Positions 1 to 64,000 of a stretch of 64,000 nt of DNA are shown in pieces. Origin of the DNA: Macrostomum lignano (lineage: Eukaryota); the NCBI GenBank assembly GCA_002269645.1, contig NIVC01000546.1, forward strand, positions 124,001-188,000, given 5' to 3'. Each line of letters opens with the position of its first letter. Within the stretch, counting starts at the first letter, position 1. The notes below the pieces were generated by a model, which searched no databases, was not told where the DNA came from, and was given only the letters and a program-made list of their open reading frames with translations. The position numbers and the translations under genes are program-made.

Positions 1-648
1 TCTTATCTCTCCTCTCGTCTCTCTCCATTCCACTCTACTCTCTCATCTTATCTTCCCTCTCGTCTCTCTCCACTCTACTCTCTCATTATCTCTCCTCTCT
101 TTTCTACTCTCTCATCTCTCCTCTCTTCACTCTCCTCTCATCTCCTCTTTATCCTCTCTTCTCTCATCTACTCTCTCCTCTTTCCTCTTTCCTCTCTTCT
201 GATCTTATCCATCATCTTTTCTTTCCTCTTTTCTCTAATCTCCTCTTCTCTCTCATCTCTTTTTCCTCCCTCAGCTTTTCTCTCCTCTTCCATCTTTTCT
301 CCCATCGCATCGCTCGCCTCTCCTCTGTTTGCTTATCTCTAATCTTCTATTCCCTCTACTTTGAAGTAAGAAAATATGCACATATTTTTGCTGAAGATAA
401 GAGGAGAGAAGAGGGCATTGAGGAGAAAGGGTAGAGAGAAAGGGGGAGAAGAGAGGAGAGTAAAAATGAGAGGAGAGAGAAGAGGGAAAAGGGGGAGAGA
501 GAGAAGAGGGGAGGCAAGGTAGAGAAGAAGAGAGAGATGAGAGTTGAAGAGACACCAACCTTGCTACTCGTAGTTAGGAAGTTTCAAAGAACCCGAGGGG
601 CGAGGGCCAGATAGAGGGGCTTTGCGAGCCGGAGTTTGCCAACCCCTG
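1..648 (-). mobile_element. End of a hAT/Charlie-like non-autonomous element with CT/GA-rich interior (other end outside the window)
   Basis: Sequence ends ...gagtttgccaacccctg at 648, whose reverse complement caggggttggcaaactc is a Charlie-type TIR. It is followed by ctccagag, resembling a Charlie NTCTAGAN-type target. A 15/17 match with the same organisation occurs at 63263. Confidence 0.5.
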
Positions 649-792
649 CTCCAGAGTTAAAGAAATGACGCGGGCTTCTGATTTCAAAGATCTTGTCTGT
701 GGTTGAAGGCTTCTATTCTGTTTTTGCTCTCCTGCCACACTTGCACCTACTACCCCCTGATTGCCTCTGATTGTGACTTACTTCCCTCTTAT

Positions 793-1618
793 TGCGACTT
801 AGTTGCTTCTTTTTGCGACTTACCTAATCCTTTTTGCGACTTACTTAATCCTTTTTGCGACTTACCTAATCCTTTTGCGACTTACCTAACCCTTTTGCGA
901 CTTACCTAATCCTTTTTGCGACTTACTTAATCCTTTTTGCGACTTACTTAATCCTTTTTGCGACTTACTTAATCCTTTTGCGACTTACCTAACCCTTTGC
1001 GACTTACCTAACCCTTTGTGACTTACCTAATCCTTTTTGCGACTTACCTAATCCTTTTTGCGACTTACTTAATCCTTTTTGCGACTTACCTAATCCTTTT
1101 GCGACTTACCTAACCCTTTTGCGACTTACCTAACCCTTTGTGACTTACCTAACCCGACTTACCTAATCCTTTTTGCGACTTACCTAATCCTTTTTGCGAC
1201 TTACTTAATCCTTTTTGCGACTTACCTAATCCTTTTGCGACTTACCTAACCCTTTTGCGACTTACCTAATCCTTTTTGCGACTTACTTAATCCTTTTTGC
1301 GACTTACTTAATCCTTTTGCGACTTACCTAATCCTTTTTGCGACTTACCTAATCCTTTTTGCGACTTACCTAATCCTTTTGCGACTTAGCTGATCCTTTT
1401 GCGACTTACCTAACCCTTTTGCGACTTACCTAACCCTTTTGTGACTTACCTAACCCTTTTGCGACTTACCTAACCCTTTTGCGACTTAGCTGATCCTTTT
1501 GCGACTTACCTAATCCTTTTTGCGACTTACCTAATCCTTTTTGCGACTTACCTAATCCTTTTGCGACTTACCTGATTCCTGTTGCGACTTACCTGATCCT
1601 TTTTGCGACTTACCTGAT
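793..1618. repeat. Minisatellite, 20-21 bp unit gcgacttacctaatccttttt
   Basis: Direct tandem repetition; the minus strand carries AG|GTAAGT in most units. Confidence 0.95.
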
Positions 1619-3344
1619 TATTTTTACAACTTAGTTTGCTTCTTTTGCGAATTGTTTTTCTTTTGCTTCACCATTTTCCCTGAACTGCTCTTTCTTTCGC
1701 TTTCCTCTTGCCTTTCTTGGTTCTTGTGTTTTTCTGTTTTTGGTTGACTCAATTTTGCGACTTACCCCTGGTCAGCCACGATTTACGGTGGCCGAATCGG
1801 CCAGGTCGGCCAGCAGTTGCGCATGTATGTTCAGAAGTTTTTTTCAAATTCAAATCTTTTAAGTTTGCACTACACAGGGTAGTAGTGACATAGCAATGTC
1901 ACATGTCTCACAAGTCTTGCTATTAGCAAGCACATGGTGCATCACCAGGGTCCAAATTGTGTAGTAGTGTATGTGGGAACAAGAATCTTATCTTAGTTAA
2001 ATGTATGCTAGTATATGCCAAAAACAAAAAATTCCCTAAAATTTATGCCAGAAATTCCTCCTAAAAAGGTCATTCGGTTTTAATGAGTAGAGTTTTCTAA
2101 GAAAGGCATTTGTATAAAAAGTCTTTTTAAATATTATAAATATTTTCATTTTAAACAAACTTAAATTAAACCTACAGAAAAATAAATGCAAAATTAACAT
2201 TTTTGGCAATAATTTATATTAATTTTATTTATTGTTAATTTTAAAAAAGCAAAAAGTTTATCAATGACTTTCTAAAATATACAAATTTTCCTTTATTTTA
2301 TGTAAAAAGGTTAATTTACATTACAATTTTCATGCATGGCATGAATTTATTTACCACAATTAGTGCGCCAAAAAAATTGGCATGAATTTATGTGCCAAAA
2401 TTTGTATGTCAAAAAAATTGCATGAATTTGTATGCCAAAATTTGTATGCCAACTTTAAAAAGGGTCATTTGTATGCTGGAATTTTCTGGCATACATGTAA
2501 CCTTCCAGAGTCTAGGTGCATTGCTATCCATCACATGGCTTTGTTGACATTAGGCACCAGAGCAACTAACCCTCAATGGTTCACATCAAGGTCACACAGC
2601 ATTATGTTCTTGATGAATTCAATTACAGGAACAATAGATTGTGGCACTCAGGGTTGGCTAGGCCTAGTCATACTCAGACTTAGACTTTAAAGTCAAAAAG
2701 GGATTAAAATAATTTAGAGCAAGAAACTAAAAGATTACCCTTTGCTCTTTCCTTTGTTCTGCTTTTTAATTAGCTTAGGCTAGCCTACTTTTTAAAATAA
2801 ATTTTAAGAACCAAAAAAGAATGAAAAACAATTTGCTAACATAGTGGCATTGGCATATTATTGATATAGAGTAGCCTATACTGGCAAGAGTTTTTATTTT
2901 TGCCTAATTATTTGTTGCTTTACTTTTCTTAGAATTTAGTGCTTTAAATTTCCTTGGCTTGATTTTTAATTTCATATTTTTAGCTTTATAAAAACTTACA
3001 GCTACTAGTTGTAAAATATAAAGATGGAAACCTATTCTTGCCTAAAGCAATAGTTCAGAAGACTCTATATGTACCCCAGAAAAAAATGACCAATTTTTTG
3101 GTAAATGCCAATATATGCCAAATACATTACCTCTGCAAAACTTAATCTTGTCAATATTAAATGGTACTAGACTAGTGACTTTGATATTTAATTTCAATTA
3201 CATAAATTTAAAAACTAAAAATAATAATTATATTTGCATAATGTTTTGTATATATATACAGAACAAAAGCTAAAACACATTAAAGATAAAATCATAAATT
3301 ATAATGCATCTTTTTCAAGCCACTTCAATCAAGGCACCTGTGCC

Positions 3345-3482
3345 ATGGATGATAATGCATTAGCATCAGTGCCCAAGAAGAATGCATCAACCATAGAAAA
3401 GCGTATGAAGCTTACAAATGGATCAATTGCTGGCACAAATGCAGATTCTGCAATTGCTACTTCTGAGGAAGCAGAAAATGAT
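3345..3482 (+). CDS. PHRF1: PHRF1-like putative first coding exon (MDDNALASV...EEAEND)
   Basis: gccATGg Kozak context, donor gat|gttagt in phase 0 matching the next exon; no homology support. Confidence 0.5.
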
Positions 3483-6400
3483 GTTAGTAATGGTTGTGTT
3501 TCTTTTTTCTCACAGCCTCAATGGCATAGAGAGTGACAGTTAGGTTTGAAAGATGTGACAATCAGTGGGTCAGGAGTGGCAGTCAGTAGTTCAGTCAGAG
3601 GGAGTGGCAGTGGGTCAGGAGTGGCAGTCAGTGCATCAGGAGTGGCCATCAGTGGTTCAGAAGTGACAGTCGGTGTATCAGGAGTGTCAGTCAGTGGGTC
3701 AAGAGTGGCAGTCAGTGGGTCAGGAGTGGCAGTCAGTGGGTCAGGAGTGGCAGTCAGTGGGTCAGGAGTGGCAGTCAGTGGGTCAGGTGTAACAGTCAGT
3801 GGGTCAGGAGTGGCAGTCAGGTGTGACAGTCAGTGGGTCAGGTGTGACAGTCAGTGGGTCAGGTGTGACAGTCAGTGGGTCAGGAGTGACAGTCAGTGGG
3901 TCAGGAGTGACAGTCAGTGGGTCAGGAGTGGCAGTCAGTGGGTCAGGTGTGACAGTCAGTGGGTCAGGTGTGACAGTCAGTGGGTCAGGAGTGACAGTCA
4001 GTGGGTCAGGAGTGACAGTCAGTGTGTCAGGAGTGGCAGTCAGTGGGTCAGGAGTGGCAGTCAGTGGGTCAGGTGTGACAGTCAGTGGATCCGACCCTAT
4101 CCCAGCCCATCCCCACTCATTTGCTCGCACAGCCGCACACCTGCCCGCTGTGCCTCCGGCCGCTCGGTCAGCGCGAGGAGTGCTGCCATGCCGACACCTG
4201 CCCGCCCAGGCGGCGGCACAATTTCCACCTGGCCTGCCTGCTCAGCCACGTGGAGCGGCGCCGTGCCGCTGGCGACAGCGAATTTCGCTGCCCGGCGCCC
4301 GCCTGCAAGTCGGAGCCGCCGGCCGCTGCCGTCAACATTCGCTGCCGGCCAGGCGGCAAAGTCATCGACCAGGTGCCGCTGGCGGGCTCCGGCTGCTGCT
4401 TTGCCTGCCCCATCTGTCATGAGGTTGGCTTGCGCTTTCTTTGTGGGGTGCTTTCACAAACCCGAAACTTCACATTCCTCAAGACTCGAATTCACAACCT
4501 CCATACTTCACAATTCACATTGCCCACAACTACTTAAAGTGCATGCGTAAAAACTGAGAGTTGTGAAAATGCCTGCATTGAAATTGGGTGTTGTGAAGAA
4601 TTTCGGGTTTGTGAAGTTTCGGGCTTGTAAAGTTTCAGGCATTGTGAATTTTCGGATTTGTAAAGCTTTGGGTTTTTGAAATTTCGGGTTCGTGAAAGAG
4701 CTTTAAGACAACAATCTGTGGGAAGTAAAATTACTGATTGTGAAATGTAAAACACTTCGCAGTGAAATTATACTGTAAAGCGCATATGACTTTGCCTACT
4801 TGCAGTAGCCACGTTTGAAAATGTTTCCAATTGAATTCTATTCACCTATTCAAGGTGATTGCGGGCGAAGTTGCTCGACCCAGCGACTGTCGGCACGCCT
4901 TCTGCTTAGATTGCCTGCAGCGCTGGTGCCTGGCCTCCAACACCTGTCCATTGGATCGGCGCCCATTCAGCCACCTGCTGGTGGCGCCACGCTTTGGCGT
5001 CGGCGCGCGAGCCCGTAAAGTGCCCGCCCCGGCGCCACTGCCCGCTCCGCCGCCTGGCGCCGACGGCGAGGCCGACGATTTTCCGATCTTAGACGACGTC
5101 TGCGCTGTCTGCTTCCAGGGTGCGTGGGGAATCACCCCTCTGTGAAGAAGAATCGTGCCTCCATAAAAATCGCCTCTCTACGTAGAAAAATCGCCCCTAA
5201 ATTCAGAAAAATCGCCCCTACATTTAGAAAAATCGCCCCTCTATTTACAAAAAATCGCCCCTCTATTTACAAAAAATCGCCCCTCTATTTACAAAAAATC
5301 GCCCCTCTATTTACAAAAAATCGCCCCTTTACATCTACGAATAATAACCCAGAGTAGTTCTCGAATCAAAGATGAAATCGACTTGAGTACTTTTGCTGCC
5401 TCCATGTGCCTTGATTAATTGATCAGTTGAATCAATCGAAACGTGCAACAATTCTCTTAGGCGACCGCGAGGACCAGCTGTTGCTGTGCGACGGCTGCGA
5501 CACGGCCTACCACACCGACTGCCTGACTCCGCCGCTGTCGCGCGTCCCCGCTGGCCGCTGGTTCTGCCCGGACTGCCGGCGCGATCGTCGGGCCAACGGC
5601 GGCCGGCTTCGATGGCGACCCCTGGGCGATCAGCCGGCGGCGCTTCGGCGAACCCGGAGCTCGCTGGCTGCGGAGGCCTCGGCTGCTGCCGACGCCGGAC
5701 CCGCCGACGATACGGCCGTCTCGCTACCGTCCTACACGTCTGACGAAGCTGACGAAGACAGCTCAGTGCCGTCGTCTTCTTCGGCGGCTGGTTCAACAGC
5801 AGACTCCTCATCTGTGGATGATGAAGATGATGATGAGGAAGATGAGGAGGCTGACGGAGATGACAGCGAGTCTGGCGAAAATTCCGACTCCGCCAGCAGC
5901 ATAGACATCAGCTTCCTTCGCGAGCCGCTTCCCAGCCCGGCTGCTTCTGGCGACAAAGTCGAAGATGACGACGCCGATAGCATCGACATCAGCTTCCTGT
6001 ACGAGCCGCTGCCGGCGGCGTCGGTTGCGTCGACGTCCAGGGCGACTGGCGGCGCTGCCGGCAAACGACAACGACGTCGACGGAGCGCTGGTAAACGGAA
6101 GAAGGGGAAGAAGAGCAAAGCGAAGTCGAAGAAGGCTCCGGTTAGTACTGCCGTATTGAGATACTAAAGCACTACTCCAGACCTCTGTTAGCTGTCAAAT
6201 CTTGAGCAAAGACTTACGGGCAAAGTTCACATTGGAGGGCTGAATAATGCCAAGTACAACTACTGGCACAAAGCCCGGTATGAAATCAGATGCTTTGATT
6301 AAAATACTCGTAGATCCACATTCATTAGAGGTCAGGAAACAGCAATGGCTTCAATAAATTTGATTGCTGTTGCAAACTGGTGGGTTGCCACACGAAGGCC

Positions 6401-9400
6401 GGTGGATGCTAAGATGCACATCTAGCGCGCCCCTCCTATCTAGCGACTAGCCTCATATTTTGGACCCGTAGCCTCGAGAATATTCTAAATCACCAAAATA
6501 CCCTTCAAACATCCGCTTTGTAAATCATTATTGTTATTTTGATGTCATGAATGAAGCAGTACTCGAGGATTGACATTTTGATATTAACATTTCTACGAGC
6601 TAGTTGTTCATTAATCTCGAAAAAAACTTAGGCAAAGCGTCGGAAAACCAAGACGACTAAAAAGCGTCAATCAACGGCAAAGACCGGTCGGAAGAGTAAA
6701 AACAGCAAGCGCCGCTTGACTGCTCGGGACAAGCGGCTACTCAGGCACATGGACCGGGTGCAGGCTGCCGATCCTCAGGCCTGGCAGGCCCGATTTGAGA
6801 AGCGAATGACGTTCTACAGGGATACGTCTGCAATGCGGCTCTGCCTCACCGGCGAGGACTATCCTATCAGTCTGGTTAGCACAGTGGACTCGGCTTTAGC
6901 CAATGGGCGAGCCGCTAGGTGAGCTATCCTAAGCAAGCTATTGATAATGTTATTGCTATACTTTAATTAGTTTGTTGGCAAAGGGAAGCAATATATATTT
7001 AAATGAAAATTTTAGGCCAGTTAACTATTACTTATTCATAATATATGCTTATAAAACCGTTTTCTACTGTTCTTACGTACTTTAACGTACGATTCAACCC
7101 GTTGAAAACGTTACCGTGACCAGAATCGCTAAAGCGTCATTGCGAAACAACTCTTTAGTGACTCTAGCCGACTCTGGGCCTAGGTACCGTTTTCATAGGG
7201 CAAAGAGAACTCTTGAGGAAAAAAGACGAAACACGTGTCACAATAATTGGTTTACCGAAAATAAGATTTCAGTAAAAAAACTCTTATTTAACATTTGAGG
7301 TAGTGAGGTAGTAAGATTAATGAATTTTAATTCTTAAACTTACTTAATTAAAAACTCAGTTAATTTAGCCTCAATTAATTAGTGAGTTTTTAATTCTTTT
7401 TTTCTATACAAAAGCCTTTCTGCTTCTAACGTCAGTGAAACACGTCACTAATTTTTACACATGCATATGAAACTACTAAAGTAAATATTGACCAAAATTA
7501 GAAATACCAAGCTTTCATTGTGACTCTAAACTGAAGTGTAAGGAGAGTAAAATGTAAATATAAATTCTTTATCACAAAAAATGCTTAACAAAAGTTTTCA
7601 CAAAGTTTCGAGGCGATAGAGCTAGCAGATTTTAAGTGTTATTTATTTATTTATTTAATTAATATTTATTTGTCAAATATCTTACAGAATAAATGTTTTA
7701 TCTCGATATGCATTTCCCCAGGGAACATGAGCTTTTAAAAATTTACCAACATACTTCTCTCAGTTATGTGAACAGACGTGAAAATAGGTTTTATAAAGAA
7801 AAGTTTTTTTCTTCTAATTTTATTAATGTTTTAATGTTATTATGTTTCAAAGCACACATAAGCTGATTACTATCCTCCAGAAAGAATTAACGAATAATTT
7901 GAAATTTTCCGTAAATTTTCCGGGTTTGTTATTATTATTTTTAGGATATTTAAAAACCTTTTTTGCTAGTGCGCGCTTTACCACATTAGCCGTTAGCGCT
8001 ATTGCGAGCTTGCAGTCTGAGTTAACTTTTCAGTTAATGCTGACGCATGATATATACAGGCCTATCAAAATGATAATTTCTGGAAAATCTGATTAAATTT
8101 TTTTTCACGAACTAAGTGTTGGTAAATTTAAAATGTTTCATTTTAAGAACCACGCTTCCCGATGTTATCATGCTGATAAGTCATCAGTATGCGACTAGAC
8201 TAGGGCCTAGTCAGAGTACAAGAAACAAGGTGTGCAATGCATCTGGGAGCATTAGTCTTAGGTCTATCTAAATAAATCTGAACTACTATAGATAAATGAT
8301 GAAATTTTTAGTTTTTGGCAAATTTAGATTCAGAAACAGTGTGTATGTGTAGAACCTTTACCTTTAACTTTAAGGCCTATTTTGACCTTGTTCGTGGTCT
8401 GACTAGGCCCTTGGCTCTTATGAATAATGTCAATGATAAAAAGATTCACTTGAGCATGTTTTAGTAGACCTTATGTAGGTTATCAAAGCTGAAGTCTAAA
8501 TTATATAATTATAAAATTGAGCTTTGAATATTTGATAAAAGAGTAGGACCAAATTTTTAGGGGGCCTATTATTAAATATTTGTCATATACCCAAGATATA
8601 AAAATCATGATGAATATTTATAAATAAAGTATTGACAATGTATTAACTGTTAAATAAATTCTAAAATGTTTAGGCCTAGTTCAAATATTTTATTATTTAA
8701 TTGCTAAATTAATTGCAATAATAAACCATTGGCATTAATAATATTATTATTAAATAAGGGTCTTGGCCTATTAATATTTGATTTGACTTGACATTAATTA
8801 ATAGTTTATTGTTAGCCTAGGTAGTATTATTAGTACTAACTAGTATATTATTTTAATTTTAACATGTTGCTTTGCCTTTGTGCATACATAGAATAAGGTA
8901 ATCATATCTATACCATATATTAAAATTGTTTGTTTGAACATCCATATGCAATTCATTTTTAGCAAAAATGGCTTAACTAATTTTCTTCAAACTTGCTCTA
9001 ATCAATTAGAAATTTTCTTGCAATAGTACATGTCTTGGCAAAGAAATTTCTTAATTCTAAAGGAAATAATTTTTTCATTATATTTATAGTTATTTCTAGT
9101 CATTGATCAGTTAAATAAAGTATTTCTGAACTTTTAAAATTAATAGGCCTAATTTAAGCCAAAAAATTGAATATATGCCATATAAGGAGCCTAAATGTTG
9201 ATTTTTTCAAATTATATATTTGAATTTAACTCATATCTGAACGCAAAATTGAAAATATTTAGATAAATCTTGAAAAATCTTTTGTATTGTGCTTAAATTT
9301 AAAAGAAACTGTATACTTATGGCAACATCATAAATATTACTTCTTATTTGCATAATAAAATAAGTCTAAGATAATCTATTCATAGTCTTACCACATCTCA

Positions 9401-12400
9401 AATTAGTATTAAACTTCAAATTTACGAGTTGTTAATATTTTAATGTGTAAAAATGCATTATAAGCACAAGACCTTAAACTGAATCAACAAAAAATGTTTG
9501 GCTTTGGCTCATCGATAGCAAATAGTTCCAAGATTAATAAAGCTATTTAAAACTACACAAGCAAACTTGGATTTTTCTTGGATTTATTACTATTTCTGAA
9601 AGTCCTGATTTTTCTTCACAGGCATATCTAATAGCTACTATGCGTAAATATTTTAGTAATTTTACCATAATTGCTATACTATCTCTGAATATAATTGTCA
9701 TTTTGACAACACAACTTTTCTTACCAAGGGCTTTTTAATACCTTGAATTCTAAACAAAACCTACCTGTTCTCCTTTATTACTTTTTCTTCTTTTTAGCAA
9801 AGCCCGCACCCCAGAGCCGGAACAGCCCACTGAACAGTTCGACATTGGTCAAATCTTGCACGATCAGGACCTGCACTTGGCGCCGGCGCATTGCAAAACT
9901 ATTAAAAATAACAAAGAGGTCTGGACTGAGCAAGGCCGCCTGTGGTACCTGCGACAGCAACGCGGCCAACTCATGGCTGCCGCTAACAATCACCGCTCCG
10001 CTTCTGTGAAGTCCCCCCCGTCAGCCGCTGCGCCGCCGGTGACGCCTCCATCCCCCGCCACTCCGCCTCCCTCCTCTGCTTCCACTAAAAAAACTGTCAA
10101 CAACAATGCTGACAAATTTGCTGAGGACGATGAGATGGATATTGAAGAGCTGCCGCAGGTGACCAGCTTTCGCACCTGGACTCCTAGCGCTCCGTCTGCT
10201 CAGCAAGTGCTGCATCCTCATCATCAGCCGCCACCGCCGCATCGTCCTCCGTTTAACTTGGACTATTCTCGACCTCCGCCTCCTCTCCCGCTGCTCCGGC
10301 CGCCGCTGCCGCCGCCCCCTCCGCCGCCACCGCCTCCGCCACCGCCTCCGCCACCGCCTCCACCAGCCGAGCAGCAGCAGCAGCTCAGCGTCAGCGACCG
10401 CCTAGCCAATGGCTGCTTCCTCCCGACTGGCGCTCGCATTGCAGTTATCGGCACTAATAACACCAATAATAATAGTAATAGTAACACTAATAATAGCTCT
10501 TTCTCGGCAGCAGCAACAAAAACGATATTGGAGCAGCAGCTGCCGTCTTCGTCGCATCGCTCACCGTCGGAGCCGTCGCCAACGGGGCCGGGTCTGTCTG
10601 GAACTCGCCGAGCAGAATTCGCCAGCAAAGCGGATTGGCATGAGAGAATAGCGGCTGAGGTCAAGCTGACGCTAAGGCCGTATTATATCTCTAGGCGCAT
10701 AGACAAGGCCGATTATAAACAGTTGTTGAAGAAGGCCGTTACTAAGGTTAGTTATTGTGTTGTTCTCCCATAGCGATATAGACAGGGGTGCCCACCACAC
10801 GAGACAGTTGCGCCCACCAAGAGACAGAAGCACCCATCAAGAGACAGGGGCGCCCACCAAGAGACAGGGGCGCCCACCAAGAGACAGAAGCACCCATCAA
10901 GAGACAGGGGCGCCCACCAAGAGACAGGGGCGCCCACCAAGATATAGGGGTTGTTCATCAAGAGCCGGGTTTTCCACCAAGAGACGGGTTGTCCACCAAG
11001 AGACGGATTTTCCACCAAGAGACGGGTTTTCCATCAAGAGCCGGGTTTTCCACCAAGAGACGGGTTGTCCACCAAGAGACGGATTTTCCACCAAGAGACG
11101 GGTTTTCCACCAAGAGACGGGTTGTCCACCAAGAGACGGGTTGTCCACCAAGAGCCGGGTTTTCCACCAAGAGACGGGTTTTCCACCAAGAGACGGGTTG
11201 TCCACCAAGAGACGGGTTTTCCACCAAGAGACGGGTTTTCCACCAAGAGCCGGGTTTTCCACCAAGAGACGGGTTTTCCACCAAGAGCCGGGTTTTCCAC
11301 CAAGAGACGGGTTTCCCACCAAGAGACGGGCTTTCCACCAAGAGACGGGTTTTCCATCAAGAGCCGGGTTTTCCACCAAGAGACGGGCTTTCCACCAAGA
11401 GACGGGCTTTCCACCAAGAGACGGGTTTTCCACCAAGAGACGGGTTTTCCACCAAGAGACGGGTTTTCCACCAAGAGACAGAAGCACCCATCAAGAGACG
11501 GGTTTTCCACCAAGAGACAGAAGCACCCATCAAGAGACAGGGGCGCCCACAAAGATATAGGGGTTGTTCATCAAGAGCCGGGTTTTCCACCAAGAGACGG
11601 GTTGTCCACCAAGAGACGGGTTTTCCACCAAGAGACGGGTTTTCCACCAAGAGACAGAAGCACCCATCAAGAGACGGGTTTTCCACCAAGAGACAGAAGC
11701 ACCCATCAAGAGACGGGTTTTCCACCAAGAGACAGAAGCACCCATCAAGAGACGGGTTTTCCACCAAGAGACAGAAGCACCCATTAAGAGACAGGGGCGC
11801 CCACAAAGATATAGGGGTTGTTCATCAAGAGCCGGGTTTTCCACCAAGAGACGGGTTTTCCACCAAGAGCCGGGTTTTCCATCAAGAGACGGGTTTTCCA
11901 CCAAGAGCCGGGTTTTCCACCAAGAGCCGGGTTTTCCACCAAGAGACGGGTTTCCCACCAAGAGACGGGTTTTCCACCAAGAGCCGGGTTTTCCACCAAG
12001 AGACGGGCTTTCCACCAAGAGACGGGTTTTCCACCAAGAGACGGGTTTTCCACCAAGAGACGGGTTGTCCATCAAGAGCCGGGTTTTCCATCAAGAGCCG
12101 GGTTTTCCACCAAGAGACGGGCTTTCCACCAAGAGACGGGTTGTTTACCAAGAGTCAGGTCTGCCCGCCAAGAGACGGTGCCGCCCAAGAAGAGACAGGG
12201 GCGCCCACTAAGAGACAAGGGCACCCACCAAGAGACGGGGGCGCCAATTTGCTCTTCCAGAGAACCGGAGCGCCCACGACCTACCTAGAAGATTAGTGGC
12301 GCCCATATAGGGTGCTCCTTAGGATTGCGGTGACCCTCCAGTTAGAATTCCTGTATACAACACCCCTTGAGTCAGTAGTGTTTGATAAAAAAGGAATGTT

Positions 12401-15400
12401 GCAGCTTGTAGCAGTGCGGAGACAATCAAGAATCCCAGTCCTGTGTTTATCTAGGGCATAGAAATCTAGAATACTAACTGGAAGTGAAGGCTTTCGCGGG
12501 GGCGTACATACCCGGGCCGGGATAAAAAGCTCCTCTTCCCCAAAAGTTTTATTTCCCCAAAATTTTAATGTTTATTTATCATTCTTTTCATTGAAACAAT
12601 TTTATTTAAGGTATATTGCTTACCAAGAGTACACAAGTTATATTTCTCAAGCAGTGCAGTGAATGCAAAACTTACCATCAGTGGGCGCCAAACTTTGCAA
12701 CTTTTCTTACAGTCGGTCCAGTCGCTGATGCGGACAGGCGTTTAGTCCAGTTCTTTGCAGCAGTGTTAAACATCTTCCTGCACACCAGCTGCAAGATTGG
12801 ATGCTGATACTCACAATGCGTTTGGAATCGCAACTGTGGGAGTTGTTCAAAAATCTTGGAACAAACTGCTTCAAACAGACTGATGTGTCTGTACCTCGAT
12901 TTCAGAAATCGCTGACAGCGCTGCAGTTGCATGATTATCACCCAAGCCTCTTTGCAGATGGTGAACACCAGGTCAGAAGGGTTCGTTAGACCACCGCGGT
13001 CTAGCTGTCGCAGAAAGTCAGATGGCGCTTCGGCTGCAGATTCGTCTGGAGTGGCAACTAGTAGCTGGTTGCATGCAGTGCAGCTTCTTTGCGCTGTGAT
13101 GGACTTGGCGATTTTTCCAGCCACATAGTAGGTTACGTTGGCATCAGCTGCTTCGATCTCCTCAATTAGGTTTAGTTGGTCTGCAATTTGCCCGGCTTCT
13201 TCCATTAAGTCGCTGCCCTCGCTGTGCAGGTCCTTTGCAGCTGCAAGTGACTGAATTGTCTGTGGTGCAGCATGACTGAACTTCAGAACTGAAACAGAAC
13301 GGATTGCCTTCTCACCATCCAGAACATCTTTGCACGAAACATAGTAGTTTAATCCTTTTCGGTGACGGTACCATCCAAATCTTCCTTCCAGTGGGTCCGA
13401 CTGGAAAGCTCCGACCAGAACATATTCGAACATAAGACTATTGAGTAAGTACCTGCAGACTTCAACTAGAGCATCCAGCGTGTGACTGAGGGCCAGAAAG
13501 GTTTCGTCGCTAAGACCTTTGCTTCTGCAGGCCTTCCATTCGCGCAGATAATTAGCGACGTCCGCGAGGTAGGTAAGCTTCCAATCTGTGTCTGACCTGA
13601 CTGGATCTCGGCAACAGTCTCTTTTATGTTTGCCAATTGAGCTCGTCTTGACATTTAAAACTTTCCAAAGTTGCGTCACCGCATGGACAAAAGTCGCAGT
13701 GTCGCCCCACGGCTTTCCTTGATTCGCCGAGTAATATTCCAAGGCGTGCGCGGTAGACTCAGAAAACACAGCTAGTGCCAACTTTGGTGAGGTCTTCTGA
13801 ATACTTTTTGGATCGATGACGCTTGAGTTGAGTTTTGGGGCCAGTTTGAGTGGCTTGTCCTGTTCCAGATTGTACAGCTCTTTGATGTTCTCAAATTTTG
13901 CTACAATTAAGGAATCAGCCGTTCTCTTCACATGTGGTAGCGGGACATTAAAAAAGGCGCTATCTTTTGCTGGGAGCTCCAGAGACTGCCTTTTCTGAAA
14001 ATTGTTATATACGTTTTTAATTGTGTGCGTTGGGTCAAACAGAAGGAAAATCTTCTTTTCTCGATGGAACGGATGGGGTACGCATGTTTGCAGAATGCCA
14101 CCGCAAAGCTTGTGGACAAAAAACGCACGGTTTGCGGAATGGTTGTCAACCAAGATGGTCACTACATTAAGGTTTGTGCGCTGCAGCATCCCCATGACGC
14201 TCGTGTAGTGCTCGTGCAATATTTCGGCAGTCAACTTGCTGAGGGGGAAAAGTGCGACGACATCGCGGTACTTTCCGGCGATTGACTTGACCATGAAGCA
14301 CAGCATTGTTGAAGCCGGGTTGGCCTCCTGCATGCCAACAATAGACCCGGAAGAGTAGTCTATTCTTCGATTTAGGTGTATCTCATCAATAATCAGGTTG
14401 ACATTACTCTCCATTATTGACAGATTTTGAGTCCGTAGATGAAGGTAATTTTCGTCCGAGACGCCAGGGCTGACAGACAGAGGACTAGAAATCGCCGTTA
14501 GTCGTCTAACTGATGGCAGAACAAGCAGGTCTTGATCCAGCAGCACCTGGTAGCAAGCTGAACTGGTGGACTTCAGCACCATGGCAAACACTATCAAACC
14601 AGGGGAGTACCGTCTAGCCTCCTTTGCCTGGCAACGAAGCCTAAGCTGCTCCACTATAAACTGGATTTGCTGCATCAGTGGCGTGGCAGACTCATTCGAT
14701 TCCTCCAGCAAGTTGCACAGGCAATCGATGGCAGCTTCAATCCATTTAGCTTCTGCGCTTCTCGGATTGGGATCAGGGATGCCCCACGATTTTGCTAAAG
14801 CTAATAAGTTTTGAATCTGCGAAAACAAGGTGATCTTTCCGAGATCCAAAAATTGTTCAAATCGCTTCATTGGAACCGGTTGTCCTTTCAAACTTACAGA
14901 AGCAATCATATCGCGTTGAATTTTTACAGAGCAGACCAGATTCGGGACATCCTCCACATCAATCAGGCAGAACGCAATGGAGTCGGCGCCAAACACAGGA
15001 ACGAATCCAACAGGAATCGGATTGCTCTCTAGCATGGTCTTGATTTCCTCCAACGATCCCACTTTATCCAACGACAGAAACTCCGATGCCGCTGTTTCTA
15101 GCCTGTCACTTTCGGCTTGGTGTCGTAGCTCAGCTGTGGCTGATTCGGTCCGGGAAGTAGAAGCCATTGGCTGCAGTCTTTCCGGAAGTTGAGGAAAAAC
15201 AGAGGGGATGGCTCCCTTTCGTAAAACGCGCAGGCTCAGTTGCGCATTTCTCTTGCGCTTTCGACGAGTGTTGGAGTCTTGCGATGTGCTGATGAAGTCC
15301 GACTCCAAAAAGTGCGCAGAGCACAACCGAGACTCCTTAGTTGGGGCATAGTGCTCTCTGCGAATTCTTCGGAGCCACTCAGTCATCAGTTGTGGATCAT

Positions 15401-16138
15401 TTAACGGAAAGGCATGGAAAGATGTTTTCACATTCGATTCATTGTTCGAAGTCCTTCTTGCGTAGCCAGATTGGCAATTAAATGCAGCGCATTTGTATCC
15501 CATCTAGGCAAATTTGTGATATTCAGTTTTGGCAGGATTTGGGTGCTAACAGCCGGTTGCCTCTTTGTTATATATATTATTTTCCTGTGCAGAATACCGT
15601 TTGATGTACATTTCCCTCCTCTCGTTTCCCATATTCTTTCCTTCCTCCCAAGAATATGCCCACTCCTATTCAATTGATCGTGCACCACTGTAAAGAGCTC
15701 TCTGTTTTGCTCCAGTCCAGGGTTTGCTATCACTGTACGCTCGTACAGCATTTACAGTGTACATCTGGGTGCTGTCTGAGCTTGAAGGGAATGAAAGATG
15801 AAGGCATGAGCAACAAGAAAGAGTTTTAAAGGGCTGGGGGGTTTTTGGGAGGGTCTTTTGGATGCGGGTTTAGTCACTATAACATTTTCAAGCTAAAAAG
15901 AATCGGCCCGGGTAGGTACGACTTGAACTCCCCGACAAAGAAGCCTTCACTTCCAGTTAGTATTCTAGATTTCTATGTCTAGGGCCAGTGGTTCGCTAAT
16001 GCACTCCAACACTCCCTCTCCAAACTGCAGATCGCGCGCAGCCATTCGCAGGATGTGCAGCCTGATCGAACTCGCCAGTTTGTCAACACCTACGTTGAAA
16101 AGCATTTGAAAGCTAAGCGTAGGTCTTCTAAATCTTGA
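3345..16138 (+). CDS. PHRF1: PHD and RING finger domain-containing protein 1-like (RING-RING-PHD...SRI), join(3345-3482,4133-4423,4855-5119,5461-6140,6632-6918,[7124-7183],9798-10746,16031-16138), about 905-925 aa
   Basis: Spliced RING CPICHE|[35 protein letters not shown]; PHD CAVCFQG|[38 protein letters not shown]; C-terminal SRI-like [35 protein letters not shown]|[25 protein letters not shown]. All junctions are GT-AG and phase-consistent (0,0,1,0,2,2,0). Confidence 0.88.
3561..4088. repeat. Minisatellite, 21 bp unit gtcagtgggtcaggagtggca / gtcagtgggtcaggtgtgaca (PHRF1 intron 1)
   Basis: Direct tandem repetition; explains the [14 protein letters not shown] ORFs. Confidence 0.95.
4133..4423 (+). 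CDS. PHRF1: PHRF1-like exon: first RING-H2-like module and start of second RING
   Basis: Acceptor gcacag|ccg, donor gag|gttggc; CPLC..C..HNFHLAC..CPAPAC. Confidence 0.85.
4451..4698. mobile_element. Candidate foldback MITE with internally repeated ttcacaaacccgaaa motifs
   Basis: Left ctttcacaaacccgaaacttc versus right gaaatttcgggttcgtgaaag (imperfect inverted repeat); no clear TSD. Confidence 0.45.
4855..5119 (+). CDS. PHRF1: PHRF1-like exon: second RING and start of PHD
   Basis: Acceptor ttcaag|gtg, donor g|gtgcgt (phase 1); [19 protein letters not shown]. Confidence 0.92.
5167..5330. repeat. Short minisatellite, 21-22 bp unit aaaaaatcgcccctctatttac
   Basis: Direct tandem repetition in a PHRF1 intron; shares the AATCGCCC core with the 23.1-kb array. 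Confidence 0.9.
5461..6140 (+). CDS. PHRF1: PHRF1-like exon: PHD finger, acidic tract, basic NLS-like tail
   Basis: Acceptor ctcttag|gc, donor ccg|gttagt; [13 protein letters not shown] motif. Confidence 0.92.
6632..6918 (+). CDS. PHRF1: PHRF1-like exon (basic region)
   Basis: Acceptor acttag|gca in phase 0, open frame, donor ag|gtgagc in phase 2. Confidence 0.75.
7124..7183 (+). CDS. PHRF1: Possible 60-nt symmetric (phase 2-2) cassette exon
   Basis: accag|a...cctag|gtaccg, open in the correct frame; weak polypyrimidine tract. Confidence 0.35.
9798..10746 (+). CDS. PHRF1: PHRF1-like exon: Pro-rich region and N-terminal part of the SRI (Pol II CTD-binding) domain
   Basis: Strong acceptor ttttcttctttttag|c (phase 2), donor aag|gttagt. 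Confidence 0.9.
10785..12250. repeat. Minisatellite, 19-20 bp units ccaccaagagacgggtttt / ggggcgcccaccaagagaca (PHRF1 last intron)
   Basis: Direct tandem repetition; explains the many [11 protein letters not shown] ORFs. Confidence 0.95.
12457..15977 (-). mobile_element. Full-length P-superfamily DNA transposon (3521 bp) with 37-bp TIRs and 7-bp TSD TCTAGGG
   Basis: TIR catagaaatctagaatactaactggaagtgaaggctt at 12457-12493 and its exact reverse complement at 15941-15977; tctaggg at 12450-12456 and 15978-15984; encodes a THAP transposase. Confidence 0.96.
12678..15503 (-). CDS. P-element/THAP9-like transposase, 941 aa, intronless, uninterrupted
   Basis: N-terminal THAP C2CH finger (CAAFNC...FHAFP...EWL...LCSAHF...GAIPSVF); RNase H-like acidic residues in IIDE, LVDN and SDPLEGRFG; DPTH(TIKN) motif; C-terminal YYVAG..CxxC..RGGLTNPS region. 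Confidence 0.95.
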   Translation of the reverse strand: MGYKCAAFNCQSGYARRTSNNESNVKTSFHAFPLNDPQLMTEWLRRIRREHYAPTKESRLCSAHFLESDFISTSQDSNTRRKRKRNAQLSLRVLRKGAIPSVFPQLPERLQPMASTSRTESATAELRHQAESDRLETAASEFLSLDKVGSLEEIKTMLESNPIPVGFVPVFGADSIAFCLIDVEDVPNLVCSVKIQRDMIASVSLKGQPVPMKRFEQFLDLGKITLFSQIQNLLALAKSWGIPDPNPRSAEAKWIEAAIDCLCNLLEESNESATPLMQQIQFIVEQLRLRCQAKEARRYSPGLIVFAMVLKSTSSACYQVLLDQDLLVLPSVRRLTAISSPLSVSPGVSDENYLHLRTQNLSIMESNVNLIIDEIHLNRRIDYSSGSIVGMQEANPASTMLCFMVKSIAGKYRDVVALFPLSKLTAEILHEHYTSVMGMLQRTNLNVVTILVDNHSANRAFFVHKLCGGILQTCVPHPFHREKKIFLLFDPTHTIKNVYNNFQKRQSLELPAKDSAFFNVPLPHVKRTADSLIVAKFENIKELYNLEQDKPLKLAPKLNSSVIDPKSIQKTSPKLALAVFSESTAHALEYYSANQGKPWGDTATFVHAVTQLWKVLNVKTSSIGKHKRDCCRDPVRSDTDWKLTYLADVANYLREWKACRSKGLSDETFLALSHTLDALVEVCRYLLNSLMFEYVLVGAFQSDPLEGRFGWYRHRKGLNYYVSCKDVLDGEKAIRSVSVLKFSHAAPQTIQSLAAAKDLHSEGSDLMEEAGQIADQLNLIEEIEAADANVTYYVAGKIAKSITAQRSCTACNQLLVATPDESAAEAPSDFLRQLDRGGLTNPSDLVFTICKEAWVIIMQLQRCQRFLKSRYRHISLFEAVCSKIFEQLPQLRFQTHCEYQHPILQLVCRKMFNTAAKNWTKRLSASATGPTVRKVAKFGAH
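16031..16138 (+). CDS. PHRF1: PHRF1-like terminal exon completing the SRI domain
   Basis: Acceptor ctccctctccaaactgcag|atc, phase 0; [25 protein letters not shown] resembles the PHRF1/SCAF11 SRI end; stop TGA at 16136-16138. Confidence 0.85.
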   Translation: MARSHSQDVQPDRTRQFVNTYVEKHLKAKRRSSKS

Positions 16139-16318
16139 CCTTGATTGTCCTGTACTTTTAACTGCCATGTCAATATGGTGGTGATGCATATTGATGTACA
16201 GAATTATTAAACCGTTAGCTCTGTGCATAGTATCGGTTTGTGTAAATGTTGAAATAATGTATAACTGTTAGTTTATTGGTAAAGCTGAGTAAATCATGTG
16301 GTTTATTTTATTGACAGG

Positions 16319-16324
16319 AATAAA
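16319..16324 (+). terminator. Candidate polyadenylation signal of the PHRF1-like gene
   Basis: AATAAA about 180 nt after the stop codon. Confidence 0.4.
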
Positions 16325-16734
16325 TTCCGGCTACCGACAGTACAGGCTACCATAAGTAGCATGGTTTGTACTAATCATCGCATTTTTAGTCCAAAATATT
16401 TTCCTATCTGCGAGGTCACCTGAGCACGGGCAGCGGCTCAATCGCATAATCTTCTAGTCCGTTCAATATTGTTGTTTGGTTAAACCGTTATTGCAGCGGC
16501 ACCCTGTTTCATAATATTGTTAGTGTTCGCGATTATAACTTTTTTGGCCTTAGGAGTAACAGAAATCCTGAAGTGAGATAATCGAGAACAATTTTTATTG
16601 GGTAATTCTAGTGTGCTTTTTTGCTGTTGCTCCACTGTTTGCGTGTCTTTTTGCCTCCCCGGCTTTATTACATAGCCATTGTTTCTCTCGCGCTTTCTCA
16701 CTTGACACAATTATAATGTAATGACTGGGATATT

Positions 16735-17375
16735 GATATATTTGAATGAATTTGGGATCTGGAGTGTCAGATAAGATTCGGGGTCTGGGATGCCAGTGAA
16801 GATTTGGGATATCAGATTTGGGATCTGGGATGCCAAGATATGGGATCCGGGATGTCAGATTTGGGATCTGGGATGTAAAATTTTGGATCTGGAATGTCAA
16901 TTTTGGGATCCGGAATGTCAGGTTTGGGATCCGGGGTGTCAGATTTGGGATCTTGGATGTCAGATTTGGGATCTGGAATGTCAGATTTGGGATCCGAAAT
17001 GTCAGGTTTGGGATCCGGGATGTCAGATTTGGGATCTGGGATGTCAGGTTTGGGATCCGGGATGTCAGATTTGGGATCCGGGATGTCAGATTTGGGATCT
17101 GGGATGTCAGATTTGGGATCTGGGATGTCAGATTTGGGATCCGAGATTTCAGATTTGGGTCCGGGATGTCAGATTTGGGATCTGGGATGCTAAGGTTTTG
17201 TATCTGGAATGTCAGATTTGGGATCTGGGATGCCAGAGATTATTTGGAATCTGGGATGCCAGAGATTATTTGGAATCTGGGATGCAAAGATGTGGTATGT
17301 GGGGTGTCAGAAGATTTGGAATCTGGGATGCCATATTTGGCATCTGGACTGTCAGAGAAGATTTGGGATCTGGGA
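16735..17375. repeat. Minisatellite, 21 bp unit gatttgggatctgggatgtca
   Basis: Direct tandem repetition. Confidence 0.95.
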
Positions 17376-17869
17376 AGTCATTATAAACTGATGTATTCGT
17401 AAATGGCCTGTCATCAATATTCTTATCTCAGACTGCACTTCAGGTTATAGTACAAGCGCTTGTACTTTATTATGTTTTGCTGTAAATAAACTACTTGACT
17501 TGATGGTTTCGCGAATTAATCGATGAGAACTGGGATGTTCAAAGCAAGCGCTCATTTGCCAAGAAACAGTATTTTTAATGTTCAAGTTTCGTTTCTTTCT
17601 TTAAACTGTGCTGTATTCGTAAATAATTGGTAAATCAAATAGAGATCTGAATAGGGCTCCGGGCGATATCCTGCAGGCCAACTATATTCGGTGGCAGAAG
17701 CAATGATTATTTATGCCACTGTATCCGCATTGCAGGTAGATTACAATTTGGTCTTGTGAAAGTGGTGAGCAAGGCAATTTGCATTCTATTGCAGTCTTGT
17801 TCATCTTCATCCGCAAGGTATATGCTGCTTAAAATAATATTGTTACGATGTATTGTGGCGGCAGAAGGG

Positions 17870-18410
17870 GGCAGAGGTGTTTGGGGACAAGGGGTATCAG
17901 AGCGGCTGAGGGAAACGGGATGTTTAGGGTCAAGGGGTATTAGAGCGGCTGAGGGAAACGGGATGTTTAGGGTCAAGGGGTATTAGAGCGGCTGAGGGAA
18001 ACGGGATGTTTAGGGTCAAGGGGTATTAGAGCGGCTGAGGGAAACGGGATGTTTAGGGTCAAGGGGTATTAGAGCGGCTGAGGGAAACGGTGTTTAGGGA
18101 CAAGGGGTATTAGAGCGGCTGAGGGAAACGGTGTTTAGGGACAAGGGGTATTAGAGCGGCTGAGGGAAACGGTGTTTAAGGACAAGGGGTATTAGAGCGG
18201 CTGAGGGAAACGGGGTGTTTAGGGTCAAGGGGTATTAGAGCGGCTGAGGGAAACGGTGTTTAGGGACAAGGGGTATCAGAGCGGCTGAGGGAAACGGGGT
18301 GTTTAGGGTCAAGGGGTATTAGAGCGGCTGAGGGAAACGGTGTTTAGGGACAAGGGGTATCAGAGCGGCTGAGGGAAACGGGCTGTTTGAGGGCAACGGC
18401 AAGGGGTATG
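17870..18410. repeat. Minisatellite, 41-43 bp unit tagagcggctgagggaaacgggatgtttagggtcaaggggtat
   Basis: Direct tandem repetition downstream of the GPCR. Confidence 0.95.
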
Positions 18411-18657
18411 TATACTCATAAGAGCGACAGAGAGGAGTGCTTGGGTGCTCCAGGTACTCTACAATGATCAAATGTCGGGAGGCATCAATCTTATCCGTAC
18501 AACGGATATTAAATAAATACCCATGGCTAGTTGCCGTTGCTTATTTTATTTATTTCAAGGGTTGTTTTAACAATGTCGCATGTCGGTGCTTTAAGATGTG
18601 GTTAAGTTTTAAATCAAACGCAACTTGTCAAATTTCGATGTGAATCTTCTTTGGTCC

Positions 18658-20091
18658 TCAACCGGTTTCTTCATCGTTGCAAACTGCATCGTTAAACAGC
18701 GATGGGAGCAGATTTGGATGCAGTACCTCATCATCGTCCCCAATAAGCTCGCATCGGATTGAGTTATTGCAAACTTCTTCGGTCGGAGTGGCGTGAACGA
18801 TAAAGTCTATTCGGTTCTCCAGGGTTTTGGTGCCTCCACCGCTGCGGAACGGCCCTGCTGTGCTGCTGCTCCCGCGGCGGTACGCAGCTGGCGCGTTGCG
18901 GCGCGCCGCCATCCGGACACTGGCTTGATAGGCAATGAAATCCGACACTGACGAGCTCAGTAGCACCTGGTCATCTACCGTCAGTTGCTTGTCCCCATCG
19001 TCAGCCTGACGGTGACTGGCGAAGCTTTCCAAAGCCTGAAGTTCGCAGGCTTCGGCCAAGTCGCTGTCGACCATAGAGACGGTCTCGCACTGCCGCATGC
19101 AGCAGCGGCCAACTTGGGCAAGAAGCTCCTTCAGATCGTGCCAGAAGTCTTGACAGCAGGCGTAGAGCACAGGATTGCAGGCGCTGTTTAGGTAGCCCAT
19201 GGCGGTGGTCAAGTGAAGCATCACAATCTGAGTGTGCTGGGGTATGAGGCTTCTCGAGGCTAATTCAACTTGTATCCAATAGAGCAGTGAGCAGGCAAAG
19301 TTTAGTAAAATAATTGCCGTCACTACTCGGCTGACGCGGTCCAGCAGCTTCCGGCTCTGTTTTGCTACTTTTTTCACCTTTTTCACCTTGACAATCAGCG
19401 TGCGAACAATGAAGGCGTAGAAGATGACCAGCAGCACAAATGGCAGGATGCCGCAGGCAGCGAACATGGCCTTCCTGGCCAGGGCCAGACTGGGATAGTG
19501 ACTGACCAGCTTAGAATCGAAGGTCTGCTCGCTGATCACCAGCGAGACATTGAATGCAGCGGCATGGCTCGTGCTGACTTTGTGGCCGCAGTTCTGCCGA
19601 ACCGATTTGCTGGTTGAGTTCGGCTTAATCGACATCATCAGTCTGGAGTGCACGGCCATTGGACTCACCACTACAGCGCTGAGGAGCCACAGAGCCGTGA
19701 GCAGGCCCCACACGAAGCGGCTGCTGCGTAGTGTTGCGGCAAACTGCGGCTTCACCACGCTGATGTAGCGGTCGAATGCCATGGCGGTGACGATGAAGAT
19801 CCCGGCTGTCCAGTTGACGTAGTGCATCGCGTGATAGATGGCGCATCCTGGCAGGCCCCAGGCCCAGCTGTCCACCTCGGCCATGTAGACCATGGGCAGA
19901 ATTCCCAGCAGGTGAAGAATGTCCGCCAAGGCCAGATGGCCCAGGTAGATGCGCAGCGCTGTGTGCAACTTGGACTTCCGGACTAAAATGATCGTGGCGA
20001 GTACGACAGCGTTGCCCAGAATGCCCAAGGCGCTCAGAATGCCCAGCAACTTCCAGACGACTTTCATGCCGTTAATCATCGATTCCGACAT
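18658..20091 (-). CDS. Class A (rhodopsin-like) neuropeptide GPCR, somatostatin/allatostatin-C/opioid receptor-like, 477 aa, single exon
   Basis: Seven hydrophobic segments; GNAVV (TM1), LALAD (TM2), WAWGLPGC (ECL1/C3.25), AFDRY (TM3), YLNSACNPVLY (TM7). Subfamily assignment is by remembered motif similarity only. Confidence 0.9.
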   Translation of the reverse strand: MSESMINGMKVVWKLLGILSALGILGNAVVLATIILVRKSKLHTALRIYLGHLALADILHLLGILPMVYMAEVDSWAWGLPGCAIYHAMHYVNWTAGIFIVTAMAFDRYISVVKPQFAATLRSSRFVWGLLTALWLLSAVVVSPMAVHSRLMMSIKPNSTSKSVRQNCGHKVSTSHAAAFNVSLVISEQTFDSKLVSHYPSLALARKAMFAACGILPFVLLVIFYAFIVRTLIVKVKKVKKVAKQSRKLLDRVSRVVTAIILLNFACSLLYWIQVELASRSLIPQHTQIVMLHLTTAMGYLNSACNPVLYACCQDFWHDLKELLAQVGRCCMRQCETVSMVDSDLAEACELQALESFASHRQADDGDKQLTVDDQVLLSSSVSDFIAYQASVRMAARRNAPAAYRRGSSSTAGPFRSGGGTKTLENRIDFIVHATPTEEVCNNSIRCELIGDDDEVLHPNLLPSLFNDAVCNDEETG

Positions 20092-20558
20092 TTGCTGTTT
20101 TTAGTTGGTTCGTTCTTTGTGTCTGAATCTTGATTGATTGATTGAATTTTGAGGCAGCTTGTCGGCCGTGGGTCGCAAATTTTTCCTTTTTTATCTTACC
20201 CTCAAGTGGGAGAACTGTTTGATTGGGCAGGTATTCAAGCTCTGATTTGCCGGCAAGAATTTCACTTTTCAGGTGATAAGAAATCAACGGTAATCCTTTT
20301 GTATTCATTAAGCCGTTCCCGATCTCATGGGCCAAAAGTTTAAACTAAACTACGGATTAGGGGTATTTTCAGGGTGTCGGGTGCGGGGTGCTTTTGAGGA
20401 AAGTAGTGGTCGCTTTTTGGTCTATAGTTACTGGTTAAGGCAGCGGCCCCTCCCCCAATCGCCCACATTAAAATGCGCTCCTCCAAGAACTAAAGAAAAA
20501 AGCATCCAAGCTGAACGAATGGCAAGAGCTCAATTTTGCCACCTACCACTCTTGGAGG

Positions 20559-21250
20559 CAGAGACAAGGGCGCTAGTCCAGAGACAGGGCGCCAACCCAG
20601 AGACAAGGGCGCCAACCCAGAGACAGGGGCGCCAACCCAGAGACAGAGGCGCCAACCCAGAGACAGGGGCGCCAACCCAGAGACAAGGGCGCTAACCCAG
20701 AGACAGGGGCGCCAACCCAGAGACAGGGCGCCAACCCAGAGACAAGGGCGCCAACCCAGAGACAAGGGCGCCAACCCAGAGACAGGGGCGCCAACCCAGA
20801 GACAAGGGCGACAACCCAGAGACAGGGGCGCCAACCCAGAGACAAGGGCGCCAACCCAGAGACAAGGGCGCCAACCCAGAGACAAGGGCGCCAACCCAGA
20901 GACAAGGGCGCCAACCCAGAGACAAGGGCGCCAACCCAGAGACAAGGGCGCCAACCCAGAGACAAGGGCGCCAACCCAGAGACAGGGGCGCCAACCCAGA
21001 GACAGGGGCGCGAACCCAGAGACAGGAGCGCCAACCCAGAGACAGGGCGCCAACCCAGAGACAGGGGCGCCAACCCAGAGACAGGGCGCCAACCCAGAGA
21101 CAGGAGCGCCAACCCAGCGATAGGAGCGCCAACCCAGAGACAGGGGCGCCAACCCAGGGACAGGGGCGCCAACCCAAAGACAGGGGCGTTCACCAAGAGA
21201 CAGAGGCGCCCACCAAGAGACAGGGCGCCCACCAAGAGACAGGGACGCCC
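20559..21250. repeat. Minisatellite, 20 bp unit ggcgccaacccagagacaag
   Basis: Direct tandem repetition; terminal units resemble those of the 10.8-kb array. Confidence 0.95.
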
Positions 21251-21825
21251 AACAACAGACCAGCACCCTAAACAGTGGCTATGTTGGCTGGAGTCTGAGT
21301 TTCTTGATTTCATCATTTTCTCAACCTCAAGCACCTCCGACGAAACGTCCCCTAAGCCTCCCTGTCTGTAATTACCGAATCACCGGTAAGCCAATCTGGG
21401 CGGAGCCCGGTGCAGCAACCGGTCACATTTTTAACAAAGATTTTGCGGGCCGGAGACTCTGGAATTATGGGACAATTTCTGCTGACTACCCCGACTACTT
21501 GCATGTTCCCTAATTCCAAAGATTTCCCATTTCAATCGAATCTCTATCAGAGGGGAGGCCCCGAGCGAAGATGCTCGATGATTTTCAAAAAAATTACACC
21601 CGACAAAGATACGAAATCTCGAAGGAAAGTTTTTCCAGGAGACTACTGAAAGTAGGAGTTACACGTTAGGAAATGTTTGAATTTAAGTAGGGAATTTTTG
21701 TTTATATTTCTTGAATTGTAGGTTTCAGATTCGGCTGCATTTTGCTCACTAACTGATATTTGAGTGCAGCCCTATGAGTTTTTCTAAGCACAAAATATCT
21801 AAACGCTACAATGTCAGTCTAAACG

Positions 21826-22415
21826 CTAAAATTTCAATCTAAGCACCACAATGTCAGTATAAGCACCACAATGTCAGTCTAAGCACCACAATGTCAGTCT
21901 ATGCACCACAATGTCAGTCTATGCACCACAATGTCAATATCTAAGCACCACAATGTCAGTATCTAAGCACCACAATGTCAGTATCTAAGCACCACAATGT
22001 CAGTATCTAAGCACCACAATGTCAGTATCTAAGCACCACAATGTCAGTATCTAAGCACCACAATGTCAGTCTATGCACCACAATGTCAGTCTATGCACCA
22101 CAATGTCAATATCTAAGCACCACAATGTCAGTATCTATGCACCACAATGTCAGTATCTAAGCACCACAATGTCAGTATCTAAGCACCACAATGTCAGTAT
22201 CTAAGCACCACAATGTCAGTCTATGCACCACAATGTCAGTATCTAAGCACCACAATGTCAGTCTATGCACCACAATGTCAGTATCTAAGCACCACAATGT
22301 CAGTATCTAAGCACCACAATGTCAGTCTATGCACCACAATGTCAGTATCTAAGCACCACAATGTCAGTCTATGCACCACAATGTCAGTATCTAAGCACCA
22401 CAATGTCAGTCTAAG
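21826..22415. repeat. Minisatellite, 20/22 bp unit ctaagcaccacaatgtcagtat
   Basis: Direct tandem repetition. Confidence 0.95.
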
Positions 22416-23129
22416 CTACCAAAACTACGCTATAGCTCCAACTGTAGCTGTACACTATACTCAGTGTGTGTATCACGGTTTACAAGTAGATACGAGTAGA
22501 TGGAATAAAACAGTGGCGCCAATTCAATCAGCAGTTTTAGGAGAGTAAAGAAATAGGGGGGGGGGTGACTATGCTGCAGTGATGTGGCAAAACTGGGGAA
22601 GCTGGGAGCTCATGTAAAACCAAGGAGACCAGTTACGGATGTCTGGAGAAGCTACGAGGCCAGCGCTGCATGCTAAAGAAACAGATTAATTCTGTGCATG
22701 AATTGTTTTTGAGCTGTAAAATCAAAATCAGACCAAGTTTACACAAGTGATTCAGCAGAACTTTAGTTGTTATTCTGTAAACTGAGGAACTGCGCGCTGT
22801 CCTTAGAGTTGGCACTCCAGACCTCGGCTCTGGGCCTCCTCGGCGGAGGCTGCATAAAATTCGGCCATTATTGATCGAGGCTCGACTGACGCCTTGCCGG
22901 AGGGTTGGAATTGGATTCTGCGGAACTCAGCACGCAGCCTCCCTCCTGCTTCTGGCGTGTTAATGTTGTGTGCACTGCTATGGAGCTGCTTGGCTGTGGG
23001 CTGCTTATGCCTGAGAATTTTCTTCATTACTAAAGGGTCATTGTTAACCCTAAGATGGGTTGATTTAAATTAGAGACTATTTTCCAGACAAACTACTCTT
23101 ATAGTCTTATTAGATCATTCTCAAAGAAC

Positions 23130-23450
23130 GATTCTCAGGGGGGCGATTCTCAAAGGGCGATTCTCAAAGGCGATTCTCAAAGGCGATTCTCACAGGGCGG
23201 TTCTCAGAGGGCGATTCTCAAAAGGACAATTCTAAAAGGGCGATTCTCAAAGGGCGATTCTCAAAGGGCGGTTCTCAGAGGGCGATTCTCAAAAGGACAA
23301 TTCTAAAAGGGCGATTCTCAAAGGGCGATTCTTAGCGGCGATTCTCAGGGGGCGATAATAAACGGGCGATTCTTAAAGAACGATTCTCTCGGGGCGATTC
23401 TCAAAGGATGATTCTCAGAGAACGATTCTCGGGGGGGGGGGCGATTTTCC
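23130..23450. repeat. Degenerate 13-15 bp repeat gggcgattctcaaa
   Basis: Direct imperfect repetition. Confidence 0.85.
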
Positions 23451-23980
23451 GATTTGTATTTAACGAACGAAGTTTATTCGTTAAATACAAATTTTCCCAT
23501 GAGAATTGTTCAATTAAACTAAGCATTTCGAAATTAAAGCACTGGGGAAATCACCATGGCAACCGCATGCTGAACTGCTTTCAAGTGAGTTGGTTGAGCA
23601 CACAACTGGTTCTAATGGGAACCATTTATAACAAATATATGGAGCCCAATAATTGTGAAGTGTTTACAATGAGGAGAGCCTGAAACATTGGCCAGATTTC
23701 CATCCGCAGTGTCAACACGGCAGGTTTTGTAGCAAAAAAGCAGCAATGCCAATACAGACTGGCATATTGCGACTGTTTGACTGACTTCTCTTCACTGGAG
23801 GCAAACAGCCAGCCGGTCTGGAGGGTGCCGGCGGGGAGGTCACGTGACCCTCTTGAACGAATGAAAATACGCGCTCTCTCTGCAGAGTAACGAGCCACAA
23901 CGAAATTAAGCTTGACTCTGTTAAAAGCAAGATATTTCGTTTGAGTCTTTGAAATTAGGAAACCAACAAGCAGCTGTGAG

Positions 23981-24300
23981 CATGGAGAGATGTAGGGCGA
24001 GCGTGGAGAGATGTAGGGCGAGCATGGAGAGATGTAGGGCGAGCGTGGAGAGATGTAGGGCGAGCGTGGAGAGATGTAGGGCGAGCATGGAGAGATGTAG
24101 GGCGAGCGTGGAGAGATGTAGGGCGAGCGTGGAGAGATGTAGGGCGAGCATGGAGAGATGTAGTAAGGCGAGCGTGGAGAGATGTAGGGCGAGTGTGGAG
24201 AGATGTAGGGCGAGCGTGGAGAGATGTAGGGCGAGCGTGGAGAGATGTAGGGCGAGCGTGGAGAGATGTAGGGCGAGCGTGGAGAGATGTAGGGCGAGTG
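23981..24300. repeat. Minisatellite, 21 bp unit gagcgtggagagatgtagggc
   Basis: Direct tandem repetition. Confidence 0.95.
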
Positions 24301-24357
24301 GCATGAAAGCAAAACTATTGCAGGAGAGACGAGCAGAGAAGAGGAAAAGAGCTTCCA

Positions 24358-24578
24358 ATGAGAAGAGCGGAGAAGAGCGGAGAAGAGCGGAGAAGAGCGG
24401 AGATAAGCGGAGAAGAGCGGAGATAAGCGGAGAAGAGCAGATAAGAGCGGAGAAGAGCGGAGAAGAGCGGAGAAGAGCGGAGATAAGCGGAGAAGAGCGG
24501 AGATAAGCGGAGAAGAGCGGAGATTAGCGGAGAAGAGCGGAGAAGAGCGGAGAAGAGCGGAGAAGAGCGGAGAAGAAG
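24358..24578. repeat. 10 bp repeat agaagagcgg/agataagcgg
   Basis: Direct tandem repetition. Confidence 0.95.
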
Positions 24579-25616
24579 AGTGGATATTGCAAGGACAAAA
24601 CAAAGAGGAGTCGCTGTCTCCCATGCGGCGGCAGGCACACTGCGGAGCGAAAGCTCACTGGCTGGGCCACTCTCAGAGGTGCAAGCATGCAGAACCCAAC
24701 CCGTCTACATGACCAGATGGCCTCAAGGGCCAGTGCAGTTATTGATCCAGAGTTGTATCGCGAGAGCAAGTTCAAGATCTGTCTGTCTGTCTGCTCAAGT
24801 TCGCGCAAGAGAAAGGTCACACAAACCGCACAGTTGACGGCTCATCTTAGATAGGGACACAATATATATTGGCCAGTCATTAACACCTGGCCAGGTAGAT
24901 GGCATAGGGCATTGAATGGGATCTATTCATTACTATACATATGCTCGAAGGACAGACAGATGCACAAGTGCCGGGAGATCCCCGGCCACTTCAAACAAAT
25001 TGGAACCCTATAGAGACGTTGGTTCCGGCGGCTGTGCCTTGGGGGGGGGAGCGAAGCAAAACTCGATGTTTCGGAATTTGAAAAAAGTTTCAAAGTGTCT
25101 GCATTAGCTTACCTGAGTTAGTTATTAATTTATTGAAAATTTCTAGTTTAATCACTCCTGTAATAGAATTTATCCCCAAGCCCTTCGAGTTATTAGGCTA
25201 TAAATCCTTATTGGCGCCGCGTGTCAATAAATGATTTGCAGATGTTTGAATATTAATTTCTGTCCCAGTCTCCAGTGCACACAATCTATCTATATAGAGC
25301 TATGAGCCCTTGGGGCGGTTTTCTAACAACCATTTTATATATCGAACCAGTTGGAGACTGCAAGCAGACGCTACTTAAGTATGCGAGGCGGACTGCATTG
25401 AGCAGATATGAGATGAACGAACAAACTCAAGAATAAGCATTTCCGCAAACACCCGTTCTCTAATCCCATCCGATCTGAACCATACATTGAACTGTGTTTG
25501 CGTCAGTGTTCGATTTTCAACGGTCATTGAGCAGAGCTGACAAATATTTGGCCAGCCGGGTTGCGAACTTGCGCAACCAATTCATGTAATTATAGGCACT
25601 TGATTGCTCTAGCCTG

Positions 25617-26032
25617 ACCTCTCCTCTCCTCTCCTCTCCTCTCCTCTCCTCTCCTCTCCTCTCCTCTCCTCTCGTCTCCTCTCCTCTCCTCTCCTCTCCT
25701 CTCCTCTCCTCTCCTCTCCTCTCCTCTCCTCTCCTCTCCTCTCCTCTCCTCTCGTCTCCTCTCGTCTCCTCTCCTCTCCTCTCCTCTCCTCTCGTCTCCT
25801 CTCCTCTCCTCTCCTCTCCTCTCCTCTCCTCTCCTCTCCTCTCCTCTCGTCTCCTCTCCTCTCCTCTCCTCTCCTCTCCTCTCCTCCTCTCCTCTCCTCT
25901 CCTCTCCTCTCCTCTCCTCTCCTCTCCTCTCCTCTCCTCTCGTCTCCTCTCCTCTCCTCTCCTCTCCTCTCCTCTCCTCTCCTCTCCTCTCCTCTCCTCT
26001 CCTCTCCTCTCCTCTCCTCTCCTCTCCTTTCC
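25617..26032. repeat. (CTCTC)n pentanucleotide microsatellite
   Basis: Direct repetition with occasional CTCGT variants. Confidence 0.97.
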
Positions 26033-26689
26033 TCTCGTCTCGTCTCCAATCTTATCTTATCCTCTCCTCTCTTACCTCTCTTCTCCTCCTTCACTTTCCC
26101 TCTCCTCTCTTCTCCCATCTCTCTTTTCTTGATCTATTTAACTCTTCGCTCTCCACTCCCGTCTCAGTACATGCATCTTTATTATCTGCGTGTCCTATAG
26201 ACATTCTTTCCTACAGCATATTTCTTAGAGAGAGCCTTTCTTTACCTATTTTACCTATAAATGGCCCCATTTATTGTTAACCTATCCGATACTGATCTTC
26301 TATATATGCGAGCAACATGTGGTGAGTTGAAGCATTTGCAAGGCCTCGTATGCTCGTAGATTCCACGTTTTTTTATCTGATTAGCTGGTTAGCTATTAGC
26401 CATTCTATACACTGCAGTAGCAATAGCAATAATATCCATATTTAAAATAGAATTCACCCTCGGACATGTCTTTGGCTCGGAGCGTCTATAATTGTGCCTC
26501 TGCGACTGTATGTTCCTCAATTGCTTTGACCCGCCCCCCCAGAAGGCAGATAGATGCCATTCATTTATCTATCCTAACTGATTGTTCTGCTTGGTTATCT
26601 AGATATGATAACCCTTACTGTCTTGCCGGCGCCAATGTCTAACTCTATCTTGTATCCAGGAGTATATCTAAATGACGAAAATATCTATC

Positions 26690-28585
26690 TGAATGATGCC
26701 CAATATCTATATCTGAATGACGCCAATATCTATATCTGAATGATGCCCAATATCTATATCTGAATGATGCCCAATATCTATATCTGAATGACGCCAATAT
26801 CCATATCTGAATGATGCCCAATATCTACATCTGAATGATGCCCAATATCTATATCTGAATGACGCCAATATCTACATCTGAATGACGCCAATATCTATAT
26901 CTGAATGACGCCAATATCTATACCCGAATGACGCCAATATCTATATCTGAATGATGCCCAATATCTATATCTGAATGATTCCCAATATCTATACCCGAAT
27001 GACACCAATATCTACATCTGAATGACGCCAATATCTGTATCTGAATGATGCCCAATCTATATCTGAATGACGCCTAATATCTATCTCCGAATGACGCCAA
27101 TATCTATATCTGAATGACGCCAATATCTATATCTGAATGACGCCAATATCTGTATCTGAATGATGCCCAATCTATATCTGAATGACGCCTAATATCTATC
27201 TCCGAATGACGCCAATATCTATATCTGAATGACGCCAATATCTATATCTGAATGATTCCCCATATCTATATCTGAATGATTCCCAATATCTATACCCGAA
27301 TGACGCCAATATCTACATCTGAATGACGCCAATATCTATATCTGAATGATTCCCAATATCTATACCCGAATGACGCCAATATCTACATCTGAATGACGCC
27401 AATATGTATATCTGAATGACGCCAATATCTATATCTGAATGATTCCCAATATCTATATCTGAATGATTCCCAATATCTATATCCGAATGACGCCAATATC
27501 TACATCTGAATGACGCCAATATGTATATCTGAATGACGCCAATATGTATATCTGAATGACGCCAATATCTATATCTGAATGACGCCAATATCTATATCTG
27601 AATGACGCCAATATCTATATCTGAATGACGCCAAATATCTACATCTGAATGACGCCAATATGTATATCTGAGTGACGCCAATATGTATATCTGAATGACG
27701 CCAATATCTATATCTGAATGACGCCAATATCTATACCCGAATGACGCCAATATCTATATCTGAATGATTCCCAATATCTATATCTGAATGATTCCCAATA
27801 TCTATATCTGAATGATTCCCAATATCTATATCCGAATGACGCCAATATCTACATCTGAATGACGCCAATATCTACATCTGAATGACGCCAATATCTACAT
27901 CTGAATGACGCCAATATCTACATCTGAATGATTCCTAATATCTATATCTGAGTGACGCCAATATCTATATCTGAATGACGCCAATATCTATATCTGAATG
28001 ATTCCCAATATCTATATCTGAATGATTCCCAATATCTATATCTGAATGATTCCCAATATCTATATCCGAATGACGCCAATATCTACATCTGAATGACGCC
28101 AATATCTACATCTGAATGACGCCAATATCTACATCTGAATGACGCCAATATCTACATCTGAATGATTCCTAATATCTATATCTGAGTGACGCCAATATCT
28201 ATATCTGAATGACGCCAAATATCTACATCTGAATGACGCCAATATGTATATCTGAGTGACGCCAATATCTATATCTGAGTGACGCCAATATCTATACCCG
28301 AATGACGCCAATATCTATATCTGAATGATTCCCAATACTATATCTGAATGATTCCCAATATCTATACCCGAATGACGCCAATATCTATATCCGAATGACG
28401 CCAATATCTACATCTGAATGACGCCAATATCTACATCTGAATGACGCCAATATCTATATCTGAGTGACGCCAATATCTATATCTGAGTGACGCCAATGTC
28501 TATATTTAAATGACGCTAATGTCTATATTTAAATGACGCCAATGTCTATATCTGAGTGACGCCCATATCTATATCTGAATGACGC
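26690..28585. repeat. Large minisatellite, 23-24 bp unit aatatctatatctgaatgacgcc, ending about 310 bp upstream of the NK2.1 ATG
   Basis: Direct tandem repetition over about 1.9 kb. Confidence 0.96.
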
Positions 28586-28689
28586 CAAAATCCATCTCTC
28601 ATACTCAGGTGGGGCGCCAGTTGAATCAGAAGAGCTCTGAGCACAATGCAGATAAAGACGCGATTCCCTCCCTCTATTCTATTTCTCTG

Positions 28690-28894
28690 ATCACCGCCCC
28701 TCATTGGCTGCGACCCGAGCCACTAGGGAGGCCTTCACTGGTCTGGCGGCTGGAGGGGGGTGGGCGGGCGTCCCCTTCTCTACTCCACCCCGACACCCTT
28801 GAAGTGGCAGCAATCAGTGAGTCCAGTTCGCAGGTCTATGCTCAGAGAAATTTATAATACAGTCCTGGTCCGCTATTCGCAATAAACCAGTTGG
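28690..28894 (+). promoter_or_regulatory. Candidate proximal promoter/5' leader of the NK2.1 gene
   Basis: ATTGG (reverse CCAAT) at 28703-28707 and GGGCGG at about 28762 in unique sequence just upstream of the ATG; motif-only evidence. Confidence 0.3.
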
Positions 28895-33515
<4,621 letters not shown>

Positions 33516-33679
33516 TGAAGACTCGACGACTGCGCAAGTGAAGGCGTTGGTTGGTTTCCATGGTTACAAAGCGACAAGTTTTTCGATGTATTCAAAATGA
33601 TCTCCTTGAGCAATTATCTCCGATATGTGTCTTAAATCCGCGCTCGCTTGTGTGCAATCAGCATCAAAAAAATATAAAC

Positions 33680-34800
33680 AGACTTTCCCTAGATCCTTGA
33701 TAGACATTCCCTTTAGATCCTTGATAGACATTCCCTCTAGATCCTTGATAGACATTCCCCCTAGATCCATGATAGACATTCCCTTTAGATCCTTGATAGA
33801 CATTCCCCCTAGATCCATGATAGACATTCCCTTTAGATCCTTGATAGACATTCCCTCTAGATCCTTGATAGACATTCCCTCTAGATTCTAAATAGGCATT
33901 CCCTCTAGATCCTTGATAGACATTCCCTCTAGATCATAAATAGACATTCCCTCTAGATTCTAAATAGGCATTCCCTCTAGATCCTTGATAGACATTCCCT
34001 CTAGATCATAAATAGACATTCCCTCTAGATTCTAAATAGGCATTCCCTCTAGATCCTTGATAGACATTCCCTCTAGATCCTTGATAGACATTCCCTCTAG
34101 ATCCTACATAGACATTCCCTCTAGATTCTTGATAGACATGCTCTCTAGATCATAAATAGACATTCCCTCTAGAACACAGATAGGTATTCCCTCTAGATCC
34201 CAGATAGATATTCCCCATAGATCCTAAATAGACATTCCCTCTAGATCCCAGATAGATATTCCCTCTAGATCCTAGATAGACATTCCCCCTAGATCATAAA
34301 TAGACATTCCCTCTAGATTCTAAATAGGCATTCCCTCTAGATCCTTGATAGACATTCCCTCTAGATCCTTGATAGACATTCCCTCTAGATCCTACATAGA
34401 CATTCCCTCTAGATCCCAGATAGATATTCCCTATAGATCCTAAATAGACATTCTCTCTAGATCCCAGATAGATATTCCCTCTAGATCCTTGATAGACATT
34501 CCCTCTAGATCCTTAATAGACATTTCCTCTAGATCCCAGATAGATATTCCCTCTAGATCCTAGATAGACATTCCCTCTAGATCCTAAATAGACATTCCCT
34601 CTAGATCCCAGATAGATATTCCCTCTAGATCCTAGATAGACATTCCCTCTAGATCCTAAATAGACATTCCCTCTAGATCCCAGATAGATATTCCCTATAG
34701 ATCCTAAATAGACATTCCCTCTAGATCCCAGATAGATATTCCCTCTAGATCCTAGATAGACATTCCCTCTAGATCCTTAATAGACATTTCCTCTAAATCC
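33680..34800. repeat. Minisatellite, 24 bp unit gatagacattccctctagatcctt
   Basis: Direct tandem repetition with recurring multi-unit blocks. Confidence 0.95.
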
Positions 34801-36180
34801 TTTAGATCTCAGTTGAGGTCCTTCGCTTTAAATGGAAGCACAATGTTTAAATCCCCAAGCCTAATACTGCCTGTACAGTGAAATGTTTGCCTTCAGTTTC
34901 AAATTAAAATGTACTTTCTTAGAAACCTGCAGCTGCACGTGGTCGAATGCTGTCACATTTTTATTGCAATATTATAGATACCTTTTACAGTAATTTTAGA
35001 CACATTCTGCGTACATAATTGCAAAGTTACCGCATAGCAAAGCCCTTTACAATAGCATATTTTGCGCACTTTTTGACTCTCTGAATGAAGCAAGCAGCTT
35101 AAACCCTTTGAGCACTGCTCTGTCTTACTCAACAAGCTCCCTCTACAGTATAAACAGTGTGCCTACTGTCATTAAAATTATAGTATAAATATATATAACC
35201 CCTTTTTTCACACTCATTTCGTCAATTCGTCTGTCATTTTGCGAGCTGTCACATATTAAGGCTCACTTGAGAAAAGAAGGGCACAGCGCCAGTAACTTTT
35301 ACTGCTTGCTTTTTCTTATTGCCTGACTAGAGCCACTCCTGGCCCCACTTCTGCTGACTGCATAAGTGGCTTTGGCAGCTCAGCCTTCCTTAAGCCGCCA
35401 CCTTAGAGACAGATCCCTATACTCACTTGGGCAACTTGGCAACACTGTCAGATTCGCGGCGGTGAAAAACAGTGACTGGGGGGGGGGGTTGCAACCCCCC
35501 ACCGTGCTCAGCGAGCAACTCCGGGGTCCCATTGTGGACTAAGGAAAGAATGGGAAGAGAAGTATATTATAAAAAGAGATTCCTGGACCCTCACTAAAGC
35601 ATGCATACAAAAAATCTGCCTCGACAACGCGCGATCCCTCAAGGACCCTCTCTACACCTGGCCGCGGACCCGGGCGCACCGATGGCGCACCCACTCCAGA
35701 TTGGAGTGGCCCCGCCCGCATTCTAGGCGAGCGCCAGAGCGCCGGAGAGAGCCGACTGACTCACGCGCCGGAGTCGCAACGTCTGCCGGCTTCGCTCCGC
35801 GTCTCCGCGGGTCTATTTTTAGCTTCTCGTTTTGGAACGCGGCAGCGAGAGGAGGGGAGAAGAGGAAGAGAAGGTGTGAAAATGGTGAATTAAAGCCGCG
35901 CCACCCCCCTCCTCCCAAAGTTTAATCGGTGAATGAATAGCTGGAAACTTTGAGAGCCAAATATTGAGGAAGTCTCGGCCATCAGGCCAGGTGCGGCTCC
36001 TTCATACAGTCCAGCTTCCTTTTATTAATTGGCATCCTGCATCCTGCATCCGCATAGCTGAGTGGCTGGTTCTTTGACACCTTGAGCGCACAGGCCTGCA
36101 GTTAAATGCAATTTGTTCCCCAATATGCTGCGATGATCTCTGCTCTCTTATAGATCTTGCTCAGCATTGTCACCTTGCTC

Positions 36181-36905
36181 ACATATCTACCTCTCTATTT
36201 CCATCTCACTGAGATATCTACCGCATATCTACCTCTCTATTTCCATCTCACTGAGATACCGCATATCTACCTCTCTATTTCCATCTCACTGAGATCTCTA
36301 CCGCATATCTACCTCTCTATTTCCATCTCACTGAGATACCGCATATCTACCTCTCTATTTCCATCTCACTGAGATCTCTACCGCATATCTACCTCTCTAT
36401 TTCCATCTCACTGAGATCTCTACCGCATATCTACCTCTCTATTTCCATCTCACTGGTATACCGCATATCTACCTCTCTATTTCTATCTATTTGAGATCTC
36501 TACCGCATATCTACCTCTCTATTTCCATTTCACTGAGATCTCTACCGCATATCTACCTCTCTATTTCTATCTCACTGAGATCTCTACCGCATATCTACCT
36601 CTCTATTTCTATCTCACTGAGATCTCTACCGCATATCTACCTCTCTATTTCCATCTCACTGGTATACCGCATATCTACCTCTCTATTTCTATCTATTTGA
36701 GATCTCTACCGCATATCTACCTCTCTATTTCCATTTCACTGAGATCTCTACCGCATATCTACCTCTCTATTTCTATCTCACTGAGATCTCTACCGCATAT
36801 CTACCTCTCTATTTCTATCTCACTGAGATCTCTACCGCATATCTACCTCTCTATTTCTATCTCACTGAGATCTCTACCGCATATCTACCTCTCTATTTCT
36901 ATCTC
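36181..36905. repeat. Minisatellite, 42 bp (38 bp variant) unit ctaccgcatatctacctctctatttccatctcactgagatct
   Basis: Direct tandem repetition. Confidence 0.95.
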
Positions 36906-37309
36906 TGTTCCCTATCCAAAACGCTGTGACGCTCCGATCTGCAGGGGTATCAAAAATTCATATTTTTAACGTTTTGCTTTTACTTTATTTTCAGTTGCAG
37001 AAACAAACTTGTCGGTCGCAGCCACAGCCCTGGCATTTTTAATGGATTGAAAAATGAGCTTAGCTGGATTAGAAACCAGAATCAATCTCAGAGTTTGAGT
37101 GACAGAACAACCAGCCCTGATCAGCCCAGCTGCGGTCCAATGATCTGCCACGGATTTGCTTTGATTGACGTGCTGCAAACGATTGGCTTGCTTTTGCTGC
37201 GCGCAGAAATATTTCAGTCTTTGTTTCAGTGGAAATCTTTGTCTAAACTCTTGCGGGACTGCAGAATTTAGACAAAGAAGACACCCAGAAGGCTTCAGAA
37301 GGATGCCAA

Positions 37310-38320
37310 ACTCCCAGGAGGCGCGATGAGACACCCTGGAGAGGCGCCAGTCTCCCAGGAGACGCCAGGCTCCCAGGAGGCTCCGGACCCTCCCAGGAGA
37401 CACCATGAGACTCCCAGGAGACACCATGAGACTCCCAGGAGACACCATGAGACTCCCAGGAGACACCATGAGACTCCCAGGAGACACCATGAGACTCCCA
37501 GGAGACACCATGAGACTCCCAGGAGACACCATGAGACTCCCAGGAGACACCATGAGACTCCCAGGAGACACCATGAGACTCCCAGGAGACACCATGAGAC
37601 TCCCAGGAGACACCATGAGACTCCCAGGAGACACCATGAGACTCCCAGGAGACACCATGAGACTCCCAGGAGACACCATGAGACTCCCAGGAGACACCAT
37701 GAGACTCCCAGGAGACACCATGAGACTCCCATGAGGCGCCAGACTCCCAGGAGGCGCCAGACTCCCAGGAGGCGCCAGACTCCCAGGAGGCGCCAGACTC
37801 CCAGGAGGCGCCAGACTCCCAGGAGGCGCCAGACTCCCAGGAGGCGCCAGACTCCCAGGAGGCGCCAGACTCCCAGGAGGCGCCAGACTCCCAGGAGGCG
37901 CCAGACTCCCAGGAGGCGCCAGACTCCCAGGAGGCGCCAGACTCCCAGGAGGCGCCAGACTCCCAGGAGGCGCCAGACTCCCAGGAGGCGCCAGACTCCC
38001 AGGAGGCGCCAGACTCCCAGGAGGCGCCAGACTCCCAGGAGGCGCCAGACTCCCAAGAGGCGCCAGACTCCCAGGAGGTGCCAGACTCCCAGGAGGCGCC
38101 AGACTCCCAGGAGGTGCCAGACTCCCAGGAGGCGCCAGACTCCCAGGAGGCGCCAGACTCCCAGGAGGCGCCAGACTCCCAGGAGGCGCCAGACTCCCAG
38201 GAGGCGCCAGACTCCCAGGAGGTTCCGGACTCTCCCAGAAGAAGCCAGGAGACTCCCAGGAGGTTCCGGACTCTCCCAGAAGAAGCCAGGAGACTCCCAG
38301 GAGGCGCCAGGCTCCCAGGA
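37310..38320. repeat. Compound minisatellite: 21 bp gagactcccaggagacaccat then 18 bp gactcccaggaggcgcca
   Basis: Two abutting homogeneous arrays sharing the gactcccagga core. Confidence 0.96.
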
Positions 38321-38899
38321 GGCGGGCCAGTGCCCAGCAAAAACAATTTGCATAATATACCAGCAGCCAGTTATAGAAAGACAAAAAGCAACGATTTTTT
38401 CTCACCCGCAAACCATGGGGAGAGAATCGCCAGCAGTTGTGGGAAGAATGTCATTAAACTGGAGGCGGCAAATCCCCCTTCAAGCTACGCCTGAAGCTGC
38501 TGCAGTCTGCAGTTCCCAAGTCACAAGCGAGCGGTTGGCAACGGGGGCTTGGCTGGCTGACTGGCCAAGCTGGGCGCTCTGGAGTGGCGCTCCTTGCGGC
38601 TCATGAATAAAAATGAATTTCGCTAGCGAGACAACCACCACCCCACACCCCGCACCAGCTCACCTGCAAAAGCTGACCTGGGAGCCGCCACTCCACCTGC
38701 CAGGGGGGGTTGGGCTGCCACTTGGAGGGCCTCTTCAGAGTTCCTACTCTGCGCTTGCAAATTTTCACACCTTTACTTTTTTTGGCTTTCACTAACAATT
38801 CACTTCTGTTAGTGCTGCTGGGTTTGCGGCTGTGAAAAAGATTGTCTGCTCTGTTGCGGTAATGGAAACTATTAGGAGACTTGATTTGAATGAGAGACA

Positions 38900-39235
38900 C
38901 AGGGGGTGAGAGGGAGACAGAGAGTGGGAGAAAACCAGAGAGAGTGAGAGGGAGCCAGAGAGGGCGAGAGGAGACAGAGTATTGAGCGGGAGCAGGGAGA
39001 GTGAGAGTGAGAGGAAGCCAAGGAGTGAGAGGAAGACAAAGAGAGCGAGAGGGAGCCAGGGAGAATGGGAGGGAGACAAAGAGAGATAGAGGAAGTCAGG
39101 AATAATGAGAGGGAGCCAGAGAGAGCGAGAGGGAGCCAGGGAGAATAGGAGGGAGACAGAGAGGGCGAGAGGAGACAGTATGTGAGCGGGAGCAGGGAGA
39201 GTGAGAGGGAGACAAAGAGAGTGAGAGCTGGATAT
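38900..39235. repeat. GA-rich low-complexity tract with an internal duplication
   Basis: The ggcgagaggagacag...tgagcgggagcagggagagtgagag segment occurs twice. Confidence 0.8.
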
Positions 39236-39751
39236 TGAGGATGGAGAGGGGTGCACAGTAGCCAAGGTTCAGGACCGAAGCTGCAGGACAGGCTCCAGTT
39301 CTGTGGAACCCCTGCTGCAGGAGTCAGCAGCAGTTGAAAGCCAGATTTGATGGTACAAGCAATCAGTAATTAGCACACAATGATAATGGACTAATCTAAT
39401 TGATGTTGATTGACAGGTTATCAAGCTCTGATTAGGCTTCAATAGAAACAAGAGGTTGGACAAGTCGGGCTGATTGAGTCTTACACAAAATAGCTGTTAA
39501 TGCCCGCGCATCCGGGAATGCAAGATGCCCACCATGGCGCGGAGGCAGAAGAAACACAATGACTGGCTAATCCAATCATGCTAAAATGCTGCTTCAGCGG
39601 CCCCCGAAACTGCCTGGAGCCAACACTATAAGGGCATTGTCAGTGGAGTTGCCCTGATATTCATTCTGGTATTTAAATAGAGATCTGTCAGATTTAGGGG
39701 AGCAGGGAGAAGGGGGATACACGGTGTGGGGGTGGAAAAGATACTCGTAGA

Positions 39752-40205
39752 ATGGGAGAGATGGACAAAGATAGAATGGGAGAGATGGACAAAGATGGAA
39801 TGGGAGAGATGGACAAAGATGGAATGGGAGAGATGGACAAAGATGGAATGGGAGATTGACAAAGATAGAATGGGAGACTGACAAAGATAGAATGGGAGAG
39901 ATGGACAAAGATAGAATGGGAGAGATGGACACAAAGATAGAATGGGAGAGATGGACACAAAGATAGAATGGGAGAGATGGACAAAGATAGAATGGGAGAG
40001 ATGGACACAAAGATAGAATGGGAGAGATGGACAAAGATAGAATGGGAGAGATGGACACAAAGATAGAATGGGAGAGATGGACACAAAGATAGAATGGGAG
40101 AGATGGACAAAGATAGAATGGGAGAGATGGACACAAAGATAGAATGGGAGAGATGGACACAAAGATAGAATGGGAGAGATGGACACAAAGATAGAATGGG
40201 AGATG
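39752..40205. repeat. Minisatellite, 24/26 bp unit atagaatgggagagatggac(ac)aaag
   Basis: Direct tandem repetition. Confidence 0.95.
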
Positions 40206-40869
40206 CACAAATATCGGAGAGACGGACAAATAAAGACTGGGAGAAGCAGGCAAATTTATAAATCCCCGCTGGCAACCAGTCTCAATAATGCACAGCATCA
40301 GCTCATCAGGAATCGATTTATTCATATTTCTACGATACGGACAAATATTGAGTCTCCCTTGCAGTTCATCGCATCTTTATACTCAATTTTGAGCACTCGA
40401 TTCAGGCGCATGTATGTACGGTTTTCGCCCCATGAAGATTCTCCTCGACACAATTCTCGTCTATTCGAGTTGGTTCTGCAGGGCCCACAGGCCGGGTGGT
40501 CACTGGTGCATTATATAAAATTGAGGGCCTGTGTGGCGCAGTGAGTAATACTGCAGGCCTGAGCTGGGGAATATGAGCCGGGAATGGGGGGAGGCCAAGT
40601 GGAGCGACGGGGCTGTTGAGAAGATCAAGAGTTATTGGGCTGCCGGATCTCCCCCTGTCTCTCAAACAAAGTTCGGCTGAGCTGATTGAGTCGGCCCTGC
40701 GCGCTCCGTGCTCAAGAGTGCTCAGATAGGGGGGGGGGATACCCAGCCGCCAGCTCAATAATGAGAGATTCTCTAGCCTACAGGACCCAGACTCAGCAGG
40801 CTTCGTTCGTGCTTTATTTAATGCCTCTTAAATTAAAGAAGATATACATGTACAAGCGCAGTGATTGAA

Positions 40870-40940
40870 GCCGGGTTACAGTGGCCGAGTGGATAATGCG
40901 TCAGACTGTCGCGTTGAAGTTCTGGGGTTCGAATCCGCAA
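40870..40940 (+). mobile_element. tRNA-derived SINE head or degenerate tRNA-like sequence
   Basis: Pol III A box tggccgagtgg and B box ggttcgaatcc at tRNA-like spacing; acceptor stem does not pair, so it is not called a tRNA. Confidence 0.55.
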
Positions 40941-41809
40941 TTGATTTGGGATTCTAAAAACTTGGCAGTTTGCTAACAGACACGGAAATGCAGGTTTCTA
41001 AGCCGTCATCAGCTAGAATTGGGTAGAAAATGGCAAAGCAGTTTGCACGTTTAACAAGTATATAAAATTGCTAGTTAATTTCTGCTTTCTTTAAAGCTAC
41101 TTTCGATACATATCGGCGGTCGCAAGATAAAAAGTAATATATGCATTAACTACTAGGCAACTACAAGGACAGAACGGCTTAAGTAGGTTACATTCTTCTA
41201 CTAATTCATCCTTGGGTAAATTATGAAATATCTGACGGATTTGGCGGTTGGACGGTCTCCTGCATAAAAAACTAGAAATGCAATAAAATATTTCAGATAA
41301 TTTTGACGCTACCCTGGCCCCTACGAACTAATTAGGATCAGGGCCACCACCATTATCCGATTAGATATTTCCAGCCGATAATAAAGTCTAAAACGAACAA
41401 TAGAGAGCCAGGTATCGATATGGTGGATTGAAAAAACCAATATAACGTTTTTTCCAGAATTATCAATACCCACTTGACAGACAGACAGCTGAGGGAACAG
41501 CTCTGCAGTCGGCATTGGGCACAAAAAAGCCGAGCTCATTTCAATTGAATTCACTGTCATTGCACAATATGCCTCCCGCATGAAGTCTGGTTGGACCAAA
41601 AACTGCATTTTTACCTTAGCTATCTCATGTATACAAAAGTGTTATGTATAACTATTAGCATTATTTGAGAAACAATAGAAACAGACAGGTTACGGCCATA
41701 GACTAGAACAGGCCTCTCTCTCGCCTACCCGCCTTTAATAATTTAGCTAAGCCCATGGAATTGATTTGTGTGCTCACTGCGCCCGCACAGTTGGTTGGGG
41801 AAAGAGGGT

Positions 41810-42872
41810 GAGACAGAGGGGAGAGGAACTGGGAATAGGGGTGAGACAGAGGGGAGATGAACTGGGAATAGGGGTGAGACAGAGGGGAGATGAACTGGGA
41901 ATAGGGGTGAGACAGTGGGGTGAGATGAACTGGGAATAGGGGTGAGACAGTGGTGAGATGAACTGGGAATAGGGGTGAGACAGTAGGGGGAGATGAACTG
42001 GGAATAGAGGTGAGACAGTGGGGGAGATGAACTGGGAATAGGGGTGAGACAGTAGGGGGAGATGAACTGGGAATAGGGGTGAGACAGAGGGGAGATGAAC
42101 TGGGAATAGGGGTGAGACAGTGGTGAGATGAACTGGGAATAGGGGTGAGACAGTGGGGAGATGAACTGGGAATAGGGGTGAGACAGAGGGGAGATGAACT
42201 GGGAATAGGGGTGAGACAGAGGGGAGATGAACTGGGAATAGGGGTGAGACAGAGGGGAGATGAACTGGGAATAGGGGTGAGACAGTGGGGAGATGAGCTG
42301 GGAATAGGGGTGAGACAGTGGGGAGATGAACTGGGAATAGGGGTGAGACAGTAGGGGGAGATGAACTGGGAATAGGGGTGAGACAGTGGTGAGATGAACT
42401 GGGAATAGGGGTGAGACAGTAGGGGGAGATGAACTGGGAATAGGGGTGAGACAGTAGGGGGAGATGAACTGGGAATAGGGGTGAGACAGTAGGGGGAGAT
42501 GAACTGGGAATAGGGGTGAGACAGTGGGGAGATGAACTGGGAATAGGGGTGAGACAGTGGGGAGATGAACTGGGAATAGGGGTGAGACAGTGGGGAGATG
42601 AACTGGGAATAGGGGTGAGACAGTAGGGGGAGATGAACTGGGAATAGGGGTGAGACAGTGGGGAGATGAACTGGGAATAGGGGTGAGACAGTGGTGAGAT
42701 GAACTGGGAATAGGGGTGAGACAGTAGGGGGAGATGAACTGGGAATAGGGGTGAGACAGTGGGGAGATGAACTGGGAATAGGGGTGAGACAGTAGGGGGA
42801 GATGAACTGGGAATAGGGGTGAGACAGTAGGGGGAGATGAACTGGGAATAGGGGTGAGACAGTGGGGTGAGA
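41810..42872. repeat. Minisatellite, 33-35 bp unit ggggtgagacagtggggagatgaactgggaata
   Basis: Direct tandem repetition, strongly G-rich. Confidence 0.96.
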
Positions 42873-43552
42873 TAACTTTAAATATGACTAAGAGATGAGC
42901 AGATGGTTAGAAGGAAATCCAGTAGAAACTGCCGATATGTATCGTAGAAGCCGTATCGAAGCAGTAAAACAGCGGAACAAAAAAGCCAGTCCCAATTATT
43001 CCAACAGTCGCCGGTGTCTCTGCTAAAGAATTAATTTTCCCACCGTGTGGTTTTCTTTTTGCCAGCAGGCAGCTGGGAGGGGGGTGGCGGCAGCGGCACA
43101 ATGCCTGCTAGACACAATTTGAGAGCTGAGCACACACACACACACACACACACGTATATATACATATTGGAATCCAGGCTCTCACTACTCAATACTCAAC
43201 TCAACAATGTCGCCTCGAGTAGGGCGCGAGTGGCACTTGAGTTCACGGGGAACCACCTGGGCGCAGTTTTGAGCACAGGAGTGAACTGGCTCAGACTCTG
43301 GAGAGCGGCATCAGAATAGCTAAGGAGGCCTGGGGTGAATATATTTATACAGAGCAGTGAGTCTGCTACTACCGAAATCTGTTCTGCCTCAATAGAAATC
43401 AATTTTTTCATAAATAGCCAATTGATTTTGCGTGGGTGCCGCGCAGTCGACTTTTTTATATTCCTGTTGCAGCGGCTTGCTTGATTAATTTCTGCCTTGC
43501 AGATTGGTTGCCATGGAAAAACAGGACACCCAGTGGAGATCCCGACTGGATC

Positions 43553-44728
43553 GGGATCACGGGACTAATGGGATTGGGACCTACAGACTTAGGGAGATTG
43601 GGATCACCGGACTAATGGGATTGGGACCTACAGACTTAGGGATTGGGATCACGGGACTAATGGGACTGGAACCTACAAACTTAGGGATTAGGATCACGGG
43701 ACTAATGGGACTGGGACCTACAGACTTAGGGATTGGGATCACCGGACTAATGGGACTGGGACCTACAGACTTAGGGATTGGGATCACGGGACTAATAGGA
43801 CTGGGACCTACAGACTTAGGGATTGGGATCACGGGACTAATGGGACTGGTACTGAGACCTACAGACTTAGGGACTGGGATCACGGGACTAATGGGACTGG
43901 GACCTACAGACTTAGGGATTGGGATCACGGGACTAATGGGACTGGGATCTACAGATTTAGGGATTGGGATCACGGGAATAATGGGACTGGGACCTACAAA
44001 CTTAGGGATTGGGATCACGGGACTAATGGGACTGGTACTGAGACCTACAGACTTAGGGACCGGGATCACGGGACTAATAGGACTGGGACCTACAGATTTA
44101 GGGATTGGGATCACGGGAATAATGGGACTGGGACCTACAAACTTAGGGATTGGGATCACGGGACTAATGGGACTGGTACTGAGACCTACAGACTTAGGGA
44201 CCGGGATCACGGGACTAATGGGACTTGGACCTACAGACTTAGGGATTGGGATCACGGGACTAATGGGACTGGGATCTACAGATTTAGGGATTGGGATCAC
44301 GGGAATAATGGGACTGGGACCTACAAACTTAGGGATTAGGATCACGGGACTAATGGGACTGGGACCTACAGACTTAGGGATTGGGATCACGGGACTAATA
44401 GGACTGGGACCTACAGACTTAGGGATTGGGATCACGGGACTAATGGGACTGGTACTGAGACCTACAGACTTAGGGACTGGGATCACGGGACTAATGGGAC
44501 TGGGATCTACAGATTTAGGGATTGGGATCACGGGAATAATGGGACTGGGACCTACAAACTTAGGGATTGGGATCACGGGACTAATGGGACTGGTACTGAG
44601 ACCTACAGACTTAGGGACCGGGATCACGGGACTAATGGGACTTGGACCTACAGACTTGGAGATTGGGATCACGGGACTAATGGACTAATGGGACTGGGAT
44701 CCACAGACTTGGAGATTGGGATCACGGG
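43553..44728. repeat. Minisatellite, 45/51 bp unit gggattgggatcacgggactaatgggactgggacctacagactta
   Basis: Direct tandem repetition with GGG runs; explains the GIGITGLMGLGPTDL ORF. Confidence 0.96.
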
Positions 44729-46397
44729 ATTTGTGTCTCTCAGTCAGACAAAAAGAGTAAAACAAACACGTTAACAAAGAGTTGCATATAAAATATTTTG
44801 TGTGAAAATGTGTCACATAACTGACGACCGATGACAATCAATCACTTTAATAGCAGAAAGAGAGAATAGTTGACGCGAACAGATAAGCAAGAGAAAAAGG
44901 GGTCTGGCTTGTTAAGGCGGAGCTGATCTGTCTGTCTCGGATGCATCGTTAGCAACAGCAGAGAAAAAAACAGACTGAGACAGGGGGGGGGGGGTTAGTT
45001 TTTGAGTGTGGGGGAGTCGCGGCAAAGTTAAAGAAAAAGATGCTAACCACTATCAATAGCTACATTAGCAAACAGGTCTTCACTGGTGAACTGAAAGTCT
45101 CCAGTGAAGAATTTTATACGCATTGGTTAATTTAGCAGACTTGTAAGGGGATATTTATAGTTTAGGCAGTAAATATACAATAAACACTAACTAACTACTC
45201 GCGAAAGTAGCTTGAACGCAAATTAGTATTTAATTTATATATATAAATAATAAAAAATGTTCATCGAAACTCAGAATTGGTTTATAAATAAAACTGATTA
45301 TGAATCTGTAGTCGAAGCAAAGAATTGGGGGACAACAACAGCGAGACATGTGGGGATGCGGGGAGCCAAACCTGCCAATCTACTGAATCAGGAACTTGAA
45401 TAGAATCAAATTTGATTATTTAATATGTTGAAAAAGTCGATTAGAATGAGACACAACGGAGCGGCGACTCCAATCTGAATATAAGCGCATGCGAGCTGGT
45501 CTGGGTAATTAACAAAGCAATTAACTATGAACTATGATTCTAGTTAATAAGTTATTGAAAGTACAGGACAGGGAGAAGCGCGCGGTTTAGGCCTTAAGTT
45601 TTTCATATTGATCTCGAATTTTGTTACATAAAATCAACAAGCAAAACTGGCAAAAATGTTGGGATAAATATTTCTCAGCGAAACAGTTTTGATGCTGCAG
45701 TGGGATGGCAAAGAAAGCCGCCCCCCACAGGCAAAGCGAACCGGGTGCTGGCAGGAACTCGCAGTTATTGTGCTCAAATTCTCCCAAGCCCAGATCTGAC
45801 AACAGCAACAACAGAAATAAAGAGTTTTTTTGCTTTAACTACTACTGACAAAACGCTAGGAAAGTGAGTAGCAAGTTCAGCAAATTAGATCATAAGAATA
45901 GTGCAAGATGAGGAGCATAAGCATATCTTCACGGCATATATTAAGTGTTTCTCAACACTGTAAGAGACCAAAATTATCAGAGAAATCTCAGAATAGAGAG
46001 AAAAATAAATTTAATTAAAAATGTTTCCAGACAAACGGCATGTTTTGGAACAGAGCGACAGAGTTCAGGGGGGCGAAGAGCTGGTTTAAAAATAGAATTC
46101 ACATATATGCATAAATATATAGATCAATAGCTATGAACAAACTGGTGAATATAATTTAGGAAACACTGCGCTGCAAAGACGGGCAGACATCCAACTGATC
46201 TGGTCAGTCAATCAATCACTCTAATGGATTTCAATAGTAAAAACTGTGCACTCACTGACCCCCCCCAAACTCCATTTCTGCTATATCAATAAAATAATTA
46301 GAATGACAAAATCGAGAAATGGCGGCGACATCAAAGGCGGCGTTTATTGAAATAAGAATCTTTTTTCTCAGTCAGAAGCATCCTCTGGTGAAAGAAA

Positions 46398-46724
46398 TCA
46401 CATGGTTGAAGTGCTGGTTGTTGACGATACTACTGTTGAATCGGCCGGACCAGTAGTATTGGCGGTGTTTGCTGTGCCCGACTTTTTCAGCTCGGAGTCA
46501 GGCGGAGGCGAGGGCGAGTCCCGGCCGCTCTCCACGTCGAAGGCTTCGTCGCTTGGAGGAGGCGGAGGCGGCGGTGGAGGCGCGGGCGCCTGCTGCTGAC
46601 TGACGCCTGCTGGAGGTCGGTATTGCCGGGTAGAAGTCTGCTGCATCTGCTGCGGCTGCTGCGGCTGCTGGGCCGGCGGAGTCGGCGGCTCCTCGGGCGA
46701 TGTGGCCTCGTCTGAGTCTTGATT
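46398..46724 (-). CDS. USP9X: USP9 terminal exon ([14 protein letters not shown]...)
   Basis: Acceptor gcttcag|aat, phase 0; stop at 46398-46400. Confidence 0.8.
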   Translation of the reverse strand, partial: NQDSDEATSPEEPPTPPAQQPQQPQQMQQTSTRQYRPPAGVSQQQAPAPPPPPPPPPSDEAFDVESGRDSPSPPPDSELKKSGTANTANTTGPADSTVVSSTTSTSTM

Positions 46725-47896
46725 CTGAAGCATGGGTTGAGTTGACTGGGTTAATGGGCTGGTGTTGATTGATCTGATTGATTGATTGACTGGTGTTGAT
46801 TGATTGATTGACTGACTGGTGTTGATTGATAGACTTTGATTGATAAATTGACAACCTTGCTCGACAGATTGACAGATAAAAAAAATAAAAAATGACAGAT
46901 ACAAATAAATTGACAAGTGGCCTGACCCTGGCCCTACTAATACGCTTAGCAATAATAAAACTCACAAATTTGAGCAGGAAATTATCCGCCCGCGTCAGAG
47001 TGCTCCTGGCCGAGTTGGTTCGCTCAATATAATAGCCTGAGCTGGTCTCGTTGCTGGCCTGACAGACGGCGGCGGCAGCGGCTGCTGCAGCGGCGGCGGC
47101 TGTCGGGCTGCTGGTGGCAGCGGCGGCGGCAGCAGCCGTAGCGGTGTAATAAGACGGCGGGCGCCTGTCCAGTTCATCATTGAGCCAGTCCACAGCCCGG
47201 CGGTACTGCTTCATCATGTTGTTATCGCTGCTGAGCAGCTCCTCAGCGGCTGGGCAGCGCTCGAGCAGGCGGGTGACCAGCTTGAAGCACTGGTAGCTGC
47301 GCTTTTGCTGGTGCGCCTTGCAGGTGTTGAAGGTGTCGAACAGGCCGTCGGAGTCGCGGTGGCCCAGCAAGGCGTTGTGAATCCGCTGCTTCTGCCAGCT
47401 GTCCTCAATGAGCAGGAATTCGAGCAGCAGGTCTAGGAAAGGCCGCAGCTCATTGGAATAGGTGTAGTTGATGAACCAGATAATCTCAATGATGACCAGC
47501 TGGGAGAAGACGGAATTCTCCCAGGACAGAAACAGGATCAGCGACACAACATCCGGATTAGATGCGTTGCCGTCTTCCAGCATCTTTTTGATGATGCGGT
47601 TCTGCGGCGTCTTGTAGAGCATGTTGGCCAGGTCCGCCGGCAGGGCGCTGAGCGGCCGACCGCCAAGGCGCTCGTCCAGGTAGGGGTTGGGCTCGGCCGA
47701 AAGGCGCTGGTCGATGGTCTGGCAGTGCGGCAGAGTGTCGTAGCAGCGGACGAGGATAGACACCACGGAGAACAGCTTGCCGAATTCGGCGTACTGATAC
47801 TTCACCGGCGGGCAGATGCCGCCCTCCTCCGTGACGAGCAGCAGGAAGAAGTAGGGCACGCGCAGGTTCAGCAGGAGGCGGCGTTCGGACACGCCC

Positions 47897-47935
<39 letters not shown>

Positions 47936-50900
47936 AATTGCATTGGCTCACCGCCACGCAAGTAGCAGTGGAACAGGTAGAAATACTGCGGCAAATGGCG
48001 GCCGTGCTCGCTGACCTCCCGCCTGAGCAGTTGCAGCACCGACCAGAGCAGCAGCTCGGCACAGGGGCGCGGAGTCGGGTCCTGGTAGAGGTTGCGGACC
48101 GCCCAGTCTGGGCAGGGCCCGTCCTCCGCGCTCAGGTGGGCGGTGCAAACTATGAGGCGGGCAAAGAAGCCTCGAACATCAGAGGCCGGGCATTCGAGCA
48201 GGTATTCGCTAATCCGATTGGGATGATCAAAGAACGCCTCCTTAGCGAAGTAGTTGCGCACCTTGGCTGAGACGCGCAGGTGAGCAGCGATGATCTCGAG
48301 CCAGTCGCTGGGCTGGCCGCGCAAAATCTTCTTGGCCCGGAGGCCGACCGAGAACAGGAAGCGGACGGCCAGGTTCAGACAGCAGATTGACATCTCCTCG
48401 GCCAGGTGGCCGTCCATCTGCTGCTGCTGGTCGGTAGGGCGGGGCGCATTCTCCTTGATGAGGGTCTTGATGAAGCTGAAGTACTCCTGAGAGAACTGGG
48501 CCTTATTGTGCATGAACATGAGGTTCTGTCGGCGGACCATCCGATCGATGGAGCTGGGCAGGCGGGTGGTTGACGGCTCGGTGAGGCTGAGGTCGCTGAA
48601 GGATTTGGTGAGGGTGACCACCGCTTCGGAGGTGGCAAAGTCCAGCCTCTCGTAGAACAGAATGTAGGCATTCCACCAGCGGTTCTGCTTGCGCATCTGC
48701 ATCTTGCGGATCATGTGATCGTACACCTCGCCAACGTACAGTCCGCCGAAGCACTGCGACTTCAGTTCCTCGTCGTCTTCGAGCTTGTATTCGGACACGT
48801 CGTTATCGTCGAATTTGTACCACTTCTCGGCGCCGTCGCGGCCGCGGTGCAGGATGTAGGCGTAATAGTGGCCGCCGGTGGCCTGGCCGCTGTGCACCAC
48901 CACGCCAACCAGGCGGTACTTCGTTGAGGCTTCAACATTGGCGCCGCCTTCGCCAGCATTGGCGGTTGACGCCTCGGCGGAGCTCGACGAGGCATCGTCG
49001 GCGTCGTCTTCGATGGTCTCGCCTTCAATTTTGGCGAGGCCGCGCACAGTGTACGGCTCCATGTCCACCTGGCGGGGAAACTCGAAATGGTCGTTGAACT
49101 TCACGGCAACGTCCTTCTCCCAGTCGTAGTCGAATCGCTTCAGCTGGATGGCCAGAATAGAGGGCAGCTTCTTGATGCAGAGCCGCTTCACCGTGTCAAC
49201 CTTCTTGTTACACTTTTCGCACAGGTAGGCATTGTCACCCTCGAGTAGGTCGCCTTTCACGTATTGCTCAAGCGATTCGAACAGGTTGGTGTGATTGCGA
49301 ATGTCGATGTTGAGAGTTGTGAACGGTTCCTCGCGCGAGTAGCGGTGCGGACAGTCCTTGCAGATTTTCTGGTCCGCGAAGGTGCCACCGAGAACCTGAC
49401 AATGGGCGGTGTTGGTTGTAAGTGAGCAGACCTTCTGTGGTGCCTGGGCAGTGACTGTCTACCTGGCAGTGAGTCTGTCTACCTGACAGTGAGTCTGTCT
49501 ACCTGACAGTGAGTCTGTCTACCTGACAGTGAGTCTGTCTATCTGACAGTGAGTCTGTCTACCTGGCAGTTAGTCTGTCTACCTGACAGTGAGTCTGTCT
49601 ACCTGACAGTGAGTCTGTCTACCTGACAGTGAGTCTGCCTACCTGACAGTGAGTCTGTCTACCTGACAGTGAGTCTGCCTACCTGACAGTGAGTCTGCCT
49701 ACCCCATGCTCACCTTCTCAATAATTTTTGGCTGTCCGAGCGTCTTCATAGCCTCATCAAGGCTGTCCACCAGACAGTTGAAGAACTCCAAAGCGTCGTG
49801 CTGCTCGCGCAGGTTCACCGGTTCGCCCCACAGCCGGAAGTGGCTCCAGAAGCTCCGAGGCGTGTAGAACTGCAGCTTGGAGCAGGCCAGCTGGCCAAAC
49901 AGCGCCTGTATGTGCTGCAGCAGAGTGACATTGTAGTCCGCCTGCTGCGGCTTCTGTTGCTGCTGCTGCTGTTGCTGTTGAAACAACAACGGCGGATGCT
50001 GCTGTTGCTGTTCGTCCTCTTCCAAGAAGAGGTAGTCGCATCCGGTATCCACAGACAGGATGGCATTCCGTATGGGATGAATCATGTACAGCTGCTGGAT
50101 GACCGAGTTCATGTAGCAGGTGGCGCCGGCATTCTTCAAACCGACGAAGCCCTCGGGCGGCCGGGCATTCACCGGGGGCAGGTATTCCCATTCGCAAGGC
50201 GGCATGGCGGCAGAGTCAGAATAGTACATGCGCACTAGCCGGTCAGTCAGGCACTGCAAATTCTCCAGACAGTCGGTGCAGAGAGCCACGATCAGGTCGA
50301 ATGCACCCTGGCATGCAGCCTGAGACTGGCACAGCGGTACAGTTGACTGTTCCAGAGACTGGTCCAGGATGAACTTGGAGGCTGGGAACAGGAAGTCCTC
50401 GATTAGGTCCACGATCAGCTGGGGTCCGCCCGGCTCACTGCCCAGGTAGCGTCGGCGAGATCGAGCGAACCGGACCAGCTCCTTGCAGACTCGAAGGTGG
50501 CCCTGGTGACAGCGGGGCGGCTGGATACTGTAGCTGCATACCACTAGTGCTGTCTTGAATGTGTCTTTAACCTGAGCCACCTCATATGCTCTCGTTGCTA
50601 AACGGCTAACTGGCACTGTAATATGAACACCTGACTACCTTACTGAACACATGACTACCTCATTGACCACCTAACTGCCTCATTAACCACCTGACTACCT
50701 CATTAACCACCTAACTGCCTCATTAACCACCTGACTACCTCATTAACCACCTGACTGCGTCATTGACCACCTGACTACCTCATTAACCACCTGACTGCCT
50801 CATTAACCACCTGACTGCCTCATTAACCACCTGACTACCTCATTAACCACCTGACTGCCTCATTAACCACCTGACTACCTCATTGACCACCTGACTGCCT

Positions 50901-53900
50901 CATTAACCACCTGACTGCGTCATTGACCACCTGACTACCTCATTAACCACCTGACTGCGTCATTGACCACCTGACTGCCTCATTAACCACCTGACTACCT
51001 CATTGACCACCTGAATACCTCATTAACCACCGGACTACCCCATTGAACACCTGACTAACTACCTCATTGACCACCTAACTGCCTCATTGACCACCTGACT
51101 ACCTCATTAACCACCTGACTGCGTCATTGACCACCTGACTGCGTCATTGACCACCTGACTACCTCATTAACCACCTGACTACCTCATTAACCACCTGACT
51201 ACCTCATTAACCACCCGACTACCTCATTGACCACCTGACTGCCTCATTGACCACCTGACTGCCTTATTAACCACCTGACTGCGTCATTGACCACCTGACT
51301 GCGTCATTGACCACCTGACTGTGTCATTAACCACCTGACTGCGTCATTGACCACCTGACTACCTCATTAACCACCTGACTACCTCATTAACCACCTGACT
51401 ACCTCATTAACCAACTGACTGCGTCATTGACCACCTGACTGCGTCATTGACCACCTGACTGCCTCATTGACCACCTGACTACCTCATTGACCACCTGACT
51501 ACCTCATTAACCACCCGACTACCTCATTGACCACCTGACTGCCTCATTGACCACCTGACTGCCTTATTAACCACCTGACTGCCTCATTGACCACCTGACT
51601 GCCTCATTGACCACCTGACTACCTCATTGACCACCTGACTACCTCATTAACCACCCGACTACCTCATTGACCACCTGACTGCCTCATTGACCACCTGAGT
51701 GCCTCATTGACCACCTGACTGCCTTATTAACCACCTGACTGCGTCATTGACCACCTGACTGCGTCATTGACCACCTGACTGCGTCATTAACCACCTGACT
51801 ACCTCATTAACCACCTGACTGCGTCATTGACCACCTGACTACCTCATTGACCACCTGACTACCTCATTAACCACCTGACTACCTCATTAACCACCTGACT
51901 ACCTCATTAACCACCTGACTGCGTCATTGACCACCTGACTGCGTCATTGACCACCTGACTGCCTCATTGACCACCTGACTGCCTCATTGACCACCTGACT
52001 GCCTCATTGACCACCTGACTGCCTTATTAACCACCTGACTGCGTCATTGACCACCTGACTGCGTCATTGACCACCTGACTGCGTCATTAACCACCTGACT
52101 ACCTCATTAACCACCTGACTACCCCATTAACCACTTGACTACCTCATTAACCACCTGACTACCTCATTAACCACCTGACTACCTCATTGAATTCTCACCT
52201 GCAGCAGATTTTCATCGCACGGTGCCTGGGCCTCTTTAACAGCTTTAAGCCAGGCAATCTCATTGGTCAGAAGTTTCTCCGCGTTGCCCAGTTGACAGCC
52301 GCGCTCGTGATAATTCGATAGCAGCGTTTCCAATAGTAGAAAATATTCCAGACTCTGCCGCTCGTGCTGTTTCACCAAGTTATTAAGCTGAGTGAACAGC
52401 AAAGTGGTAAAGAATAGCAGAGGCCGGGTCTCCAGGGAGCAGCAGGTGGCGATGATAGCGAACTGTTCGCGAGCGCTGTCGCGAACCTCGGGCAGGGGAC
52501 AAAGGATCAGAGCGTCGGTGATGAACAACTGCCAGTAGCGCTCCCGGCATAGCGACTCAACCGCGGACGAATTCACCTGAGAGTAATTGGAATCGGTTGA
52601 ATTAAATATCCTTGCAGTGGTACTTATAGTAAACGAAATAGATTTTTGGAAATTTCAACATATCTGCTTTTTCCGATATGTATCGAAAACTAATAAATTA
52701 AGTGACATTTTTAATGAAAATTGTGAAAAAGATAATTAAAATGCTCAAAAAAGTGTTTTACTGATGCTAGCCGATATGTATCGAAAGCTACTTAATAAAG
52801 CGCATTTTTCAAAGGGTGATATACATTAGTGAACAAATAGCTAGCCACTTACAGACAGGTACAGCGACAACAGCTCAAGACTGAGCACAGCCAATTCTCT
52901 ATCGGGCAATGATTGCAAGCTGGCTAAATCCGGTTCCGATACGGCCAGCCTCTCCATAGCCGCGTGCACCTCCTCGTAGGGCCTGTAGGCCAGCTCGACA
53001 GCGTGAGCGGCGCTGGCCCAAGCCAGCCTGGCAGCCGCGGCCACAGCCTCTGTGGAGGCCAGAGCCGGCAGGTCCTGGCGCAGCAGGCGGGACTCGCACA
53101 GGCTTCGAACAGAGTCGCGAGCCACCCGGGAGCAGTGCTGTTTCAACAGGTAGTCGCGCAGCTGATGCGGAGTGTGATGGATGCTGCTGATGAGGACTCT
53201 GGCGCTGTCAGCCAGTTGACTGGGCAGCAGCTGAGGGTCGCCGCTCTGCTGAGCGTAGAGCAGGGCGAAGGCTACGCCAGTGAGCAGCAGTTTGGCCAGG
53301 CGGACAAGCCACAGGTGGATGAGCTTTCGAGTTGGCAGGTCGGCCCTGGTCAGGTAGTCCGTGCTGGTGAACGCGGCTAGAATGACGCCAACACCGCCGC
53401 GTTCGACAAACTTCACAAGCAGCAGCTGGCTGTCCGGACAGACGGACTCGCTGGCCGGGAACAGCAGGCTGTACAGCACCTGGGCATTGTAAAGCAGCTC
53501 ACTCGGGCCGGCTTTGTCAAACAGAGCGTCTCGGAGTTCACCGGGCGCTGCTGACGCGTCGGCTGTTGAATCTCCGCAGCAGAGCGAGCGGAGCAGCTGC
53601 ACCTGGCGATGGTGCGGCGGCATGAGGTCCAGCAGGTCGCGTACACCCTGCCTGAGGCTGGGCAAGTCCAGCTCGGAGCCCAGGTCGGCCAGGCAGAATA
53701 GAAAATTGGCCAGGTCGGGGTGCAGTTCGCCGGACATGATGACGCCAGGCAGGCAGGCCTCCGAGGCGGCCGGGACAGCGTCCAGCAGCTGCTGCTGCTG
53801 CTGCAGGAGAGGCGGCTGCTGGCCAGGCAGATGCGGCTGCTGATGCTGCACCTGCGCCTGCTGCTGCTGCTGCCTCGGCGAGCCGCCATCAACGGAGCTG

Positions 53901-56900
53901 CCCGAGCTGCTATCGGGTGAGCTGGCCAGGTTGTTGGGCATCGGCTGGGCGGCGGCAGCTGGCAGCAGTTTGCCAGTGAGGATGGCCAGGTTGCCGATGC
54001 CCAGCTCAACCAGAAGGCGTCTGTCAGTCTCGGCGGGTTCCAGGCATTCGTTATTGAAGTAGAGCTCAAGGCGGCAGGGAAATGGCGCCGCCTGGTGGCT
54101 GGCGATCTCTCTGAGAACGCTGCGCCGGTAATAGCCCAGGGTCTCGTTGGAGTGGGCCCAGTACTCGTGATCGGCTTTGCTGAGCTGCTGCTGGCCTGCC
54201 AGTCTCGGGTGCTGCGAGTGCGGCGGCTGCGGCGACACGTGCGTCTGGGGCTGGCCCGGACCGCCCGCCTGCGGCAGTTCGGGGGGCAACCAGTCATTAC
54301 CAACTGACAGATTCTGCAACCAGTCATTACCAACTGGCAGATTCTGCAACCAGTCATTACCAACTGACAGATTCTGCAACCAGTCATTACCAACTGGCAG
54401 ATACTGCAACCAGTCATTACCAACTGGCAGATTCTGCAACCAGTCATTACCAACTGGCAGATTCTGCAACCAGTCATTACCAACTGACAGATTCTACAAC
54501 CAGTCATTACCAACTGACAGATACTGCAACCAGTCATTACCAAGCATCATCAACTCTACAAGCAGAGCTCAGATGCAAACAGCCCAGCATTACCAACACT
54601 ACAAGCAGAGCTCAGATGCAAACAGCCCAGCATTACCAACACTACAAGCAGAGCTCAGATGCAAACAGCCCAGCATTACCAACTCTACAAGCAGAGCTCA
54701 GATGCAAACAGCCCAGCATTACCAACACTACAAGCAGAGCTCAGATGCAAACAGCCCAGCATTACCAACACTACAAGCAGAGCTCAGGTGCAAACAGCCC
54801 AGCATTACCAACACTACAAGCAGAGCTCAGGTGCAAACAGCCCAGCATTACCAACTCTACAAGCAGAGCTCAGATGCAAACAGCCCAGCATTACCAACTC
54901 TACAAGCAGAGCTCAGATGCAAACAGCCCAGCATTACCAACACTACAAGCAGAGCTCAGATGCAAACAGCCCAGCATTACCAACACTACAAGCAGAGCTC
55001 AGGTGCAAACAGCCCAGCATTACCAACACTACAAGCAGAGCTCAGGTGCAAACAGCCCAGCATTACCAACTCTACAAGCAGAGCTCAGATTCAAACAGCC
55101 CAGCATTACCAACTCTACAAGCAGAGCTCAGATGCAAACAGCCCAGCATTACCAACACTACAAGCAGAGCTCAGATTCAAACAGCCCAGCATTACCAACT
55201 CTACAAGCAGAGCTCAGATGCAAACAGCCCAGCATTACCAACTCTACAAGCAGAGCTCAGATGCAAACAGCCCAGCATTACCAACACTACAAGCAGAGCT
55301 CAGATGCAAACAGCCCAGCATTACCAACACTACAAGCAGAGCTCAGGTGCAAACAGCCCAGCATTACCAACACTACAAGCAGAGCTCAGGTGCAAACAGC
55401 CCAGCATTACCAACTCTACAAGCAGAGCTCAGATTCAAACAGCCCAGCATTACCAACTCTACAAGCAGAGCTCAGATGCAAACAGCCCAGCATTACCAAA
55501 TCCCAGCCAGCCCTCACCTGTCCAGTCTGCAGCCGCAGTATGACTTTGAAGCTGTGGCCACGCCAGGCGTGCATCAGCCGCGGTTGCTGTCGCTCTTCGC
55601 CGAAGCGATCGTCAGTCTCGCTGAGGAACTCGCGGAAGACGTGCAGCACGCGGACCATTTTGCCGCACTCTTCGGCCACTTTGGCAGCCGCCGCCGGGTC
55701 GCCTTTGACGCAGCTGACGGTGTCGAATCCGGCTCGAAGCCGGTCCAGACAGCTCTGAATGAAGTCCTCGTGAATGACCGCGAGCTTGGAGGTGAGCTTC
55801 GGTCCCAGATGGGTGTACATTTCTTTGAGTAGGTTTGTAGCCTTGTCGGCGACTAAATCGGAGCCTTCAATAGCCAGGCGCCACAGGTAGTCGCCGCCGA
55901 TCATGTTGATGTCGTCCATGTAGGCGCTGTGGTGCCGCACTAGCAGCTTCTCCGCTCGAAGATTTGTTGACCGAAAGAAATTCTGAAAGCAGTTGATGCC
56001 GGCCTCCGTGACTAGGCGAGGGTCCAGCTGGAGGATGTGATTCTCAAAGAACTGCTGCATGATTTCCGGGTTCAGGTCCGGCTCGTCGCCCATCAACTGC
56101 GGTGGAACAAAGGTGTGGCAGTGTGGCAGGTATATTATCTTATATACAGTTTTCATCTGAGGGGGGTTGTAGCCGAGTGGTCAGAGCGTCGAACTCACGA
56201 TTGAAAGGTCGGGGGTTCGATTCTTAACTCACCCAAAACAATTTGTGTCCTTGGGCAAGACACTTAACTCTGAACTGCTTCAGTTCACCCAGCTGTCATT
56301 TTACGATAGTATTGGCCTCACGGAAACAGAGACCACAAACAACTCACCTTAGTGAACCACTTGAAGCAGGTCTCCCTGTCAGTGGGGTACACAGGGCTGA
56401 CCGCTAGGCAGTTCCAGATCTGCACAGCCTGCTCCTCTCCAAGCCACAGCATGCCGTCTTTGAGCAGGAATCTCAGGAATTTCAGCCGCTCGGACACGTG
56501 GGTCACGTGATTATAGCGATCGTCCGGCAGCACGTCCAGTTGAGTGTGCTCAGGGTGCTCTGCGAATACGGTGCAATTTAATGGCGTTTCACCAAATATA
56601 TTACTGTACTTCAGCAGTAATATCGTAGTATATTAATGTTTAACGATCCCATCATTTACCTGGCATTCCATATCATACATAATCCCATCATTTACCTGGC
56701 ATCCCATATCATACATAATCCTGGCATCCCATATCATACACCATCCCATCATTTACCTGGCATCCCATATCATACATAATCCCATCATTTACCTGGCAAC
56801 GCATATCATACACAATCCCATCATTTACCTGGCATCCCATATCATACATAATCCCATCATTTACCTGGCATCCCATATCATACACAATCCCATCATTTAC

Positions 56901-59900
56901 CTGGCATCCCATATCATACATAATCCTGGCATCCCATATCATACACCATCCCATCATTTACCTGGCAACCCATATCATACACAATCCCATCATTTACCTG
57001 GCATCCCATATCATACATAATCCCATCAATTTACCTGGCATCCCATATCATACACAATCCCATCATTTACCTGGCATCCCATATCATACACAATCCCATC
57101 ATTTACCTGGCATCCCATATCATACATAATCCTGGCATCCCATATCATACACCATCCCATCATTTACCTGGCAACCCATATCATACACAATCCCATCATT
57201 TACCTGGCATCCCATATCATACATAATCCCATCAATTTACCTGGCATCCCATATCATACACAATCCCATCATTTACCTGGCATCCCATATCATACACAAT
57301 CCCATTATTTACCTGGCAACCCATATCATACATAATCCCATCAATTTACCTGGCATCCCATATCATACACAATCCCATTATTTACCTGGCATTCCATATC
57401 ATACACAATCCCATTATTTACCTGGCATCCCATATCATACACAATCCCATCATTTACCTGGCATCCCATATCATACACAATCCCATCATTTACCTGGCAT
57501 CCCATATCATACACAATCCCATCATTTACCTGGCATCCCATATCATACACAATCCCATCAATTTACATGGCATCCAATATTATAAAAACTACAAATACTT
57601 TATCACAGCATTCCCATGCGAGACCCAATCAAAACGCACCTTTAGCAAATTTAGACGCCTTCTCCGTGTACTGCACCAGATTTGTAGCCACTCTGGTCAA
57701 AATATTGTGCGTGTTGTTAAGCTTGTTGATGACGTCATTTCTATAGCCTTGCGATTGATTCTTAGGATATTGCTGGTGCGGCGGCTGCAAATGGGGCAAA
57801 GCAGCATGCGGAGTTTTAATAAAAACACTATTGAAAAGTACACATGTACTTTAAGATATAAAACTGTATCCAAAATACACTGACCTCATGAAATAAGCAG
57901 CAGATGTCTCTAATATGTTTAAGCGCCGGCAAAATCCATTTGTCGCCTTTGTCCATCTCAGCAACTGTCCTATCGATCCACTGCAGCTTCTGTTGCTCCC
58001 GATCCTGTCATTAAATGCGGCATATGGTTTAGTTAGTAAAATTATAAATTCAATGACGTCATCATTTATTCAATCTACTATAAAATTGTGGGAAAACACT
58101 AATAACTCTACTTAATACAAGTAGTATCATTCAGAATAACACGAAAGCCGATCTTTTTACCTGCGAACAGCTGTAGTCCAATATCTTAATATGCGCGCTC
58201 AATGCCTGATCCATGATGTCGATGGGGCAGTCGGGACTGTGAGCCAGCTGCCATAGAAGCTCAAGAACCTTCTGCGCCATCACACCCTCTTTATCATCCT
58301 CAGCTAGTCGGCGAATCAGTTCAAGCAGCTTCTCGCGCTCCTTTTTCTCGGCGTTGCGCCAGGAATTTTGAAAGCACACGAACAAATGATCCAGCTGATC
58401 CGCAGAGAAATCCCAGGCCAGTTTGGCCAGCAGATCGTGGACATTCTTAACAATGGCCTCGTGTTTGCCGCGCTGAGCGTCCCAGATTTTGTCCAGTTCG
58501 CTTGCCGGCAGCTGCTTCTCCTTGATCATAAATCTGATTAGCTTCTCCAGCTTCTCAACGTACTGCGGCTGGTGAAGATTCTCTTTGAGCACAATAGAAA
58601 GCACTTGGTTGCGCTGGATCCATTCCGCAATTTTCTCCGGGGTCAGGAAGCCTTCGGGGTCGCGGTGCCTGCGGCGGGAATGCAACAGATTCTCTGAATA
58701 TCTAAGGACACAAATCTCGAGAAACTGCGGACACAACTCTGAGCAATCTGAGGACACAGTATGAGAATCTGCAGACATAAATTATGAGAATCTACAGACA
58801 CAAATAATGAGGATCTGCGGACACAAATAATGAGGATCCGAAAACAAATCATGAAAATTTGCAGAAACAAATCATGAGAATTTGCGGACACAAATCATGA
58901 GGATCTGCGGACACAAATCATGAGGATCTGCAGACACAAATCATGAGGATCTGCAGACACAAATCATGAGGATCTGCAGACACAAATAATGAGGATCTGC
59001 AGACACAAATCATGAGGATCTGCAGACACAAATAATGAGGATCTGCAGACACAAATCATGAGGATCTGCAAATACAAATCATGAGGGTGTGTGGATACAA
59101 ATCATGAGGATCTGAAAACAAATTATGAGGATCTGCAGACACAAATCATGAGGATCTGCAGACACAAATAATGAGGATCTGCAGACACAAATAATGAGGA
59201 TCTGCAGACACAAATCATGAGGATCTGCAGACACAAATCATGAGGATCTGCAGACACAAATCATGAGGATCTGCAGACACAAATCATGAGGATCTGCAGA
59301 CACAAATAATGAGGATCTGCAGACACAAATCATGAGGATCTGCAAATACAAATCATGAGGGTGTGTGGATACAAATCATGAGGATCTGAAAACAAATTAT
59401 GAGGATCTGCAGACACAAATCATGAGGATCTGCAGACACAAATAATGAGGATCTGCAGACACAAATAATGAGGATCTGCAGACACAAATCATGAGGATCT
59501 GCGGACACAAATAATGAGGATCTGCGGACACAAATCATGAGGATCTGCAGACACAAATAATGAGGATCTGCAGACACAAATCATATGAGGATCTGCAGAC
59601 ACAAATCATATGAGGATCTGCGGACACAAATAATGAGGATCTGCGGACACAAATCATGGAGATCTGCAGACACAAATCATGAGGATCTGCAAGGATGAGC
59701 AAAATGAGAGTCCCAACGCACCTGTGCTGATAATAGCTAACAGAGGTTATAGCTTTGTTCAATTCGTTAAGCGCCTTCATTTTGCCATTAAAAGAAGACA
59801 ATTGCAGTACGCGCAGAATCATTTTGAGCCTCAGCTCCTCCAGATTTCTGGTGGTCTCCTCCTGGTCCGGCAGGCGCATTAGCAGGCACTGAAGGCAGCG

Positions 59901-62016
59901 CACAATGCCACTAAGACAGTCGTGCTTGTCAGATTTGCTCTCCCGTTTGAGATCGGCGTCGCTCAGCCGATTGAGGAAGCCCTGCACTACTGGCAGTAGA
60001 GGCACGAAATAGGTGCTCACGGTGGACGGCGCCAGGACTTCGGCGCTGGCGCCAAAAGGGCGCAACAAACTGGCGATGATTGTCACGTTGAGAGTGTCAC
60101 GTTGCTCAAATCGGCGAGCCAGCGCCTGCGGCAGAGTACAACAAGTCGGTGAGTACATTGTAAGTGTAGAAGCTGGGCGACCCGGTGAAGGATCGGGGGT
60201 AAGGAATCGGGGAGGGGATGAAGGATTGGGGAGGGGATGAAGGATAAGGGAGGGGATGAAGGATCGGGGAGGGGATGAAGGATCGGGGAGGGGATGAAGG
60301 ATCGGGGAGGGGATGAAGGATCGGGGAGGGGATGAAGGATCATGGAGGGGATAAAGGATCAGGGAGGGGATGAAGGATCATGGAGGGGATGAAGGATCGG
60401 GGAGGGGATGAAGGATCATGGAGGGGATGAAGGATCGGGGAGGGGATGAAGGATCATGGAGGGGATAAAGGATCAGGGAGGGGATGAAGGATCATGGAGG
60501 GGATGAAGGATCGGGGAGGGGATGAAGGATCAGGGAGGGGATGAAGGATCGGGGAGGGGATAAAGGACGGGGAACAGACATAGAATAATAGGCAAGCCAG
60601 TACCTGAAAGCCGCCCAATCTGCCGAAGCAGTTGACCAGATCCACCAGCCAGTGCATTGGACTCTTATTCTCCCTGGGGACGGCAAACACAGGAGGCGGA
60701 CCGCCAGCAGAGGCGGCTGCAGTGGCTGCCGCGATGGTGGCGGCGGCAGAGGGCGACACGGCTGCTGCAGGCTGCGGCAGCAACGGCGATCGCTGGCCGT
60801 TGAAAATATGAAACTTTGTCTCCGGGTTAAGCACCAGAAACAGCAATTCGAGAAGGTAGGGATTGTCTCTGTCCAGTCTCAGCACAATCATCTGCAGTAG
60901 AAGCTTAGCAGAGTCCAGAATGTACTTTTGTATCTCGAATTTCCAAGAATTGACAGCCTCGTCGGTGAAGATCTTATTGAAAGAGAGAACCAAGCCGTCG
61001 CGGATGAAGCGCTGACAGGAGGGCGATTGTTCGTCCAAGTCAAAGCGCATCAGGTTGATGGAGGCCAGCAGCAGGTGCTCAAGTTCGGCGTCCGGCAGCA
61101 CCGGCACCACCCAGCGGTTGCGGCCGATCATCTCCTCCAGGCGGGCCAGCTCCTCGGCTGGGAACTTCGGGTCGCCGTTATCAACTAGCAGCGATTCGCG
61201 AGTCACCACCACTGAGGCCGCCGACGCCGCAGCCGACGTGCCGGCTTCGGCGGGACTCGTCGTCGCTGTCATCGTCGCTGCGGTGTCGGTGGTAGTCGAT
61301 GGGGCAACACCGGTGGAGTTCGGATCCGCGCCGCCGCCTCCTCCGCCACCGTCTCCAGCATCGCCGTCGGCGGCTTCTGTCGGCGAGGCAACTTCGCCTA
61401 GATTGAGCGGATCGACAATAGTGGGCAGTATTTGAATTTAATGTAATTTGTGTTACCGACATGCATCAAAAAGCAACATATACCGATTTTTAATAGAAAA
61501 TTCAATAGACAGACACACAGACAGACAGACAGAGAGACAGACAGAGAGACAGACAGAGAGACAGACAGAGAGACAGACAGGCATGCAGACAGACAGACAG
61601 ACATACGGACAGTCAGACAGACACAGGCAGACAGACAGTCAGTCAGACAGAGACAGACAGACAGACACACAGACACACAGACATACGGACAGTCAGACAG
61701 ACACAGGCAGACAGACAGGCAGGCAGACAGAGAGGCAGACAGACAGAAAGACAGACAGACAGACAGACAGACAGAGAGACAGACAGGCATGCAGACAGAC
61801 AGACAGACAGACAGACATACGGACAGTCAGACAGACACAGGCAGACAGACAGTCAGTCAGACAGAGACAGACAGACAGACACAGGCAGACAGACAGGCAG
61901 GCAGACAGAGAGGCAGACAGACAGACAGACAGACAGAGAGACAGACAGGCATGCAGACAGACAGACAGACATACGGACAGTCAGACAGACACAGGCAGAC
62001 AGACAGTCAGTCAGAC

Positions 62017-62047
<31 letters not shown>

Positions 62048-62146
62048 CAGACAGACAGACAGACAGACACACAGACACACAGACAGACAGACATACGGAC
62101 AGTCAGACAGACACAGGCAGACAGACAGGCAGGCAGACAGAGAGGC

Positions 62147-62189
<43 letters not shown>

Positions 62190-62500
62190 GAGACAGACAG
62201 GCATGTAGACAGACAGACAGACATACGGACAGTCAGACAGACACAGGCAGACAGACAGTCAGTCAGACAGAGACAGACAGACAGACACACAGACACACAG
62301 ACAGACAGACATACGGACAGTCAGACAGACACAGGCAGGCAGACAGGCAGGCAGACAGAGAGGCAGACAGACAGACAGACAGAGAGACAGACAGACAGAC
62401 ACAGACAGACAGACACACAGACACACAGACACACAGACAGACAGACATACGGACAGTCAGACAGACACAGGCAGACAGACAGGCAGGCAGACAGAGAGGC

Positions 62501-62543
<43 letters not shown>

Positions 62544-62764
62544 AGACTGTAATCACCAGTTATAACAGTGATGGCCTCGGGTCCAATAGGGGGCGCTTGC
62601 GGCTGCTGCTGTGGCGGCACAGACGACGATGTTGAAGGCTGGCTGCTGCTATCAGCATCTTCAGCTGACTGTTGTTGCTGTTGCTGCTGATCTGGATGCT
62701 GCGTTCGCTGCTGCTGCTGCTGATTATCGGAAGCATCATCCGACTTTGCGTACTTAATTGTCAT
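46398..62764 (-). CDS. USP9X: Ubiquitin carboxyl-terminal hydrolase USP9X/fat facets ortholog, 13 coding exons, about 2769 aa: complement(join(46398-46724,46966-49395,49714-50502,52199-52576,52853-54268,55518-56096,56348-56559,57640-57784,57885-58004,58161-58668,59722-60125,60604-61397,62557-62764))
   Basis: Cys box [23 protein letters not shown], His box [25 protein letters not shown]; USP9-typical [21 protein letters not shown] and [12 protein letters not shown]. All junctions are GT-AG and phase-consistent; the summed exon length of 8310 nt is divisible by 3. Confidence 0.95.
46966..49395 (-). CDS. USP9X: USP9 exon: catalytic domain fingers, His box and C-terminal region
   Basis: Acceptor ttgtcag|gtt, donor ttt|gtgagt. 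Confidence 0.95.
49450..49701. repeat. Minisatellite, 20 bp unit acctgacagtgagtctgtct (USP9 intron)
   Basis: Direct tandem repetition. Confidence 0.95.
49714..50502 (-). CDS. USP9X: USP9 exon with the catalytic Cys box
   Basis: Acceptor gtcaccag|ggc, donor aag|gtgagc; 263 codons. Confidence 0.95.
50625..52190. repeat. Minisatellite, 20 bp unit acctgactacctcattaacc (USP9 intron)
   Basis: Direct tandem repetition over about 1.55 kb. Confidence 0.96.
52199..52576 (-). CDS. USP9X: USP9 exon ([19 protein letters not shown]...DENLLQ)
   Basis: ctctcag|gtg ... cag|gtgaga; 126 codons. Confidence 0.92.
52853..54268 (-). CDS. USP9X: USP9 exon with most of the ubiquitin-like domain
   Basis: gccgcag|gcg ... 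tct|gtaagt; [14 protein letters not shown] resembles the USP9 UBL. Confidence 0.9.
54290..54545. repeat. Minisatellite, 30 bp unit aaccagtcattaccaactgacagattctgc
   Basis: Direct tandem repetition next to the USP9 acceptor. Confidence 0.95.
54541..55498. repeat. Minisatellite, 43 bp unit aagcagagctcagatgcaaacagcccagcattaccaactctac
   Basis: Direct tandem repetition; explains the [11 protein letters not shown] ORFs. Confidence 0.96.
55518..56096 (-). CDS. USP9X: USP9 exon ([11 protein letters not shown]...RLQTGQ)
   Basis: caccgcag|ttg ... cag|gtgagg. Confidence 0.93.
56160..56300 (+). mobile_element. tRNA-derived SINE with a CORE/Meta-like central domain, antisense in a USP9 intron
   Basis: A box tagccgagtgg, B box ggttcgattc, then gtgtccttgggcaagacacttaac...cacccagctgt, resembling conserved SINE central domains; appears 3'-truncated. 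Confidence 0.75.
56348..56559 (-). CDS. USP9X: USP9 exon ([17 protein letters not shown])
   Basis: ttcgcag|ag (phase 1) ... aag|gtgagt. Confidence 0.93.
56646..57570. repeat. Minisatellite, 36 bp unit catcccatatcatacacaatcccatcatttacctgg (USP9 intron)
   Basis: Direct tandem repetition; the sense strand reads CCAG|GTAAAT. Confidence 0.95.
57640..57784 (-). CDS. USP9X: USP9 exon (PPHQQYPK...SKFAK)
   Basis: atttgcag|ccg ... g|gtgcgt, 145 nt; not in the ORF track. Confidence 0.85.
57885..58004 (-). CDS. USP9X: USP9 exon ([12 protein letters not shown]...ICCLFHE)
   Basis: atgacag|gat ... gag|gtcagt, 120 nt; resembles USP9X DRDTQKIQWIDR. Confidence 0.92.
58161..58668 (-). CDS. USP9X: USP9 exon ([10 protein letters not shown]...DYSCSQ)
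   Basis: cgccgcag|g (phase 2) ... cag|gtaaaa. Confidence 0.94.
58775..59690. repeat. Minisatellite, 23 bp unit atgaggatctgcagacacaaatc (USP9 intron)
   Basis: Direct tandem repetition; the sense strand reads tttgtgtctgcag|at. Confidence 0.95.
59722..60125 (-). CDS. USP9X: USP9 exon (ALARRFE...SVSYYQHR)
   Basis: ctgccgcag|gcg ... ag|gtgcgt. Confidence 0.94.
60188..60570. repeat. Minisatellite, 19 bp unit gatcggggaggggatgaag (USP9 intron)
   Basis: Direct tandem repetition. Confidence 0.95.
60604..61397 (-). CDS. USP9X: USP9 exon ([24 protein letters not shown]...LGGFQ)
   Basis: aatctag|gc (phase 1) ... cag|gtactg. Confidence 0.93.
61507..62540. repeat. (GACA)n-based compound microsatellite with higher-order blocks (USP9 intron 1)
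   Basis: GACA backbone with recurring ggcatgcagac...catacggacagtcag blocks. Confidence 0.95.
62557..62764 (-). CDS. USP9X: USP9 putative first coding exon ([10 protein letters not shown]...)
   Basis: ATG at 62764; donor g|gtgatt in phase 1 matching the next exon; MT start and Q/P-rich low complexity like USP9 N-termini. Confidence 0.65.
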
Positions 62765-63262
62765 AGAGATGCAGCTCAATGCACTAAATAGATTACTGGA
62801 ATAAATGATGATAAGTAATATGACATGATTATTTAACAATGCTTGACTCAACCCAGCTTTTGATTGGATTTCCTATATACTAAAAATGAAATGTGTGTCT
62901 CTGTGAGATAGATTTTAGAAAAAACGGCTAAGCCGATTTTCTTCAAACTTGCACCATTCGATCAGAATTTTATTCTAAATTTGACTGCAGTTGCTTTTAA
63001 TTTTAACTAAAGTGTAGGTTTCAAAAAAAGAAAACATTTTTATATAATTTGATCATTTTCTTACATTAATCAATATCAAAATAATATTTTTAATTCTATG
63101 CAAATGGGCTCTCTAAAAAAGCTAGTGCTTAACTTTTGTTTTACTTCATAGTAATTTTTTCTACCTTTAAGGACATTTAATAAGCAGATACTCATATAGA
63201 GGTTAAAAGTAAGATCAATATTGGGATCCTATCTTATCCTCTACTAGCTAGTTGTCTTATAA

Positions 63263-63620
63263 CAGGAGTTAGCAAACTCTAGCCCATTTAGGCCATATGC
63301 AGCCTACTAGGCCTCTCTATCTAGCCATTGGGTCCCTTGAAATTTCACAATAGCCATCTGGCCTCTCTACAGTTTGTGGCTCTTTTTGGCTCTCTTAGCC
63401 TTCTCTCCTCTCTTCTTTCCTCTCCACTTTTTCCTTTCTACTCTCTCTTCTCCCTCTCTCCTCTTCATTTTCTCTCTCCTTTCTCACCTCTTCTCTCCTC
63501 TCCCTTCTACTCTCCTCTTCCTTCTTATTCTTTTCCCTCCCTTTTCCCATCTCCCTTCTCTTGCGCATTCTACCATTTTTCCTCTCCTCTCTTCTCTATT
63601 CACCTCTTTTTTTCCTTCTA
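63263..63620 (+). mobile_element. Degenerate hAT/Charlie-like element end followed by a CT-rich tract
   Basis: caggagttagcaaactc matches the reverse complement of 632-648 at 15/17, with a shared subterminal cctctatct.gcc motif and CT-rich interior; the partner TIR is not found. Confidence 0.45.
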
Positions 63621-64000
63621 GCTCATGGTCATGTGCTAGATTCTTCATTTTACCCTTGAGATAAATTTTATAGTTTTGAAAACATTTATAATCTCATATT
63701 TGCATACTTAACCTAGGTGTAGACTGTATAATCAAGAATATTATTAAGATTGCTAATTGATTATTTTTTATAAGGCCTAATAAATAGGTATAAGTAACAA
63801 ATGTTAAAGCTTACTTAAAGGAATAATTATCTAAATAGTAATATTTAAAATTTAATCATTTGATATTAATAGAAAATTGATGAAATAAATACCAGGTATA
63901 ATGTAATAAAATGATAAATTGCCAATATATTCTGCAATATAATATAACTAATAGGTTTGCGTCAAATTTTTTTTTGTAATTATAGGCTACCTAATATAGC

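Follow-up and report, generated by a model that had tools for sequence, protein, structure and literature searches.

A complete and undamaged P-type transposon of 3,521 bp lies on the minus strand of Macrostomum lignano DNA, at positions 12457–15977 of the window (the whole stretch of 64,000 nucleotides that was analysed). It is located in intergenic DNA and is flanked by two minisatellites. The neighbouring PHD-finger exons are 96–98% identical to M. lignano A0A1I8JG96, and a neighbouring GPCR open reading frame gave no exact database record and no match in a homology search at E ≤ 1e-30. The components of the element are collected in Table 1. Its ends are formed by terminal inverted repeats (TIRs) that are perfectly complementary over 37 bp, and each adjoins one copy of a target-site duplication (TSD). 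The eighth flanking base is unmatched, and thus the TSD is 7 bp long. A single open reading frame runs between the ends without interruption. Inside each TIR there is a second, inner inverted repeat, of which 16 of the 17 positions are complementary to its partner, and this is separated from the TIR by a spacer of unequal length at the two ends. The 20-bp spacer lies upstream of the ATG, so this side is the 5′ end of the element and the side with the 9-bp spacer is the 3′ end. An earlier note on this DNA had described perfect 37-bp TIRs, the duplicated TCTAGGG, an unbroken frame of 941 aa, the inner pair and spacers of 20 and 9 bp, all within a structurally intact copy, and each of these is borne out by direct reading of the sequence.

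The repeats are specific to the ends of the element. A search of the 64 kb for the TIR at ≤3 mismatches returned two matches only, the known pair, where shuffled sequences lead to an expectation of 0.00. The inner repeat is confined to two mirrored places in the window, with 0.13 matches expected per window at ≤3 mismatches. The inner pair is the best subterminal inverted match, and its score was reached in 0 of 200 shuffles. It contains a bipartite core, TAC-N6-GGGCC, that is present once at each element end in inverted orientation; both its presence and its conservation are observed directly. The three AATAAA sequences that follow the stop codon presumably function as polyadenylation signals.

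Table 1. Features of the P-type transposon, in window coordinates
Feature	Position	Strand	Remarks
TSD copy adjoining 3′ end	12450–12456	none	TCTAGGG; same 7-mer at 15978–15984
3′ TIR, 37 bp	12457–12493	-	Terminus CATAG...; 100% complementary to 5′ TIR
3′ spacer, 9 bp	12494–12502	-	TCGCGGGGG on + strand
3′ inner inverted repeat	12503–12519	-	Proposed transposase (THAP) site; 16/17 complementary to 5′ partner
3′ core motif TACATACCCGGGCC	12505–12518		Positions 49–62 counted from 3′ terminus
Three AATAAA polyadenylation-type signals	12601–12606, 12571–12576, 12548–12553	-	Between stop codon and 3′ inner repeat
Transposase ORF, 941 aa	12678–15503	-	ATG to stop; intronless
Catalytic E706 (SDPLEGRFG)	13386–13388	-	Aligned to Drosophila E531
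GTP-binding insertion domain	13641–13904	-	aa 534–621; PF21788 (TNP-like GBD), 37.5 bits, cut-off 24.8
RNase H N-terminal part	14118–14468	-	aa 346–462; Pfam TNP-like RNase H N, 49 bits, above gathering cut-off
Catalytic D453 (LVDNHS)	14145–14147	-	Aligned to Drosophila D303
Catalytic D373 (LIIDEIH)	14385–14387	-	Aligned to Drosophila D230
THAP domain	15195–15491	-	aa 5–103; Pfam PF05485, 55.3 bits, cut-off 23.9
5′ non-coding stretch	15504–15903	-	ATG to inner repeat; presumed promoter and 5′ UTR
5′ inner inverted repeat	15904–15920	-	Proposed transposase (THAP) site; 16/17 complementary
5′ core motif TACCTACCCGGGCC	15905–15918		Positions 60–73 counted from 5′ terminus
5′ spacer, 20 bp	15921–15940	-	Exceeds 3′ spacer by 11 bp
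5′ TIR, 37 bp	15941–15977	-	37/37 with 3′ TIR
TSD copy adjoining 5′ end	15978–15984	none	TCTAGGG

Judged by its sequence and its predicted fold, the encoded protein is a P-superfamily transposase, comprising a THAP domain and a split RNase H domain with a GTP-binding insertion domain. The same assignment had been made in the earlier note, and it is upheld by the Pfam domains, by a profile match to the Drosophila P transposase 6p5a (E = 4e-23) and by the structural match. The profile places DEM, SDL and VEHFFG of the Drosophila protein opposite DEI, VDN and LEGRFG, so aligning the residues D230, D303 and E531 (numbering from PMC7776569; the numbering of the 6p5a chain was confirmed to be the native one) with D373, D453 and E706. 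The last two are separated by 253 residues, with the insertion domain inside the split RNase H. All three are invariant in 18 relatives, as are the zinc residues C5, C10, C61 and H64, and the THAP region also matches the solution structures of THAP1 and THAP2. The AlphaFold model (pLDDT 74) finds 6pe2/6p5a as its best PDB match in Foldseek (E = 1.5e-17, TM 0.66–0.70 normalised to the target), and RAG1 chains occur weakly among its fold matches (E about 2e-3). An extra β-rich module is predicted at aa 167–210, outside the Drosophila alignment. Five of the eight GTP contacts of the Drosophila protein are kept, i.e. K557, S581, W613 (for F), N617 and D703 (which aligns to D528). The other three are changed (K400 to S572, V401 to P573 and D444 to K614), and hence the use of GTP is uncertain.

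How old is the insertion, and could the element still move? The transposase corresponds to M. lignano A0A1I8H379 except for two substitutions and the false introns of that gene model, and its exact sequence has no database record. The C-terminal THAP exon of the gene model is missing from the window. Thus a second copy is apparently present at another locus, the evidence being one gene model from an older assembly. The TIRs and TSD are perfect, the frame is open and the apparent second copy has only two substitutions in the comparable protein, which together suggest that the insertion is evolutionarily recent, and the window copy may still be mobile. The alternative is that the copy looks intact yet is immobile, either silenced through piRNA or chromatin or carrying a disabling missense change, for example in the GTP pocket, and that it is pristine only through its youth. 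We regard this as somewhat unlikely. It is favoured by K614, which occupies the position of Drosophila D444 where the relatives have N, and the 64-kb window contains no further copy, deletion derivative or empty site. The window copy also deviates at 25 of 242 columns that are highly conserved among the relatives; this was considered as a sign of decay and dropped, because the count follows phylogenetic distance and is that expected of an outgroup, other outgroups deviating at 33–62 columns. Set against immobility, every zinc and catalytic residue is preserved, the 2,826 nt contain 0 stops, the TIRs agree at 37/37 positions and the TSD at 7/7, and the independent database copy, only two residues apart, favours very recent amplification.

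How widespread is the unequal construction of the ends? We found 80 related loci, of which 12 complete elements were scored for the offset between the ends (the window copy and 11 relatives, among which L019 and L021 represent a single family). The relatives form a clade of P-like elements from metagenomes (L002, L005, L011, L014, L021, L023, L030, L035, L058, L087 and others) that resemble the M. lignano element closely in plan. They are 3.5–3.75 kb long, with an intronless frame of 943–966 aa where intact, non-coding stretches of 400–530 bp at the 5′ end and 220–300 bp at the 3′ end, a TIR of 28–40 bp beginning CA(T/A/G)G and a 7-bp TSD. The TIR of L014 has a close resemblance to that of the window copy. 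TSDs of 7 bp were observed in the window copy and five relatives (L021, L030, L058, L087 and L081). The transposases of the complete relatives are 54–73% identical among themselves and 36–42% identical to that of the window copy. The relatives differ from the window copy in having the core AGGCC in place of GGGCC, and in their abundant subterminal repeats of CTGCAGC type, which are absent from the window copy. One relative lies on a 61-kb contig where its flanks consist of other transposons only.

In 11 of the 12 scored elements the best subterminal inverted match lies 10 or 11 bp deeper at the 5′ end than at the 3′ end, and among these 11 the score was matched by 0–1 of 200 shuffles. The exception (L006) has a duplication within its 5′ TIR. 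A further relative, L087, has an offset of +11 bp, and every relative with matching TIRs has one of +10 or +11 bp. In the relatives the TIR is followed by a common motif TAC-N6-RGGCY that starts 56–63 from the 5′ terminus and 45–52 from the 3′ terminus. In a survey of ~40 single ends the distances were 56–64 at the 5′ end and 45–53 at the 3′ end, and their distributions did not overlap. The earlier note had proposed that the asymmetry is conserved, and the complete elements and the single ends agree in supporting this. The comparison supports the end asymmetry as a property of the whole clade and not an oddity of the window copy; the relatives share ancestry and so are not phylogenetically independent, though their spacers are fully diverged. 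The length of the TIR varies among the relatives, and with it the length of the spacer. Within the ends compared, the constant quantity is the distance from motif to terminus together with the offset of ~11 bp, rather than the pair of values 20 and 9.

More distant relatives are less informative. The P-like proteins that are 24–34% identical (loci L082–L086) have no convincing TIRs or readable ends, the contigs being too short or the elements decayed. A second P family in M. lignano itself (L081, 35% identical) has a 17-bp TIR and AGGCCGA at 55–61 from its 3′ terminus, but its 5′ end is rearranged and provides no usable offset. Repeats common to this locus and the window are low-complexity matches only.

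What would bind the motif? By analogy with Drosophila P, the N-terminal THAP zinc finger of the transposase would recognize the bipartite TAC-N6-GGGCC. It is also conceivable that the asymmetric motif has a function but serves a different part of the transposase, or a host factor, as binding site, the THAP domain binding elsewhere in the ends. Candidates within the protein would be the helix-turn-helix region and the predicted β-rich module. We consider this quite unlikely. Bipartite recognition in the grooves is reportedly characteristic of THAP domains (Sabogal et al., in 2010), and a bipartite motif of 14 bp would fit it. Moreover, Drosophila P is the one member whose biochemistry has been studied, and its unequally spaced internal sites are THAP sites (PMC7776569; PMC3698922). 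On the other side, the TAC-N6-RGGCY of the relatives bears no resemblance to the Drosophila or human THAP consensus, and mismatches the published form TXXGGGX(A/T) (PMC3698922). The SELEX motif of the zebrafish THAP9 THAP domain is absent from the Pdre2 element altogether (PMC10983969), which makes it unsafe to presume the relation between a THAP domain and its site. We also considered the motif as a classical THAP site. In the window copy CCCGGGTA matches TXXGGGX(A/T) at 7/8 positions, but this weak match is absent from the relatives and the identification was rejected.

Whatever protein would contact it, the motif stands out from its surroundings. Mean pairwise identity is 0.67–0.68 in the motif, compared with 0.50 in the outer TIR, 0.34–0.35 in the spacers and 0.27 further in. 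The earlier note had looked to conservation of the inner repeats among copies, and this extends across families, where, of all subterminal blocks, the inner repeat is conserved best and the sequences of the spacers are not conserved. These values bear on the explanation that the inner repeats are simply the inner part of a former TIR of ~75 bp that was split at one end by an indel of 11 bp, so that they are functionless and the likeness to Drosophila coincidental. In a single copy such as that of the window, an indel within a long TIR would leave just this succession of TIR, gap and second match, and degenerate relatives (L003, L006, L022, L026 and L043) do gain indels in their ends. Yet the offset of +10 or +11 bp recurs in ~ten families with unrelated spacers, with the longer arm always upstream of the gene, and the motif is better conserved than the TIR outside it. 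A neutral indel would not hold its length while the sequence changes; this explanation is largely refuted, and we think it most improbable. Retention of the offset while the spacer sequence turns over, in ~10 families, is instead evidence of selection on the geometry of the ends. There is virtually no chance that the locus contains a domesticated THAP9-like host gene. Animals commonly have THAP9-type genes that lack the hallmarks of a transposon (PMC7776569), and a preprint of 2026 includes Macrostomida, from protein data only, in its list of taxa that have THAP9 RNase H homologues. Here, though, the TIRs and TSD bound the gene exactly and rule this out, and a unit of element size recurs in the relatives with its own TSD in each.

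Taken together, the analysis makes it likely that this is an autonomous and intact P-superfamily transposon, recently inserted and perhaps mobile, with motifs that would be bound by the THAP domain and unlike ends that would be paired. With the THAP domain bound at the motif, the downstream helix-turn-helix and the RNase H/GBD core would engage the 37-bp TIR and the cleavage site; in Drosophila P the helix-turn-helix contacts the inner half of the TIR (PMC7776569). The motif begins 60 from the terminus at the 5′ end and 49 at the 3′ end. These positions are one helical turn apart, so that at either end the motif faces the same side of the helix, while the ends themselves are structurally distinct. 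A productive paired-end complex would then require one end of each type, a rule like the 12/23 rule and one already proposed for Drosophila P. Mullins, Rio and Rubin are said to have found in 1989 that Drosophila transposition needs one 5′ and one 3′ end, which are not interchangeable. Excision by D373, D453 and E706 would be followed by insertion through a 7-bp staggered cut in the target.

The comparison with Drosophila P rests on position rather than sequence. The Drosophila element is 2,907 bp long. Its THAP sites are at nt 54–61 and nt 2859–2866 (PMC3698922 Table 1), and with this length the second site lies 42–49 nt from the 3′ terminus. Thus in both elements there is one inverted internal site at each end, placed about one helical turn deeper on the 5′ side, upstream of the gene. 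Drosophila P has an offset of 12 bp (54–61 and 42–49) and the window copy one of 11 bp (60–73 and 49–62), and the absolute positions are 53/41 and 58/47, respectively. The earlier note had claimed a longer 5′ arm for Drosophila P, and these positions agree. A published description of the spacings as ‘9 bp and 21 bp, respectively’ (PMC7776569) has the opposite polarity, and appears to be a slip. The note had also likened the 20/9 spacing itself to the 21/9 of Drosophila; here the offset and polarity are indeed alike, but the match of the spacers is partly a coincidence of where the boundary of the TIR is placed.

In other respects the two elements are well separated. The DDE triad aligns and the TIR begins CAT in both, but the transposases are only ~18% identical in the structural alignment. 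The M. lignano protein has 941 aa encoded without introns, compared with 751 aa and four exons with regulated IVS3 splicing in Drosophila P. Drosophila P also has a shorter TIR (31 bp, against 37 bp here), a longer TSD (8 bp, against 7 bp) and a different site, AT(A/C)CACTTAA or TAAGTGTA in place of TAC-N6-GGGCC. No site of the TAAGTGTA type occurs in the window element, nor was a counterpart of the 11-bp internal enhancer repeats of Drosophila established there. On these features the element belongs to the P superfamily but is outside the canonical P-element family in the strict sense. It is an ordinary member of a known superfamily, and no new mechanism is implied.

The need for unlike ends in P elements, and the way in which the transposase brings them together, are understood from Drosophila only, and there by comparison with V(D)J recombination and its 12/23 rule. 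The present analysis finds a Drosophila-like polarity and an offset of 10–11 bp in ~ten families with transposases that are 36–73% identical. Among the papers searched, none joins Macrostomum lignano, P element and transposase. The natural variants found here are material for testing the geometry of the ends. Tentatively, the difference of one turn between the ends could be an ancient, selected rule of the P superfamily that was inherited from a common ancestor with the insect P elements and not reached by convergence, which we see as possible rather than probable. If so, ~twenty variants and an apparently intact M. lignano copy would provide a comparative and experimental system, and this could reveal how a transposase with THAP, coiled-coil and helix-turn-helix elements measures and pairs unlike ends.

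There may be a practical side to this. M. lignano is the only flatworm with routine transgenesis, which is available already by random integration and by piggyBac, the latter working there inefficiently. The element is a candidate vector or mutagen, but its use as a native transgenesis tool, as the earlier note envisaged, is speculative. Resident copies and silencing would interfere in M. lignano itself, and therefore it is less promising there than in related flatworms without the element.

Beyond Drosophila P, the arrangement has not been seen in the other characterised members of the superfamily (zebrafish Pdre2, Galileo and D. buzzatii P). Pdre2/zfTHAP9 is likewise a non-insect P-superfamily element with TIRs, a TSD and subterminal inverted repeats, and its transposase has excision activity (PMC10983969). 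However, its TIRs are 13 bp, its subterminal repeats are 12 bp and lie ~400 bp inside, its TSD is 8 bp, and no offset of a helical turn between 5′ and 3′ ends is reported (PMC7776569; PMC10983969). Galileo, 1360 and D. buzzatii P/BuT5 have transposases of THAP type, and Galileo and 1360 share the 7-bp TSD where P has 8 bp, but the architecture with an offset of 11–12 bp is found in none of them (PMC3698922). In Galileo the TIRs are very long and contain several THAP sites. D. buzzatii P has TIRs of 3 bp, seven exons and putative sites in reversed orientation, at 90–97 nt from the 5′ end and about 202–209 nt from the 3′ end (PMC3698922). The remaining parallel is with the recombination signal sequences of RAG1/2 under the 12/23 rule, a comparison already drawn for P elements (PMC7776569). 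RAG1/2 belongs to a separate transposase superfamily and the analogy is a functional one only, but once again there are two types of end, in which the spacer between two recognition elements is longer in one type than in the other by about one helical turn.

The P-superfamily element of M. lignano encodes a P-type transposase whose zinc finger and DDE triad are intact, and it has a conserved motif placed at unequal, helically phased distances from its two ends. The anatomy described in the earlier note is all present: perfect 37-bp terminal inverted repeats (TIRs), the target-site duplication (TSD) TCTAGGG on both flanks, an unbroken 941-aa reading frame, an inner pair matching at 16/17, and spacers of 20 bp and 9 bp. 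Since the ATG faces 15977, this is the 5′ end of the element, and because the base outside the TSD differs between the flanks its length is 7 bp. With 3 mismatches allowed, the TIR matches only its two arms in the 64-kb window (0.00 expected from shuffles). The inner pair is the best subterminal inverted match, its score being reached in 0/200 shuffles, and its sequence occurs in the window only at the two mirrored positions. AATAAA signals lie downstream of the stop codon and before the 3′ motif. We regard the element as almost certainly an intact, autonomous member of the superfamily. A domesticated gene is excluded by the TIRs and TSD.

Features of the element and its surroundings
Feature	Position	Strand	Remarks
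TSD TCTAGGG	12450-12456 and 15978-15984		both ends; outer neighbouring base mismatched
TIRs	12457-12493 and 15941-15977		37 nt each, 100% complementary
3′ spacer	12494-12502		9 bp
Inner inverted pair	12503-12519 and 15904-15920		16/17 complementary
5′ spacer	15921-15940		20 bp
Transposase ORF	12678-15503	minus	ATG to stop, 941 codons, unbroken
THAP	aa 5-103		Pfam
TNP-like RNase H, N-terminal part	aa 346-462		Pfam
TNP-like GTP-binding insertion domain	aa 534-621		Pfam
PHD-finger gene exons (PHRF1-like)	5427-6167 and 9856-10773	plus	just left of element
Minisatellite, 19-20-bp unit (AGACAGGGGCGCCCACCAAG)	10780-12245		200 bp left of element
Minisatellite, 21-bp unit	16801-17356		right of element
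42/84-bp array	17876-18393		right of element
Rhodopsin-family GPCR ORF, single exon	18658-20091	minus	7tm_1, E=2e-35
Minisatellite, 20-bp unit (CAGAGACAGGGGCGCCAACC)	20559-21249		related to AGACAGGGGCGCCCACCAAG array
USP-type ubiquitin carboxyl-terminal hydrolase, large exons	46498-49260 and 52841-54469	minus	UCH, DUF3517, UCH_UBL1

The heptamer CCCAAAA has only six occurrences in the window, both strands counted, against 11.4 expected. Three are subterminal in the element and all point inward: two at the 3′ end, 12539-12545 (+) and 12556-12562 (+), at 83 and 100 nt from that terminus, and one at 15843-15849 (-), 129 nt from the 5′ terminus. On a post hoc reading of small numbers, they could form a further set of subterminal repeats akin to the internal 11-bp ones of Drosophila P.

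All three Pfam domains of the transposase score above the curated cut-offs. A profile of the window protein with 17 relatives aligns with the Drosophila P transposase chain 6p5a (E=4e-23), whose numbering we checked to be native. LIIDEIH falls on FDEM (D230), LVDNHS on SDLG (D303) and SDPLEGRFG on QDIVEHFFG (D528 and E531); from the alignment to D230, D303 and E531 the catalytic triad is therefore D373, D453 and E706. Neither the triad nor the zinc ligands (C5, C10, C61 and H64) vary in any of the 18 sequences. The AlphaFold model (mean pLDDT 74) has as its top PDB match the strand-transfer complex of Drosophila P transposase (E 1.5e-17, TM-score 0.66-0.70 normalised to target, 18% identity); Hermes and RAG1 come next, far weaker. 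Eight residues are reported to hold GTP in the Drosophila enzyme (PMC7776569). Equivalents of five are kept (K557, S581, W613 replacing F, N617 and D703) and three are lost (S572, P573 and K614). GTP use by this protein is plausible. The structure model also contains a predicted five-strand beta module at aa 167-210 (nt 14874-15005), with coiled-coil helices (aa 124-160) on one side and the helical region aligning with Drosophila TNP on the other; this module is outside the part matched to 6p5a.

How general is the arrangement of the ends? A scan of metagenome contigs gave 80 loci encoding relatives, each oriented with its gene on the plus strand. In all the complete relatives, having TIRs matching at both ends (L002, L005, L011, L014, L019/L021, L023, L030, L035, L058 and L087), the TIR measures 28-40 bp, begins with CA(T/A/G)G and is followed by unrelated sequence and then by a second inverted match. 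This match lies 10 or 11 bp further in at the 5′ end than at the 3′ end in every one, its score being reached by just 0-1/200 shuffles, and it is a common bipartite motif, TAC-N6-RGGCY. The T of the motif is at 56-63 nt counted from the 5′ terminus and at 45-52 counted from the 3′ one (60 and 49 in the window copy). When all loci with at least one end are counted, the distances are 56-64 for 5′ ends (mode 61-63, n ~18) and 45-53 for 3′ ends (mode 51, n ~19), and the distributions do not overlap; one subgroup has 56/45. In all cases the longer arm is on the side upstream of the gene. The copies that depart from these distances are decayed, their TIR having suffered duplications or deletions (L003, L006, L022, L026 and L043). 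Two unrelated loci, L006 (2619-2660) and L026 (818-860), have an 8-9-bp tandem duplication in the 5′ TIR alone (TCCTATATAG TCCTATATAG and TATAACAG TATAACAG), which places their 5′ motif at ~70-72 nt.

The transposases of these relatives are 54-73% identical mutually and 36-42% to the window protein. Mean pairwise identity between families is 0.67-0.68 in the motif, 0.50 in the outer TIR, 0.34-0.35 in the spacers and 0.27 in the 20 bp further in. Conservation of the inner repeats thus extends across related families, and with a constant offset and diverged spacers the geometry is preserved, and the sequence of the spacers can change freely. A neutral indel within a formerly long TIR is contradicted, since the offset is conserved although the spacers have diverged. 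The asymmetric motif is very probably under functional constraint. TSDs of 7 bp flank the window copy and L021, L030, L058, L087 and L081. L087 (JGI Ga0558126_03592, 17190-22751) is an intact relative with TSD GTTTGCC (7 bp) and an offset of 11; the rest of its 61-kb contig is dense with other transposons (hAT, pogo/Tc5-type DDE_1). L081 (M. lignano NIVC01000016.1, 19643-27225) is a second, older P family (element ~2237-5807, protein 35% identical), with a 17-bp TIR (CAGGGAATCCTAAAGAC) and TSD GTCCAGC, within the span of an adhesion-GPCR gene (7tm_2/GPS). It keeps AGGCCGA at 55-61 of the 3′ end, and its 5′ end is rearranged.

By analogy with Drosophila P (PMC7776569), THAP would bind the subterminal motif while the HTH and RNase H/GBD core contact the TIR, and a flexible coiled-coil linker would allow a single oligomer to join a 'long' and a 'short' end; the DDE site would then cut the element out and reinsert it, the stagger being 7 bp. 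With an offset of 11 bp the motif faces the same side of the helix at either end, yet the ends stay distinguishable, which could force the pairing of one 5′ with one 3′ end. On this analogy THAP is more likely than not the reader of the motif. Binding by another domain of the transposase or by a host factor is less likely but has points in its favour: the SELEX motif of zebrafish THAP9 is missing from Pdre2 (PMC10983969), and the predicted beta-rich module lies beyond the Drosophila alignment.

The top database match to the transposase is the M. lignano protein A0A1I8H379. Its alignment has gaps that clearly reflect false introns in the gene model; otherwise two substitutions separate the proteins where they can be compared. 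The model runs on into a different THAP exon absent from the entire window, so A0A1I8H379 seems to derive from another insertion site. No further copy, derivative or empty site was found within the 64-kb window. It is an even call whether the window copy can still move; a young copy that is silenced or disabled agrees with all the observations.

The setting is intergenic, with minisatellites on either side and a rhodopsin-type GPCR ORF 2.7 kb away. No database protein matched this ORF at E<=1e-30 and there was no exact record; public M. lignano protein sets seem to lack an annotation for it. Against M. lignano A0A1I8JG96 the PHD-finger exons show 98% (5427-6167) and 96% (9856-10773) identity and small indels, which is consistent with a genome in which duplicated blocks of at least 95% identity add up to 180 Mb (PMC5730564). 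We therefore place the window in M. lignano itself or in a very closely related flatworm. The divergence points to a paralogous or homeologous copy within the window, or to its origin in a different strain. Long ORFs at 23626-24624 and 25609-26118 are tandem-repeat translations (SPYISPR, LRSSPLFSAL and EERRG units) and probably not genes.

P/THAP9 homologues have been noted in Macrostomida at the protein level (bioRxiv 10.64898/2026.09.03.748810). Our literature searches gave no description of a P element in Macrostomum or of the ends of one, and no report of a 5′/3′ offset outside Drosophila. Use of the element for transgenesis is speculative; methods for M. lignano exist (random integration, piggyBac) and resident copies would interfere. 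The conservation of a helical-turn offset throughout a clade, though modest as a comparative finding, is real and renders the question of end pairing testable.

The D. melanogaster P element is 2,907 bp long. Its THAP sites are experimentally defined at nt 54-61 and 2859-2866 (PMC3698922 Table 1), so that the second is 42-49 nt from the 3′ end and the 5′ site 12 bp further in. These coordinates bear out the polarity stated in the earlier note, with the longer spacing at the 5′ end. The spacings of "9 bp and 21 bp, respectively" in PMC7776569 (section 4), i.e. 9 for 5′ and 21 for 3′, seem to be inverted, since the coordinates show the opposite polarity; comparisons should rely on the published coordinates, not on that text. 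The same paper compares the two end types with 12/23 recombination signals. In the literature the arrangement is absent from other characterised members of the superfamily, so the present sample is compatible with both homology and convergence. Of the Drosophila-like 20/9 spacing that had been proposed, the polarity and an offset of about one turn stand; the closeness of 20/9 to 21/9 hinges on where the TIR ends, as TIR length varies among relatives. The sites are at 53/41 in Drosophila and 58/47 in the flatworm element, and their sequences are unrelated. The two elements have the polarity in common, and in both the offset amounts to one turn of the helix (11 bp here and 12 bp in Drosophila).
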